From positions 558,001 through 622,000 of the forward strand of contig NIVC01000230.1 in NCBI GenBank assembly GCA_002269645.1: 64,000 nucleotides of DNA, written 5' to 3'. The DNA is from Macrostomum lignano (lineage: Eukaryota). A model generated the notes under the pieces. That model was not told where the DNA came from. It searched no databases and worked only from the letters and a program-made list of their open reading frames with translations. The position numbers and the translations under genes were made by a program. Positions 1 to 64,000 of this stretch are shown here, in pieces; within the stretch, counting starts at the first letter, position 1, and the number at the start of each line of letters is the position of its first letter.

Positions 1-186
1 AAATGAGTGCCTGCGGCGCCAAAATGAGTGCTTGCGGCACCAATTAAATGAGTGCCTGCGGCGCCAAAATGAGCGCTGGCAACTCTGATTCTGAATAATG
101 TACATGTAGGAATTTAGTCATGCACATGTACATGGAGAATTCTTGGCTTTGTCCCCCCACCATAAAATCCCTGGCGTTGCCTCTGC
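1..186. mobile_element. Non-autonomous DNA-transposon (MITE, hAT-like) end with internal 21-bp tandem repeats; truncated by window start
   Basis: Repeats of aaaatgagtgcctgcggcgcc followed by ttcttggctttgtccccc and ccataaaatccctggcgttgcctctg. The same arrangement occurs reverse-complemented at 17688-17870. Confidence 0.6.
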
Positions 187-1346
187 TGACTGTGTTTTTA
201 CTTATTAGGATTTTACTAAATGGGATGTTACTGACAGTGATTTTACTATACGGGAATTTAATAAATCGGGTTTTACTGACTGGGACTTATTGATAATGGT
301 CTCATTTTACTGGCCCAGTTGGAATCAAAGTCAGAATTAAATATATTGCTGTCTTATCGGCCTCTGGTTGCATTTTAAACTTGAGAATCAGCCTAAGACA
401 CGACACATTCTTGCTTCAATGGAAATTCGGAAGCTCAAAAGGTGGAATGTATACAAGCCAGTCAATTCAGTGCTAAAATATTCAAAACTTTTCCTGTCTC
501 TATGAAGCTATGCCAGTAAAAGCAACTTTTCTCGGACCTCGGCCACTTATGAAACGCGAGAGAATCCGGAACAAAATGGTGCCTGGCAGAGTCTTCCTGA
601 AGATTTTTTGTGGCGCCTCATTTTGGGTCTCTGCCTTGCTGCGTGCTCGCAGAAGACAAACTTGTTACAGACAGAGCTTCCGCATTGTCAGCAGTTCATC
701 TGGGCTGCCTTTCGTTCTGTGAGGGCCAATCCTGCAGTCCGAGGCCCGAAACTGACTGCCAGAGGGTGGTGCTGTTCCAGGCGCTGGTGGAGACCACTCA
801 GACCCGGATGCTGACGGACTCGTTCGAGATAGACGAAATAGATTCGAAATAGACGTCCTGTAGTTTCTTAGAGCTTGAAAACTGAAAAATATAGGTCAAG
901 TAAACTAAATCCAAAAACGATATACAACTAGACATATATACTTCGTCCACCATAAAATCGCAAACATAACTGTACTTAATAGTACTGTACTGTACTTTAC
1001 TGCATCTCGGAAGACATCTGGGAAAACTCCGCGGAAAAGCCGTGGAGTTTCCGCGGTATTTCCATGGCATTACCTTAGCTCCATGTTCCTACATCAATAA
1101 TCTGAATATATAAGTCTGAATGACTTCGGCTGCATAGCACATACTTTGGCATCATTCACAGCTATATTTACACACCCTAATTCAGGTTTTCAAGTCTTCG
1201 AAATACCGGTATAGCTGAGTAAGTGTTCATAACTAATTCAACTGGCTGCTTTAATTTAGCAACTTTTTTATTTTCCTATAAACTCGTTTCTATAATGCAA
1301 TTAAGAACGTTTTTTCAATGTAAATTTTCCATTGCAGTTTTGAGAA

Positions 1347-2324
1347 ATGGCTCAAGGAGAAAATGATTCCCCGTACAACGGTATCCTTGAGTGGCTAATT
1401 CCAGCCACCCAAAATGCTAAATTGATAGCTTCAGATTCAAGCAAATTTGCTTGTGAACTGCGTTGTACGGAAAGAAGCGCAAAAAACGAGCTGCTTTCTC
1501 TCTCAGATTGCAGCCCTTACAGCGTGGACTTTAGTAAATGCAGGTTTCTCGACTCGATGGACGGTGCGAAATCTTCTGGAGATGAGCTGAAAAGTAAATG
1601 CGATGCACTCTGTAAAGAATGGAAAAAATTTGCCGATGATTACGCTAAATCAAGCAAAGAGAAAAATGAATTAAGGTCCGCCGAATTAGACAAGCTGTTG
1701 GAAGATATGAATAAACTTTTGGAAAAATGTGCCGCTTGCAGACAGCAATATTCTGCGACTCAAGAGAAATTAAACACCGCCATCAATGACTGCTCCCTCT
1801 TAGTTGAAGAGCTATCAACGGAAGCGGACTGCAAGAGAAAAGAGGAATCTGCCAGAAAACTTAAAGGCTACGTTGCAGCACTCGTTAGCTTTGGTGCAGC
1901 TGTGGCGACTGGTGGCGCGGCTACTCCTGTAGCGATGTTCGCCGCTGGAAGCCTGACAACAGTCTCCTTCGGCACTGCTGCTTGGACCATGGTTACGTCC
2001 GATACTCTTGGTAGCCTCTCTGACAAGTTTAGCAAAGCTCGCGGAAGCATGAAAACGATGCGTCGGTGCCTGAAGCAACTGTCTGACTTGATTGCTAGCC
2101 TTGAGAGATCGACTAAAGACATGACGAGAAGCATCGAAAACGGAAGAAGGGAGAGAGTTAAAGATACGATACGTAGTAAGGAGCAGGAAAATGAGAAACT
2201 GAAAGATACGACACGTAGTAAGGAGCAGGAAAATAAGAAACTGAAAGATACGATACGTAGTCAGGAGCAGGAAAATGAGAAACTGAAAGAGCAACTCCGA
2301 AATGCTGGAATTTCAGATGACTGA
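1347..2324 (+). CDS. Intronless 325-aa helical/coiled-coil protein with central Gly/Ala-rich hydrophobic segment (ApoL-like or alpha-PFT-like, family member 1)
   Basis: Long clean ORF. Hydrophobic stretch GYVAALVSFGAAVATGGAATPVAMFAAGSLTTVSFGTAAW. Clear paralog at 7651-8526. A splice-acceptor-like ttttccattgcag lies just 5' of the ATG. The C-terminus has a 14-aa repeat. Confidence 0.85.
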   Translation: MAQGENDSPYNGILEWLIPATQNAKLIASDSSKFACELRCTERSAKNELLSLSDCSPYSVDFSKCRFLDSMDGAKSSGDELKSKCDALCKEWKKFADDYAKSSKEKNELRSAELDKLLEDMNKLLEKCAACRQQYSATQEKLNTAINDCSLLVEELSTEADCKRKEESARKLKGYVAALVSFGAAVATGGAATPVAMFAAGSLTTVSFGTAAWTMVTSDTLGSLSDKFSKARGSMKTMRRCLKQLSDLIASLERSTKDMTRSIENGRRERVKDTIRSKEQENEKLKDTTRSKEQENKKLKDTIRSQEQENEKLKEQLRNAGISDD

Positions 2325-5300
2325 TCAAATTTTCACACCAAAAACTGACTAAAGCCTGTGGATTGGCTCTGCACACTCTTATCTAATAGATTGCGAATAC
2401 AGTTAACATTTTCTACTACCCTTTATGCATGGCAAAAGTGATCTTTTTAGCTACGAGTGTTTGAATAATTTTTGTAATTGGTATTGTATTTGTTCTAATT
2501 ACGCGATAGTTGGCTGTATCAACTGCATATACCTGTACTACTGCCTACAATGTTTGCAATATTCAAGCTATCAGTAAGTGAAGTAGCTGGCCAGCTGCGG
2601 ATAATGCAACATTTTTTAAATTTCAGTATCGATTAGTTTTCTTCTGGTGACTCTTGAACTGCAATTTACTCCCTATCAATATCCCTATATTTACTCCCTT
2701 AGAAAATTGTGCTAGCAATTTAGCTTCACTTACTTTGGGGGACTGTACTATATCGCCTTGGAGAACAGTCTCGTCTCAGCTGGAAAACTACGTGTACTAT
2801 ACCTATACCATTAATTATGCAATGCGATCCCGCAGTTGGTATCGTAGAAAGCAGTGTTTTATTGCAGTCTTTGTCCGTTTATCGTGTACTCTTTAGTTTC
2901 GTTATTTTTGGCAAATGCATTGCCGCTTCATTTTATTGTCTATGTCCCAACCTGGCGTATCTCTGTAAGCCTAGAACCATAAGAATTCTGGTTGCCTTTA
3001 GTTGCACAATACAAGCTGCTGCCGGATCAAAGCTAAAGCGTTTTCTTATTCTTTCAAAAGTGCAGTCAGTTCATGACACTATTTTTCTATATTTCCTTGA
3101 TAGACAGGCATGCTTACTCATTAGTCAGAGTAAACAGGTAGAAATTTTAGGCCGGCTCCTTTACTCAAGAATTTGCTGATCAAGTGCTACTTATGCTAGT
3201 CAATGTAAATTACATTCTTGAGCAGTGATGATCTCCTAAATAGCAGGTTTGAGGGGGATTTTGGAAATTGTTTCCACTTCCTCTATAATGCCGATAGTTT
3301 TGCATTTAGTATTCCAAAAAGAAATAAAAATGGGAGTCGACTTTGTTAAAAAACCGTTCCTCCATAATCCCATTAATTATATCTGTATTATCCCCACAGA
3401 ATATAGACAGAATGCCCGATCAGCCCTCCCGCAGAAAAATCTGCCGCAAAAAGTATTTGCATATATAGCTACCTTTGTTGTGAAGAAAGATAGTGGTCAC
3501 TTATACTTACGCGTATTCGGCGTGGAGGGGTTGTGCCATAGACGACTGAGACTGCAGTCGCATATATATATATATATACTGTATATTCTGTGGCCGCTGC
3601 TGCAGCTACTGAAATTCCCCAAAGAGTGATTATCCCCAAAGAAATCGCATTGCTCAAACCTCATTCAGGTGTCTGCCCAAAGCCAGATCCCAACAGCTTT
3701 CAACCACCAGTACAGTGTGGAGAGCTCAAACAAGGCTGTCGCCAGGTTTAGGCCCAGCGGAGACGGAGAGGATGAGTTTTGGGAGAGAGTACACAGGAGA
3801 GCAGAGAGAAGCTTGCCCGGAAGGAGAAACAGACAGAATTGAACAGCGAAGGCTATTCCTGAAGTATGGCAATTGTACTCTCCATCTTTCTACCTGCCGA
3901 GCCAGCAGAGGTAGCAGAGGTTGTATCGATTTTTCTGACTAAGCATCCCCTCAGCAGCGGTCGCAGTTCCCAACGTTTGCGTCCATTTTTAAGCGTTGGG
4001 AAATTCTCTTTTACGCCTGCAAGCCATTAAGCTAGCATCTCACAAAGGCGCTTCTGTTGATTGGGTTAACAAGTTGAAGCCGAACCAGATACTGCCAGAA
4101 TCAGATACTGCCAGAACCAGATACTGCAGTATCCAATATTGCATTGAAGCTGTCATGACAAGTATTGTGCCTTTCTGTCGACTTATAGTAAAGCAACATC
4201 AAAATGCTCCTATTTTATGGTTACAATGCTGCAAGTATTCGATAATACAGTATTCGCTTTTATGCAGAGAAGCTCTCATGACAACTACTATACGTTTTTG
4301 TCTACTTATAGTAAGGCGATGTTAAAATGCTCCTATTTGAGCCAACTCTCTGTACCATATTGGGTTTTACAATGGATAGAGATAACGTTATCGTAAAAGT
4401 ATAAGTATCGATAAGGAGACTGTGTCGTTTCAAAACCCTATCTCTGCATCCTTATCAATTTGTAAGGATCACTCTGATCGCAGTCAGATTATAAGTTATG
4501 AACAGTTTTTTGTCTGGTTAACTCGGTGTCAAAATTATAAGTATCCAAAGTCTGTGTGCTTCGGGAAAAGAAACAGCCCCTGCAGGGGACCTTTCCATTT
4601 GTAATAGAACTTCTTATTTGGCAGGGTCACATTGGGAGCATTCGACGAAGCCTGTAAAATCATTAGGATAAACCAAAGCCAAAGACGGTTAAAATTGAAA
4701 TGATTTCTCAATTTGCACGCATTAACAAAATAGCTCCAGAACGAGCTGGCAGCAGTCCAAACAGCCGATGCAGAAGCTCAGACAGGAGCAGCCTCCGACC
4801 GTAGCAGCACTGCCGCTGCCAGTTGGTACTGCTGGGTCGGCCAGCTCAAACTGCGACTGCTTCTCCTGCTGCACTGGGGGTGCGTTAAGATCGCACTTTT
4901 ACGACATGCTGGATGACTAACTCTCGGGCTTGTAGGTCCTTAGATTTTCGTTGGCGTTCGATTTTGTACGATCGCTATCGATCTGCACTGAGTATCCTTG
5001 TCGCTGTTGCAGTCTCTGCGCAGAGAAATCTATTTCTACTGTATGTGTGCACAGTGCATCTATTCAAAGTCTTGCTCACTTCCATACTGGTCAGTAAGTG
5101 CTACTGCAATCAGCCTTTTATCAGGCTAGTTCGCACTCACGTTGCTGACACTCGAATATCTGCGTCATTTTTACTAGCCCAGATGCCTACATGTAATTTA
5201 AGTACTTTTAACTTTTACCAATAATATGGAGTTTAAAAACATTTATACACTGGGTTTGCTATCAAAGCTGAATAAATATTCAAGCTTAAACTTATGAGAA

Positions 5301-5409
5301 TCTGAGCTGCGGAGCAGAGCTAGACGGACTTTCATCGAACTTAACCAACAAAGTTTTAATCGTCAATAACCATTTCATTCATCTTTATAAATTTGTTCTG
5401 TGTCAAACC

Positions 5410-5724
<315 letters not shown>

Positions 5725-5905
5725 GACACCATACAAATATGCAAACGACACTTAAGTAGTCTCTGAGTGTACTTCAGTGTATTGTTGTGTAGAGTAGTGT
5801 ACTATAATTGAGCAGTAATGCTTAGTACAATGGTCTGTATAAGCAATAATTGGAAATAAAAGTACGCGGTGATTGTTCAATATTCAATAGACTAGATTGA
5901 CTCAG

Positions 5906-6175
5906 TCAGGACTTGAAGAGGTTGGCAATATCCAGGCCACACTCGAGACACGCCAAGCAGATGTGGATGCAGCAGCAGACGTTTTCCAAAGTCTCCATCT
6001 TGCTCGTCTCTGCTTTTGTGTCCTCCACTGAAGTTGCAATAATTTTCTCCCGATCTGACGAGCCTGCAGGCTGATCCAGCGTTGCGTCATGAGGTGCTTC
6101 GAAGACCGCCTTGTTCATGTCTTTCGAGTTCTTCATTTCAGTAGCTTTGCAGCGTCTCTTGGCAGCGAATGCCAT
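5906..6175 (-). CDS. Possible small 89-aa protein with Cys-rich C-terminal tail (CYSTM-like)
   Basis: Hydrophilic N-terminus and the tail VCCCIHICLACLECGLDIANLFKS; GC-richer than its flanks. No independent support. Confidence 0.35.
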   Translation of the reverse strand: MAFAAKRRCKATEMKNSKDMNKAVFEAPHDATLDQPAGSSDREKIIATSVEDTKAETSKMETLENVCCCIHICLACLECGLDIANLFKS

Positions 6176-7650
6176 TTATAGACTCTTCCCAATCGTCAGT
6201 TTAAATGTATTCACAACGCGAAGTTGCCACACTTTGCCAGTACAGCAAGCCAGTTCGTGTACATAGTAGAGCTTATCACTAGGCATTATAGATAAGTTTT
6301 GTGACTTTTTTGGCGTACGTTGGTGACACTTCGGCTAAAAATACTTTGAATGAGCCAAGCTATATATTTCGGCCATGATAATAAACATACTTTTAAAAAA
6401 GCAACTTTTTTACTGAAAGAAAAATTTGTACTCTCGTTCACGCAGGCTGAAATGATATGCCGTACGGAGCGCTTGATATGCAGCTGTCTTTGTGATGCAG
6501 CTCTCCCTAATGTATCGTAGTGTTGTAATTAGAATGTCGTGAATGTCTATTCTTGGAGATTTGACGCTTTACTTGGATATTTGACACTGCTCTTGTGTTC
6601 TTGGAGATTTGACACTGTTCTTGTTGATGTGACCTCCTTGGAGATGTGACGCTACTATCACTGTGAGAAGTTACTGCTTTAGGCTTTTGACATTTTCAAA
6701 TGTTGAGACGACAACAGACCAGCAGCTATCTAGGAGTTTAACAGTAATTCCCTCGCCGCTAACTAAAGAGCCCTGACTTTGACACAGAAGGCTACTCTGC
6801 CCAAAATTTTGGGCTCGTAAACGACACTTTAATTAAGGTTTCTTTTGCCACACCATATGCGCTGCTTTAAGCAAACTGTTCCAAGCAGATCAGCAGCAGC
6901 TGGGGCATGGCTAGCTTTTTCTGTCTTACTGACGTGAGTCTCAGTAAGGAATCGCAGTTTTCATTGCACTCTATTAAAATAATATTTAGAAGAGGTACGT
7001 TACAACTGAAAATAATGGTAGCATAAAACGTCGCTAGCTACTTATTTGAGTAGAACGTGTTGATACTTTGCTGAAACAATTTTATATGTCGCTTTAAAAA
7101 TGAAAATGCGGTTGTACTTATAAATCCAGATTCTTCAATGTCCAATTAACTTTCTTCAAGCAAAACAAATCTAAGAAAATTGAAATAGACAGACTTTTTT
7201 CGGCCTTTTGGCTGATAAAAAAATTGTAATAATCATAAACACATGGTATCAGTTAGTTGCCTGGCTCGTTTTACCGCAGAAAAATTGCGAAATTCCACGG
7301 AAAAGCCGTGGAAAAGCCGTGGAATTTTCTCGAAATTTTCAGACAGTACCTTAAATATACCGTAAATCCCCAATCTAGTGAACCTATTCATGCAGAAACT
7401 CAGACACTTTATTTGTTTTAATATTCGTACTGGTTAAAGTTTAATTCTATCAATTATTCCAGACACAACTCTTGTCCTTTATCGGTAAGTGCATAAGTAT
7501 TTTTCTATTTAAATGATTCAACATAAATGAACGGAAATTCATCATTTACATGTAGTATATGAAATTGTCGATTGGTAAATGCTCAAGTAATACTAGTATC
7601 AATGCTAATTTAAAGTCAATTACTCGTATTATTAACTGTAGTTTCAAGAG

Positions 7651-8526
7651 ATGGCTCAAGGAGGAGACTACGACCACAACTCAATCGCCCAATGGCTTAC
7701 GAAAATAGGCACGGAAAATGCCAAAGTGATTGCGTCAGAGGCAAAAAAAATCTCTTCCGAACTTTGCAATTCCACAACAAAAGCAAGAGATGAGCTGGTG
7801 AATCTCCCAGATTGCCCTTCTAGCCTAGACAGTGAGAGAAAAGATTTTTTCAACTCGATGGACGATGCAAAATCCTCTGCAGAAGGATTGAAAGGAAGGT
7901 GCCTTAAGCTCTGCGAAAAATGGGACGGATTTGCAGATGATTTTAAAAAATCCAGCAGTGATAAGAAAATTTTAAGCTCCGACGAACTTGACAAACTGTT
8001 GAAAGATATGCAAAAACTTTTGAAAAAGTGTGAAGCTTGCGAAGAGCAATACTCTGAGACTCGAGCCAGACTGTCCACCGCCATCAATGACTGCTCCCTC
8101 TTAGTTGAAGAGCTAGCGAAGGAAGCGGCTCGCAAGAGAGAAGAGGAATCCAACAGAAAACTAAAAGGCTACGGTGCAGCAGCACTCGTTGGCTTGGGTG
8201 CAGCTGCAATGACATTGGCGACTGGTGGCGCGGCTGCTCCAGCGATGTTCGCCGCTGGAAGCCTGGCAGGAGTTTCCGTAGGCACTGCAGCTTGGACCAA
8301 GGTTACGTCCGGTACTCTTCGTAGCCTCTCTGAAACGTTTAGCCAAGCTCGTGGAAGAATGAACGCGACGCTTCGGGAGCTGAATCGACTGTCCAACTTG
8401 ATTTCGAGCCTGGAAAAAAATACAGCAGAGATGGCAAAAAACATCGAAACTGGAAGAAACAGAGAGAAACGAGTCAAGGACGCACTGGATAAGAAAGAGA
8501 GAAAAGAAAGAAAAGCTCTTGGCTAA
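7651..8526 (+). CDS. Intronless 291-aa paralog of 1347-2324 (family member 2)
   Basis: Colinear similarity along the length: MAQG start, AINDCSLLVEEL, RKLKGY, ATGGAA.P.MFAAGSL, GTAAWT.VTS.TL.SLS. An acceptor-like ttaactgtag precedes the ATG. Confidence 0.85.
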   Translation: MAQGGDYDHNSIAQWLTKIGTENAKVIASEAKKISSELCNSTTKARDELVNLPDCPSSLDSERKDFFNSMDDAKSSAEGLKGRCLKLCEKWDGFADDFKKSSSDKKILSSDELDKLLKDMQKLLKKCEACEEQYSETRARLSTAINDCSLLVEELAKEAARKREEESNRKLKGYGAAALVGLGAAAMTLATGGAAAPAMFAAGSLAGVSVGTAAWTKVTSGTLRSLSETFSQARGRMNATLRELNRLSNLISSLEKNTAEMAKNIETGRNREKRVKDALDKKERKERKALG

Positions 8527-9123
8527 ACTTGCCGAGTTAGGAATTTCAGTCAGCAGTGATTCCGATGATTTGTAACGATGTTGATATTTATTTTTAAAAA
8601 ATAATTTGGTATTATTAATTTCTCTTTAGCATTATATTATTTTATCTACTATTCATTAGTGAATTTATAAGTTATTCAATATTGAACGCTTAAAATTTGT
8701 TTTACTGTATCCTTCATAGAAATATGAGCGTTGTATTATTTAAAAACGGTTAAACCGCGATTTTGCTCTTATTCTTTGGTTTTGTGCGTGCTTTCTGGTT
8801 GGTCCGCCGCGTGGTGCCTGTTCACTATAACTCACTACCAATAATTTAACGGCAATAGTTTAAATCTTGTCAGATCAAATAAATAATACAATTAAATACA
8901 ATCAGTCAAAGTTCAAATATAAGACTCTTGCTACGAAGACTCAATTTGTTATTGATAGTGCATAGCCGTCAGCACCGAACAAAGAAGGGTCACGTCACAG
9001 ATTGATCTGTCATGCTCTATTAATCTTTCCCCTGGCGGCTGACATGTCACATTATTGCCGTAGTTACCGTTTTAACCTTTTTAGCCCTTCTATTGATATA
9101 TCCCGTACGACAAATTAGTGGAC

Positions 9124-9396
9124 TTAATAGAAAGTTAAACGTCTCCAATATATTCTTTAGGGATGTGGCCGTATGGACGTCTCAGAGACGATTCATTTTG
9201 ATTTTAAGATCAAGTTTGCAAATTCAATTGCAAAACATTAACCATACCTAGCTGTGTCATGTCTCGAAGCAATATTTATTCTCCAAACTTAAGCCAAAAA
9301 TCAAACTTCTTGTAAATTTGACTTAAAAAATGCAACACATTCGTCTTGGGGACGTAGGAATAATGCGTATTGGAGACGTCTATAACTTTCTATTGA
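9124..9396. mobile_element. MITE-like element with imperfect terminal inverted repeats
   Basis: Left ttaatagaaagttaaacgtctcc matches the reverse complement of right ggagacgtctataactttctattgaa. Confidence 0.5.
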
Positions 9397-10019
9397 ATAT
9401 ATAGGCCAATCTACACTATATTCAATTCAATGACATTGCCCGCAAGCAAAAAATTAACTTTAAAATCTTGTTGCTTATCCACTTGTGCGTACTCAAGACT
9501 TCCAACCGAAAATATGTTTTTTAACCCATACAACTCACGTTTTGTTTTTTGATGAAGTTCCCTTTCTTCGCTGAAAAATGTACGCTGATGATAGGGGCAC
9601 ATGGAATTGTACGACTTTTTTGCAGCTCGCATAAAGCTTTCTGAATATGCAGAGCTCACTGGGTCACAACTTGTGTTTTTTTAACCATTTTCTAGTTGAT
9701 AAAGACGGCATTAAAAGAACAGCTTGAGAATAACAATTACGAGCGTTATTAATATTTGAGCACAGTTTATCTTTCTACTTCTCTGTCTCTACATTAAACC
9801 CAACGGTCTTGCGCTGTTGATGCTCTTAGCTAAGAGGCTGTTAATTTAAAAATTACTTTTTTGGCAGCTGGTCAGTGTACATTGCAACTATAGATAAATA
9901 TTTTTCTTAACGAGAAATTCTTAGGTGTAGTGCTCTTAATATATTTGTTTCCGTGTACAAAGTGGAGAACTATTCTGTAATTATTTTTTGGAATGTAACG
10001 CTGTCGTAAGAATATGGCA

Positions 10020-10337
10020 GTGTCGACCATGGAAGGTGGCAGAGTCATGGAAGGTGGCAGTGTCATGGAAGGTGGCAGAGTCATGGAAGGTGGCAGTGTC
10101 ATGGAAGGTGGCTGAGTCATGGAAGGTGGCAGTGTCATGGAAGGTGGCTGTGTCATGCAAGGTGGCAGTGTCATGCAAGGTGGCAGTGTCATGCAAGGTG
10201 GCAGTGTCATGGAGGGTGGCAGAATCGTAAAAGGCGGCAGTGTCATGGAAGTTGGCAGTGTCATGGAAGGTAGCAGTGTCATGGAAGTTGGCAGTGTCAT
10301 GGAAGGTGGCAGAATCGTGGAAGGCGGCAGTGTCATG
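10020..10337. repeat. 18-bp minisatellite (gtcatggaaggtggcagt)
   Basis: Direct tandem repeats; they explain ORFs 9872-10423. Confidence 0.95.
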
Positions 10338-11148
10338 TAATGGTGGTACATGAACATGTAGCCAATACATAACGCATGCACACATGCAGCCATCTTCAAA
10401 TACGAGCTACCCTCCCTTATCAAACTGTGAATTATAAACTGTACTCTAAAATATCAATATATACGGCCCAATTTCAATGAAGACCACTTCATAAAAATAT
10501 ATTTGACAATGCAAATTGGAAATTAAAGGTTTGTGTGAAAATCTTTCTGCCGGGAAGTTTGAAATTTCAGTTTTATTTTACCAAACTTGCTTTGGTTTTA
10601 TGCATAAAGAATTGGATTTTATATTTGCATTTTAGCTGTCGCAAAGTTTTTCTTTAAAATTGCACATTAAAGCAAATTTTATTCGGGTCAGATGCGCCAA
10701 GGTCTACTAATAGTACGCAATATACAATTTCTTGTGCAGAATTAGCCCCTGTCAATACTTAGCAACTGGCTGACTCAAACGATTGAGACTTCTTTAGTGC
10801 TCGCTTTGTTGGCTCTGAGAGGCTGGGCCACAACCGTTATGGACCTGCTGGCCTGGCTTTTGTCCTTGACCAATACATTCTTGAATGCAGCCACCACGAT
10901 TGCTATTAGAAGCAGCAGAGTTATGACAGCCAAAAAGTTCAGCGAGTACTCCACCACGGTCACTTCGACAACTGTGTAGCTCTCGGAGCTCTGGCTCAGC
11001 TCACCGAGTTCGAAGTGGGCTGACATTGCTGGGAGGTTTGGAGAGAGTAATGAATGAATCGATCAATCAAATCGACCATCAATCTATCAATCAATCAGTC
11101 AATAAAGCCACATAAAATCGATTGACCAAGAGGTCCATTAATTTATAA

Positions 11149-11371
<223 letters not shown>

Positions 11372-12042
11372 AATCAATCAATCTGTAATTACAAATGTAT
11401 AAATTTATCAACTGCTATTTAATAATTCTATCTATTTTATCAGTTACCAGCTCACCTTTCAACAAATTCTTTACAAGAAAGACAACAGGTAGTCTTGCAG
11501 AAGCAGCTGGGCCGACTTCGAATCGATTGATTCTGGTTAATCAATGTCTGATAGAAAATCGCTTCTCAAAAGAAATAAGCGCGCACTAGTTTCTTTGCTA
11601 AAACAGCCTGAACTTGATTAAAATTCAACAGCAGTTTGCCGAATGCCTTTCAAGCTCGGCCATAGACATCAGTTCTACCTACGTCCAGCGATCAAAAATG
11701 AGAAATGGGGTACAAGCAGCACATATGCTGAACTACTTGATTATACTACTTTCTCTATGTTTTATTTTGTATTTTTCGTATAAGTTTGTGCATATCATGA
11801 ATTTTTGTTGCCAGTTTCATATGCTAAACTGACTACTGACCAGTAGTCAGTTTTACTGCTAGCTTTGACTTTTTTGCATAATTTTCTTTCATTACCAGTT
11901 TTAAATGGTTTCTAATTAAATTAACCAATCGCGCAAGTTCTAGTGTGTAAAATTGGCAATTTAATGACTCTATATAACACTTTAACTGAAAATTTATATC
12001 GATCGCTTTTCTAATATCAAACTTGCGATACTTCACTTGAGC

Positions 12043-16981
<4,939 letters not shown>

Positions 16982-17687
16982 CGTCATAGCGAGAAAAGTA
17001 CAAAAGGACCTTCCAGTGTGTGGTGTGTGTGTGTGTGAACCCGAAAAAAGAGATTTCAATGGAAAAAACTTCTTTCTTTGAGATGGATTGGATGAAGACA
17101 AAAATAAAGCGTACAGCAACTATATGATGAATTGCTTGATGAATTTCAAAGCTAAACAATTATTGTCTGTTCAATTTGATTCTGAATTTACTTTTTAATT
17201 GCATGCCGTATTACATTTCGTGCAACTGATAAGCCACGGACCCGATAGAAATTCGTCCTAAATAGACTAAAATAAGAGCTAAAAAGTTTACAGACTTGTC
17301 ACCTCAAGAAGAAATAGCTGTGATTTGCATTGCAGTCTACTTACAGTGTCGGCAAATTAATTTATGGTAGATTTTGGATGCACATACATGTATGTGTAGT
17401 ACTATAAAGGTCGGAGACCCATCTAAGATTGAAAGTAAACACTTCTGATGGTGGTTTATTGAAAATTTTATTTAAACAACATGAAACAATTCCGAATAAT
17501 CTACAGCAATGTATTTCTTTGCAACAAACACTTTCTCATTTTTTATTGCGAAGTCATGCAAGGAAAAAAATGAAAAAGCAAAATTTGCAGACGCATTAAC
17601 AATTAGACTACACCTACTTGCAATTCACAATCTATAAAATTATGACCAACAATACCTTTAATCTACATGTACATGTAGGCTACTATA

Positions 17688-18002
17688 AAGGGGCACCGCC
17701 ATGGATTTTATGGTGGGGGCCGGGGGACAAAGCCAAGAATTATATATGTATTTTCAGAATAGGTGTTGCCAGCGCTCATTTGGCGCCGCAGGCATTCATT
17801 TTAGCACCGCAGGCACTCATTTTAGCACCGCAGGCACTCTCTTTAGCGCTACAGGCACTCATTTTGATTATATTTTGACGCCCGTGAAGCAAAATTATTG
17901 ATTTCCATAACGGGTCACAAAGTTGGATATAGGGGGACAGAGCATTGGAATGTCCACCATAGACATATGTCCCCTGTCGATTCCCCTGTGGCGACGCCCC
18001 TG
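17688..18002. mobile_element. MITE (hAT-like) of the same family as 1-186
   Basis: The ends aggggcaccgcca and tggcgacgcccctg are inverted repeats. Internal 21-bp repeats match 1-80 in reverse complement. Confidence 0.65.
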
Positions 18003-18148
18003 CTGCTAACATGTTGTCTTTGGCTGCTGCATCAGTACATGCAGCTGGTCGATACAAGCACAAAGCATATTATTGAATATAATGAAGCTATAAAGCTAAT
18101 TGACTGCACACACATGTACAGTGTAGATCAACAGTGCATTTAGTGAAC

Positions 18149-18412
18149 TCAGTCATTATTTAACTGCACCAGCAGCAATCGCAGGATCCTCTGCTGACAG
18201 CGAAGTTTCCTTAGCAGACTGGCCACCAGCAAGCTCATAGCAACCAAATCTGCCGCATCCTCTCTGCCGCCGTTGCTAGACGCTCGCGTCACCATGGCAA
18301 CGGCCGCAGCGGCCAGATCCGAATCGCGACGCTGTCGTCTTGTACATGATGCACTACTAGCAACTCCGTTCGCTAGACCGCTTTTGATTACAGCTGCTGT
18401 TTTTGAAGGCAT
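18149..18412 (-). CDS. Possible single-exon small orphan protein (MPSKTAAVIK...LLVASLLRKLRCQQRILRLLLVQLNND)
   Basis: GC-rich island, C-terminal amphipathic helix, and TATA-like and GACGTC motifs about 50-120 bp upstream. No family recognised. Confidence 0.35.
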   Translation of the reverse strand: MPSKTAAVIKSGLANGVASSASCTRRQRRDSDLAAAAVAMVTRASSNGGREDAADLVAMSLLVASLLRKLRCQQRILRLLLVQLNND

Positions 18413-18989
18413 TTTGTCAGGCGATTGAGCAGTCACCGCATGGAATGAGGCGCATGTGCAGTATTTATGAATAGTTTTATATAAATGTATATCAGGCCGA
18501 TCGACGTCGTGTGCGCTGACTGGCCTATATATACACTTGCTTTAATATTAAGCTATAATAATGTATATGTACGTCTAAATTAGTCAGCGGAAATCGCTAG
18601 CATGCAAATGAATAACACGTATTTTATTATTAAGTTACCAGTTGATCGAAGCAGTACAATTGCTACAAATGCCCCTGCACTCGAAACTGCAGACGTGTAT
18701 GATGGAAGGATACATATTCAATACATGTACGAGTATTAGGAGATCGAAACAGTGTAATTGTGACACTTAATTTTGATACGCAGTGCATGTGGATAGCTAT
18801 TGTATCTTATACTCGTAAATCATATATTCTCATATCTGAAACAAGATCAAATAAATCCAAGTTTGTAAGCTCCTATTTTACAGCTACATGTACATGTAAA
18901 TCATGAATGTCATCATGTCATCATAGATTCGGTTGTCTGTGGTCTCAATCCGTAACTATCCACTATATTCGATTGTCTGTCATAATATG

Positions 18990-19515
18990 CAACAATATTT
19001 AATAGTCTATGGTCACAATCTGCAACAATATTTGATAGTCTATAGTCACAAGCTGCAACAATTTGATAGTCTATGGTCACAATCTGCAACAATATTTGAT
19101 AGTCTATGGTCACAATCTGCAACAATATTTGATAGTCTATGGTCACAATCTGCAACAATACTTGATAGTCTATGGTCACAATCTGCAACAATATTTGATA
19201 GTCTATGGTCACAAGCTGCAACAATTTGATAGCCGATGGTCACAATCTGCAACAATATTTTATAGTCTATGATCACAATCTGCAACAATATTTGATAGTC
19301 TATGGTCACAAGCTGCAACAATCTGATAGTCTATGGTCACAATTTGCAACAATATTTGATAGTCTATGGTCACAATCTGCAACAATATTTGATAGTCTAT
19401 GGTCACAATCTGCAACAATATTTGATAGTCTATGGTCTCAATCTGCAACAATATTTGATAGTCTATGGTCACAATCTGCAACAATATTTGATAGTCTATG
19501 GTCACAATCTGCAGC
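18990..19515. repeat. 33-bp minisatellite (atttgatagtctatggtcacaatctgcaacaat) with 30-bp variant
   Basis: Direct tandem repeats; they explain ORFs 18913-19568. Confidence 0.95.
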
Positions 19516-20398
19516 AAGATTCAATTCTAAATGGTTATAAGATTCACGCAAACTTATCAGTGAAATAAACAATATAGTAAAAGAATAACAAAACTTACTT
19601 TCCTGAACTTTTTACAACAAAAGCACCTTATATTGCTATCGTTTTACAGTAGTAAAAAGGTTTTTACAATAGAAAATTAAGAAATATACATGCGCCTGGA
19701 ATTGCTTCATGTTTCGATATATAGCCATCTGAAATCTCTCGATCATCTGAAGAATACAAAATTAGAAAACTATGCGTGAAAAAAATATTCTTTATAAAAA
19801 TTTAGGTATACAGCTAAAAAAATCTCTGAGCAATTAATAACAATGAGGACGCAAACCCAACTCAATATAGGGCAGGATTATTGACATAAAAATAAGTACT
19901 GTAGCTAAATTCTTGTAGTTGTGCTTTATCAAATAGCCCTTCAACGAAATATTGGTAAAGGTCTGGATTAATGCGTTGATTAAAAAAATTGCATACAGAA
20001 AAGGTATTGAAGACACGAGTACATTATTTGGGGTTTCCAAGAAAGGACAGTTGACCACCTAGATGATTTTATAGGAAAGACAATAAATTCCAGGAGGCAG
20101 GTAATTTTATTAATAGATTTCCATACAAAATATCGAAGACCGAATAATGAGTTTTCTAATGTCCGAAATTTATTTTGACTTTTTCATGGATGCAGAGAAT
20201 ATTTTTTAGGGTTCAAAACCTCTTCCATTCGTTTCTTGGAAAAGCCCAAATGATTATCATTTTGGGTTTCCAAGACAATATAAGTGCGTAGCGAGCGATA
20301 GTTGAAGGTCGCCGCGGACAGCACACAGCAGCTTGACTTAACCCATACTTCTTAACTGACGAAACCCAAGATAACCAAAGTACACAGTAGTGTCCTGT

Positions 20399-21810
20399 CT
20401 ATTGCCGTTTCAAATTGTTCAATCGAGCCTCCAAATCGGCGTCAAGATCGGCTCCGCCGGCGCCGCCATCAGGGCCTGGAGGCCCCGCAGCAGCAGCAGC
20501 AGCCGCAGCAGCAGCAGCAGGCTGGCGCTCACCCCCAGCAGAGGCTGGAGCGGCGGCCCCCGGTTCAGGCATCTGGCCAGCCAGATCGATGCCCAACTCG
20601 TCCAACACCTGGGTGACAATTTTTTCCGACTCGTCCGCATCTTCATCTCCGCCAATGGCATCGTCAATGGCGTCGGACATCATCTCCTCTTTCATTTCCA
20701 TGATCTCGGATTCTTTCTCAAACTGAGCCATAATCTGCTGCAGCTGAGGCAAGTTCATACTTTTATTCATTCGCTGCATCGTTCGAGTGACGCCTTTCAT
20801 GGCTTGAGCCATCTGATTGGTTGAGCGCAGAGTTTGAACCTTTGCGGTTTGAGTTGACAGGTGATACTTTAAATTAGGTATTAGGTATTAAGACCACACT
20901 TTTTAAACTATCTGGACCTTTTATGTAACCACTTGACAGGAGAAAAGCTCGCTCTCGGCGTCATTGAAGAAGGTAATTTTTTCAAGAACACATTAATCAT
21001 GCATCAACTTAATACGCAGCTTTTTTAACCAGATCAGTCACGGGATTTCATGGATCAATCGATAGAGGTACAAACAAGCCTGAGGGCATCACCCTCTCCA
21101 TCTCGCTGTCTGACACCCTCGCCCTCTCCCTCCCTCACTGTCTGACACCCTCGCCCTCTCACTCCCTCACTGTCTGACACCCTCGCCCTCTTCCTCCCTC
21201 ACTGTCTGACACCCTCGCCCTCTCACTCCCTCACTGTCTGACACCCTCGCCCTCTCCCTCCCTCACTGTCTGACACCCTCGCCCTCTCACTCCCTCACTG
21301 TCTGACACCCTCGCCCTCTCCCTCCCTCACTGTCTGACACCCTCACCCTCTCACTCCCTCACTGTCTGACACCCTCGCCCTCTCCCTCCCTCACTACCTG
21401 ACACCCTCGCCCTCTCCCTCCCTCACTGTCTGACACCCTCGCCCTCTTACTCTCAGCCCTCTCACTACCTGACACTTGTAAAAATGAACTCAGCAGACAA
21501 AACCACAATCAAAAATTGAAAAAAAATCACAACCAACCTTAAGCCCCACAGCCTGTATGTTGGCTCGCATCAAGATAAACTTCTTCACATAGTTTCTTGT
21601 TCGTACAAGATCTTTAGCCATGATTTTAACTGCATCCATTTGGCCCTGTTTAGCCAGCTTCTTAATCTCCATAATGGTTTTCTGCTCCTCGCGCTCCAGA
21701 CGCGTCCTTTCCCGATCTAGATCGCGCGTGGCGCGGTTTAATGCGCGCTGATTTTGGCGCAGCATCTCTTCTGGCGTCTTGCGCCGACCAAATATGAAAT
21801 CTAGCGCCAT
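20399..21810 (-). CDS. CHMP2A: Charged multivesicular body protein 2A (ESCRT-III Vps2); exons 21810-21538 and 20839-20399 (237 aa)
   Basis: FGRRKTPEEMLRQNQRAL, AVKIMAKDLVRTR, MAQAMKGVT, EEMMSDAIDD and C-terminal DADLEARLNNLKR (MIM) are canonical CHMP2A motifs. The GT-AG phase-0 junction reads AVGLK|VQTLRS. Confidence 0.97.
21085..21470. repeat. 32-bp intronic minisatellite (ctcactgtctgacaccctcgccctctcactcc)
   Basis: Direct reading; lies inside the CHMP2A intron. Confidence 0.95.
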
Positions 21811-23723
21811 TGCTACTCTGTTGATGGGAAAAATTACAGGTGCAAAGCTGATTGAAGATTTCTTTTTTGAATAAATTTTGTTAAAAGTACTTGAATAGGG
21901 CACAAGCTTTGTATTTGGAAATAATTAGCCTTATCCTATAATTCTTTTATAGGATAAAAGAAGCGTTTTTCTTAGCCCTCTTTTATTATTTATTATTATT
22001 CTTTTATTATTTGCTTGATTTATTTATCAACAGTTTTCAATGGCTATATGGACAAAATTTCATATTTAATATAATCAGCCCCCCATGCATATTAACATCA
22101 AGCTTAACAATTAAAAATTAGTTATTTAGCATTAGAACTTAGACCTATTAGCATTAATGAGTTCTATAAATAAAGCAATGTCTAGCCTATACAATGTATA
22201 ATTAATTATACAAAATATTCATACATGTGCAACCTCTGAAATACACTAGCCATGCAACTTAGTTTTTATTGAAAATGTGACTTTTTGCAATTGACTTAAA
22301 AAAATAAAATATTGTCTATTGATAATTCATTGTTAAATGTTGTCAAAAATTGTTTTAAAAAGTCATCAATTTTGTTGCTTATATTTGGCTTGCCACAAAT
22401 TACACTTTACACTTTACAAATTACAACTGAGCCAGATTAACTAGGTGATCCAACAGTTGTGTATGTATTACTATATTATATACATATTATATAGAAAGCC
22501 TAATAATAGTGGGTAATCTACAAATTCATAAATATGGCATAAGGCAAACATCGCCTTTGCCTCTCATACCTAAACCTGAAGTTTAGCTAAGCCTGTTTAT
22601 TAATTAGATTGAATCAGGCTGTTTACTTTTTTAATTGATATAAAAAGCAAATTTTATTTAAAATTTAGATTTCATATCATAGTTCTTATAGAGCCTAATT
22701 CAATAATAATAATTTCGAGTATGACGCAACGCCGGCATGAGAACTGTACACTTCAAGTACTTGTACAGTTGTACTTTGGGCAATCCTACACTTCCTTTGT
22801 ACTACGGCAACTACGCTGTAAGATTGATCAGTATCAGTAAGAATATCATGATAAGGCCTCATTAATTTTTAGTGCTACGCATAGAAAATAATTAAAAAAA
22901 TTAAATGATCAAATCTACTCGACAGCAAGCAGAAACGAATTAATGCTATTTTTGAATATACAGACGCTTATTGATGACTGACCGATGACCGCGTTGGTTA
23001 GGAAAAATTAGTCATAATGGATTGAAGTTAAAATCGGCTCAGCGTCTTTGACTGAAGTAACAGTGCAAACATTTTGTACACATATTGCTGTTATAATTTT
23101 TCTTTTCGTAAAAATCGGATGGTAGCTTGATACTTTTTAGATACCTAGCTAATTAGTTTGTTTAATTATTCCCTCCACGATAATTATTTTGTACACGGAC
23201 CACTTTACATGAATTCAGACTTTGCATTGAAAAAATTGAAGCGCGTTATCTACTGGCCTTGCGATGCTGTTGTGATGATAATATGTTATTACGATACGTA
23301 TTGATCTACGTATGTGAGACCTGTTAAATTTCTCGTAATAATTTGTAGTGAATGTCGCCTTTGCATGAGTATTTGAAGACAAACGTAAATCTACATTCCA
23401 CAGTATATGCATACATGTGGGTATTTTACCCTTAATATGCGTTTCTGTAGTGGTATATAGCATTCATTATTTTACCCATATTTTATTTAGTAATAAAGTA
23501 AGCCTATTTAATTCATTTAGCCAATCATAAAAGTTATTGCAGTTTATTGATTTATTTACTGAATTCTGTCTTGATCGTCTCAGCCAATAGGAGCTCAGAT
23601 TCTGAGTATTTTTTATGAAAAGGAGGAAGCTGAACAGAAATACAATCAACTTGCTTTTCTACTGGCCTAAACTTTCCAACTATAATTAACTCCCCGTTTG
23701 CCTTTTAAAACTTAAGCTCCATG

Positions 23724-23828
23724 CAGGGACTACACTCGCAAACATGTTTATATTAATTAGATTGAATGATTAGCCAATTTAATATCTAACTGTTTACTCA
23801 CTACTCAAACATGTTTGAGTAGTCCCTG
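23724..23828. mobile_element. Short MITE-like inverted-repeat element
   Basis: Left cagggactacactcgcaaacatgttt versus right aaacatgtttgagtagtccctg. Confidence 0.5.
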
Positions 23829-24978
23829 ACTTGCTCTTATAAAACCCTCATTAAAGAGGATCTGTCGTAAAAGCTCCAGGGTAAAAAAGGGGAGTAGACG
23901 TGAAGTTTAATATTTCCCTAAAATAGGATAAGGGGAAGTCGTGTAGGCTTTGCTAAAAGGGTACATGTATAGAAGAGAGCAGACTGTAAAAGCTAGACGA
24001 GTAAATATTTAGCTACTTTCAAATTAAAACATATTTGGGGATACAGATCAGCATTAAAAAAGCCGTGAAGTATAGTATTGGGAATGCATGATGACTGGGA
24101 AAGTTTTGATCCTTTGGTAACGCTGCAGTGTTAACTTTTTGGGTATAATTTCAAAACTCCAGTGTGTTCCTCTCGGGCAACTCTCGCTACTACCAAACAA
24201 GGTTTTGGTGTCAGCAGTGGTGAGATAGAAAAGAATTAAGATAGCCTCCCCCATAGGCCACCATACTTGGACTATGAATTTCAAACTATTTAGCTGGGAA
24301 AAAGATAAACATGTACGATCGTAACTGATCGCTGCACTGTGAATGTCAGTGTCTTGACGCACATGAACGAATTGAAACTAGATATAAATCCTATCTAGAA
24401 AAAATGCTATCATGTAGCATATATTTGTCTGACAGCATTCTTCAAAGGGGGATGTCGTACGAAAACTATTCTCGTATATCGTTAGAGAGCCATTGCTGCA
24501 AACTAGACTGCAATTACTGAATACATTGAAATAGATCAATAACAATGGTACGAGTAGCCAGAATTGCATAGAATTATCCATCCCCAGGTCCTTAATTACC
24601 TTATGCAACGAATGCCAATTACGGGATAAAATGCGTGAAACCACCTGTATACCTGTACAACAGAACTAGCATCAGTCAGCAGGCTGTTGACGAAACCACT
24701 GAGAGTGTGCGCGTCTCTACAGGTATACACATACGGTTCGAGTAGAATAAGCAGAAGACTCTAATTATGATAAATCGTTCTGAAATGCTCTGAACAAACT
24801 GCATGCTCTCGAAGGACATATAGATGCAAATGCACGGATCTGTCTATGGTCAAAGCTCAGGTTTATTAATACGCCCAATTGGATCCATCATCATCATCAT
24901 CATCTCAATTGTTTGTTGCCAAATAAAACTGAACAAGATTTATTCCACAAGTTCCACTAAGTAAAACGTTGATTTGAA

Positions 24979-27900
24979 ATGCTTGAGCACAAAAAAATTT
25001 CCTTAACGACATTGACGCAACAGCTGAAATACTACTTGGACATTTTGCAGGAAACTGTTCGATACTTCACTAAGCTCCGTGTGATATTCTATTCAGAATT
25101 GGCTCTAATAATGTTCTGCATAGCCGATTTCACTTTCTACCTGACTCAACTGGGCATTGTTCTGAAGATCAGCGTCAAGAATTATGCATTCAGTCACGCG
25201 GCTATGAGCAGATCTGTACTGCTGTCACACATGAACTACGGCATCTGGAGTGAGGTGTTTCTAGTCCTGCTGCTTCTATACTTATTAGAGTCGGTCGTCA
25301 GAATCTACTACATAATGAAGCTGGCCTATTATCACAACCAGAAAGTCAAGGACGGCGACCTGTGCTGCATCAACTGCCACCAGGCGCTGCTGTCAGCCGC
25401 CATGACCACCGAGGTTTCGGCTCCGCACATCCTCAGCGCCATCAGCCTCATTGTGTTCCTCATCTACTCCAAGGTGAACATTGCCGCCCAGACTACGCAG
25501 CTGTACAAGGACTACTTCAGGGAGAGTCCGTTCATCGATATCAAGGATATTGAAGTCCTGGGTCACAAGCTGGAGGAGTCAACTTACTATGAGATGGGCA
25601 AACACGTGATTGAAGTGCTCAACGACTGCCGGATCAACGCCAGTCAGATGTCAGTTGACGACAGCGTGCATCGCTTGCTGCTCACCGGTCACCTTCTGGG
25701 CGTGGTGAAGTACGACTGCTCAAGGCTGGCTCTGCACTGCAAGTACAGCAGGTTAGTGACGATGGTTGGAGCGGTAGGACCATGGAAATTCTATTTTAAG
25801 TTTGCTGTGTCCAGAAAACTGTATCCTTGGTGTCATGTAAACAAATTACTATTTTAGATAGTTAATGAACTTACCTACAGGTACAAGTTGCCTATCAGCA
25901 TGTGTCAGCGAGCTAATTAACTTGGTTTCAGGTAGCTAATTAACTTGGTGTCAGGTAGCTCATTAACCTGGTGTCAGGTAGCTAATTAACTTGGTGTCAG
26001 GTAGCTAATTAACTCGGTGTCAGGTAGCTAATTAACTCAGTGTCAGGTAGCTAATTAACTCAGTGTCAGGTAGCTAATTAACTCAGCGTCAGGTAGCTAA
26101 TTAACTCAGCGTCAGGTAGCTAATTAACTCAGTGTCAGGTAGCTAATTAACTCAGTGTCAGGTAGCTAATTAACTCAGCGTCAGGTAGCTAATTAACTCA
26201 GTGTCAGGTAGCTAATTAACTCAGCGTCAGGTAGCTAATTAACTCAGTGTCAGGTAGCTAATTAACTCAGTGTCAGGTAGCTAATTAACTTGGTGTCAGG
26301 TAGCTAATTAACTCAGTGTCAGGTAGCTAATTAACTCAGTGTCAGGTAGCTAATTAACTCAGTGTCAGGTAGCTAATTAACTTGGCGTCAGGTAGCTAAT
26401 TAACCCAGTGTCAGGTAGCTAATTAACTCAGTGTCAGGTAGCTAATTAACTCAGTGTCAGGTAGCTAATTAACTCAGTGTCAGGTAGCTAATTAACTCAG
26501 CGTCAGGTAGCTAATTAACTCAGCGTCAGGTAGCTAATTAACTCAGCGTCAGGTATTCGCACATGCAGGTATAATTTATCTGATAGCCTGCAATCATTAG
26601 CCTACAATAAGCCAATAGCGCATTAGCTAAGCAGCAACAACTGAAAACTCATGGAATTTCAGCCGCACAAATCAAATTTCAGTTTCTATCTGCAGCTGTC
26701 AATCGAGTCGGTGCAGTCGCTAATTAACTACACGGTGATTCGAGGGCTATTCGGTCACGTGATCAGGTTGCACCAGTACGAGGTGTACAATCAGCAGACC
26801 CGGCTGCAGACCAGCGGCGGCACCCGGCTCATCCAGGTGTACAAGGTCCGGCACACTATGGGCCAGAAGAGCCGCCGGAGCGTCATGGAGCTGCCGAGGC
26901 GGGCCCTGATGTCGCTGGTCAGCCTGGGCACCAATATGGCGTCCCGGTTTCGCAGCTCCCGGTGAGCACAGACTCAAAATATTGAAAGGCAACCCTTTGC
27001 AACAATATGGCGCCCCTGGTGCTGGCGCCCCTGGTGCTAAAGCCCCTGGTGCTGGCACCCCTGGTGCTGGCGCCCCTGGTGCTGGCGCCCCTGGTGCTGG
27101 CGCCCCTGGTGCTGGCGCCCCTGGTGCTAAAGCCCTTTCCCTAATTAAGTCGTGACCCCCGTCCTCAGGGAGGTCCACCGGCAGCAGTTGCACGAGGAAC
27201 CGAAAGACACACCGTTCCTGAGCCCAACGGAGGACAACGTCGAGGAGCAGGCTCTGCTGACGGCTAGCGCCGAGTCCTGCCCAACCGACAAGTTCCAGAC
27301 GCCGCAGGCGGCCAGCAAGTCCTCAGACAGGGGCGAAGGTCACGGCCAGGGGCCGCAGCTGTACAACAGGAAAACTGCGGCCAATCCCAGGAAGGTGAAC
27401 TATGAACACGTGAAGGTCAGCGAGCTCTACCCCGGATCGCTGGAGACTGTCGCCGAGCAGCAGACTACTGATGGGTGAGTAGTGTCATTCTGCTTTTGGC
27501 ACACGGCGTAAAAATAATGAAAGATGAAAGACAGTCAAAGACGGCGCCAAAATGAAAGACAGTCAAAGACGGCGCCAAAATAGAAATCAGTCAGAGACGG
27601 CGCCAAAATAGAAATCAGTCAGAGACGGCGTCAAAATGAAAGACAGTCAGAGACGGCGCCAAAATGGTAGACAGTCAGAGACGGCGCCAAAATGGAAGAC
27701 AGTCAGAGACGGCGCCAAAATAGTAGACATCCCCGCCTACTCAACAGGAAGCCGTCAGCGGCCAGTCAGGCAGTCTGGAAAATGGCGCCAAAATGATAGA
27801 CAGTCAGAGACGGCGCCAAAATAGAAATCAGTCAGAGACGGCGCCAAAATGGAAGACAGTCAGAGACGGCGCCAAAATAGTAGACAGTCAGACACGGCGC

Positions 27901-28426
27901 CAAAATAGTAGACAGTCAGACACGGCGCCAAAATGATAGACAGTCAGAGACGGCGCCAAAATGGTAGACAGTCAGAGACGGCGCCTAATTAGTAGACAGT
28001 CGGAGACGGCGCCAAAATAGTAGAGTTAGAGACGGCGCCAAAATGGTAGACAGTCAGAGACGGCGCTAAATTAGTAGACATCCCCGCCTACTCAACAGGA
28101 AGCCGTCAGCGCCCAGGCAGGCACCCACCGGAACACAGGGCGCTCCAGACCCAGCTCCTATTCGGCAGACCCAGCAGCCGCAGAAGCAGCAAGATTCAGC
28201 AACAAACAGCACTGAACAGCAACAAAAGCAGCTGGTCAATAATAAGCCAGAAGATGAGAAGAGGTCAGATCTAGACCAGCCTCTGACAGAAAAGGACATT
28301 TTGCCGGCACTGCAGAAAGACGGTCTGATGAGCACCACAGCCACAGTTTGTCGCAAACTCAAAGCCAAACGAATCAATGACTCCATCTTCACGGACGAGA
28401 CCTTCTACTCGCTGGAGAGCACGTGA
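24979..28426 (+). CDS. Orphan multi-pass membrane protein with long cytoplasmic low-complexity tail; likely exons 24979-25751, 26683-26961, 27169-27474, 28099-28426
   Basis: Strong coding-like composition and three hydrophobic segments (ELALIMFCIADFTFYL, EVFLVLLLLYLLESVVRIYY, HILSAISLIVFLIY). Phase-2 GT-AG junctions chain into one frame. The start codon and the first junction are uncertain. Confidence 0.65.
25915..26555. repeat. 23-bp intronic minisatellite (gtcaggtagctaattaactcagt)
   Basis: Direct reading. Confidence 0.95.
27008..27132. repeat. 15-bp intronic minisatellite (ggcgcccctggtgct)
   Basis: Direct reading. Confidence 0.92.
27520..28078. repeat. 28-bp intronic minisatellite (gacagtcagagacggcgccaaaatggta)
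   Basis: Direct reading. Confidence 0.92.
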
Positions 28427-28659
28427 CCCGAGTGAGGGGCTGGACGAGTTCATTGCTATTAACAAGTAGATTCCCCCAAGGCTTTCAACGTACATGCATG
28501 CACTCTGTTTCATGTCAGTTCAATAGTGCTTCAATAAATCATAAATGCTAATTAATGTGAACTGTTTTATTCTGCGCATAAAGATTACAATTAGTACTTA
28601 TTATAGTTATAGTTCAAAGTAAAGTTCAGTCTGAAGACGCTTGCATGACATTCTGCAGG

Positions 28660-29880
28660 TCTCACAACATAACACCCTGTGCTGTCACATAACACCCTGT
28701 GCTGTCTCATAACACCCTGTGCTCTCACATAACACCCTGTGCTCTCACATAACACCCTGTGCTCTAGCATAACATCCTGTGCTCTCGCATAACACCCTGT
28801 GCTCTCACATAACACCCTGTGCTGTCACATACACACCGTGCTTACCCATAACACACTGTGCTCTCTCATAACACCCCGTGCTCACCGATAATACCCTGTG
28901 CTCTCACATAACACCCCGTGCTCTCACATAACACCCCGTGCTTACCCATAACATACTGTGCTCTCTCATAACACCCTGTGCTCTCGCATAACACCCCGTG
29001 CTTACCCATTACACACTGCTCTCGATCATAACACCCTGTGCTCTCTCATAACACCCTGTGCTCTCACATAACACCCTGTGCTCTCGCATAACACCCTGTG
29101 CTCTCACATAACACCCTGTACTCTCGCATAACACCCTGTGCTCTCACATAACACCCTGTGCTCTCGCATAACACCCCGTGCTCTCGCATAACACCCCGTG
29201 CTCTCGCATAACACCCTGTGCTCTCACATAACACCCCGTGCTCTCACATAACACCCCGTGCTTACCCATAACATACTGTGCTCTCACATAACACCCTGTG
29301 CTCTCGCATAACACCCCGTGCTCTCGCATAACACCCCGTGCTCTCGCATAACACCCTGTGCTCTCACATAACACCCCGTGCTTACCCATAACATACTGTG
29401 CTCTCACATAACACCCTGTGCTCTCGCATAACACCCCGTGCTCTCGCATAACACCCCGTGCTCTCGCATAACACCCTGTGCTCTCACATAACACCCCGTG
29501 CTCTCGCATAACACCCCGTGCTCTCGCATAACACCCGTGCTCTCGCATAACACCCTGTGCTCTCACATAACACCCCGTGCTCTTGCATAACACCCTGTGC
29601 TCTCACATAACACCCCGTGCTCTCGCACAACACCATGTGCTCTCACATAACACCCCGTGCTCAAACATGACATCACACCCTTGTGCTCATCCATAACAGC
29701 ATGTGATCATCGATAACACCCTGTGATCACCCATAACACTGTGTTGAAACATAACACCCAGGTGCTCACCCATTACACCCTTGTGTTCACAATCGCACAT
29801 AACACCGTGATAAACCATTTCCCCCAGTGATCATCCATAGCACCGTGCTCACACATAACACCCTTGTGCCCACACATACC
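28660..29880. repeat. 20-bp minisatellite (cataacaccctgtgctctca) decaying at its 3' end
   Basis: Direct reading; it explains ORFs 28591-29593. Confidence 0.95.
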
Positions 29881-30711
29881 CAGAGATAACTCATAACAAA
29901 TTGTCCCCATCTATGTAATCAATTGTTGATTTTGCTTATTAAAATTATCCAATAACAAATATGTAAGCATGATCATTTAAATGATGCAATTAAATCGACA
30001 AGCTTAATCGAAATTTATTAGACCTGTAGATATTAATATAACCAAACAAATCAAACAATCAGTAGTGTATTCCAGTAGTATATATATTTATTTATGATTA
30101 ATATAAAATGTTAAAGCAAAATCAGTGACAAGCGCATACTACCTACACTACTCATAGTAAATTGTTAGACAGATTTATAATAATTTTGCAACATGGTCGA
30201 CAAGCTTAGAGAAAGTTAATTAATTATTAATGATTACTGAACGATATAATAGTAATCAAAAAGCATAAGAATTGTACTTTTCAATCAGTATGTACACAAG
30301 TTATCAGAATATTATGTTGTCAAAACGAAATGTCAGTATATGGCAGTTAATCATAATGCGATTCAGTGCGCTACTACTGTTAGTATGATAAACGAACATA
30401 TCTCAGCTGTTTATCAAAAACAGGCGGTGCTTTGTAGTTTTTTTAAAATCATCTTTAAAAAAATTACGGTTTGTAGCATTGCACAGTTGTTGCTGAGGAA
30501 ACCCGTGACCCGGTCAGTCACACGTGGCTGAGGGACAGGCGGATGCAAGTCTACTGCCTTGACAACAATGCTGCTCGCAGCTAAAATAAAAGCGCAGATT
30601 TGATTGGGTTGGTCTGGCCTAAGATGGTTGGTAAAAGCCTAACAGGTACTTAAAGAATGAGCCAGAGAATGGAGATGAGGATTTGAAAAATGGGTAGATA
30701 TTGCTTGTAAG

Positions 30712-31602
30712 CGGGTGGATAGATCAGGGGTGGGTCAGTGTGGATAGATCAGGGGTGGGTCAGTGTGGATAGATCAGGGATGGGTCAGTGAGGATAGATC
30801 AAGGGTGGGTCAGTGAGGATAGATCAAGGATGGGTTAGTGAGGATAGATCAGGGGTGGGTCAGTGTGGATAGATCAGGGGTGGGTCAGTGTGGATAGATC
30901 AGGGGTGGGTCAGTGTGGATAGATCAGGGGTGGGTCAGTGTGGATAGATCAGGGGTGGGTCAGTGTGGATAGATCAGGGATGGGTCAGTGTGGATAGATC
31001 AGGGGTGGGTCAGTGTGGATAGATCAGGGGTGGGTCAGTGTGGATAGATCAGGGATGGGTCAGTGTGGATAGATCAGGGATGGGTCAGTGTGGATAGATC
31101 AGGGATGGGTCAGTGTGGATAGATCAGGGATGGGTCAGTGTGGATAGATCAGGGGTGGGTCAGTGTGGATAGATCAGGGGTGGGTCAGTGTGGATAGATC
31201 AGGGGTGGGTCAGTGTGGATAGATCAGGGATGGGTCAGTGTGGATAGATCAGGGATGGGTCAGTGTGGATAGATCAGGGGTGGGTCAGTGTGGATAGATT
31301 AGGGGTGGGTCAGTGTGGATAGATCAGGGATGGGTTAGTGAGGATAGATCAAGGGTAGGTCAGTGAGGATAGATCAGGGGTGGGTCAGTGAGGATAGATC
31401 AGGGGTGGGTTAGTGTGGATAGATCAGGGATGGGTCAGTGTGGATAGATCAGGGGTGGGTCAGTGTGGATAGATCAGGGGTGGGTCAGTGTGGATAGATC
31501 AGGGGTGGGTCAGTGTGGATAGATCAGGTGTGGGTCAGTGAGGATAGATCAGGGGTGGGTCAGTGAGGATAGATCAGGGGTGGGTCAGTGTGGATAGACC
31601 AG
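30712..31602. repeat. 25-bp G-rich minisatellite (gatagatcaggggtgggtcagtgtg)
   Basis: About 35 tandem copies. Confidence 0.96.
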
Positions 31603-32350
31603 ATAAGGGTGACTGGAGGGATGCAGGCCCAAGGACACTATGAAATCTCTCCAAGGACACTATGAAATCTGTCCAAGGACACTATGAAATCTGTCCAAGG
31701 ACACTAGACAACAGACAGAAGCCTAAACAAGTACAGTACAAACTGTATAAGAATACACAGTTATACAGATACATTTAAAAATCAATATTAAACGAATTTG
31801 AAGGTTAAAGAAACGCGTCTAAAAGAAAACTTAATGTGGGATCTTTAGAGCCTCAAGCAAAGCTTACATTAGTAGATTAATAAGGGAAATTATACCAGAG
31901 AGAAAGTGAAGCAAGATTTACGCACAAGCAAGGAAAATAAGCTAAGAAAGGTTTGGAAAGACACTCAGCACACGCCAGGAGTGCGAACGTACTGTGTGGC
32001 AAAATGACCGACTACTTATAGTAATATTTGCAATCATGTGCGCTTAACGTTACTAATAAAAATACGTTATTTAAAATCGTTTAAAACTCAGCAATTTAGA
32101 TACATATCGGTGGGTTTAGATGTTATTAATTCTGAGACACCCGCTGTTTACTGTTAGGTATAAACTTAGTAGATTGAAAATTGAAAGACTGACGATTCAT
32201 AGACTACTTACTAAGTAGCTTAAAATAGTTTCCTGCTAGCAATAATTGCTGTTATCTTAAACTACTTATCCTGGTTAATTATCGATATCTACCGCCCCGA
32301 GAGCTTAAAATCATGTAACATGGACTTAAAAAAAGATCCACCACGTTTAA

Positions 32351-32578
32351 GCTATAAGTTATTTTCGATATATATCGGCAGAAAAAAACGTTTAAAATTT
32401 AAAATCCTAGGCTGTAAAGTTATTTTCGATACATATCGGCAATCGATGGGTGGAACCTTGTAAAATTAGTATGATAATGCTAGATAATTAGTTTCGATAC
32501 ATATCGGCAACTAACAAATAAACCCTCTGCGATATCCATTGCTAGGCTAGACAAAGTTAATTTCGATACATATCGGCA
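32351..32578. repeat. Four interspaced copies of a palindromic core (tttcgatacatatcggca) separated by unrelated spacers
   Basis: Copies end at 32380, 32441, 32509 and 32578; the spacers differ from one another. Confidence 0.8.
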
Positions 32579-32651
32579 ATAGCGCACAACACACCCTGCA
32601 CACAGAGTTAATCAAGTTAAAGCAAATCTTTATACAGATTCCGAAAACATT

Positions 32652-35600
32652 TCACTCCAAAATCCCGTCATCATCGTCTTCGTCCGGGTTGGAATCCGAT
32701 GGCGAGTGGGTGGCCGGTGACGAGGCCAGGTTGGCCGACGCCTGTCCCGAAGACCCGTCGGTAGCGGCGGTCCCGCCGGAGCCGTGGTCGGTTGCGGCGG
32801 CGGACAGCGCCCGGGCGGTTGGCAGCCACACCCGAATTGTGCAATCGTCGCTGGCTGTGACCAACATGCCGTGGTGCTGGGGATTCCACGCTACAGAGTT
32901 CACGATGCCCGAGTGACCCGACAGTCTGTGGGGAGGGGGTCAGGGCGGCGTTTGACACATTGTTCCTTAGTAGGTCACTGTGACTTCCAATTCCTACAGT
33001 AGGTCACTGTGACTTCCAATTCCTACAGTAGGTCACAGTGACACCCGATTCCTATAGTAGGTCACAGTGACACCCGATTCCTATAGTAGGTCACAGTGAC
33101 ACCCGATTCCTATAGTAGGTCACAGTGACACCCGATTCCTATAGTAGGTCACAGTGACACCCGATTCCTACAGTAGGTCACAGTGACACCCAATTCCTAT
33201 AGTAGGTCACAGTCACACCCGATTCCTATAGTAGGTCACAGTGACACCCGATTCCTATAGTAGGTCACAGTGACACCCGATTCCTATAGTAGGTCACAGT
33301 GACACCCGATTCCTACAGTAGGTCACAGTGACACCCGATTCCTATAGTAGGTCACAGTGACACCCGATTCCTACAGTAGGTCACAGTCACACCCGATTCT
33401 TATAGTAGGTCACAGTGACACCCGATTCCTATAGTAGGTCACAGTGACACCTGATTCCTATAGTAGGTCACAGTGACACCCGATTCCTATAGTAGGTCAC
33501 AGTGACACCCGATTCCTATAGTAGGTCACAGTGACACCCGATTCCTATAGTAGGTCACAGTGACACCCGATTCCTATAGTAGGTCACAGTGACACCCGAT
33601 TCCTATAGTAGGTCACAGTGACACCCGATTCCTATAGTAGGTCACAGTGACACCCGATTCCTATAGTAGGTCACAGTGACACCCGATTCCTATAGTAGGT
33701 CACAGTGACACCCGATTCCTATAGTAGGTCACAGTGACACCCGATTCCTATAGTAGGTCACAGTGACACCCGATTCCTATAGTAGGTCACAGTCACACCC
33801 GATTCCTATAGTAGGTCTCCTATAGTAGGTCACAGTGACACCCGATTCCTATAGTAGGTAGGTCACAGTGACACCCGATTCCTATAGTAGGTAGGTCACA
33901 GTGACACCCGATTCCTACAGTAGGTCACTGTGACCCCCAACTCCTACAGTAGGTCACAGTGACACCCAATTCATACAGTAGGTCACTGTGACACCCAATT
34001 CATACAGTAGGTCACAGTGACATCCAATTCATACAGTAGGTATCCCAGCACACACAGACACCCAGTTACCCCAGCACATTCTGGTCACAAAGACACCCAG
34101 TTACCCCAGCACATTCTGGTCACAAAGACATCCAGTTACCCCAGCACATTCTGGTCACAAAAACATCCAGTTACCCCAGCACACACAAAGACTAGTTCAG
34201 ACACCCCTCCCTCACCTATCAGGCTGGGAGTCGGCCCCTCCAATACGCCAAACATGGGCGCAATTGTCCTGCGATCCGGAGGCCAAAAAGTTGCCAGTCA
34301 GCCCGCCGAAGCAGGCGTGCAGACAGTAGCCGCCTTGACTGATTCCAGGGCCTGCCAGCCGCTGCAGACAGACCCGATGCTGAAGATCCCACAGCCGCAG
34401 GCCAGAGTTGACAACATTCAATGCGGCGACCTGCTGGTCTCTGGACAGGCACATGGCTATAATACTGCCGTCCTCCTGCAGCAGGGTCTCGTCTTGCATT
34501 GTGTCGAACCTGTACTGCCGAACTCGACCGAAAGAATCTGCAGCCAAGGCGGCCGTGTTGCCGTCGCGGTCCGTTCTGGTTGCCAGGGCAACTACGCGAA
34601 TGAAATCCCAGGATTTGCGGTAGCCGGCCTCCAGGCTGAACAGGTAGAACTGGCCTGCAGGTGGGGGGCGATGGTGCGTTTAGGGGCGATTGTCATGTGT
34701 TTATTGGAGATTCTCAGGAGTGTTTAAGGGAGATTCTCAGGAGTGTTTAAGGGAGATTCTCAGGAGTGTTTAAGGGAGATTCTCAGGAGTGTTTAAGGGA
34801 GATTCTCAGGAGTGTTTAAGGGAGATTTTCAAGGGTGTTTAATGGAGATTCTCAAGGCTGTTCAGGGGAGATTCTCAAGGCTGTTCAGGGGAGATTCTCA
34901 AGGGTGTTTAAGGAAGATTCTTAGGGTGTTTGAGGGAGATTCTCAGGAGTGTTTAAGAGAGATTTTCAAGGGTGTTTATTGGAGATTCTCAAGGCTGTTC
35001 AGGGGAGATTCTCAAGGCTGTTCAGGGGAGATTCTCAAGGCTGTTCAGGGGAGATTCTCAAGGCTGTTCAGGGGAGATTCTCAAGGGTGTTTAAGGAAGA
35101 TTCTTAGGGTGTTTGAGGGAGATTCTCAGGAGTGTTTAAGGGAGATGGAGATTCTCAAGGGTGCTTAAGGAAGATTCTCAAAGTTGTTTAACGGAGATTC
35201 TCAAGGAGTGTTTAAGAGAGATTCTCAAGGCTGTTCAGGGGAGATTCTCAAAGCTGTTCAGGGGAGATTCTCAAGGGTGTTTAGCGGAGATTCTCAAAGG
35301 TGATTAAGGGAGATTCTTAAGGTCTGTTCAGGGGAGATTCTCAACAGCTTACCTCGAATGCCCCCGGCAACAAAGTGCACAGAGTCGGGAAACCAAGCCG
35401 CAGTGGTCAGCGACTCTTCCGGCGTGCCACCCCGGCTGAATCGCTGCGGCTCCGAGCTGCCGCCGCTCAGCACAGAAGCGCTGTTAACAACCACGCTAGC
35501 GCCGTTAAGATGAGACTCCGCCAACAGGGAATGATGATGAGCAGCAGCTGACGCAGGCGGCAGCAGCGGCGGCGGAGAGACGCACCAGACAAGCACGTCG

Positions 35601-38600
35601 GAGCTGTCCTCAGCAGCGCAGCACAGCAACAGTCGGCTGTCTGGAGACCAAGCTAGACAGGCCACTCCGCCTCGCTCCTCGCCGATGTGGTACCGCCTAG
35701 CAACGCTCAGTCGGAGCGTCAGGTCGTCAACGCGCCAGATGAACACGGCGCCGTCTTTGCAGCCGGTGGCCAGGTGGCGGCCGTCTGGGGAGAATTGACA
35801 GCAGCGCACCTCGTCCTGGTGCTGGTCGGCCACCTGACGAGGGTCGGGCATGGTGGGCAGGGTTATAGATCAGTTTATGGAGATTTAATCACAGGTAATC
35901 TGAGGTGTCTGAGGACAGGTAGCTCCCAGCTTCTGGGGTGTCTGAGGACAGGTAGCCCCCAGTCTCTGAGATATCTGAGGACAGGTAGCCTTTAGTCTCT
36001 GAGGTGTCTGAGGATAGGTAGCCCCCAGTCTCTGAGGTGTCTGAGGATAGGTAGCCCCCAGTCTCTGAGGTGTCTGAGGACAGGTAGCCCCCAGTCTCTG
36101 AGGTGTCTGAGGACAGGTAGCCCCCAGTCTCTGAGGTGTCTGAGGACAGGTAGCCCCCAGTCTCTGAGGTGTCTGAGGACAGGTAGCCCCCAGTCTCTGT
36201 GGACAGGTAGCCCCAGTCTCTGTGGACAGGTAGCCCCAGTCTCTGTGGACAGGTAACCCCCAGTCTCTGTGGACAGGTAGCCCTAGTTTCTGTGGACAGG
36301 TAGCCCCAGTCTCTGTGGACAGGTAGCCCCAGTCTCTGTGGACAGGTAACCCCCAGTCTCTGTGGACAGGTAGCCCTAGTTTCTGTGGACAGGTAGCCCC
36401 AGTCTCTGTGGACAGGTAGCCCCAGTCTCTGTGGACAGGTAGCCCAATCTCAGAAGCCAGTCTGCAATGATATCCGCTCTCTCACCTGGCCACATCTGGC
36501 TGGGAACTCGGCGCTGTCCCTGCTGCAGGCGTGATCAGCCAGCAGAGACACCTCGGCAACAGGCAGGTCGGTGTTGTGATAGCGACACTTGGCCAGCTGG
36601 TACTGCACAGCTTCATCTAACAGTGACAGAAGTCGCCTGGGAGGCAGCATCACAGCCGGGGGGAAGAACTGCTGCAGTTGGTCTAGTAGGGCCTCGCGAG
36701 TGCCTTTATAGTTGGTTGGCACAGGGCTGAGTTAAATACTATTCACTTTAAATAGTAGCAGGTAATAACTGCTTGACAAAAATGACTTGTTAGTGGAGAA
36801 TGGCTTCAACAGGTAAACACATTTAAAAAAGGAATAGAAGGCGATTAACTGAAGGGGTAGACAGCGGACCTCCGAAAATGAGTGGCGGATACCGGCCCTC
36901 TAAAAGAGACGGGGTGGATACCGGCCCACTAAAAGAGACGGGGTGGATACCGGCCCACTAAAAGAGACGGGGCGGATACCGGCCCTCTAAAAGAGACGGG
37001 GTGGATACCGGCCCTCTAAAAGAGACGGGGCGGATACCGGCCCTCTAAAAGAGACGGGGCGGATACCGGCCCTCTAAAAGAGACGGGGCGGATACCGGCC
37101 CTCTAAAAGAGAGAAGGCGGATCGTGGCCCTCTAAAGAGTAGGGGCAAATAGCGCCCCTCTAAAAATTGGGGTGGATAGTGGCCCTCTAAAAAGGGGGCG
37201 GATAGACAAAGCGGTTTTCTAAAAGACCGGATAGATCAGCAGACCACTGAATGTGCGGATTGATCTACTAACAGTAGTTAAATTGCGATAAAATATTCAA
37301 TTATCATTAAGCCAGTGTCAACAGGAACTCACCGGCAAGGGAGCCGGGCCAGCCGCTAATCCTGTGCAACTCTTCGGCATCGCTGCACATGATGTAAGTG
37401 CTGAGCTCGTGCACTCGGCCGGTGTTGAACTTCAGCGGAGTCAGCCGGTTGCGCAGTACATTCAAAGCGCCCATGTAGTCGCCGGCTTCAAGCAGCTCCA
37501 TGTAGCGCTGCTCGCATAGGCGGAATGCGATCTCCGTTGCCGAGGATGCTTCGGTTACCAGCGACTGAAGGGATTGGCGATTGTCAAATGGTTCTTGGTG
37601 TTGCAATGGGGATTTCTTTGGTTTTCAGAATGAGGATTGCTTTTTTGCAATGGAGATTTCTTAGTTTTGAAATGGGGATTTCTTAGTTTCGGAATGAGGA
37701 TTTCTTGGTTTCTGGAATGGGGATTTCTTGGTTTCTGGAATGGGGATTTCTTGGTTTTGGAATGGGGATTTCTTGGTTTCGGAATGGGGATTTCTTGGTT
37801 TCTGGAATGGGGATTTCTTGGTTTCCGGAATGGGGATTTCTTGGTTTCTGAAATAAGGATTTCTTGGTTTCTGAAATAAGGATTTTTTGGTTTCGGAATG
37901 GGGATTTCCTGGTTTCTGGAATGGGGATTTCTTGGTTTCCGGGATGGGGATTTCTTGGTTTCCGGGATGGGGATTTCTTGGTTTCTGAAATAAGGATTTC
38001 TTGGTTTCTGAAATAAGGATTTTTTGGTTTCGGAATGGGGATTTCTTGGTTTCGGAAAGGGGATTTTTTGGTTTCCGGAATAGGGATTTTTTTTGGTTTC
38101 GGAATGGGGATTTATTGGTTTCGGAATGGGGATTTCTTGGTTTCGGAATGAGGATTTCTTGGTTTCCGGAATGAGGATTTCTTGGTTTCGGAATGGGGAT
38201 TTCTTAGTTTCCGGGATGGGGATTTCTTGGTTTCCGGGATGGGGATTTCTTGGTTTCTGAAATAAGGATTTCTTGGTTTCTGAAATAAGGATTTTTTGGT
38301 TTCGGAATGGGGATTTCTTGGTTTCGGAAAGGGGATTTCTTGGTTTCCGGAATAGGGATTTTTTGGTTTCGGAATGGGGATTTATTGGTTTCGGAATGGG
38401 GATTTCTTGGTTTCGGAATGAGGATTTCTTGGTTTCCGGAATGAGGATTTCTTGGTTTCGGAATGGGGATTTCTTAGTTTCGGAATGGGGATTTTTTGGT
38501 TTCCAGAATGGGGATTTACAGTTTTGAGAATGAGATTTCTGGCTTTAAATATAGGAATATCCAGCAGTTTCTACTCAAACAAAAAGCAGTCTCAATATGA

Positions 38601-38912
38601 TGAGGCTTTCACCTGCAGCGACTGCATGCACTCCTCAGCCGCATCCCAGTCGCCATTGGCAACGTGCCTGCGAAAGCTAGCAGCGGCGCTGTTCTCCAGA
38701 GCGCAGCCGCTCTCCTGCACGAGGGCATCGACGCTGTGCGAGAGGCCCAGCTCGCGAAGGAACTGCCCGATGAGGCGCACAGTCTCCAGGCTGCGCTCAT
38801 TCAGCGGTGGCGACACGGCAGAAGCCGCGGCGGCAGCGGCAGCTTCGGCAGTTGATGCTGCATGGTTACCGCTGTTGCCATTGGTAACGCCATTTAAGCA
38901 TCCATTCTCCAT
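32652..38912 (-). CDS. WDR26: WD repeat-containing protein 26 (GID7, CTLH E3 ligase subunit); exons 38912-38613, 37564-37333, 36703-36486, 35833-35353, 34654-34216, 32925-32652 (647 aa)
   Basis: LisH (ETVRLIGQFLRELGL), CTLH (EQRYMELLE...LRNRLTPL) and MLPPRRLLSLLDEA, then WD40 repeats (HQDEVRCCQFSPDG, FLASGSQD, GHSGIVNSVAWNP, TASDDCTIRVW). All five introns are GT-AG and phase-consistent. Confidence 0.95.
32965..34200. repeat. 29-bp intronic minisatellite (gtaggtcacagtgacacccgattcctata) plus short about 35-bp repeat
   Basis: Direct reading; lies in WDR26 intron 5. Confidence 0.95.
34705..35348. repeat. About 23-bp intronic minisatellite (ggagattctcaggagtgtttaag / ggagattctcaaggctgttcagg)
   Basis: Direct reading; lies in WDR26 intron 4. 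Confidence 0.93.
35900..36445. repeat. 33-bp then 23-bp related intronic minisatellites (ggacaggtagcccccagtctctg...)
   Basis: Direct reading; lies in WDR26 intron 3. Confidence 0.93.
36880..37200. repeat. 29-bp intronic minisatellite (gataccggccctctaaaagagacggggcg)
   Basis: Direct reading; lies in WDR26 intron 2. Confidence 0.92.
37605..38535. repeat. 22/23-bp intronic minisatellite (ggaatggggatttcttggtttc)
   Basis: Direct reading; lies in WDR26 intron 1. Confidence 0.95.
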
Positions 38913-41708
38913 GATGTGCGATTAGTTCACGTGACTTCTACACAGGATTTGAGATTCTGTATCCCTACAGCAGTAGCGAACTTATAACACTGATTTGATG
39001 GCAACTTTCTTCTCTTGCAAAAGAGAAAGTTTAAGAGAAACTGTTGGCAAAGCCTGCTATTGCAATCAATTAAAGTCAGAAAAGGTGCAAAGCATGAAAA
39101 ATCAATATTTAAGCATTGTTTGACATTCCATTAAAATTATTGATTGAAAATTTTTGTACTAGGATTTATGATAGGCATATAAACTTTTCTACAATAAGAG
39201 AAGAAATTACTATTAATTTAATATTCAAAATGCAGGGTTTCTTTTGTGACAAAAGGCAAAGACCCGAGTAAACCTGAAAAAGTAGAGGAAGGACAGGATA
39301 GCAATACAAATTTCTTTGTTATTAGACAGCGTATCAAGACATGTTTATAAGCAGCTACACTACAAAATAGAATAAAAAATACCTACTTTGATTGTGGCAA
39401 TCCTGATATCTTCCATAAAAAGGAAAAGGCCAATATATATCAATAAGGTAAATATATGTAATAGTACATACCTTTCTAGAATATAATATATAGAATACTC
39501 TAAACATATGTAGGCCACAAAATGAATCTTCCTTTTGCTAATTAATAATTAACAAAGTAGTCCTATATACTCCTTGAAATATTCTTGTGTAGCCTACAAA
39601 ATACTTGCATTCATATGTTGTTTCTTTTAATCATTTATACAATATCCATATTCTTTTGCTAAGTCTATTTTGTGTGAGTGTCAATAAGGCAATTACTATG
39701 GAACCAAAGGCCATTCTAAGGTTTTTTTACTTAGAAATCTAAGGTTAGTATCCTCTTAATTGCTATGACTAGTACTTGGTGTTTGTCTAAAAAAATATAA
39801 GTGCAGTTATAAGTGCACCTATGTATACATTATCATTTGCTTTACACTTTTAAAGTTGCACTTTTCATATTTGTAGTACCTACTTATCTTGCTTTTTTAG
39901 TTCAAAACATACATGCGCAACAGTCGGCCAAGTTGGCCAATCTGGCCAACTGATTTGGTGGCCAACCAATGTACTCGTAAGTCACAAAAATTCCCAACTG
40001 AATAAATACCCCCAGAGTAGTACTAAGTAGATGACGAGGCATTTTGCCTCAATGAGACACTTAAGTTACTCCTGCCATTTACCCAAAGTTGCATTAATTT
40101 TGCTTTAGTTTTCTTTTACATGTAAGTTGCATTTTTGGCCAAAAACTATGTTGCATTTTTGTTAAAACTAAGTCACACAGCCAACCGAATTTTGGAGGTT
40201 GCACATGTATGGTTCAAAATATCATTTTTTTCTATTTTGCAAATTTTTTAACACTCTATTAGTTCTTAGTATAAGATGGCTCAGGAACTTTAGTATATGC
40301 AATCTGGTAGCATTTTTTGAAACTTGACAAACTGGAAAGTCTAAACATTAGCGCTTTACTTTGTAATAGCAAATGCAAAATATGGAGAAAGACATGTAAA
40401 ATATGCAACAATAGCAATAACAGATAGATAAAAGCTTGAAGTTCATGCAATAATAGATGCATATGATAGTGCAAGACCTCCTAAGGAAGATTCACTATCT
40501 AGTGAAGCAATAACCACTAAAGGGAATGCTTAAAGATCTAATTCTTCAATTATAAAAAAGAAACCATTTAGCATTCTTAAACCATAAGAAAATATACCTT
40601 AATATCTTATTACTATTGCTATTCCTATAAAAGATAATTCTATTGAAGTGATTTGCTTTGCTATAGAAATAAGTACAATAAAGATTATAAATAAATACTC
40701 AACATTCAATTGATAGCAACATATACCATTAAACAGTACATATATACATATATATATATTGTCTATATCTATACTTAGCCTCATAGTATATATATAGGCC
40801 CCACATTTTAAGATGTAGATAGGAGGCCCTTGTTATAGTAATAAAATATAAAAGCTTCCATTGAAGCCTTGCACTTTTCAACCAAATAGTGTATTATAAA
40901 ATATTTGCCAATTTACCTTTACTATTTAACAAATATACTATATAAGCTAGGCTAGTTGATAACAAAAATCTGATAAGTTTATTATTAGCATCTATAAGTA
41001 TATTGTACTTATAGCAATAAAAAATAAAAAACATATTTCAATACATTGATATAATAGGGGCCTAATACTAACTTTTAAGGATCATTGTTATCAATCTTAA
41101 GGCTTATGTTAGGCCTATATGAGTTATAACTTGAATATAATATAACATAACAATGAAATATCTTTAAAGTCATTATAAAACTTATTATTTTGATTTTTAC
41201 ATACGCTTATAAGTTATTATGATCATTAAAATAATAGCTCTGCTATTTGTTTAGTTCATTAAGTCAATTAAAAAAGATATTAATTTTATAATATATATTA
41301 TACTTTATATAAATTATAGGGCCTAATATTTGTTTTACATGTTAATTATAATATAACAATAAATTAACTATTTAATTGGTCAAAATATATAAGCCTAGAC
41401 TAATAATAGGCCTAACAACTGTCATTTTTAAATATTAACCCTATAGTATAGCCTTATAGCTAGGGCTTTATATTACGCTAGGCCTAAGGTCCTAAAAAGC
41501 TTTTATTCTTGATCTTAAGTCTTGCAACTTATATTTTACATAAATAGGCCTTAAGGATTTCTTCAATATAATAAATATAGGGCCTATAGGGCCTATAATG
41601 CTAGTCTACTGCATTATAAATTTTTGAGATTATACTTAGAACTATAAGTTGTGCAATGTGCAATCTGCTAGGCCTGGGCTATTGTATATTTATTACAAAA
41701 TAGATTGG

Positions 41709-41907
41709 CAATGGTAGATCCAGAGGGGGGGGGGGCAAGGGAGGCAGCCACCTCCCCCCTCTTTTGCCATGGCTAAACTTGCAACTTGCATATAATTGTA
41801 TAAAGGGGGAGTATTGCAATTTTTGGAATATTTAGAGCTTATTCTGGGTCAATCTGCCTATGACTGCCCCCCCCCCCCCTACTTTAAAAATCCTGAATCT
41901 GCCACTG
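41709..41907. mobile_element. hAT-like MITE with poly-G/poly-C subterminal tracts
   Basis: TIR caatggtagatccag versus reverse complement cagtggcagattcag. The flanks tagattgg and tatatttg resemble a decayed 8-bp TSD. Confidence 0.6.
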
Positions 41908-43505
41908 TATATTTGTATGTGTTGCCTGTGAGGCCTAATAAGCAGTTCAAAATGACAAAAGGCAATACTCCTAATTTAGACCTAATAATAGTAATAGCTA
42001 AACTAAAATGTCATCAAAATTAAACTAATGAAACTTAGAATGGCATTTGCAGCGAATAATGTGACTTGCACTTACATTACAGTTGCGTGCCTCCTACTTA
42101 AACTACTTTTTGTTTGGGGTAAGTCTATGTCTACACTTAGGCTTAGCCTCTTAGGTAGCTTAGCATCACTAGCTAGAGCCTGCACCTTTATTAAAGCTTG
42201 TTGAAAAGCAGAGAGACTAGAGTGCTTAGAGAATTTACTTGTTGACACAACAATGCGTACATATTACATAAAGCGCCAGTCGAGGTGTCTGCCTGTCCCT
42301 GCCTGCCTGCCTGCCTGCCTGCCTGCGGCTGCATGTTGCATGTTGTTGCATGTCTGCCGACAATAAAATTTTTGTTGTTTAAAAATTGTCTGTAAAACCA
42401 GATGATTAGACGTATTTAAACAACTATCGACATACTCTAAAATAGCTAAGCTATCCAGTATTTGCAAGTATGTATGGATGTAAAGCTCCTATACGTTTTT
42501 AAGACTTCACTAGGGGTTAATCCTAAGTGATACCGATACGCGATACCAATGGGTTGATTTTTTTAAATTAGAAAATTCTAAGAAAAAATTCTAGAAAGCT
42601 CTAGAAAACTCTCGCACAGTATTTATATATGTCTTTACTCTTTACTCTTAACCCAGGGCAATGCATCGGGGTAGTTTTGCTACATCAGTTTGACTATAGG
42701 CGGCTAGGCCTAGACTAGACTTAGCTATCATTATACATTGTGTTGGTATTGGTATTAGCACACAATTTGTGAAATGTGAGCCTTCGTCAGATTGCTAATT
42801 TCAAAAAATATATATTTGTGTATTTGCATTCTTTTTTACTTTAATAATGCGGCTACTTTTTATCTGGTTACAATATAGGTCTATGTCTAGCCTATATTTA
42901 GTGCAGGCACTTTTTACCAGATGATAGAAGCATTTTAATTGATGCGTTTTATATTCAAAACCAGCAAATATTAAATAGAATATTGATTTGTATACAAAAG
43001 CTCTCTCTAAAATTTTTGTGAATATTTATTCTCTTATTTCATTATTTATTGTTATCAGGAAAAATGTATACCTATCTGAGTTTTTATTGCAAAGGTACAT
43101 TAGCATTCTTGACATTGGTATTTAATATATATGCAATTTCTAACTATGTATATTGAATTTTGAAATGATATTGAAAAACATGTATTTCTTTTTTATCAAT
43201 TTTTATGTCAAATAACTTTAAATAACCTTTAAATAAAATAAATAGATATTTTTAGTCAAAATATTTAAAAAAGTTTAGTAATCTATTTTAAATTTCTTAT
43301 TCAATTGAATTCAAAAATAGTATATTTATATATGCATTCTAGACCTTATTTTTGTGCTTAAAGTCTAATAATATATTGAATAAATAAACCTGATCATAAT
43401 AAGCATTAACACTTTGAGCATGCTTAACATGAGCTAGTCTGATCATAACCATGACTCATGAGCATCATCACCAAGAACAAACCTGATCACACCAAAAACT
43501 GATGC

Positions 43506-45428
43506 ATGGCCTCGCCATACTCAGTCGAGGTGCTCAGAGCTGGCTACAGCTCAGACGAGCGCAGCGCCTGCACCATCACCCTGGTTAGCGGAGCCAACCA
43601 GCACATCCTCATCGACACTGGCGGTCCCTGGGAGGCCGACCTGCTAACCAACTTGCTGACTGCTCGCGGCCTCTCAGCCTCCAGCATCAGCATGGTGATC
43701 TGCACGCACGGTCACGTGGATCACATCGGCAATCTGGCCATGTTCTCAACCGGCTGTCCTAACAAACTCATGATTGTCGGCTGCGATATTGCTCAATCTC
43801 CTGATCGATTTCTGGCCCACGATTTTCGGTCCGGCATCGCCTACGAGTTGGACGAGTTTGTCCGGATTGTACACACGCCGGGACACTCGTCCGACGATGT
43901 CACCGTGCTGGTTAGGACCAGTTCGGGGCCGCTGTTTGAGGCCATGAAGGCTGAGGGAGAGTCCGAGATAACGGTAGGAAATTATAGGTGTTTATTTTTT
44001 CAATCTGTTTTGATCGCCTAGTCATGTAGTTCATATCAACACAGGCTTTTCTTTACATATTTCTGCTATCTGTCATGGCTACTTCTAATAAGTTGCCTTG
44101 TTTTCTGAACAATTCCGTTCTGACTCCTTATAGCCACCTGAGTGATTCCCCTCTATAGCCACCTGAGCGATTCCCCTCTGACTCCTTATAGCCACCTGAG
44201 CGATTCCCCTCTGATTCCTTATAGCCACCTGTGCGATTCCCCTCTGACTCCTTATAGCCACCTCTGAAATTTCCCTCTGACTTCTTATAGCCACCTGAGC
44301 AATTCTCCTCTGACTCCTTATAGCCACCTCTGAAATTTCCCTCTGACTTCTTATAGCCACCTGAGCAATTCCCCTCTGACTCATTATAGCCACCTGAGCA
44401 ATTCCCCTCTGACTCCTTATAGCCACCTGAGCGATTCCCCTCTGATTCCTTATAGCCACCTGTGCGATTCCCCTCTGACTCCTTATAGCCACCTCTGAAA
44501 TTTCCCTCTGACTTCTTATAGCCACCTGAGCAATTCTCCTCTGACTCCTTATAGCCACCTCTGAAATTTCCCTCTGACTTCTTATAGCCACCTGAGCAAT
44601 TCCCCTCTGACTCATTATAGCCACCTGAGCGATTCCCCTCTGACTCATTATAGCCACCTGAGCGATTCCCCTCTGACTCCTTATAGCCACCTGAGCGATT
44701 CCCCTCTGACTCCTTATAGCCACCTGAGCGATTCCCCTCTGACTCCTTATAACCACCTGAGCAATTCCCCTCTGACTCCTTATAGCCACTGTCCAATTCC
44801 CCTCTGACTCATTATAGCCACCTGAGCGATTCCCCTCTGACTCATTATATCCACTGTGCAATTCCCCTCTGATTCCTTACAGCCACCTGAGTAATTCCCC
44901 TCTGACTCCTCATAGCCACCTGAGCGATTCCCCTCTGACTCCTTATAGCCACCTGAGCAATTCCCCTCTGACTCCTTACAGCCACCTGAGCAATTCCCCT
45001 CTGACTCCTTATAGCCACCTGAGCGATTCCCCTCTGACTCCTTATAGCCACCTGAGCGATTCCCCTCTGACTCCTTATAGCCACCTGAGCGATTCCCCTC
45101 TGACTCCTTATAGCCACCTGAGCGATTCCCCTCTGACTCCTTATAGCCACCTCTGAAATTTCCCTCTGACTCCTTATAGCCACCTGAGCAATTCCCCTTC
45201 GCAACACCATTCCCGCAGGTGGCCGTGGCGGGCGACCTGTTCGAATCCGAGGCCGACTTCAATGCCGACGGCGACGCCCAGTGGATGAGCCGGTCAGCCA
45301 ACTCGGAGGTGCAGACCGACCAGCGCAAGCGAATTCTGCACAAGTCGCAGGCGGTGGTGCCCGGCCATGGGCCCGCGTTCCGCGTCAAGCCGGAATTCCA
45401 ACGCTCGGTTAGTGTGGAGGAAATGTGA
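43506..45428 (+). CDS. MBLAC1: Metallo-beta-lactamase domain-containing protein 1-like; exons 43506-43973 and 45219-45428 (225 aa)
   Basis: ILIDTG, THGHVDHIGN (HxHxDH), HTPGH, VAGDLFE and VVPGHGPAF motifs; GT-AG phase-0 intron. Confidence 0.9.
44105..45200. repeat. 33-bp intronic minisatellite (tagccacctgagcgattcccctctgactcctta)
   Basis: Direct reading; it explains ORFs 44085-45454. Confidence 0.96.
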
Positions 45429-45544
45429 CAACCGCTTGCTGGCTTGCTAGGCACTTGAGTCGGCTGAGTCTCCGCGTTTTGTAACTTGGCAGTTTATCAC
45501 TGTTCGTGTTCCTACACTCAGCACCTCTGACTCTGCCTTTCTCT

Positions 45545-46062
45545 CTGCTTCTCCCTCTGTCTCCCTCTCTGTCTCCCTCTCTGTCTCCCTCTGTCTCCCT
45601 CTCTGTCTCCCTCTCTGTCTCCCTCTGTCTCCCTCTCTGTCTCCCTCTCTGTCTCCCTCTGTCTCCCTCTCTGTCTCCCTCTCTGTCTCCTCTCTGTCTC
45701 CCTCTCTGTCTCCCTCTCTGTCTCCCTCTCTGTCTCCCTCTCTGTCTCCCTCTGTCTCCCTCTCTGTCTCCCTCTCTGTCTCCCTCTCTGTCTCCCTCTC
45801 TGTCTCCCTCTCTGTCTCCCTCTCTGTCTCCCTCTCTGTCTCCTCTCTGTCTGCCTCTCTGTTTCCCTCTGTCTCCCTCTCTGTCTCCCTCTCTGTCTCC
45901 CTCTCTGTCTCCCTCTCTGTCTCCCTCTCTGTCTCCCTCTCTGTCTCCCTCTCTGTCTCCCCTTATGTCTCCCTCTCTGTCTCCCTCTCTGTCTCCCTCT
46001 CTGTCTCCCTCTCTGTCTCCCTCTCTGTCTCCCTCTCTGTCTCCCTCTCTGTCTCCCTCTAT
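45545..46062. repeat. 12-bp CT-rich satellite (tctccctctctg)
   Basis: Direct reading. Confidence 0.96.
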
Positions 46063-46999
46063 GTGTCTGTATCTTTCTATACACTTCTGTATCTCTTGCC
46101 ATGTCTCTATACTTGTCTATTTTCAGCCACTCTCCTTATGCAGTCAGTCATTACTTCCTTTCGGTTCTAATTTATCTATTCAATGTCTGTCGCAGTATCC
46201 CGGTAACAGCACGGCTGTCTTAACGTGTTCTAAATATTAATCAATCACAAGTGGCGCTCCAAAGTATATGTTTAAATCCAAAGTCTCTTTCATATTAGAA
46301 TTTATCGTTGCATTCTTTTTGCATAAAAAGAATCCTAAATTCTAGACAGCAAATTCGACACTAGCTACTTGTAACTGTTAGTAGTTTAAAGTACGTATTT
46401 TTCATTACTTTTCGCTGTCATTAGGCGTTATTTTTCCTATGCACTCATTAGTAGTATATATAGTCTATTCTCATTAAACATATTCAGCTATCTCCGTGTT
46501 CTACCCTTGGATTTTCAAAGGCTTTATATGAACTGCTTTTTCTGTTTACCAACCTATTTGCTATTTCTAATGTTTTTTGCTTCCAGTATCTAGTGGTAGA
46601 CTGCCGCTTTCTGTTGGGCGCGATCAGTTTAAGTTGAAGTTAAAATAACAAATATAAACGAAATACAATCAAAGTTTGCTTCTATTGCTAGTTTTGAAGC
46701 TTGCGTTGTTTTCGTTTAAACGGGGCTATACATTAATTTACTTATATTTTCCGACTGATTGTTCATTTTTATGCTAGGAAAATAGCACAGGTACCAGAAT
46801 AGCTTGATATACCAATCAAAAAATTCGCTCGCGAATCTGCTCTTTTCAGTAGTATAATTAGCGTTATTTGTGTTTAAAGTTTTTGAATCTGCGATAATTG
46901 CCTCCGGCTTTCCACAAGCAAAACCAAGTTAATTTTTTCTTTTTATCCTATTTTTACCCATTCCAGACTGCTTCAGACTCGGAATTGTTTAAAAAATTT

Positions 47000-47245
47000 G
47001 TCCGTTTGACTTTGACCTCTCTCCTTATTGCTCTCTTATTGGCTGAGCTAGATTGGGCCTGCCCCTAGGATGAGTTTTGTCCGTCTAACTTTAACCACTC
47101 TCCTTACTGCTCTCTTATTGGCTGAGCTAGATTGCGTCTGCCTTCTAGGCTGAGTTTCGTCCGTCTAACTTTAACCTCTCTCCTTACTGCTCTCTTATTG
47201 GCTGAGCTAGATTGGACCTGCCCCCCCCCCCTTAGGCTGAGTTTC
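47000..47245. repeat. Three tandem copies of an about 80-bp unit containing ctctcttattggctgagctagattg
   Basis: Direct reading. Confidence 0.8.
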
Positions 47246-47336
47246 GTCAGTCCTGTGTTGACTTGTGTACATCGAGTTGAATGCTTGTTGCTAATTCTTA
47301 AAACCAGTAGCGCACTGAGCTTTTTTCGACAAACAG

Positions 47337-50300
47337 TCACTATTGAAGGATGGCACGCCACGCATACCATGGGGCTTCAATCTCTTTCCCACTACCTCAG
47401 AGCACTGTGTCAATTTACGGCTACAGTTTATTTTAAAACTATTGTAAAAACAGTTCAAAATCATGCAGCAAATTTTTCCTGATAACACAAACTTGTCGAA
47501 CTTTACTGTATAATTAAGTCAACTCTCGCGAGACTTAAAATGGCTAACAGCATTGACGAGGCCGCAATTGCAATTATGGAAGGTTCCCTGTTTTCACGAT
47601 CATCGTGTCGTCAGCGGGCGGCGCTCAACCTGGCAGGCGACACCCCGGAGGAGCGTAAGAACAGTCTGCGCACGTTCTTCGCCGCCATCGTCAATGCACC
47701 GCCGCCGCCCACGCTGCCAGCTGATCTGCACCTGCCGCCTGAAACACCAGTGCCAACGGTGGAGCAGTTCAACACCAGTCCAGTCACCCCTGCCGATGTT
47801 GTGACCCTCGCCTTTAAGACCCCGGGTGGCAGGGCGCTGGGTCCAGACGAAGTGCCAATCGAGGCGCTGCGCATCACCTGCGTGGCCACTGAGGTCACCC
47901 GTGTGATCAACAGCATGCTTGCCGGAGGTCCAGCACCTACCGAATGGACCATGACACACTTCGTCGGCATACCAAAGAAGCCTGGCACCACCAAGCTGGA
48001 GGAACATCGAGGCATCTGCCTAATGTCCATCGCCGCGAAGCTGTTCAACCGGCTCCTGCTTACCCGGTTGCAGCCCGTGCTGGATCCCTACCTGCGGACC
48101 GAGCAGAACGGGTTCCGGCCAAGACGCGGCACTGTTACGCAGATCCTGGCCCTTCGGCGAGTCATCGAGGAGGCGCGCACGCGCCAGTCAAGCCTGATCG
48201 TGGTCTTCGTCGACTTCAGGAAGGCTTTTCGACTCGGTTGCTAGAAGCGCGCTTCCACTGGTGCTCAGAGCGTACAACGTGCCGCAGCAACTGGTCAGTG
48301 CTACGATGGCGCTGTACCAGAACACCAGAGCTGCGGTGGTGACGCCAGACGGCCTCTCGGACACCTTCGACACGTCATCCGGAGTGCTCCAGGGGGACAC
48401 GCTGGCGCCCTTCCTGTTTGTACTGGTTCTGGACTGGGTGCTGCGGACTGCCCTACCAACAGCCGACGATGGCTTCCTCCTGCAACACCGTGTGGGCCGC
48501 CGCCAGCCAGAGCGTCGCCTCAGCATCCTGGGCTACGCCGATGATCTCGCCCTGCTGTCCTCAACCGTCGAGGGCGCCCAACGTCAGCTGGACCGTCTGG
48601 TTGGCGTTGCTGCGAGCGTCGGCCTGGTGATCAACACGCAAAAGACCGTCGTGCTCACCATGCCCACCAACATCCAAGCCGACATCTACTGCCGGGGCGC
48701 TGATGGGCAGGCAACGCTGCTGCCGCGCGTTCAGCAGTTCGTGTACTTCGGCGGCCTGGTACCTGACGCCTTCGACGACCTGAGGCGTCGCCGTGGACTC
48801 GCTTGGGCGGCCTTCAACTCCATGAGGACCGTCCTGCACTCTGCGGCCCTGCCAGACCGCCAGCGCTCGGCGTTGTTCCAGGCGGTGATCGAGACCGTCC
48901 TGCTCTACAACGCTGAAACATGGACGCTGACGGAGACGCTCGAGCGACAGGTCGACGCGGCGCACGCCGGCCTGCTGCGCGCTGCCTTCAAGATCGGCGG
49001 CGGCGAGCATGTCACCAACGCGGCGCTGTACGCCCGAGCTCGCCTGGCCCGCCCCAGCGATCTGCTCCGCCGCCGGCGGCTCCAGCTGGCAGGCCACCTC
49101 ATCCGCGCTGAGGCGTACTGCCCCGAGCCGGCGCAGGAGACACTGCTGCCTGCGCTCCCGGCGCCCTTCCGGCGGGGCAGGCGCGCACTCGGCGGTATCC
49201 GGACTGCCTGCTGGCCGATGCTGGCGCCCCCGACCAGGCCGGTGGACCGGCCTTTCTCCGCTCCCGTGCTCTGAGGCGCGACCTGTGACGCCCAACACCG
49301 ACCCTGGCGCGTAATTTGTTGTTGTTGTTGTTGTCTGTTTTCACCAACGATGGCAGCGACAGTGAATATGTGAGTGTCGATGGAGAGTTGCTGGACGAGG
49401 AAGATGGTGAGAGTAATCCAGAACCATGAGTAATGCGGAGCATAGAGTCGAGTTTGTCAACGAGAAAGAATGGACAGCTGCTCAATATGGTGAAGATTCG
49501 CGTCTCAGCGATCTGCCCGAATTCCTCGCTGTGCCTGGCCTGAACCCAGACATTCAAGCACAAGCTTCTGAAGGTAAAATGGGCCCAGGTGCAATTCTAT
49601 CTGCAGCACTTTCTCACCGCTGATCTGGTGTCTGCCATTCGCATCTGGACCAACGCCCGAGCTGACATGGAGCTTCAACAGCTGAAGATCAGGATGGATC
49701 TCTTCCCAATTTGCTATCAACTTGGAGACCGTGTACCGACAATGAGGTGAAGAAGTCTCTAGCAATCGTTCTGTACATGGGTCTTGTGAAGAAGCCCGAA
49801 ATGCACATGTTACTGGTCCACGGGTGACTTCTACGGTGGCGAATGGCTTGTAAGAACTTGCAAGAACTTGTAAGAACTCACAGAAAGAACATTGCCTTGG
49901 AAGGGATCGGTTTGTGCAGATATTATCATGCCTTCGATTTTACGACTGCACCACCGTCAACCACCAGGACTCCTTGAAAAAGATTAGACCTTTTCTTAAT
50001 ATTGCCCGCAATATTTGCCAAGCAAATTACAGCCCAAGTCAAGAGGTGCCTGTCGATGAAGAACTGGTCAAGTACAAGGGCAGGCTCATGTTGGTTCATG
50101 CCCAACAAGCGTGCCAGATTCGGCATCAAGGTCTACTGCTTGACGGAAGCTTCGACAGGTTTTCTGTGGAACTTTCATGTACGACTTACATGCTGCTAAG
50201 CAGGATAACGACAAGTTTGGAGATGGATTAAACTGCGGGAGTTTGTCGATGAGCGAGACGATCGTCGAATTGAGTAAAAATTTGCTGGACCTGGGGACAA

Positions 50301-52033
50301 GGTCTTCTGTGACAGCTGGTTCACATCGCTCCGTCTGGCGCAGTTTCTGCTGGAACGCAGTACTTTACTGACTGGGACGGTGAGGCCCAATCGAGGTGCG
50401 CCGAATGAGCTGAAATTGCTGCCCCTGCAACCCATCAGTCACTCCCAGATGCGCCGCGGCGATGTTCTCGGAGTCAAGCTGATAGACAGGAAGGCAAGCG
50501 GTCGCAAAACTGTGTACCTGTTGGGCACGCACGGTGTTGCTGAAAGCACGGAAGTGAGGCGAATGATCCGAGGCGGAGCGGAGGAGTCAGTTTTAAAGCC
50601 GAATTCGGTGCTGCAGTACAATAAGAACATGGGAGGCTTTGATCGCCTTGATTCAGCACTGCAGCCTTACAGTGCGGGGAGAAGAACATACAGATGGCAC
50701 CAGAAGCTCGGGTTCCACATTTTGCTGCAGTTGGTCCGCAATGCCTGGATCTGCAACTGCCAAGGAGGAAGCGATATCAAATTCGTTGAACTTTTGGAAG
50801 CTGCGATCCGCACTCTCATGGAGCAGACAGGCCGGGGCAAACGTCTGAATACACCGAAGAGCAGGGCCGTCTCATAGCACGCGCCATCGAAGCTGCTGCC
50901 GACAGATGCCAATGCGAGGCCGACAAAGCAATGCAGAGTCTGCTACAGCAATGGTGTGGCCAAGAGAACGGTGTTCGTATGCGCTGGTTGCGCAGGAGAG
51001 CCCGGGCTGTGTGCTGTCCCATGCTTTCAGAATTGGCACACTGCAGCAGCACAGTAGTTGCACTGCTGGTACGGTGTAAAACTTAATTACGTTCAGAATA
51101 TGAAATTCAAAACGCTCCTCCTTAATGCCTCATCAATGCATTAAATATTGTTTACCTAATTGTTTTTTGTTTTGTTGTTGACCTTTTTTAAAGTTTTTGC
51201 TATCTATCCTGTACTTGCAGTCAAATATAGGTAAAAAATTACAAAAAAATAACATGGAATATTTTCTATTTAGGGAAACTATATTTTGTTGTCTGTTTGT
51301 TAACTTTAGAGAAAAAGTGATTCTTTCACTTTGCAAACATCTTTGTCCGTGACAATTTTAGACGAATAAGGTGATTTTTAAAAGTGAAGAAGGAATTGGT
51401 GTGCTTTTTTATTGTTTTCCATGAACTATTTTTGCTCCTTTCTTATTGGGCGCCCCGAAGGGGGGCCGCACTAGATTGCTAGTTTATGCTAAACCATCTA
51501 GGCCATAGACACGTATTCTCAGTGTATGGTTAAATGAGACCCATGGCACGCCTGGCGTCCCATCAGTGTTGGGGGGGGGGGGGGGTTAACCCCCATATGC
51601 TCCTGAGGCCGCAAACCCCGAGAAAGGCAAGGAAATTTTTACTGCCACATTAAATTTTGGCGACACTGGGCAGACAAAATACTGAAAATAGTAGACGCTC
51701 TACTTTTTTCGCAGCTTTAATTGCGAGGTATACATATCCTGGCGTTATTTTTAGTATCTGTCAGTAATAGTCATATTTAATGTACGAGTAATTAGCACAC
51801 CAAATAGAATCAATTATAAATGTGGGAATTTTGCTAGCATATGGATGAACAAATAAGAAGTGTTCCTCAAAATCAGGAGTAATTTCCCCTTGATCAATTT
51901 CTATTGGTTGCTAAGTTTGTTGATGCTGACTTTGTAATCCCCCTATAATGAATATTGGGTAATATTCGAAAATTGATTGAATGCAGGGAAATCTAGCTAA
52001 TGCTCATAAATAAAATTGCTTCCAAAGGGTTAA
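47337..52033 (+). mobile_element. Decayed piggyBac DNA transposon (multi-frameshifted transposase at about 47540-47597 plus 49335-51057)
   Basis: Transposase motifs across frames: VDEELVKYKGR, FGIKVYCL, FCDSWFTS, TGTVRPNRG, YNKNMGGFDRLD and a C-terminal Cys-rich CRVC..CAGC..LC..CFQNWH. Inverted repeats 47349-47372 and 51541-51564 match 20/24. A caaaggg|TTAA end lies at 52030-52033. The outer boundaries are uncertain. Confidence 0.88.
47598..49334 (+). mobile_element. 5'-truncated RTE-clade non-LTR retrotransposon (reverse transcriptase, one frameshift) nested in piggyBac
   Basis: RT motifs GRALGPDEVP, RGICLMS, EQNGFR, FVDFRKAF(DS), GVLQGDTLAPFLF and YADD. An extra T at 48226-48229 splits the ORF. 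A (TTG)n 3' tail is present, and a perfect TSD ctgttttcac lies at 47588-47597 and 49335-49344. Confidence 0.92.
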
Positions 52034-52140
52034 GAGTACATTTAAGTAGTAAAATAGTGAGTAAGGATCCACTACGTAGTTTAAACGCCCTTAATTACAG
52101 TCAACACGGCGGCAAGGTACCAAACTGCGAAGTATATTTG

Positions 52141-53111
52141 TCAGGACGAATCGTCTCGTGACCTGAGTCTGGCCAGCTCCATCTTAAGACTCTTCATCTC
52201 TTCGTCTTTTTCTCGCTCCTTGGTTATGATTAGCTCGCGTTCTGCCGCCAGTTGGATGTTTTCCAGCCTGAGCTGGTCAATCTCCTGGTCTCTCTTGTGC
52301 ACCATGCTGTAAACTTGGAGCACGTGTTGCAGTGAGTCGATGAGCTCCTCGTTGAGCGAGATCGGTCCCAGGCGCGCCTGCCGCTCCAGGGCTTCGAGTG
52401 CGCGGTGGCAGGTCTGGAGAGCGGCAGCAGCCTCACTGAGCACCCCCGCTTTCTTTGTCAGCTCGCTGGAGCTCAGTTTGGTTACGTAAGCCGTCCCGAA
52501 TGCTGTAACTCCCAAGGCAGTAGCTCCACCAGCTGCAGCAGCAATGAAACTGCAGGAGAGGCCAAGGATGGCAGCAACTCCAGACAATGCCGTGGCTAGG
52601 CCGTAGCCCCACCGTTTCCAATTCGTAGCTTTTTGTCGGACTCGCTTGACTCCTTCTCGACCTCGGCGATTGTGCTAGAGAAAAACTCCCGTAGCTTCTC
52701 CATGCTAACTAGGAACTTCTTCATCTCCTCCAGGTGCTGCTTCGAGATGGCAATAGAGTTGTCCAGCTGAGTCTGAATTTCACTGACGTCGGCTTCCGTG
52801 ATCTTGCCAGATTTGATCATCCGCGTCAGGCACTTCTCAACAAACTGATGCTGTTCCTTCAGCGGAACTCCAGTTCGGCTTAGCTCGTCGATTTTCGTCT
52901 TGCATTCTTTGAGCTTCTCCTTGCCTAGTTGGAAACTAATCGAATCGAGCTCCGTTATTTGCTCGCATCGGACGTGAAGGTCCTGTAGGCCTTCTTTTAT
53001 CGTCTCCATCTGCCTGACAGCTTCGGCGACCTTGTGAGTGGCGTCCAGCACTATGCTCCAGCATGCCAGATTTTTTGCCATCTCAGCCGATGCCTCACTT
53101 TGATTGGACAT
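52141..53111 (-). CDS. Family member 3 (about 323 aa once a 1-bp deletion is repaired); frameshifted gene or assembly indel
   Basis: ORFs 52596-53111 and 52141-52587 join if one A is added to the run at 52630-52634. That gives DKKATNWKRWGYGLATALSGVAAILG...AAAGGATALGVTAFGTAY and then a coiled coil. Confidence 0.72.
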
Positions 53112-54554
53112 TGTCGCTTGATTGTTTCAAGCCTAGGTGTTGCAAGTTCAGCTTACAGAGTACACCCGGATATCAATTTATTTTACTTAATCTGTTCTGT
53201 AACTTTAAAATGGCTGCGATAGACAATATATATCAAATTAAATTAACTCCGCTGAAGGAAAGAAAACTATTTTCTGTACATTTAAGATAAGCGTAATCTA
53301 GTTAAAGATCTGATAAACAATATAGTCTGAATTCATTTTCAGTCGCGCGCTGTTCTGGTATTCATGCATTAGGCTTGTAAACTGTGGGCTGGGCATTATA
53401 CCCCGCACGGACTCTTCTACAAGCTAAGAACAGTGCATTTTGTGTTGTGTTTGCACTCAGTACTGGGTGCAGGGGCGCCAGTAAAGACGCGGCTCATCAC
53501 GGTTGTTGACTTCAGAAGTCACACGGCGGAACTGCAGAGATTCGACCTAGACAATTCGTCCTGCCCTAGCAACCTTGCAAAAAACACCACGGTTTCAATC
53601 GTAACTGGGCTAGCGGCTTGCGCTTGGGCTATGGTAAAAGCATATTGCGAAGCTCACAAGTGTCTATAGTCCTTGTCAGCGTGTAATAGCTCGTATATTT
53701 ATGCATTGTAATACATGTACGATCCAGCGTGCATTAAACGCTAAAAGCCCGCTTAAACGGCTCTTGAGCGCGTATTGGCAAGAAGTAATTTAACACAATA
53801 TACATGTATATCGTGATTACTCACTTAATTCGGCAGTTATGTGCTACACAATCTACCATTGTCAGAACTTAAAGAGACATGTTGTGATGATAAAGGTCCT
53901 TTTCTTCGAAATTGATATCAGGAGCTTCATACATATATATCCAGTTAACGGTCTTCTTTATGTAGACCTCCTATAGACTGAGAAAGTTTCTCGTGTCTAA
54001 ACAATAAACTCGTAAATAACGTTTGTTTTTTGCACAGTCAGACTTTATTCTGGAAGCACCAGAATCGCCCCCAGATGATTAGCCCGCAGGAGATTTGCCC
54101 GCGAGCGAATTGCCCGCCCAGTTTTTCCCACCGACTTTTTCCCAATGCAATGTTTTTTTCCTGCAGTGCATTTTTGTCGCGCGGAAGATTTTGTCTGCAT
54201 TGCCCCCTTTGTCTTAACAAAGAGATTTAGGAGACAAAAAGCATTAGCAGCGTGGCATATGCATGATGAAAAAACTTGTTCAATGTGTGCTTTTCCAGAA
54301 AAAGCCTGCGGAATTGCCGCGGAAATTTCACCGCGACTCCTTTCTGCGCAGAGGCTTTTCCATGGAATTGCCGAGGAAAATCCGCTAAAATAAGTAACTT
54401 TTTTACAGAAAGGTTGCTTCATCGGAATGCCTACACGATTTCAGAGTTTTTAACTAATAAATCTACATAATTTTTAATTATAAATAAGTATAAATAAGCT
54501 AAGTTAAAAAATTGTTACTATTACTGAAGCTACTAACTGCTGACGTTTGATGAC

Positions 54555-56351
54555 ATGTCAGACAATCCAAAAAAGTTGAAAAATCTCAAGAAGTGTTTGC
54601 GCGCTGTGCATAACGAAAACGCGAGATCTCCAGAGCAACTGCGACTGTAAGTGAAACCAAGAAGTTTATTGATGAATTATATCAGTCGCTGAAGCTACTT
54701 GCAAAAGAAGAATCTGGTACACCAAGAGATGGCAACTATGAGGAACTACTGCTTCATCTACAGAACGGTGTGAAGGAAATTAAGATTATTTCTTCCAGTA
54801 TGAAAGCTATGAAGCAACATCACGTGCCAATTGAATCCGACCTCAAACTCACCGTATTTTCTAAAAGAGATTCACGAAAATCCGTCCAAACAAAGAACAC
54901 TACTGCGGCAGTTATTAGCAACAAACTGCAGGAGTCGAAAATTCTTGTCGAAGGTATCGCGGACTCAATGAGGTTTTTCCAGCAGCAGTTAGAAAGAGCA
55001 GACAAAGTGCTTGAGCAGCTCATCAAAGCGCTCCAAGATCAGGAAGACGTCCTAGAAAATCGTGCGAGTTGGCGTCGATGGTTGGGATATGGGGGCGCAG
55101 CAGCACTCGCAGCCTTTACCATTGGCTACATCTACTTTGCTTGGCCTTTGAGTTTTTCAACTTTTTGGTCGAGCAGCTCCAATCCAACAGTCGCTACCTC
55201 TTCGTCTGCGCCTGTAGAAAAATTAATAAATTGCGCTGCCACATCCGTTGATACTGCTGTAGCTTCTCAGCCAGTTGAGACTGCTCTGGCAGTTTCTGCT
55301 GCCGATAATGCTGCTGTAGCTTTAGCTTCTCAGCCAGTTGAGACTGCTCTGGCAGTTTCTGCTGCCGATAATGCTGCTGTAGCTTTAGCTTCTCAGCCAG
55401 TTGAGACTGCTCTGGCAGTTTCTGCTGCCGATAATGCTGCTGTAGCTTTAGCTTCTCAGCCAGTTGAGACTGCTCTGGCAGTTTCTGCTGCCGATAATGC
55501 TGCTGTAGCTTTAGCTTCTCAGCCAGTTGAGACTGCTCTGGCAGTTTCTGCTGCCGATAATGCTGCTGTAGCTTTAGCTTCTCAGCCAGTTGAGACTGCT
55601 CTGTTTCTGGCCGAACTGCTTCTGTTGTGACGACTACAATAATGCCAGCTGCAGCCGGAATCGCAGCCGTCGTGGGTCTTTCGTGGTATACATACAAAGA
55701 AGTTGGCCAGCTAGTGAAAGCGGCGCAGGAAATTCAGAAAGTTAAAGCAAAACTTGTCTCCTCCAAGAAAAATTAAGAGCTCAGCTTGAAAATTTTCAGG
55801 AGATGTCATGTATGAATATTGAAAGTGTAGCCAAAAGTCTTGAAGTAGACCTTGGACTTTGTGATGAGCAAAAGCTTCAGGACCAGCTCCAGAAACAAGT
55901 GGAGGAACTCCAAGCGGCCCAGAATGATACTACTCAGAAGCAGGTGGTCCAGAATGAGGCAGCTGAGAAGCTAACAGTACAGCTCCAGGCCATCCAGAAA
56001 CAAGTGGAAGAACTCAAAGCTGTCCAGAATGAAACTACTCAGAAGCTGGTGGCCCAGAATGAGGGAGCTCAGAAGTTAGCAGTACAGCTCCAGGCCATCC
56101 AGAAACAAGTGGAAGAGCTCCAGGCGTCCCAGAATGAAGCTACGCAGCAACAAGCGGCCGAGCTTCAGGTGATTAAAATCAATCTGGAGGCCTATCTGGA
56201 GGCGGCCGTGGACCGCACGGACGCAGGTTCCGAGCTCAGTGAATCATCAAGCAGGAATGGTATTCCGCTAGAGAAGAAACGAAATATTATGCCGCCCCCA
56301 GGTATTAACGAAAGCAACGATCATAATGGCTACGAGGAAATTGCTGAGTAA
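54555..56351 (+). pseudogene. Family member 4, broken by several 1-bp indels; contains 63-bp and 105-bp coding repeats
   Basis: SWRRWLGYGGAAALAAFTIGYIYF resembles the hydrophobic entry of member 3. Single-base repairs near 55603 and 55760 chain ORF 54770-55630, a second hydrophobic helix (IMPAAAGIAAVVGLSWYTY) and ORF 55803-56351. It could be an intact gene with assembly errors. Confidence 0.55.
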
Positions 56352-58731
56352 GTTTTTGATCAGCCTCTGCGATTTTGGAGAGCCGAGCTGCCTTTAAATG
56401 ACATATGACTTACTTAACGTTTGCATGTTTTCTAAGCTCTACTCATCGACTCTCTCGATCAGTTGTAAACCGATTGATTGCATTACTCGGCATTGTAGCT
56501 ACTAACAACATTTTTCCTGATCGAAACAATTTTATTTATTTATTTATTTAAACAGTGTTAGGCGGAGGTTAAGTAACTTCCGGTTCCAAGGATAGTAACT
56601 TCCGGTACTTCAGTTACCGGTCCTTTCTAATTTTAAAGAACCACCAATTAAAAAGTGCTCAAACATTCCTTTTTGAAAAACCATAAAACATGTGTTGATC
56701 CAGAATTAAGCATGCTGTTATTCCTCAAATAAAGATGTTTTACATAATATTTTTTATTATTATCGCATCCAAAATTTGAGTGAATAGAGAAAACCTTTTA
56801 CAAAACAAGAATTAGCAGTATATCAGGGCGTACGCTGCACTTGCGATTCGCAGAAAAAAAATTTGGATGCCGATCTTCAAATATTTATTATGACTCAAAT
56901 TCAGAAGTATCGCATTCTGGTACTTATACAAAAATGGATGTATGGAGATTATTTTTTCCAAAATGTATGTCACAATGAGTAGAATACTTCAGACGAATTT
57001 AGTTTGTGTGGGTAATTCTCGTCGCCCTACTAGAATTGTGCTGTAGTTTTACAGCAGCTATACTTTTACAGCAGTGTAAGTATACTTTTGTACTGCTGAT
57101 TCATTTAGAATCAATGATAATCTTCTGCCAGCCTTGGAAATGCCAGTTAACAATTAAGAAAAAATATATACCAGGTCAACAAATAGCTGCAATTAGATAG
57201 ATGGACCAATGCAAAAGACTTTAAATAACTTGATTAGTGCCTTTGCGTTGCAATTAGAAAATTATAATTAGGATCAATGCATCCATGTCCCGAATTGCTT
57301 TATATTTCTTCTGTGTTTATTGGGCTTCCCACTAAGTCGGAGGGCTACTACGAGTATGATCGAGAGTTATGTTGGTAGTATGGCTACGTAGCTAGAAAAC
57401 ACCCTACTGCGTCGTATGCTTCATAAATGCCGGTGAAAAATAGAAACTTTCTTAATAAAAAACTGGTGAAAAAGGAACGACCCAGAGCTATAAGACATCA
57501 ATGTGGTTAAGTATTTATAGAGCGGTAACTACTTTCTGCAGCGCTAAAATACGGCTCGTACTTTATTTATTTCCATCTTCTATTTATTTATTTTATTTTA
57601 TGTTCAAAATAATGCTTAATAACGAAATAAAAAACACTCGTTTAACACTTTTATTCTCAAAAGAATAATTTTCGCTGTTTTTTGCAATTGCCAATGCTTC
57701 ACTAGTTATTCAACAAAATGTTCTTTTCTGTTTGTAAATCATTTAATTGTACAAATCATTTGTATTGGGTTGTTCTGTAGAAAAAATAAATTGAAACCAA
57801 TCATTGATACAAATCAAAATTAATGGAGAAAAATTGCTCACACGTTTACTGGTCATTTTATTCCGAAAAAAGCTGTTTCGAATACATTCTTTGCTAAAAA
57901 ATTACATTTGCAGAATCATACTTGGCCAAAGCATCTAAACTGTGAATTTTTACTGTGAATTTGTGCCTGCTAGTGGGTTTATTTGCTTCTTCCATTTGAA
58001 AAGCCAGAATTTTTCTCTTACTGACTTCGGGGATCGAACTTGAACAGTTCAGTTGTCATGGTGACCTGGCGATTCATTGCCACATACTCCAGCTTTGCTT
58101 TCGGTGCGCGTACACTTATTCAGCGTTTATTTTCTTAGAAGCTAAAAAACAGAATGCCCCATTTAACGTGGCTTGTAAAACGGTTCAGTAAATGTACAGT
58201 AACTCCAGCATGCATGCACTAACACCAAATGTGCATGCACATTCACCTATTCCACTTACCTTAATAGACGAAAACAATCGTTTAAGCAAAGTGCTTTCTA
58301 TCTTTCTGAGGCTTATAGCATAACGTGGGTAGACTTGGGTAGTGGATAGATGCTTCTAAAAGAGACGTCCATAAAACGGCAGTAAATACCAGCCGACAGT
58401 CTATCACGAGTTCGAGATTGACTTTAGTATCCAAATTTTTAGTAAGAGATTTCACGGAAGTTGACCTGACCAAGGAATAGATGAGCTTACTTTAATATAT
58501 TTGCTTCGCGCGGCCACTTTGCTAGCTACTCTCATTGCGCGATCCATCATGATTTACATGAAATTTAGGTTTTTGTTTTTGGAAAATATCGATCATCTTG
58601 ATAGTGAAGCATAATAAAATTTTGCTAAAATTATTTACTAATTACGATATTGCTCGGAAGTAGTAATACGCTTGTATCTAATTCTAATAAATAAGAGTCG
58701 CTAATCAAAAATTTCCAAAATTTTCAATGTT

Positions 58732-61700
58732 TCAAGACATCACTTTTTGTACAGCGCGCTGTCCAGCCACAGTCCCAGCGCCTCGACGTCGCGGTCCTCC
58801 GCGCTCATGTCGAACCAGTTCGTCGCCGGCCCGGACTCTCCTCCACCGTCGAGTCGCTGATTTGCCAATGCCCGGTAGCGAGCTCTTGACCGGCTGTCCA
58901 CCTGCGAGTGAATGGGGATCGATACTGTATGTCTCACTCACACAGCAGTGAGGCAGAGCTGTCTCACTCTTACAGAGCTACACAAAACTCAGACCTGCTC
59001 ACTCAGCTGATTGCGAGAGTCTCACCTGTCCAACCTGAACTACCAGCAGGCGGCGTCTGAACGAGTTCGCAGCGAGGAAGGCTTGGAACTCGCACTGCAG
59101 CTCGGCCTCGTCTCTGAACCAACTGAGCAGGCCGTTGCTGAGCAGCAGCACGAACTGGCGAGTTCGCTTCATCATGAAGCTGTTGATGCGGCCGGCTGGC
59201 GAGGCGCCCTCGAAGTTTTCAGGCCAGCGATCAGCCAGGACCGCGTCGTTAGTACCGAGCCGAACGCCAGGGAGGCGACGAACGATGACCTCGACAACGG
59301 TGTTAGAGTTCGAATCTGGGTCGGCTCGGGACTCGGAGTCAGAGGCGGACTCCAGAGCGGACAGGATGAAGACCTCCGGCATTTTGTCCGAGTGGAACGG
59401 CGGCCAGTCCCGAATCGTGCCCAGAATGATGCGGCTTCCTAATGATGCGGCTTTAGGTAAGTAATTATATCAAAAGACACTGACATTGATATTTTTCTGT
59501 TCCAACTTAATTCGCCAAATGCGAGCATTACTGAAAACAAATTGATAAGCTTAAACTGTATTCTAAGCAAAACTGTAGTTGCGCTTGCTATTCAGGAAGA
59601 ATTGATTAATTCTTACGCATAAAATCCATCGTCTGATCAACGTCGACAACCAGCGGCTGCTCATCAGAAGTTAGATCTACCAGCTCCTTAGGTTCAGCCG
59701 CTGTTGAACTCTCAGTGCCAACGGTTGCCAGCGCCGCAGCTGTGGTAGTCTCTGGAACCACTGACTGATCAAACATGAGAACGGCGGCCGGATCTCGGTT
59801 TCGAATGCGCTCGATGAGTCGGTACTCCCAGTCCACCGACTTGTACACGATGTCGCTCCCTGCGAGGATTCTCTGCAGAGTGTGGAACGCCTCCACGTCC
59901 TCAGGTCCGAGCTGTCTCTGGCGCTGAAGCGACACTCTGCGCGAGCTCAGGCGCAGAAACACAATGTCCTTGAACGGATTCCGACCTACGCTGTCGAGCT
60001 CTCGAATCACCTGGCACAGAGCCAGGTACTGGGTGTCGAGGAACCTCTCGGTCAGAGCTACCACCACCTTGCCGCTGAACTTGGCTCCCTCAGCCGGACA
60101 GTCAAAGTAGGTGAGCGGACAGGAGCACAGGTCCGAGTAGAGGAAGCTCTCCGGAACGCACAGCTCGAGCTCGTCTCCGCCCGAGGCGCTGCGCACGCAG
60201 TTCAGCACGTCGACCAGACAGTCCTGGTCTCTGTCCGACGCCCACAGCATCGCGTCGTACGGCAGCGAGTCCCGAGATGCCTGATGCTGCAGTCGCCGAC
60301 TGCTCTGGTACTTGAGGAGGATGAGGACTCGAACAACGGCCAGCAGTCGGTGTCGACGGCGGACAGCGAGCATCGCGAGACCGAGCAGCACGAGACCAAA
60401 TGCTGAGGTAAGAACGATCACGACGATCTGCTTTCGCTGCTGTGCTGCTGAGTCCGCTATGAGCTCGCACACTTTGACAAGTCTGCCTTCATCACTCACT
60501 AATTGATAGTCTGTTGAGTTTTCTATCTTCTTACAGACGACGTTCCACTTGTGATCGTGACTGTTGACCTTACAGGCGTCAATTATGTCTTGGTCGACAC
60601 TGCAGGTCATACGTTGAAAGTCGGACACTACTTGTGTAGTTTTAGAGACCTGCAGAAGCGTTTGATGCAACTGCAGCCATTCTTTAGTGCAGGTGCAATG
60701 CCACGGGTTGTCACTTAGAGTGATGTCCATTAGACTCGGCAAGCAGTTCTCATCGAAAATCTCAACATCAAGTGTTGTCATGTCGTTGTTGTTTAGTGAT
60801 ATGTTTTGGGTGTTGTTCGCGAAAGTACATATCGACTCTTTTTTGAAACTCTTGATTCGATTGTGATCCAATTCAATCCGGGTTAGGCGGTGGTCGAAAT
60901 TAAAAGCCCCGTTCTCAATGTAAACAATGCCACTGTTGCTCAATTTCAGAAACTCCAGCTGTGCGGAAAAACTCTGAGGCTTCCACTTGAAGGTTCCAGA
61001 CGATATGTGGCGAAGACTGTCGACACCGTGGATGTCTGACATGTCAATTTTCTTTACTGGATAGTCGATAACCAACTGTGACAGACTGAGTGATTTGTTT
61101 TGACATTGTAAGTCGAAGAATGTCCAGTCTTCATTGTGATAACACGAGCATCCTGCCATGCAGTACACCCAGCACTTGGTAGGGTCCGTGCAGTTCTTAC
61201 TGGGCAGCTTGTGTTTCTTTTTGCCTTCAAAGTTGCAGAGAAATTGTACAGACTGCTGCTTGGCCTCACGGAGAGAGAGATTTACTTTGCCTCTGTCAGG
61301 ATCAAAAAACGTGCAGTTTGAGTCCATCTCCTCATCCGGAATTCGGGGATAATGGTATTCGCTATGTTCGGCCCACGGGGAATTCTCCTCCTCTTCGAAT
61401 GTCTTCATGTAGACACTGCCGCAGTCGCAGACTAAATTATTTTGCTGGTTCTTTGCGTACAGCACCACTCTGGAGCCCAGTGTCGTTCTCTTCGTCATAG
61501 TCATGCTGTCGTAGTAGATATGAAGCAATTGGTTGTGGCTGAGGTCAATGAAGTCCAGCATCTTAAGATTATTGAATGCACCTGTTTCAATCGCAGTAAT
61601 GCAATTATTGGCCAGCTTAACTCTGTGCAGTTGAGAAGATCTTGGCAAGGAGTCATTCTCGACGTTTCCTAATTGATTGTGCTGAATACTGATCTCCTCC

Positions 61701-64000
61701 AGTCGCTCTAGGCTTGACAGTAAGAAGTACATTAATTTATTATAGTCTAAGTTCAAAACAACAAGGCTGCCTTTTAAGCGGGACTTTGCGAACGCTTCCG
61801 GGTTTATGGTGGTAATCTGGTTGCCTTGGAGATGGAGCTCCGCCAATTGGACCTGCGAATGCCAAACATGTAGGAAGGCACCTTTTTAAATACTACGAGT
61901 ACAGCGTGTGCAAGTAAAGCTAGCAGGTTAATTTTTAATAAACGAATATGAAGGATCCCACACCATTTTAGTTCTACTTTGTCTTTGATAACCTTTCGTT
62001 TTGATTCTCGCTCTCCCGCCCCGCCTCTTACTTAGGGGCTGAGTAAGGGCTGAGCAAGGCAGTAACGTGGCCGACTCTCGAGCTTAAGTTCCGAGCGCGG
62101 CCACATTAATGTCTACTAAGCCTGCTCCGTGGGCCTCAGTGTAAAGTTTGTCAGCTCCACCCTTTCCCCTCGCGCCCTCCTCTCAACTCTCCCCCTCGCC
62201 CCATGCCGGGGTTTTTTTAACCCCGTATTTTCAGGCTTTGCCTTGGCACTGCGTGCAATGGTGCAATTGCTCTGATTTTCATTCTTTAGCTGTTTCAACA
62301 ACCATGGAAATTGCACGCGCACTACTAACAGCCAGACAGCTCAGAGCGGAGCTGGCCAAGCGCGGTCTACCAAACACAGGCTGCAAACAACAGCTCTACT
62401 AACGGCTATGCCACCACTTGTAGTCTGAAAGTCCCACAGCCGACTCTGATGGCTCCGGCGCGACTCTTGATGCAGGAATCATCGCCGACTTGTCAACAGG
62501 TGGGCACAAGGAACGAGGTGGGCACGGGGCGCTGCTGGCGAGGTTCTGCAGATGGAGGTCGAAGAGCTGGAAATCAAGGCGCTGACGCGGCGCCGTGCTC
62601 AACTGCAGCGGCAGTTCAACGATAACCAGACTGCTGCCTCCCTACTTAAAGGTGAGCCCACTGATTTTTCTTCTGGTGTGCATGAGGCCTATTTATCTTG
62701 CGCTGGTATATAGAGCGCGGTCAGTCGGCCAGAAAGAGCAGCCGGGCCTACCTGATCCGAGACTTTGTCAAGCCCAATGCAAATCAGTCAAGCGAGAGCC
62801 TGACCGCTTGTATGAGAACGGCAACTTGTTATTCAAGAAGCAGCTGCGAAACCCAAGCAAGATTTCCACCGGCCAATGAATCTCCGGTAATGCTCAAATC
62901 CTACAGCACCAGATTGATGACGGCTCGCTCATCTACACGAATGTCGACGGGTCTCTACCAGCGAGCTGAGAGGCTACCCAGTAGATCTGCGAACTTCTTG
63001 ACGCCAACTACAGCCCATATATTGCGGTGGGAGTTTGATAAAGTTTACAGGAAGCTACTGGCCGAGCCGGACTGACTGCCGGCTGTCAGTGGTTTAGCTG
63101 CAGGTGCCCGCATGTCTGCAAGCTGCCCGGCTGCGGTTAAGCCACACCCCACCCACCTGCATCGTCAAAGTAGCAATGTGGCGGAAGGATAAAAAACTAA
63201 AAGCAATTGCCTGTACCTTCCTGTCGCTGCTGTGTGGATTTTCGGGTTAACTTTTGTTTAACGCACGAACTATCAAAATAACGGAGCTCGAAAGCTCCAG
63301 GGTTAACGCCGTTTGACTCTCGTTCCACGATCGCTGGTTCGATTCCGTGCCCGACCACATTCATTTAAGGATCATGGCCCTTCAAATGGCCAAGGGTTGT
63401 CATGTGATTCACACCCATGATCGCCAATCTCCAAGGCACAGAGAGTGCACATGCCTGACGATTATAAAGTCAGGACCACTGTGCATGTACATTCTGTCTC
63501 AATAGTCATCAATAGTCAGCGGAATGGGCAGAACCGTTAGTTGTGTTACGATATCGCCGAAGGTGTTGCGCCAGGTTGCTTAAACCCTAATAAAAAATTA
63601 ACTAAGTAACTAAATTAGTTACTCACGTTATACCAGGGCTGAATTTCGCCGATCAATTCGATTCTATTGTAGGACAAGTCCAAAACCTTCAGAGTCTGCG
63701 CAGAGGCCCTGAACCAGTAGCAGTGTCTGTTCTTGCCCGTTCCGTTTTGTACCGGTGGACGCCAGCAGATCCAGTCGCGGTACAAGCCGGAGATGCGGTT
63801 GTGGCTCAGGTTGACAGTCTGGAGGTTCCCAAGCAGGCTAAGCGAATAGGGTATTTCATTAAGTTTATTGAAGCTGAGGTCCAAGTAACTCAGTCCGACG
63901 CCCCAAGGAACCTGTTTGCTCAAGTTCTGCTTATTTTCGCTCTTGTTAAACTCCTGATGACCAAACACCAACGAAAAGTCAATGTTATCGTTGTCCATCA
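58732..64000 (-). CDS. Toll-like receptor-like protein (LRRs, LRRCT/LRRNT clusters, TM, TIR-like, second TIR-like); exons from beyond 64000 to 63627, 61852-59617, 59438 (or 59450) to about 59001, and about 58930-58732; 5' end outside window
   Basis: LxxLxLxxN repeats, NNLVCDC and NPWHCTC caps, TM IVVIVLTSAFGLVLLGLAMLAV, and TIR box-1-like YDAMLWAS with KVVVALTERFL. The junctions YN|VQLAE (phase 0) and DFMR (phase 1) are GT-AG. The last exon frame is uncertain. Confidence 0.85.
62305..63075 (+). pseudogene. Decayed retroelement gag-like remnant with N-terminal SAP domain inside the TLR intron
   Basis: LTARQLRAELAKRGLPNTGCKQQLY*RL is SAP-like; downstream frames are interrupted by stops. No LTRs were identified. 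Confidence 0.4.

What the first reader, a model, noticed from the sequence alone, without database searches (positions are those of the whole stretch)
58732..61852. Toll-like receptor apparently carrying two tandem, degenerate TIR-like domains
Seen: the 746-aa ORF has LRRs, a TM helix and a TIR-like domain, and a GT donor at 59616 precedes its stop. In phase it splices to an exon (59438 or 59450) encoding EVFILSA...RQFVLLLSNGLLSWF...CEFQAFL...RRLLVVQV, which has the beta-alpha pattern of a second TIR. The first TIR lacks the usual BB-loop RDxxPG and the WC..E helix motif. Known: canonical TLRs have a single TIR. Inference: a receptor with a built-in adaptor or decoy TIR, or a sensor/enzyme TIR pair.
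Basis: partly seen in the sequence, partly recalled or inferred. Interest (0 to 1): 0.75.

Follow-up and report, generated by a model that had tools for sequence, protein, structure and literature searches.

The report
Flatworm Toll-like receptor, possible second TIR
This is the 3' end of a flatworm (Macrostomum-type) Toll-like receptor gene with a very degenerate signalling (TIR) domain. Two more coding exons follow it and probably splice on to add a second, weakly TIR-like domain, but neither the splice nor the fold could be proved here.

Summary

**The receptor.** The minus-strand gene is a Toll-family receptor. It aligns colinearly with an arthropod Tollo-like protein through LRR, LRRCT, LRRNT, LRR, LRRCT, TM and TIR (BLASTP E 5e-20). 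Its closest relative is Macrostomum lignano A0A1I8HBV3.

**First TIR.** It is real but degenerate. There is no Pfam hit, no RDxxPG and no WCxxE.

**The splice.** A GTAAG donor lies 8 nt before the stop. It is in phase with AG acceptors at 59451 and 59439.

**The downstream exons.** Exons 59438/59450-59026 and 58901-58740 are clearly coding:
- GC3 is 0.77, against 0.31 GC in the spacer.
- They are separated by a canonical in-phase intron.
- Two M. lignano copies exist. One of them again lies just downstream of a receptor paralogue.

**Evidence against a free-standing gene.** Conservation with one M. lignano copy starts at the acceptor, not at the only ATG. That ATG codes Val in that copy.

**Second domain as a TIR.** The similarity is weak. 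A home-made TIR HMM gives p of about 0.0003-0.001 against shuffles. hhalign gives 0.002-0.056. Pfam and PDB give nothing, and the AlphaFold model is low-confidence and not TIR-specific.

**Context.** Twin-TIR Tolls are already known in bivalves. No transcript data could be reached. An SL-trans-spliced downstream gene remains a serious rival.

The parts
63627..64000 (-). Upstream LRR-coding exon of the receptor gene. It runs off the window end and finishes at donor AAC|GTGAGT (GT at 63626-63625).
   Evidence: Pfam LRR_8/LRR_1 hits. 64% identity to P0001 residues 240-312. Donor read.
61853..63626 (-). Intron 1 (GTGAGT...CAG, phase 0).
   Evidence: The junction restores colinearity with P0001: IQPW(Y/H)(N/Q)|V(Q/A)L.
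59617..61852 (-). Large exon encoding LRRs, LRRCT, an LRRNT-type cysteine cluster, LRRs, LRRCT, TM, TIR1 and an acidic/Ala-Thr-rich tail.
   Evidence: Colinear BLASTP with Tollo-like P0008 (E 5e-20). 56% identity to M. lignano P0001 over 99% of the ORF.
60362..60427 (-). Transmembrane segment IVVIVLTSAFGLVLLGLAMLAV, followed by RRRHR.
   Evidence: It aligns with the TM of P0008.
59792..60262 (-). TIR1, a divergent Toll-type TIR domain. Box 1 (YDAMLWASDRD) is kept. The BB-loop RDxxPG and WCxxE are lost.
   Evidence: MAFFT register with six Toll TIRs. hhalign E 0.0023. Own HMM: 5/3000 shuffles reach the score. The AF2 model (pLDDT 54) hits TLR1/2/6/10 TIRs in Foldseek, best E 5e-4 (biased by the MSA). 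No Pfam hit.
59606..59616 (-). Consensus donor GTAAG (GT 59616-59615, phase 1), immediately followed by the in-frame stop TAA 59608-59606.
   Evidence: It matches the M. lignano cis-donor motif GT[G/A]AG (PMC8629364).
59439..59616 (-). Putative intron 2, or an intergenic spacer. GC is 0.31. There is no AATAAA/ATTAAA. The alternative acceptors are AG 59452-59451 and AG 59440-59439. A TTTCAG site at 59536-59531 could serve as an SL acceptor.
59026..59438 (-). Region 2 exon A (starts at 59450 with the upstream acceptor). It encodes (R)SRIILGTIRDWPPFHSDKMPEVFILSA...RRRLLVVQVGQ. The only ATG is at 59382.
   Evidence: GC3 0.77. 88-90% identical copy in M. lignano A0A1I8HAL1. The TIR-profile match covers beta-C to beta-D.
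58902..59025 (-). Intron 3 (CAG|GTGAGA ... TCGCAG|G, phase 0).
   Evidence: The spliced frame stays open.
58740..58901 (-). Region 2 exon B, VDSRSRARYRALANQRL...NWFDMSAEDRDVEALGLWLDSALYKK*, with stop TGA at 58742-58740.
   Evidence: 73% identity to P0086 1035-1073. GC3 0.77.
58630..58639 (-). Near-consensus poly(A) signals AGTAAA/AATAAT about 100 nt after the region 2 stop. An ATTAAA lies at 58496.

Best explanation
The locus is the 3' half of a multiple-cysteine-cluster (Drosophila-type) Toll-like receptor gene of a Macrostomum-type flatworm.

**The receptor.** Its cytoplasmic TIR domain is so diverged that standard HMMs miss it.

**The splice.** The receptor reading frame most likely does not end at the TAA at 59606. 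A phase-1 intron runs from the GTAAG donor at 59616 to an AG acceptor at 59439 or 59451. It joins the frame to two further exons (59438/59450-59026 and 58901-58740).

**The added domain.** These exons add a lineage-restricted domain of about 190 residues with alternating strands and helices. It resembles the beta-C/alpha-C/beta-D core of TIR domains (RQFVLLLSNGLLSWFRDE..., RRRLLVVQVGQV).

**Proposed product (inferred).** The product would be a twin-TIR-type receptor. A degenerate membrane-proximal TIR would serve as the dimerisation scaffold. An acidic, probably disordered linker of about 55 residues would connect it to a distal TIR-like module acting as a built-in adaptor or effector surface.

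**Shown:** receptor architecture and homology, coding nature of the downstream exons, splice-site geometry and phase, and recurrence of the layout in M. lignano.

**Inferred:** that the splice is used, that domain 2 has a TIR fold, and any signalling role.
For: **Receptor**
- The alignment with Tollo-like P0008 is colinear from the LRRs through the TIR.
- The closest relative is M. lignano A0A1I8HBV3, which its source names 'TIR domain-containing protein'.
- For TIR1: MAFFT register, hhalign E 0.0023, 5/3000 shuffles reaching the score, and Foldseek hits to TLR TIRs.

**Splice**
- GTAAG lies 8 nt before the stop and is the only GT[AG]AG in the last 880 nt.
- Both acceptors are in phase.
- The region 2 frame opens only 19 nt upstream of the first acceptor.
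- The spacer has GC 0.31 and no canonical poly(A) signal. Such signals follow the region 2 stop.
- Homology with the M. lignano copy begins at about 59433, right after the 59438 acceptor. It includes 17 codons upstream of the only ATG, which is Val in that copy.
- P0086 contains a stretch that is an antisense translation of the P0001 locus. A DNA sequence consistent with both proteins exists over 62 codons. This shows that region 2 also lies just downstream of that receptor paralogue.
- The Ser-Lys codons of the P0001 tail are constrained to AG[CT] AA[AG]. This is compatible with a phase-1 GTAAG donor at the equivalent place.

**Domain 2 as a TIR**
- HMM scores of 4.4-6.5 bits are reached by 1-3 of 3000 shuffles.
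- hhalign gives E 0.0023 with the six-sequence profile.
- MAFFT gives a full-length register with W-x-x-x-E kept.
- A five-fold strand-helix pattern is read from the sequence.
Against: - No transcript evidence could be obtained.
- The existing M. lignano model of the paralogue (P0001) stops without region 2. In the admittedly chimeric model P0086, a region 2 copy is joined to unrelated upstream sequence that is absent from this window.
- The acceptors are AAG and TAG, not the usual CAG (for the motif).
- ATG 59382 has a good AAAATG context.
- M. lignano trans-splices 30% of its genes and has operons with spacers of about 100 bp.
- Domain 2 has no hit in Pfam, PADLOC, NCBIfam or PDB sequences.
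- hhalign with a nine-sequence profile gives only P 0.056, and 8/150 shuffles reach that score.
- AF2 on exon A, run with a TIR-containing MSA, still gave pLDDT 54. Its Foldseek hits were generic alpha/beta folds (best E 0.048; a TIR at 0.067).
- Regions 1 and 2 show no similarity to each other.
Confidence: 0.45

Rival explanations
1. There are two genes. The receptor mRNA ends soon after the TAA at 59606. Region 2 is a separate small downstream gene of about 172 aa starting at ATG 59382. It could be the second gene of an operon resolved by SL trans-splicing, for example at TTTCAG|T 59531/59530 or at the 59451/59439 AGs. Alternatively it could be a gene with its own promoter. It would encode a TIR-only or orphan alpha/beta protein that may still work with the receptor.
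For: - M. lignano has 30% SL-trans-spliced genes and 15% of genes in operons, with a modal spacing of about 100 bp (PMC8629364).
- The spacer here is 156-224 nt.
- A [T/C]TNCAG-type site exists at 59536-59531.
- ATG 59382 sits in an AAAATG context.
- Existing gene models do not fuse the two parts.
- Region 2 has a copy with a different upstream context.
Against: - There is no canonical poly(A) signal in the spacer.
- A consensus donor sits right at the end of the receptor ORF, in the right phase.
- The ATG is not conserved (Val in the M. lignano copy), and homology starts at the acceptor.
- The AUG at the 3' end of the SL would be out of frame at both acceptors. At 59438 it would open an overlapping ORF of about 90 codons (read from the sequence, with the SL sequence).
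Confidence: 0.33
2. The fusion is real, but domain 2 is not a TIR. The receptor carries a lineage-specific C-terminal alpha/beta domain of another or a new fold, and the TIR-like motifs are coincidental.
For: - No library HMM or PDB sequence hit.
- Foldseek on the model gives RecA/KaiC/Elp-type alpha/beta proteins ahead of TIRs, and none is significant.
- hhalign P is only 0.056 with the broader profile.
- phmmer against 1.84 billion representatives found only the Macrostomum copy.
Against: - TIR-HMM scores beat 2997-2999 of 3000 shuffles. They rise when SARM1 is added to the profile.
- The matched segment is the most conserved TIR core.
- Twin-TIR receptors are a known architecture.
Confidence: 0.15
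3. Region 2 is a decaying or unexpressed duplicate exon pair that was carried along with a segmental duplication or gene conversion. It is not part of any functional mRNA.
For: - The few substitutions that can be inferred against the M. lignano copies are not clearly biased towards synonymous changes (small and noisy sample).
- The surrounding genome is rich in repeats and transposons.
Against: - The frame stays open over 137 + 53 codons with intact GT-AG splice sites.
- GC3 is 0.77, equal to that of the receptor's TIR exon.
- At least three intact copies exist: this window plus two in M. lignano.
Confidence: 0.07

Closest known systems
Protostome-type (P-type, multiple cysteine cluster) Toll receptors such as Drosophila Toll and Tollo/Toll-8
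   Same: The order of parts is the same: LRR, LRRCT (NxxxCDC), LRRNT-type cluster (C..GCSCYH..W), LRR, LRRCT, single TM, TIR. The alignment with a Tollo-like protein is colinear.
   Different: - TIR1 is only 16-22% identical to Toll TIRs and is below Pfam detection.
- Its BB loop lacks RDxxPG and carries an insertion of about 4 residues, and WCxxE is replaced.
- The host phylum is reported to lack TLRs (PMC8609888).
Twin-TIR Tolls of bivalves (Crassostrea gigas twin-TIR loci; Hyriopsis cumingii Toll with tandem TIRs)
   Same: A P-type ectodomain followed by two cytoplasmic TIR-type domains in tandem (PMC5845394, PMC8181103), if the splice and the fold proposed here are real.
   Different: - In the bivalve proteins both TIRs are recognisable by standard tools. 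Here neither is.
- The second domain sits on separate exons after a linker of about 55 residues.
- No sequence relationship to the bivalve proteins was tested.
TIR-only proteins working with LRR-only receptors (Hydra HyTRR/HyLRR), and TIR adaptors such as MyD88 and SARM1
   Same: If region 2 is a separate gene, it would be a small TIR-like protein encoded next to its probable receptor partner. The segment RQFVLLLSNGLL resembles SARM1's RNFVLVLSPGAL. Adding SARM1 to the profile raises the score.
   Different: - There is no death, SAM or ARM domain.
- Pairwise BLASTP with the SARM1 TIR is not significant.
- phmmer with SARM1 alone gives p of about 0.011.
Macrostomum lignano A0A1I8HBV3 (P0001) and the region 2 copies inside the chimeric model A0A1I8HAL1 (P0086)
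   Same: - The TM and TIR1 are about 97% identical to P0001.
- Region 2 is 88-90% identical to the P0086 copy.
- The same receptor-then-region-2 layout occurs at the P0001 locus.
   Different: - The ectodomain is only about 40% identical to P0001.
- Neither deposited model joins the receptor to region 2.

Membership tests
Toll / Toll-like receptor family | Extracellular leucine-rich repeats | tested here: met
   Pfam LRR_8 1.2e-20 and LRR_4 2.6e-8 on the 746-aa ORF. LRR hits also on the upstream exon.
Toll / Toll-like receptor family | Multiple cysteine clusters (LRRCT-LRRNT in mid-ectodomain plus a membrane-proximal LRRCT), which define the P-type/mcc class | tested here: met
   BLASTP aligns NNLVCDC, CMAGCSCYHNEDWT and NPWHCTC with the corresponding clusters of Tollo-like P0008. 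The Pfam LRRCT and LRRNT models themselves did not score.
Toll / Toll-like receptor family | Single transmembrane segment between ectodomain and TIR | tested here: met
   A 22-residue hydrophobic stretch flanked by basic residues aligns with the TM of P0008. No dedicated TM predictor was run.
Toll / Toll-like receptor family | Cytoplasmic TIR domain recognised by curated models (the criterion used in TLR surveys) | tested here: not met
   No PF01582 or PF13676 hit even at E<=10. No PDB phmmer hit.
Toll / Toll-like receptor family | Cytoplasmic domain homologous to TIR by alignment or structure | tested here: met
   - The BLASTP alignment with P0008 runs through boxes 1 and 2 and strands beta-C and beta-D.
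- MAFFT register with 7 invariant columns.
- hhalign E 0.0023.
- 5/3000 shuffles reach the HMM score.
- Foldseek top hits are TLR TIRs, but the model is low-confidence and biased by its MSA.
Twin-TIR Toll receptors | A second TIR domain C-terminal to the first | tested here: inconclusive
   Weak profile similarity. No library hits. The AF2 model has pLDDT 54 and its Foldseek hits are not TIR-specific.
Twin-TIR Toll receptors | Both TIRs in one polypeptide (one mRNA) | not testable with these tools
   Splice geometry and comparative hints favour this.
NAD+-cleaving TIR enzymes (SARM1, plant and bacterial TIRs) | Catalytic glutamate in the alpha-C region (W-x-x-x-E context) and measurable NADase activity | tested here: inconclusive
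   - Region 2 has SWFRDE aligned to SEWCRFE in MAFFT, but the alignment is weak.
- TIR1 lacks the Glu.
- The same Glu is present in non-enzymatic TLR TIRs.
- Activity cannot be tested here.
SL-trans-spliced operon (downstream gene) | A [T/C]TNCAG acceptor at the 5' end of the downstream gene, a short spacer, and a 3'-end signal for the upstream gene | tested here: inconclusive
   - The spacer of 156-224 nt fits.
- The acceptors where homology begins are AAG and TAG, not CAG.
- A TTTCAG exists at 59536-59531.
- There is no AATAAA or ATTAAA in the spacer.

The most novel reading that the evidence does not exclude
A phylum reported to have lost Toll-like receptors in fact keeps Drosophila-type Toll receptors. 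Their membrane-proximal TIR has decayed to a scaffold. They are fused by splicing to a fast-evolving, Macrostomum-specific second TIR-like module that retains W-x-x-x-E. That module would act as a built-in adaptor or effector. It is also a portable 3' exon pair, found behind at least two receptor paralogues and possibly behind an unrelated N-terminus.
Probability: 0.27. Interest if true: 0.65.

Novelty: new variant of a known kind. Interest (0 to 1): 0.45.

Why it matters
**Surveys that rely on Pfam TIR hits.** Such surveys report no TLRs in Platyhelminthes, including M. lignano (PMC8609888). This locus and its M. lignano relative show a full Toll architecture whose TIR falls below those thresholds. 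The reported loss may therefore be partly a detection artefact.

**If the downstream exons are spliced on and fold as a TIR.** Twin-TIR receptors would then have arisen outside molluscs. The locus would offer a natural case of a degenerate scaffold TIR paired with a second module. That is useful for asking how TIR signalling works in animals with reduced adaptor sets.

**If the splice or the fold is not real.** The finding reduces to a divergent Toll-like receptor next to an orphan gene.

Tried and rejected
- **Word-indexed protein searches.**
  - Region 2 alone found nothing.
  - The spliced C-terminus found nothing, although close relatives exist, so that index is unreliable for these sequences.
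  - All three searches of this kind are now used.
- **Exhaustive phmmer with region 2 exon A.** It found only M. lignano A0A1I8HAL1. A second hit (P0087) is a low-complexity repeat protein and was disregarded.
- **Looking up contigs for P0001, P0086, the 127-aa ORF and the 746-aa ORF.** Nothing is on record.
- **Spliced region 2 sequences.** I did not try them by any other route.
- **Upstream exon of P0086 (...KFKAELVQ).** I searched the window for it and found no match. I also compared it with the receptor tail and found no similarity.
- **Library scans.** Pfam on the P0086 region 2 context, and PADLOC and NCBIfam on both domains, returned nothing.
- **Tandem duplication of TIR1.** Rejected. 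The two domains show no similarity to each other.
- **SARM1 TIR against region 2.** BLASTP is not significant.
- **Synonymous versus non-synonymous changes.** I tried to infer these from the antisense stretch of P0086. The sample was too small and the edges too noisy to show selection on region 2. It did indicate near-identity at the DNA level in TIR1.
- **Donor in the P0001 tail.** I tried to recover it. The codons are only constrained to AG[CT] AA[AG], which is compatible with GTAAG but does not prove it.

Full report
**What is there**

The minus strand between 64000 and 58740 carries one receptor gene and two further coding exons.

- The receptor starts outside the window. An LRR-coding exon ends at 63627 with AAC|GTGAGT.
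- A 1.77-kb intron ends at CAG|G, giving an exon start at 61852.
- Pfam finds LRRs only (LRR_8 1.2e-20).
- The best relative is Macrostomum lignano A0A1I8HBV3 (P0001, 1068 aa). It is 56% identical over 99% of the ORF, and its source names it 'TIR domain-containing protein'. The window therefore comes from a Macrostomum-type flatworm. The species itself was not determined.

**The receptor is a Toll**

BLASTP against a Tollo-like protein (P0008) gives one colinear alignment of 724 columns, E 5e-20. It runs through:
- the LRRs;
- the first LRRCT (NNLVCDC against NPIICDC);
- the mid-ectodomain cysteine cluster (CMAGCSCYHNEDWT against CPEGCSCYHDNSWT);
- more LRRs and the second LRRCT (NPWHCTC);
- the transmembrane segment (IVVIVLTSAFGLVLLGLAMLAV, 60427-60362);
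- the TIR domain.

This is the protostome-type, multiple-cysteine-cluster architecture. A published survey reports zero TLRs in M. lignano and concludes that flatworms lost them (PMC8609888). That survey required a detectable TIR domain, which this protein does not give.

**The first TIR (60262-59792)**

Evidence against a standard TIR:
- Pfam TIR and TIR_2 do not hit, even at E<=10.
- phmmer against PDB sequences finds nothing.

Evidence that it is nevertheless a TIR:
- MAFFT places it in register with six Toll TIRs over their whole length. Seven columns are invariant, including box 1 (YDAMLWASDRD) and the L-C of strand beta-B.
- hhalign gives E 0.0023.
- A TIR HMM I built scores it at 6.2 bits, a score reached by 5 of 3000 shuffles.
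- An AlphaFold model made with that small alignment has pLDDT 54. Its best Foldseek hits are the TLR1, TLR2, TLR6 and TLR10 TIRs (best E 5e-4). This last result is biased by the TIR sequences in the alignment.

- RDxxPG is replaced by SDLCSC, with an insertion of about 4 residues.
- SEWCxxE is replaced by TQYLALC.

**The junction**

- The ORF ends ATG C|GT AAG AAT TAA. The GTAAG at 59616 matches the M. lignano cis-donor motif GT[G/A]AG (PMC8629364).
- It is the only such motif in the last 880 nt of the exon. There are six in 2247 nt, so one falling in the last 15 nt has about a 4% chance.
- It leaves one base of a codon. AG acceptors at 59452-59451 and 59440-59439 both restore the downstream frame.
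- That frame is closed by a TGA only 19 nt upstream of the first acceptor.
- The two acceptors arise from a 10-nt direct repeat, CCGCATCATT.
- The 166/178-nt spacer has GC 0.31, against 0.60-0.65 in the flanking coding parts.
- The spacer contains no AATAAA or ATTAAA. AGTAAA/AATAAT and ATTAAA follow the final stop at 58740.
- Against the splice: the acceptors are AAG and TAG rather than CAG.

**The downstream exons are coding**

- Exon A (59438/59450-59026) and exon B (58901-58740) are joined by a canonical phase-0 intron (CAG|GTGAGA ... TCGCAG|G).
- Both have GC3 0.77, like the TIR1 part of the receptor at 0.73.
- An exhaustive phmmer search of 1.84 billion representative proteins found one real relative. 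It is residues 901-1035 of M. lignano A0A1I8HAL1 (P0086), at 90% identity.

**What P0086 tells us**

P0086 is a 2297-aa chimeric gene model, but it is informative in three ways.

1. Its sense copy of region 2 matches the window from about 59433 onwards. That is from just after the 59438 acceptor, 17 codons upstream of the only ATG (59382). The ATG codon is Val in that copy. This argues that the exon is an internal or terminal exon rather than the start of a free-standing ORF.
2. Its C-terminal third is an antisense translation of another locus in which a receptor cytoplasmic region and region 2 are adjacent, as in the window. A DNA sequence consistent with both this stretch and the tail of P0001 exists at a single offset over 62 codons. 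So region 2 also lies just downstream of the P0001 receptor.
3. The same constraint fixes the Ser-Lys of the P0001 tail (..EQPVTSKY..) to AG[CT] AA[AG]. That is compatible with a phase-1 GTAAG donor at the equivalent position, though not proof of one.

Against the fusion, the sense copy in P0086 is preceded by unrelated sequence (..KFKAELVQ). That sequence has no counterpart in the window and no similarity to the receptor tail.

**Is domain 2 a TIR?**

Negative results:
- Pfam, PADLOC, NCBIfam and PDB sequence searches find nothing, either with the single sequence or with a two-sequence profile.
- AlphaFold could only be given exon A (137 residues, truncated after beta-D), because spliced sequences are not accepted. 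Even with Toll TIRs in the alignment it gave pLDDT 54. Foldseek returned only non-significant, generic alpha/beta hits, the best at E 0.048, with a bacterial TIR at 0.067.
- Domain 2 is not a duplicate of TIR1.

Positive results:
- hhalign against six Toll TIRs gives E 0.0023, over the stretch from the end of alpha-B to beta-D.
- My nine-sequence TIR HMM gives 4.4 bits, reached by 3/3000 shuffles.
- Adding the SARM1 TIR gives 6.5 bits, reached by 1/3000 shuffles. The M. lignano copy gives 5/3000. I recalled the SARM1 sequence from memory and confirmed it exactly against PDB entries.
- With this profile domain 2 scores above the bona fide TIR1.
- hhalign with the two-sequence query and the nine-sequence profile is weaker: P 0.056, with 8/150 shuffles reaching it.
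- MAFFT gives a plausible full-length register. It places VFILSA at beta-A and RQFVLLLSNGLLSW at beta-C. SWFRDE falls on SEWCRFE, RRRLLVVQVGQV on beta-D, and WFD...LWLDSAL on box 3.

I put the chance that it has a TIR fold at roughly 0.6.

**Alternatives**

- **Two genes.** M. lignano trans-splices about 30% of its genes. Its operons have a modal spacing of about 100 bp, so a two-gene reading is a serious rival. A TTTCAG site at 59536-59531 could take the spliced leader. Against this, the SL ends in AUG and would be out of frame at both acceptors where homology begins. There is also no canonical 3'-end signal for the receptor in the spacer, and the ATG is not conserved.
- **My estimates.**

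| Reading | Probability |
|---|---|
| Receptor spliced to region 2 | about 0.55-0.6 |
| Separate gene | about 0.33 |
| Unexpressed relic | about 0.07 |

The best-explanation confidence of 0.45 covers the fusion together with a TIR-like second domain. The strict twin-TIR reading (fusion and a true TIR fold) is about 0.35.

**Comparison with what is known**

- Toll receptors with two tandem TIRs are already described in bivalves. Examples are the oyster twin-TIR loci and a Hyriopsis Toll, summarised as 'Twin-TIR resembling P-type' (PMC5845394, PMC8181103).
- If real, this is therefore a new variant of a known architecture and not a new kind. It occurs in a phylum said to lack TLRs, and both TIRs are degenerate.
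- The adaptor, decoy or enzyme ideas are untested. The W-x-x-x-E in domain 2 also occurs in non-enzymatic TLR TIRs.

**A further observation**

- Conservation against P0001 is mosaic. It is about 40% in the ectodomain. From EGRLVKVCELIADSA through TIR1 it is about 97%. GC3 jumps from 0.57 to 0.73 at the same boundary.
- The antisense stretch in P0086 implies only about 1-2% DNA difference in TIR1.
- This points to recent gene conversion or exchange of the 3' half between paralogues, while the ectodomains diversify.

Noticed in passing
window 61852-59792 compared with P0001: Conservation between the receptor and its M. lignano paralogue is mosaic. The ectodomain is about 40% identical. The stretch from just before the TM through TIR1 is about 97% identical. 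GC3 rises from 0.57 to 0.73 at the same point. DNA divergence in TIR1 is inferred at only about 1-2%. This suggests recent gene conversion of the 3' half while the ectodomains diversify.
   Followed up: partly
window 59450-59425: A 10-nt direct repeat, CCGCATCATT, occurs at 59450-59441 and 59434-59425. It creates the two alternative AG acceptors 12 nt apart. Both are in the same phase, so they could give products differing by four residues.
   Followed up: no
window 2160-47224, e.g. 12084-12903, 28667-29781, 30715-31602, 32963-34041, 44154-45198: The window has a very high density of minisatellite arrays (periods of 12-163 bp, up to 56 copies). These account for the strong GC-skew spikes in the composition profile.
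   Followed up: partly
window 47540-49274 (+) and 49914-50877 (+): There are fragmented reverse-transcriptase ORFs (Pfam RVT_1, split over two frames). Next to them are piggyBac-type transposase fragments (DDE_Tnp_1_7). Both are probably dead mobile elements.
   Followed up: partly
window 54770-55630 (+), repeat at 55256-55603: An ORF contains 5.5 near-perfect copies of a 63-bp (21-aa) coding repeat, ASQPVETALAVSAADNAAVAL. Neighbouring ORFs (52141-53111 on the minus strand, 55803-56351 on the plus strand) look coiled-coil and Gln-rich. None has a significant Pfam family.
   Followed up: no
P0086 (M. lignano A0A1I8HAL1), residues about 760-1073 and 1915-2296: This deposited gene model is a chimera. 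It strings together a C2H2 zinc-finger gene, a sense copy of region 2 with an unrelated N-terminal extension, and antisense translations of the P0001 receptor locus. The sense copy hints that the region 2 exon pair may also be attached to another gene.
   Followed up: partly
literature compared with window 64000-59606: A published survey lists M. lignano as having zero TLRs (PMC8609888). This gene and A0A1I8HBV3 have the complete Toll architecture, with a TIR below Pfam thresholds.
   Followed up: partly
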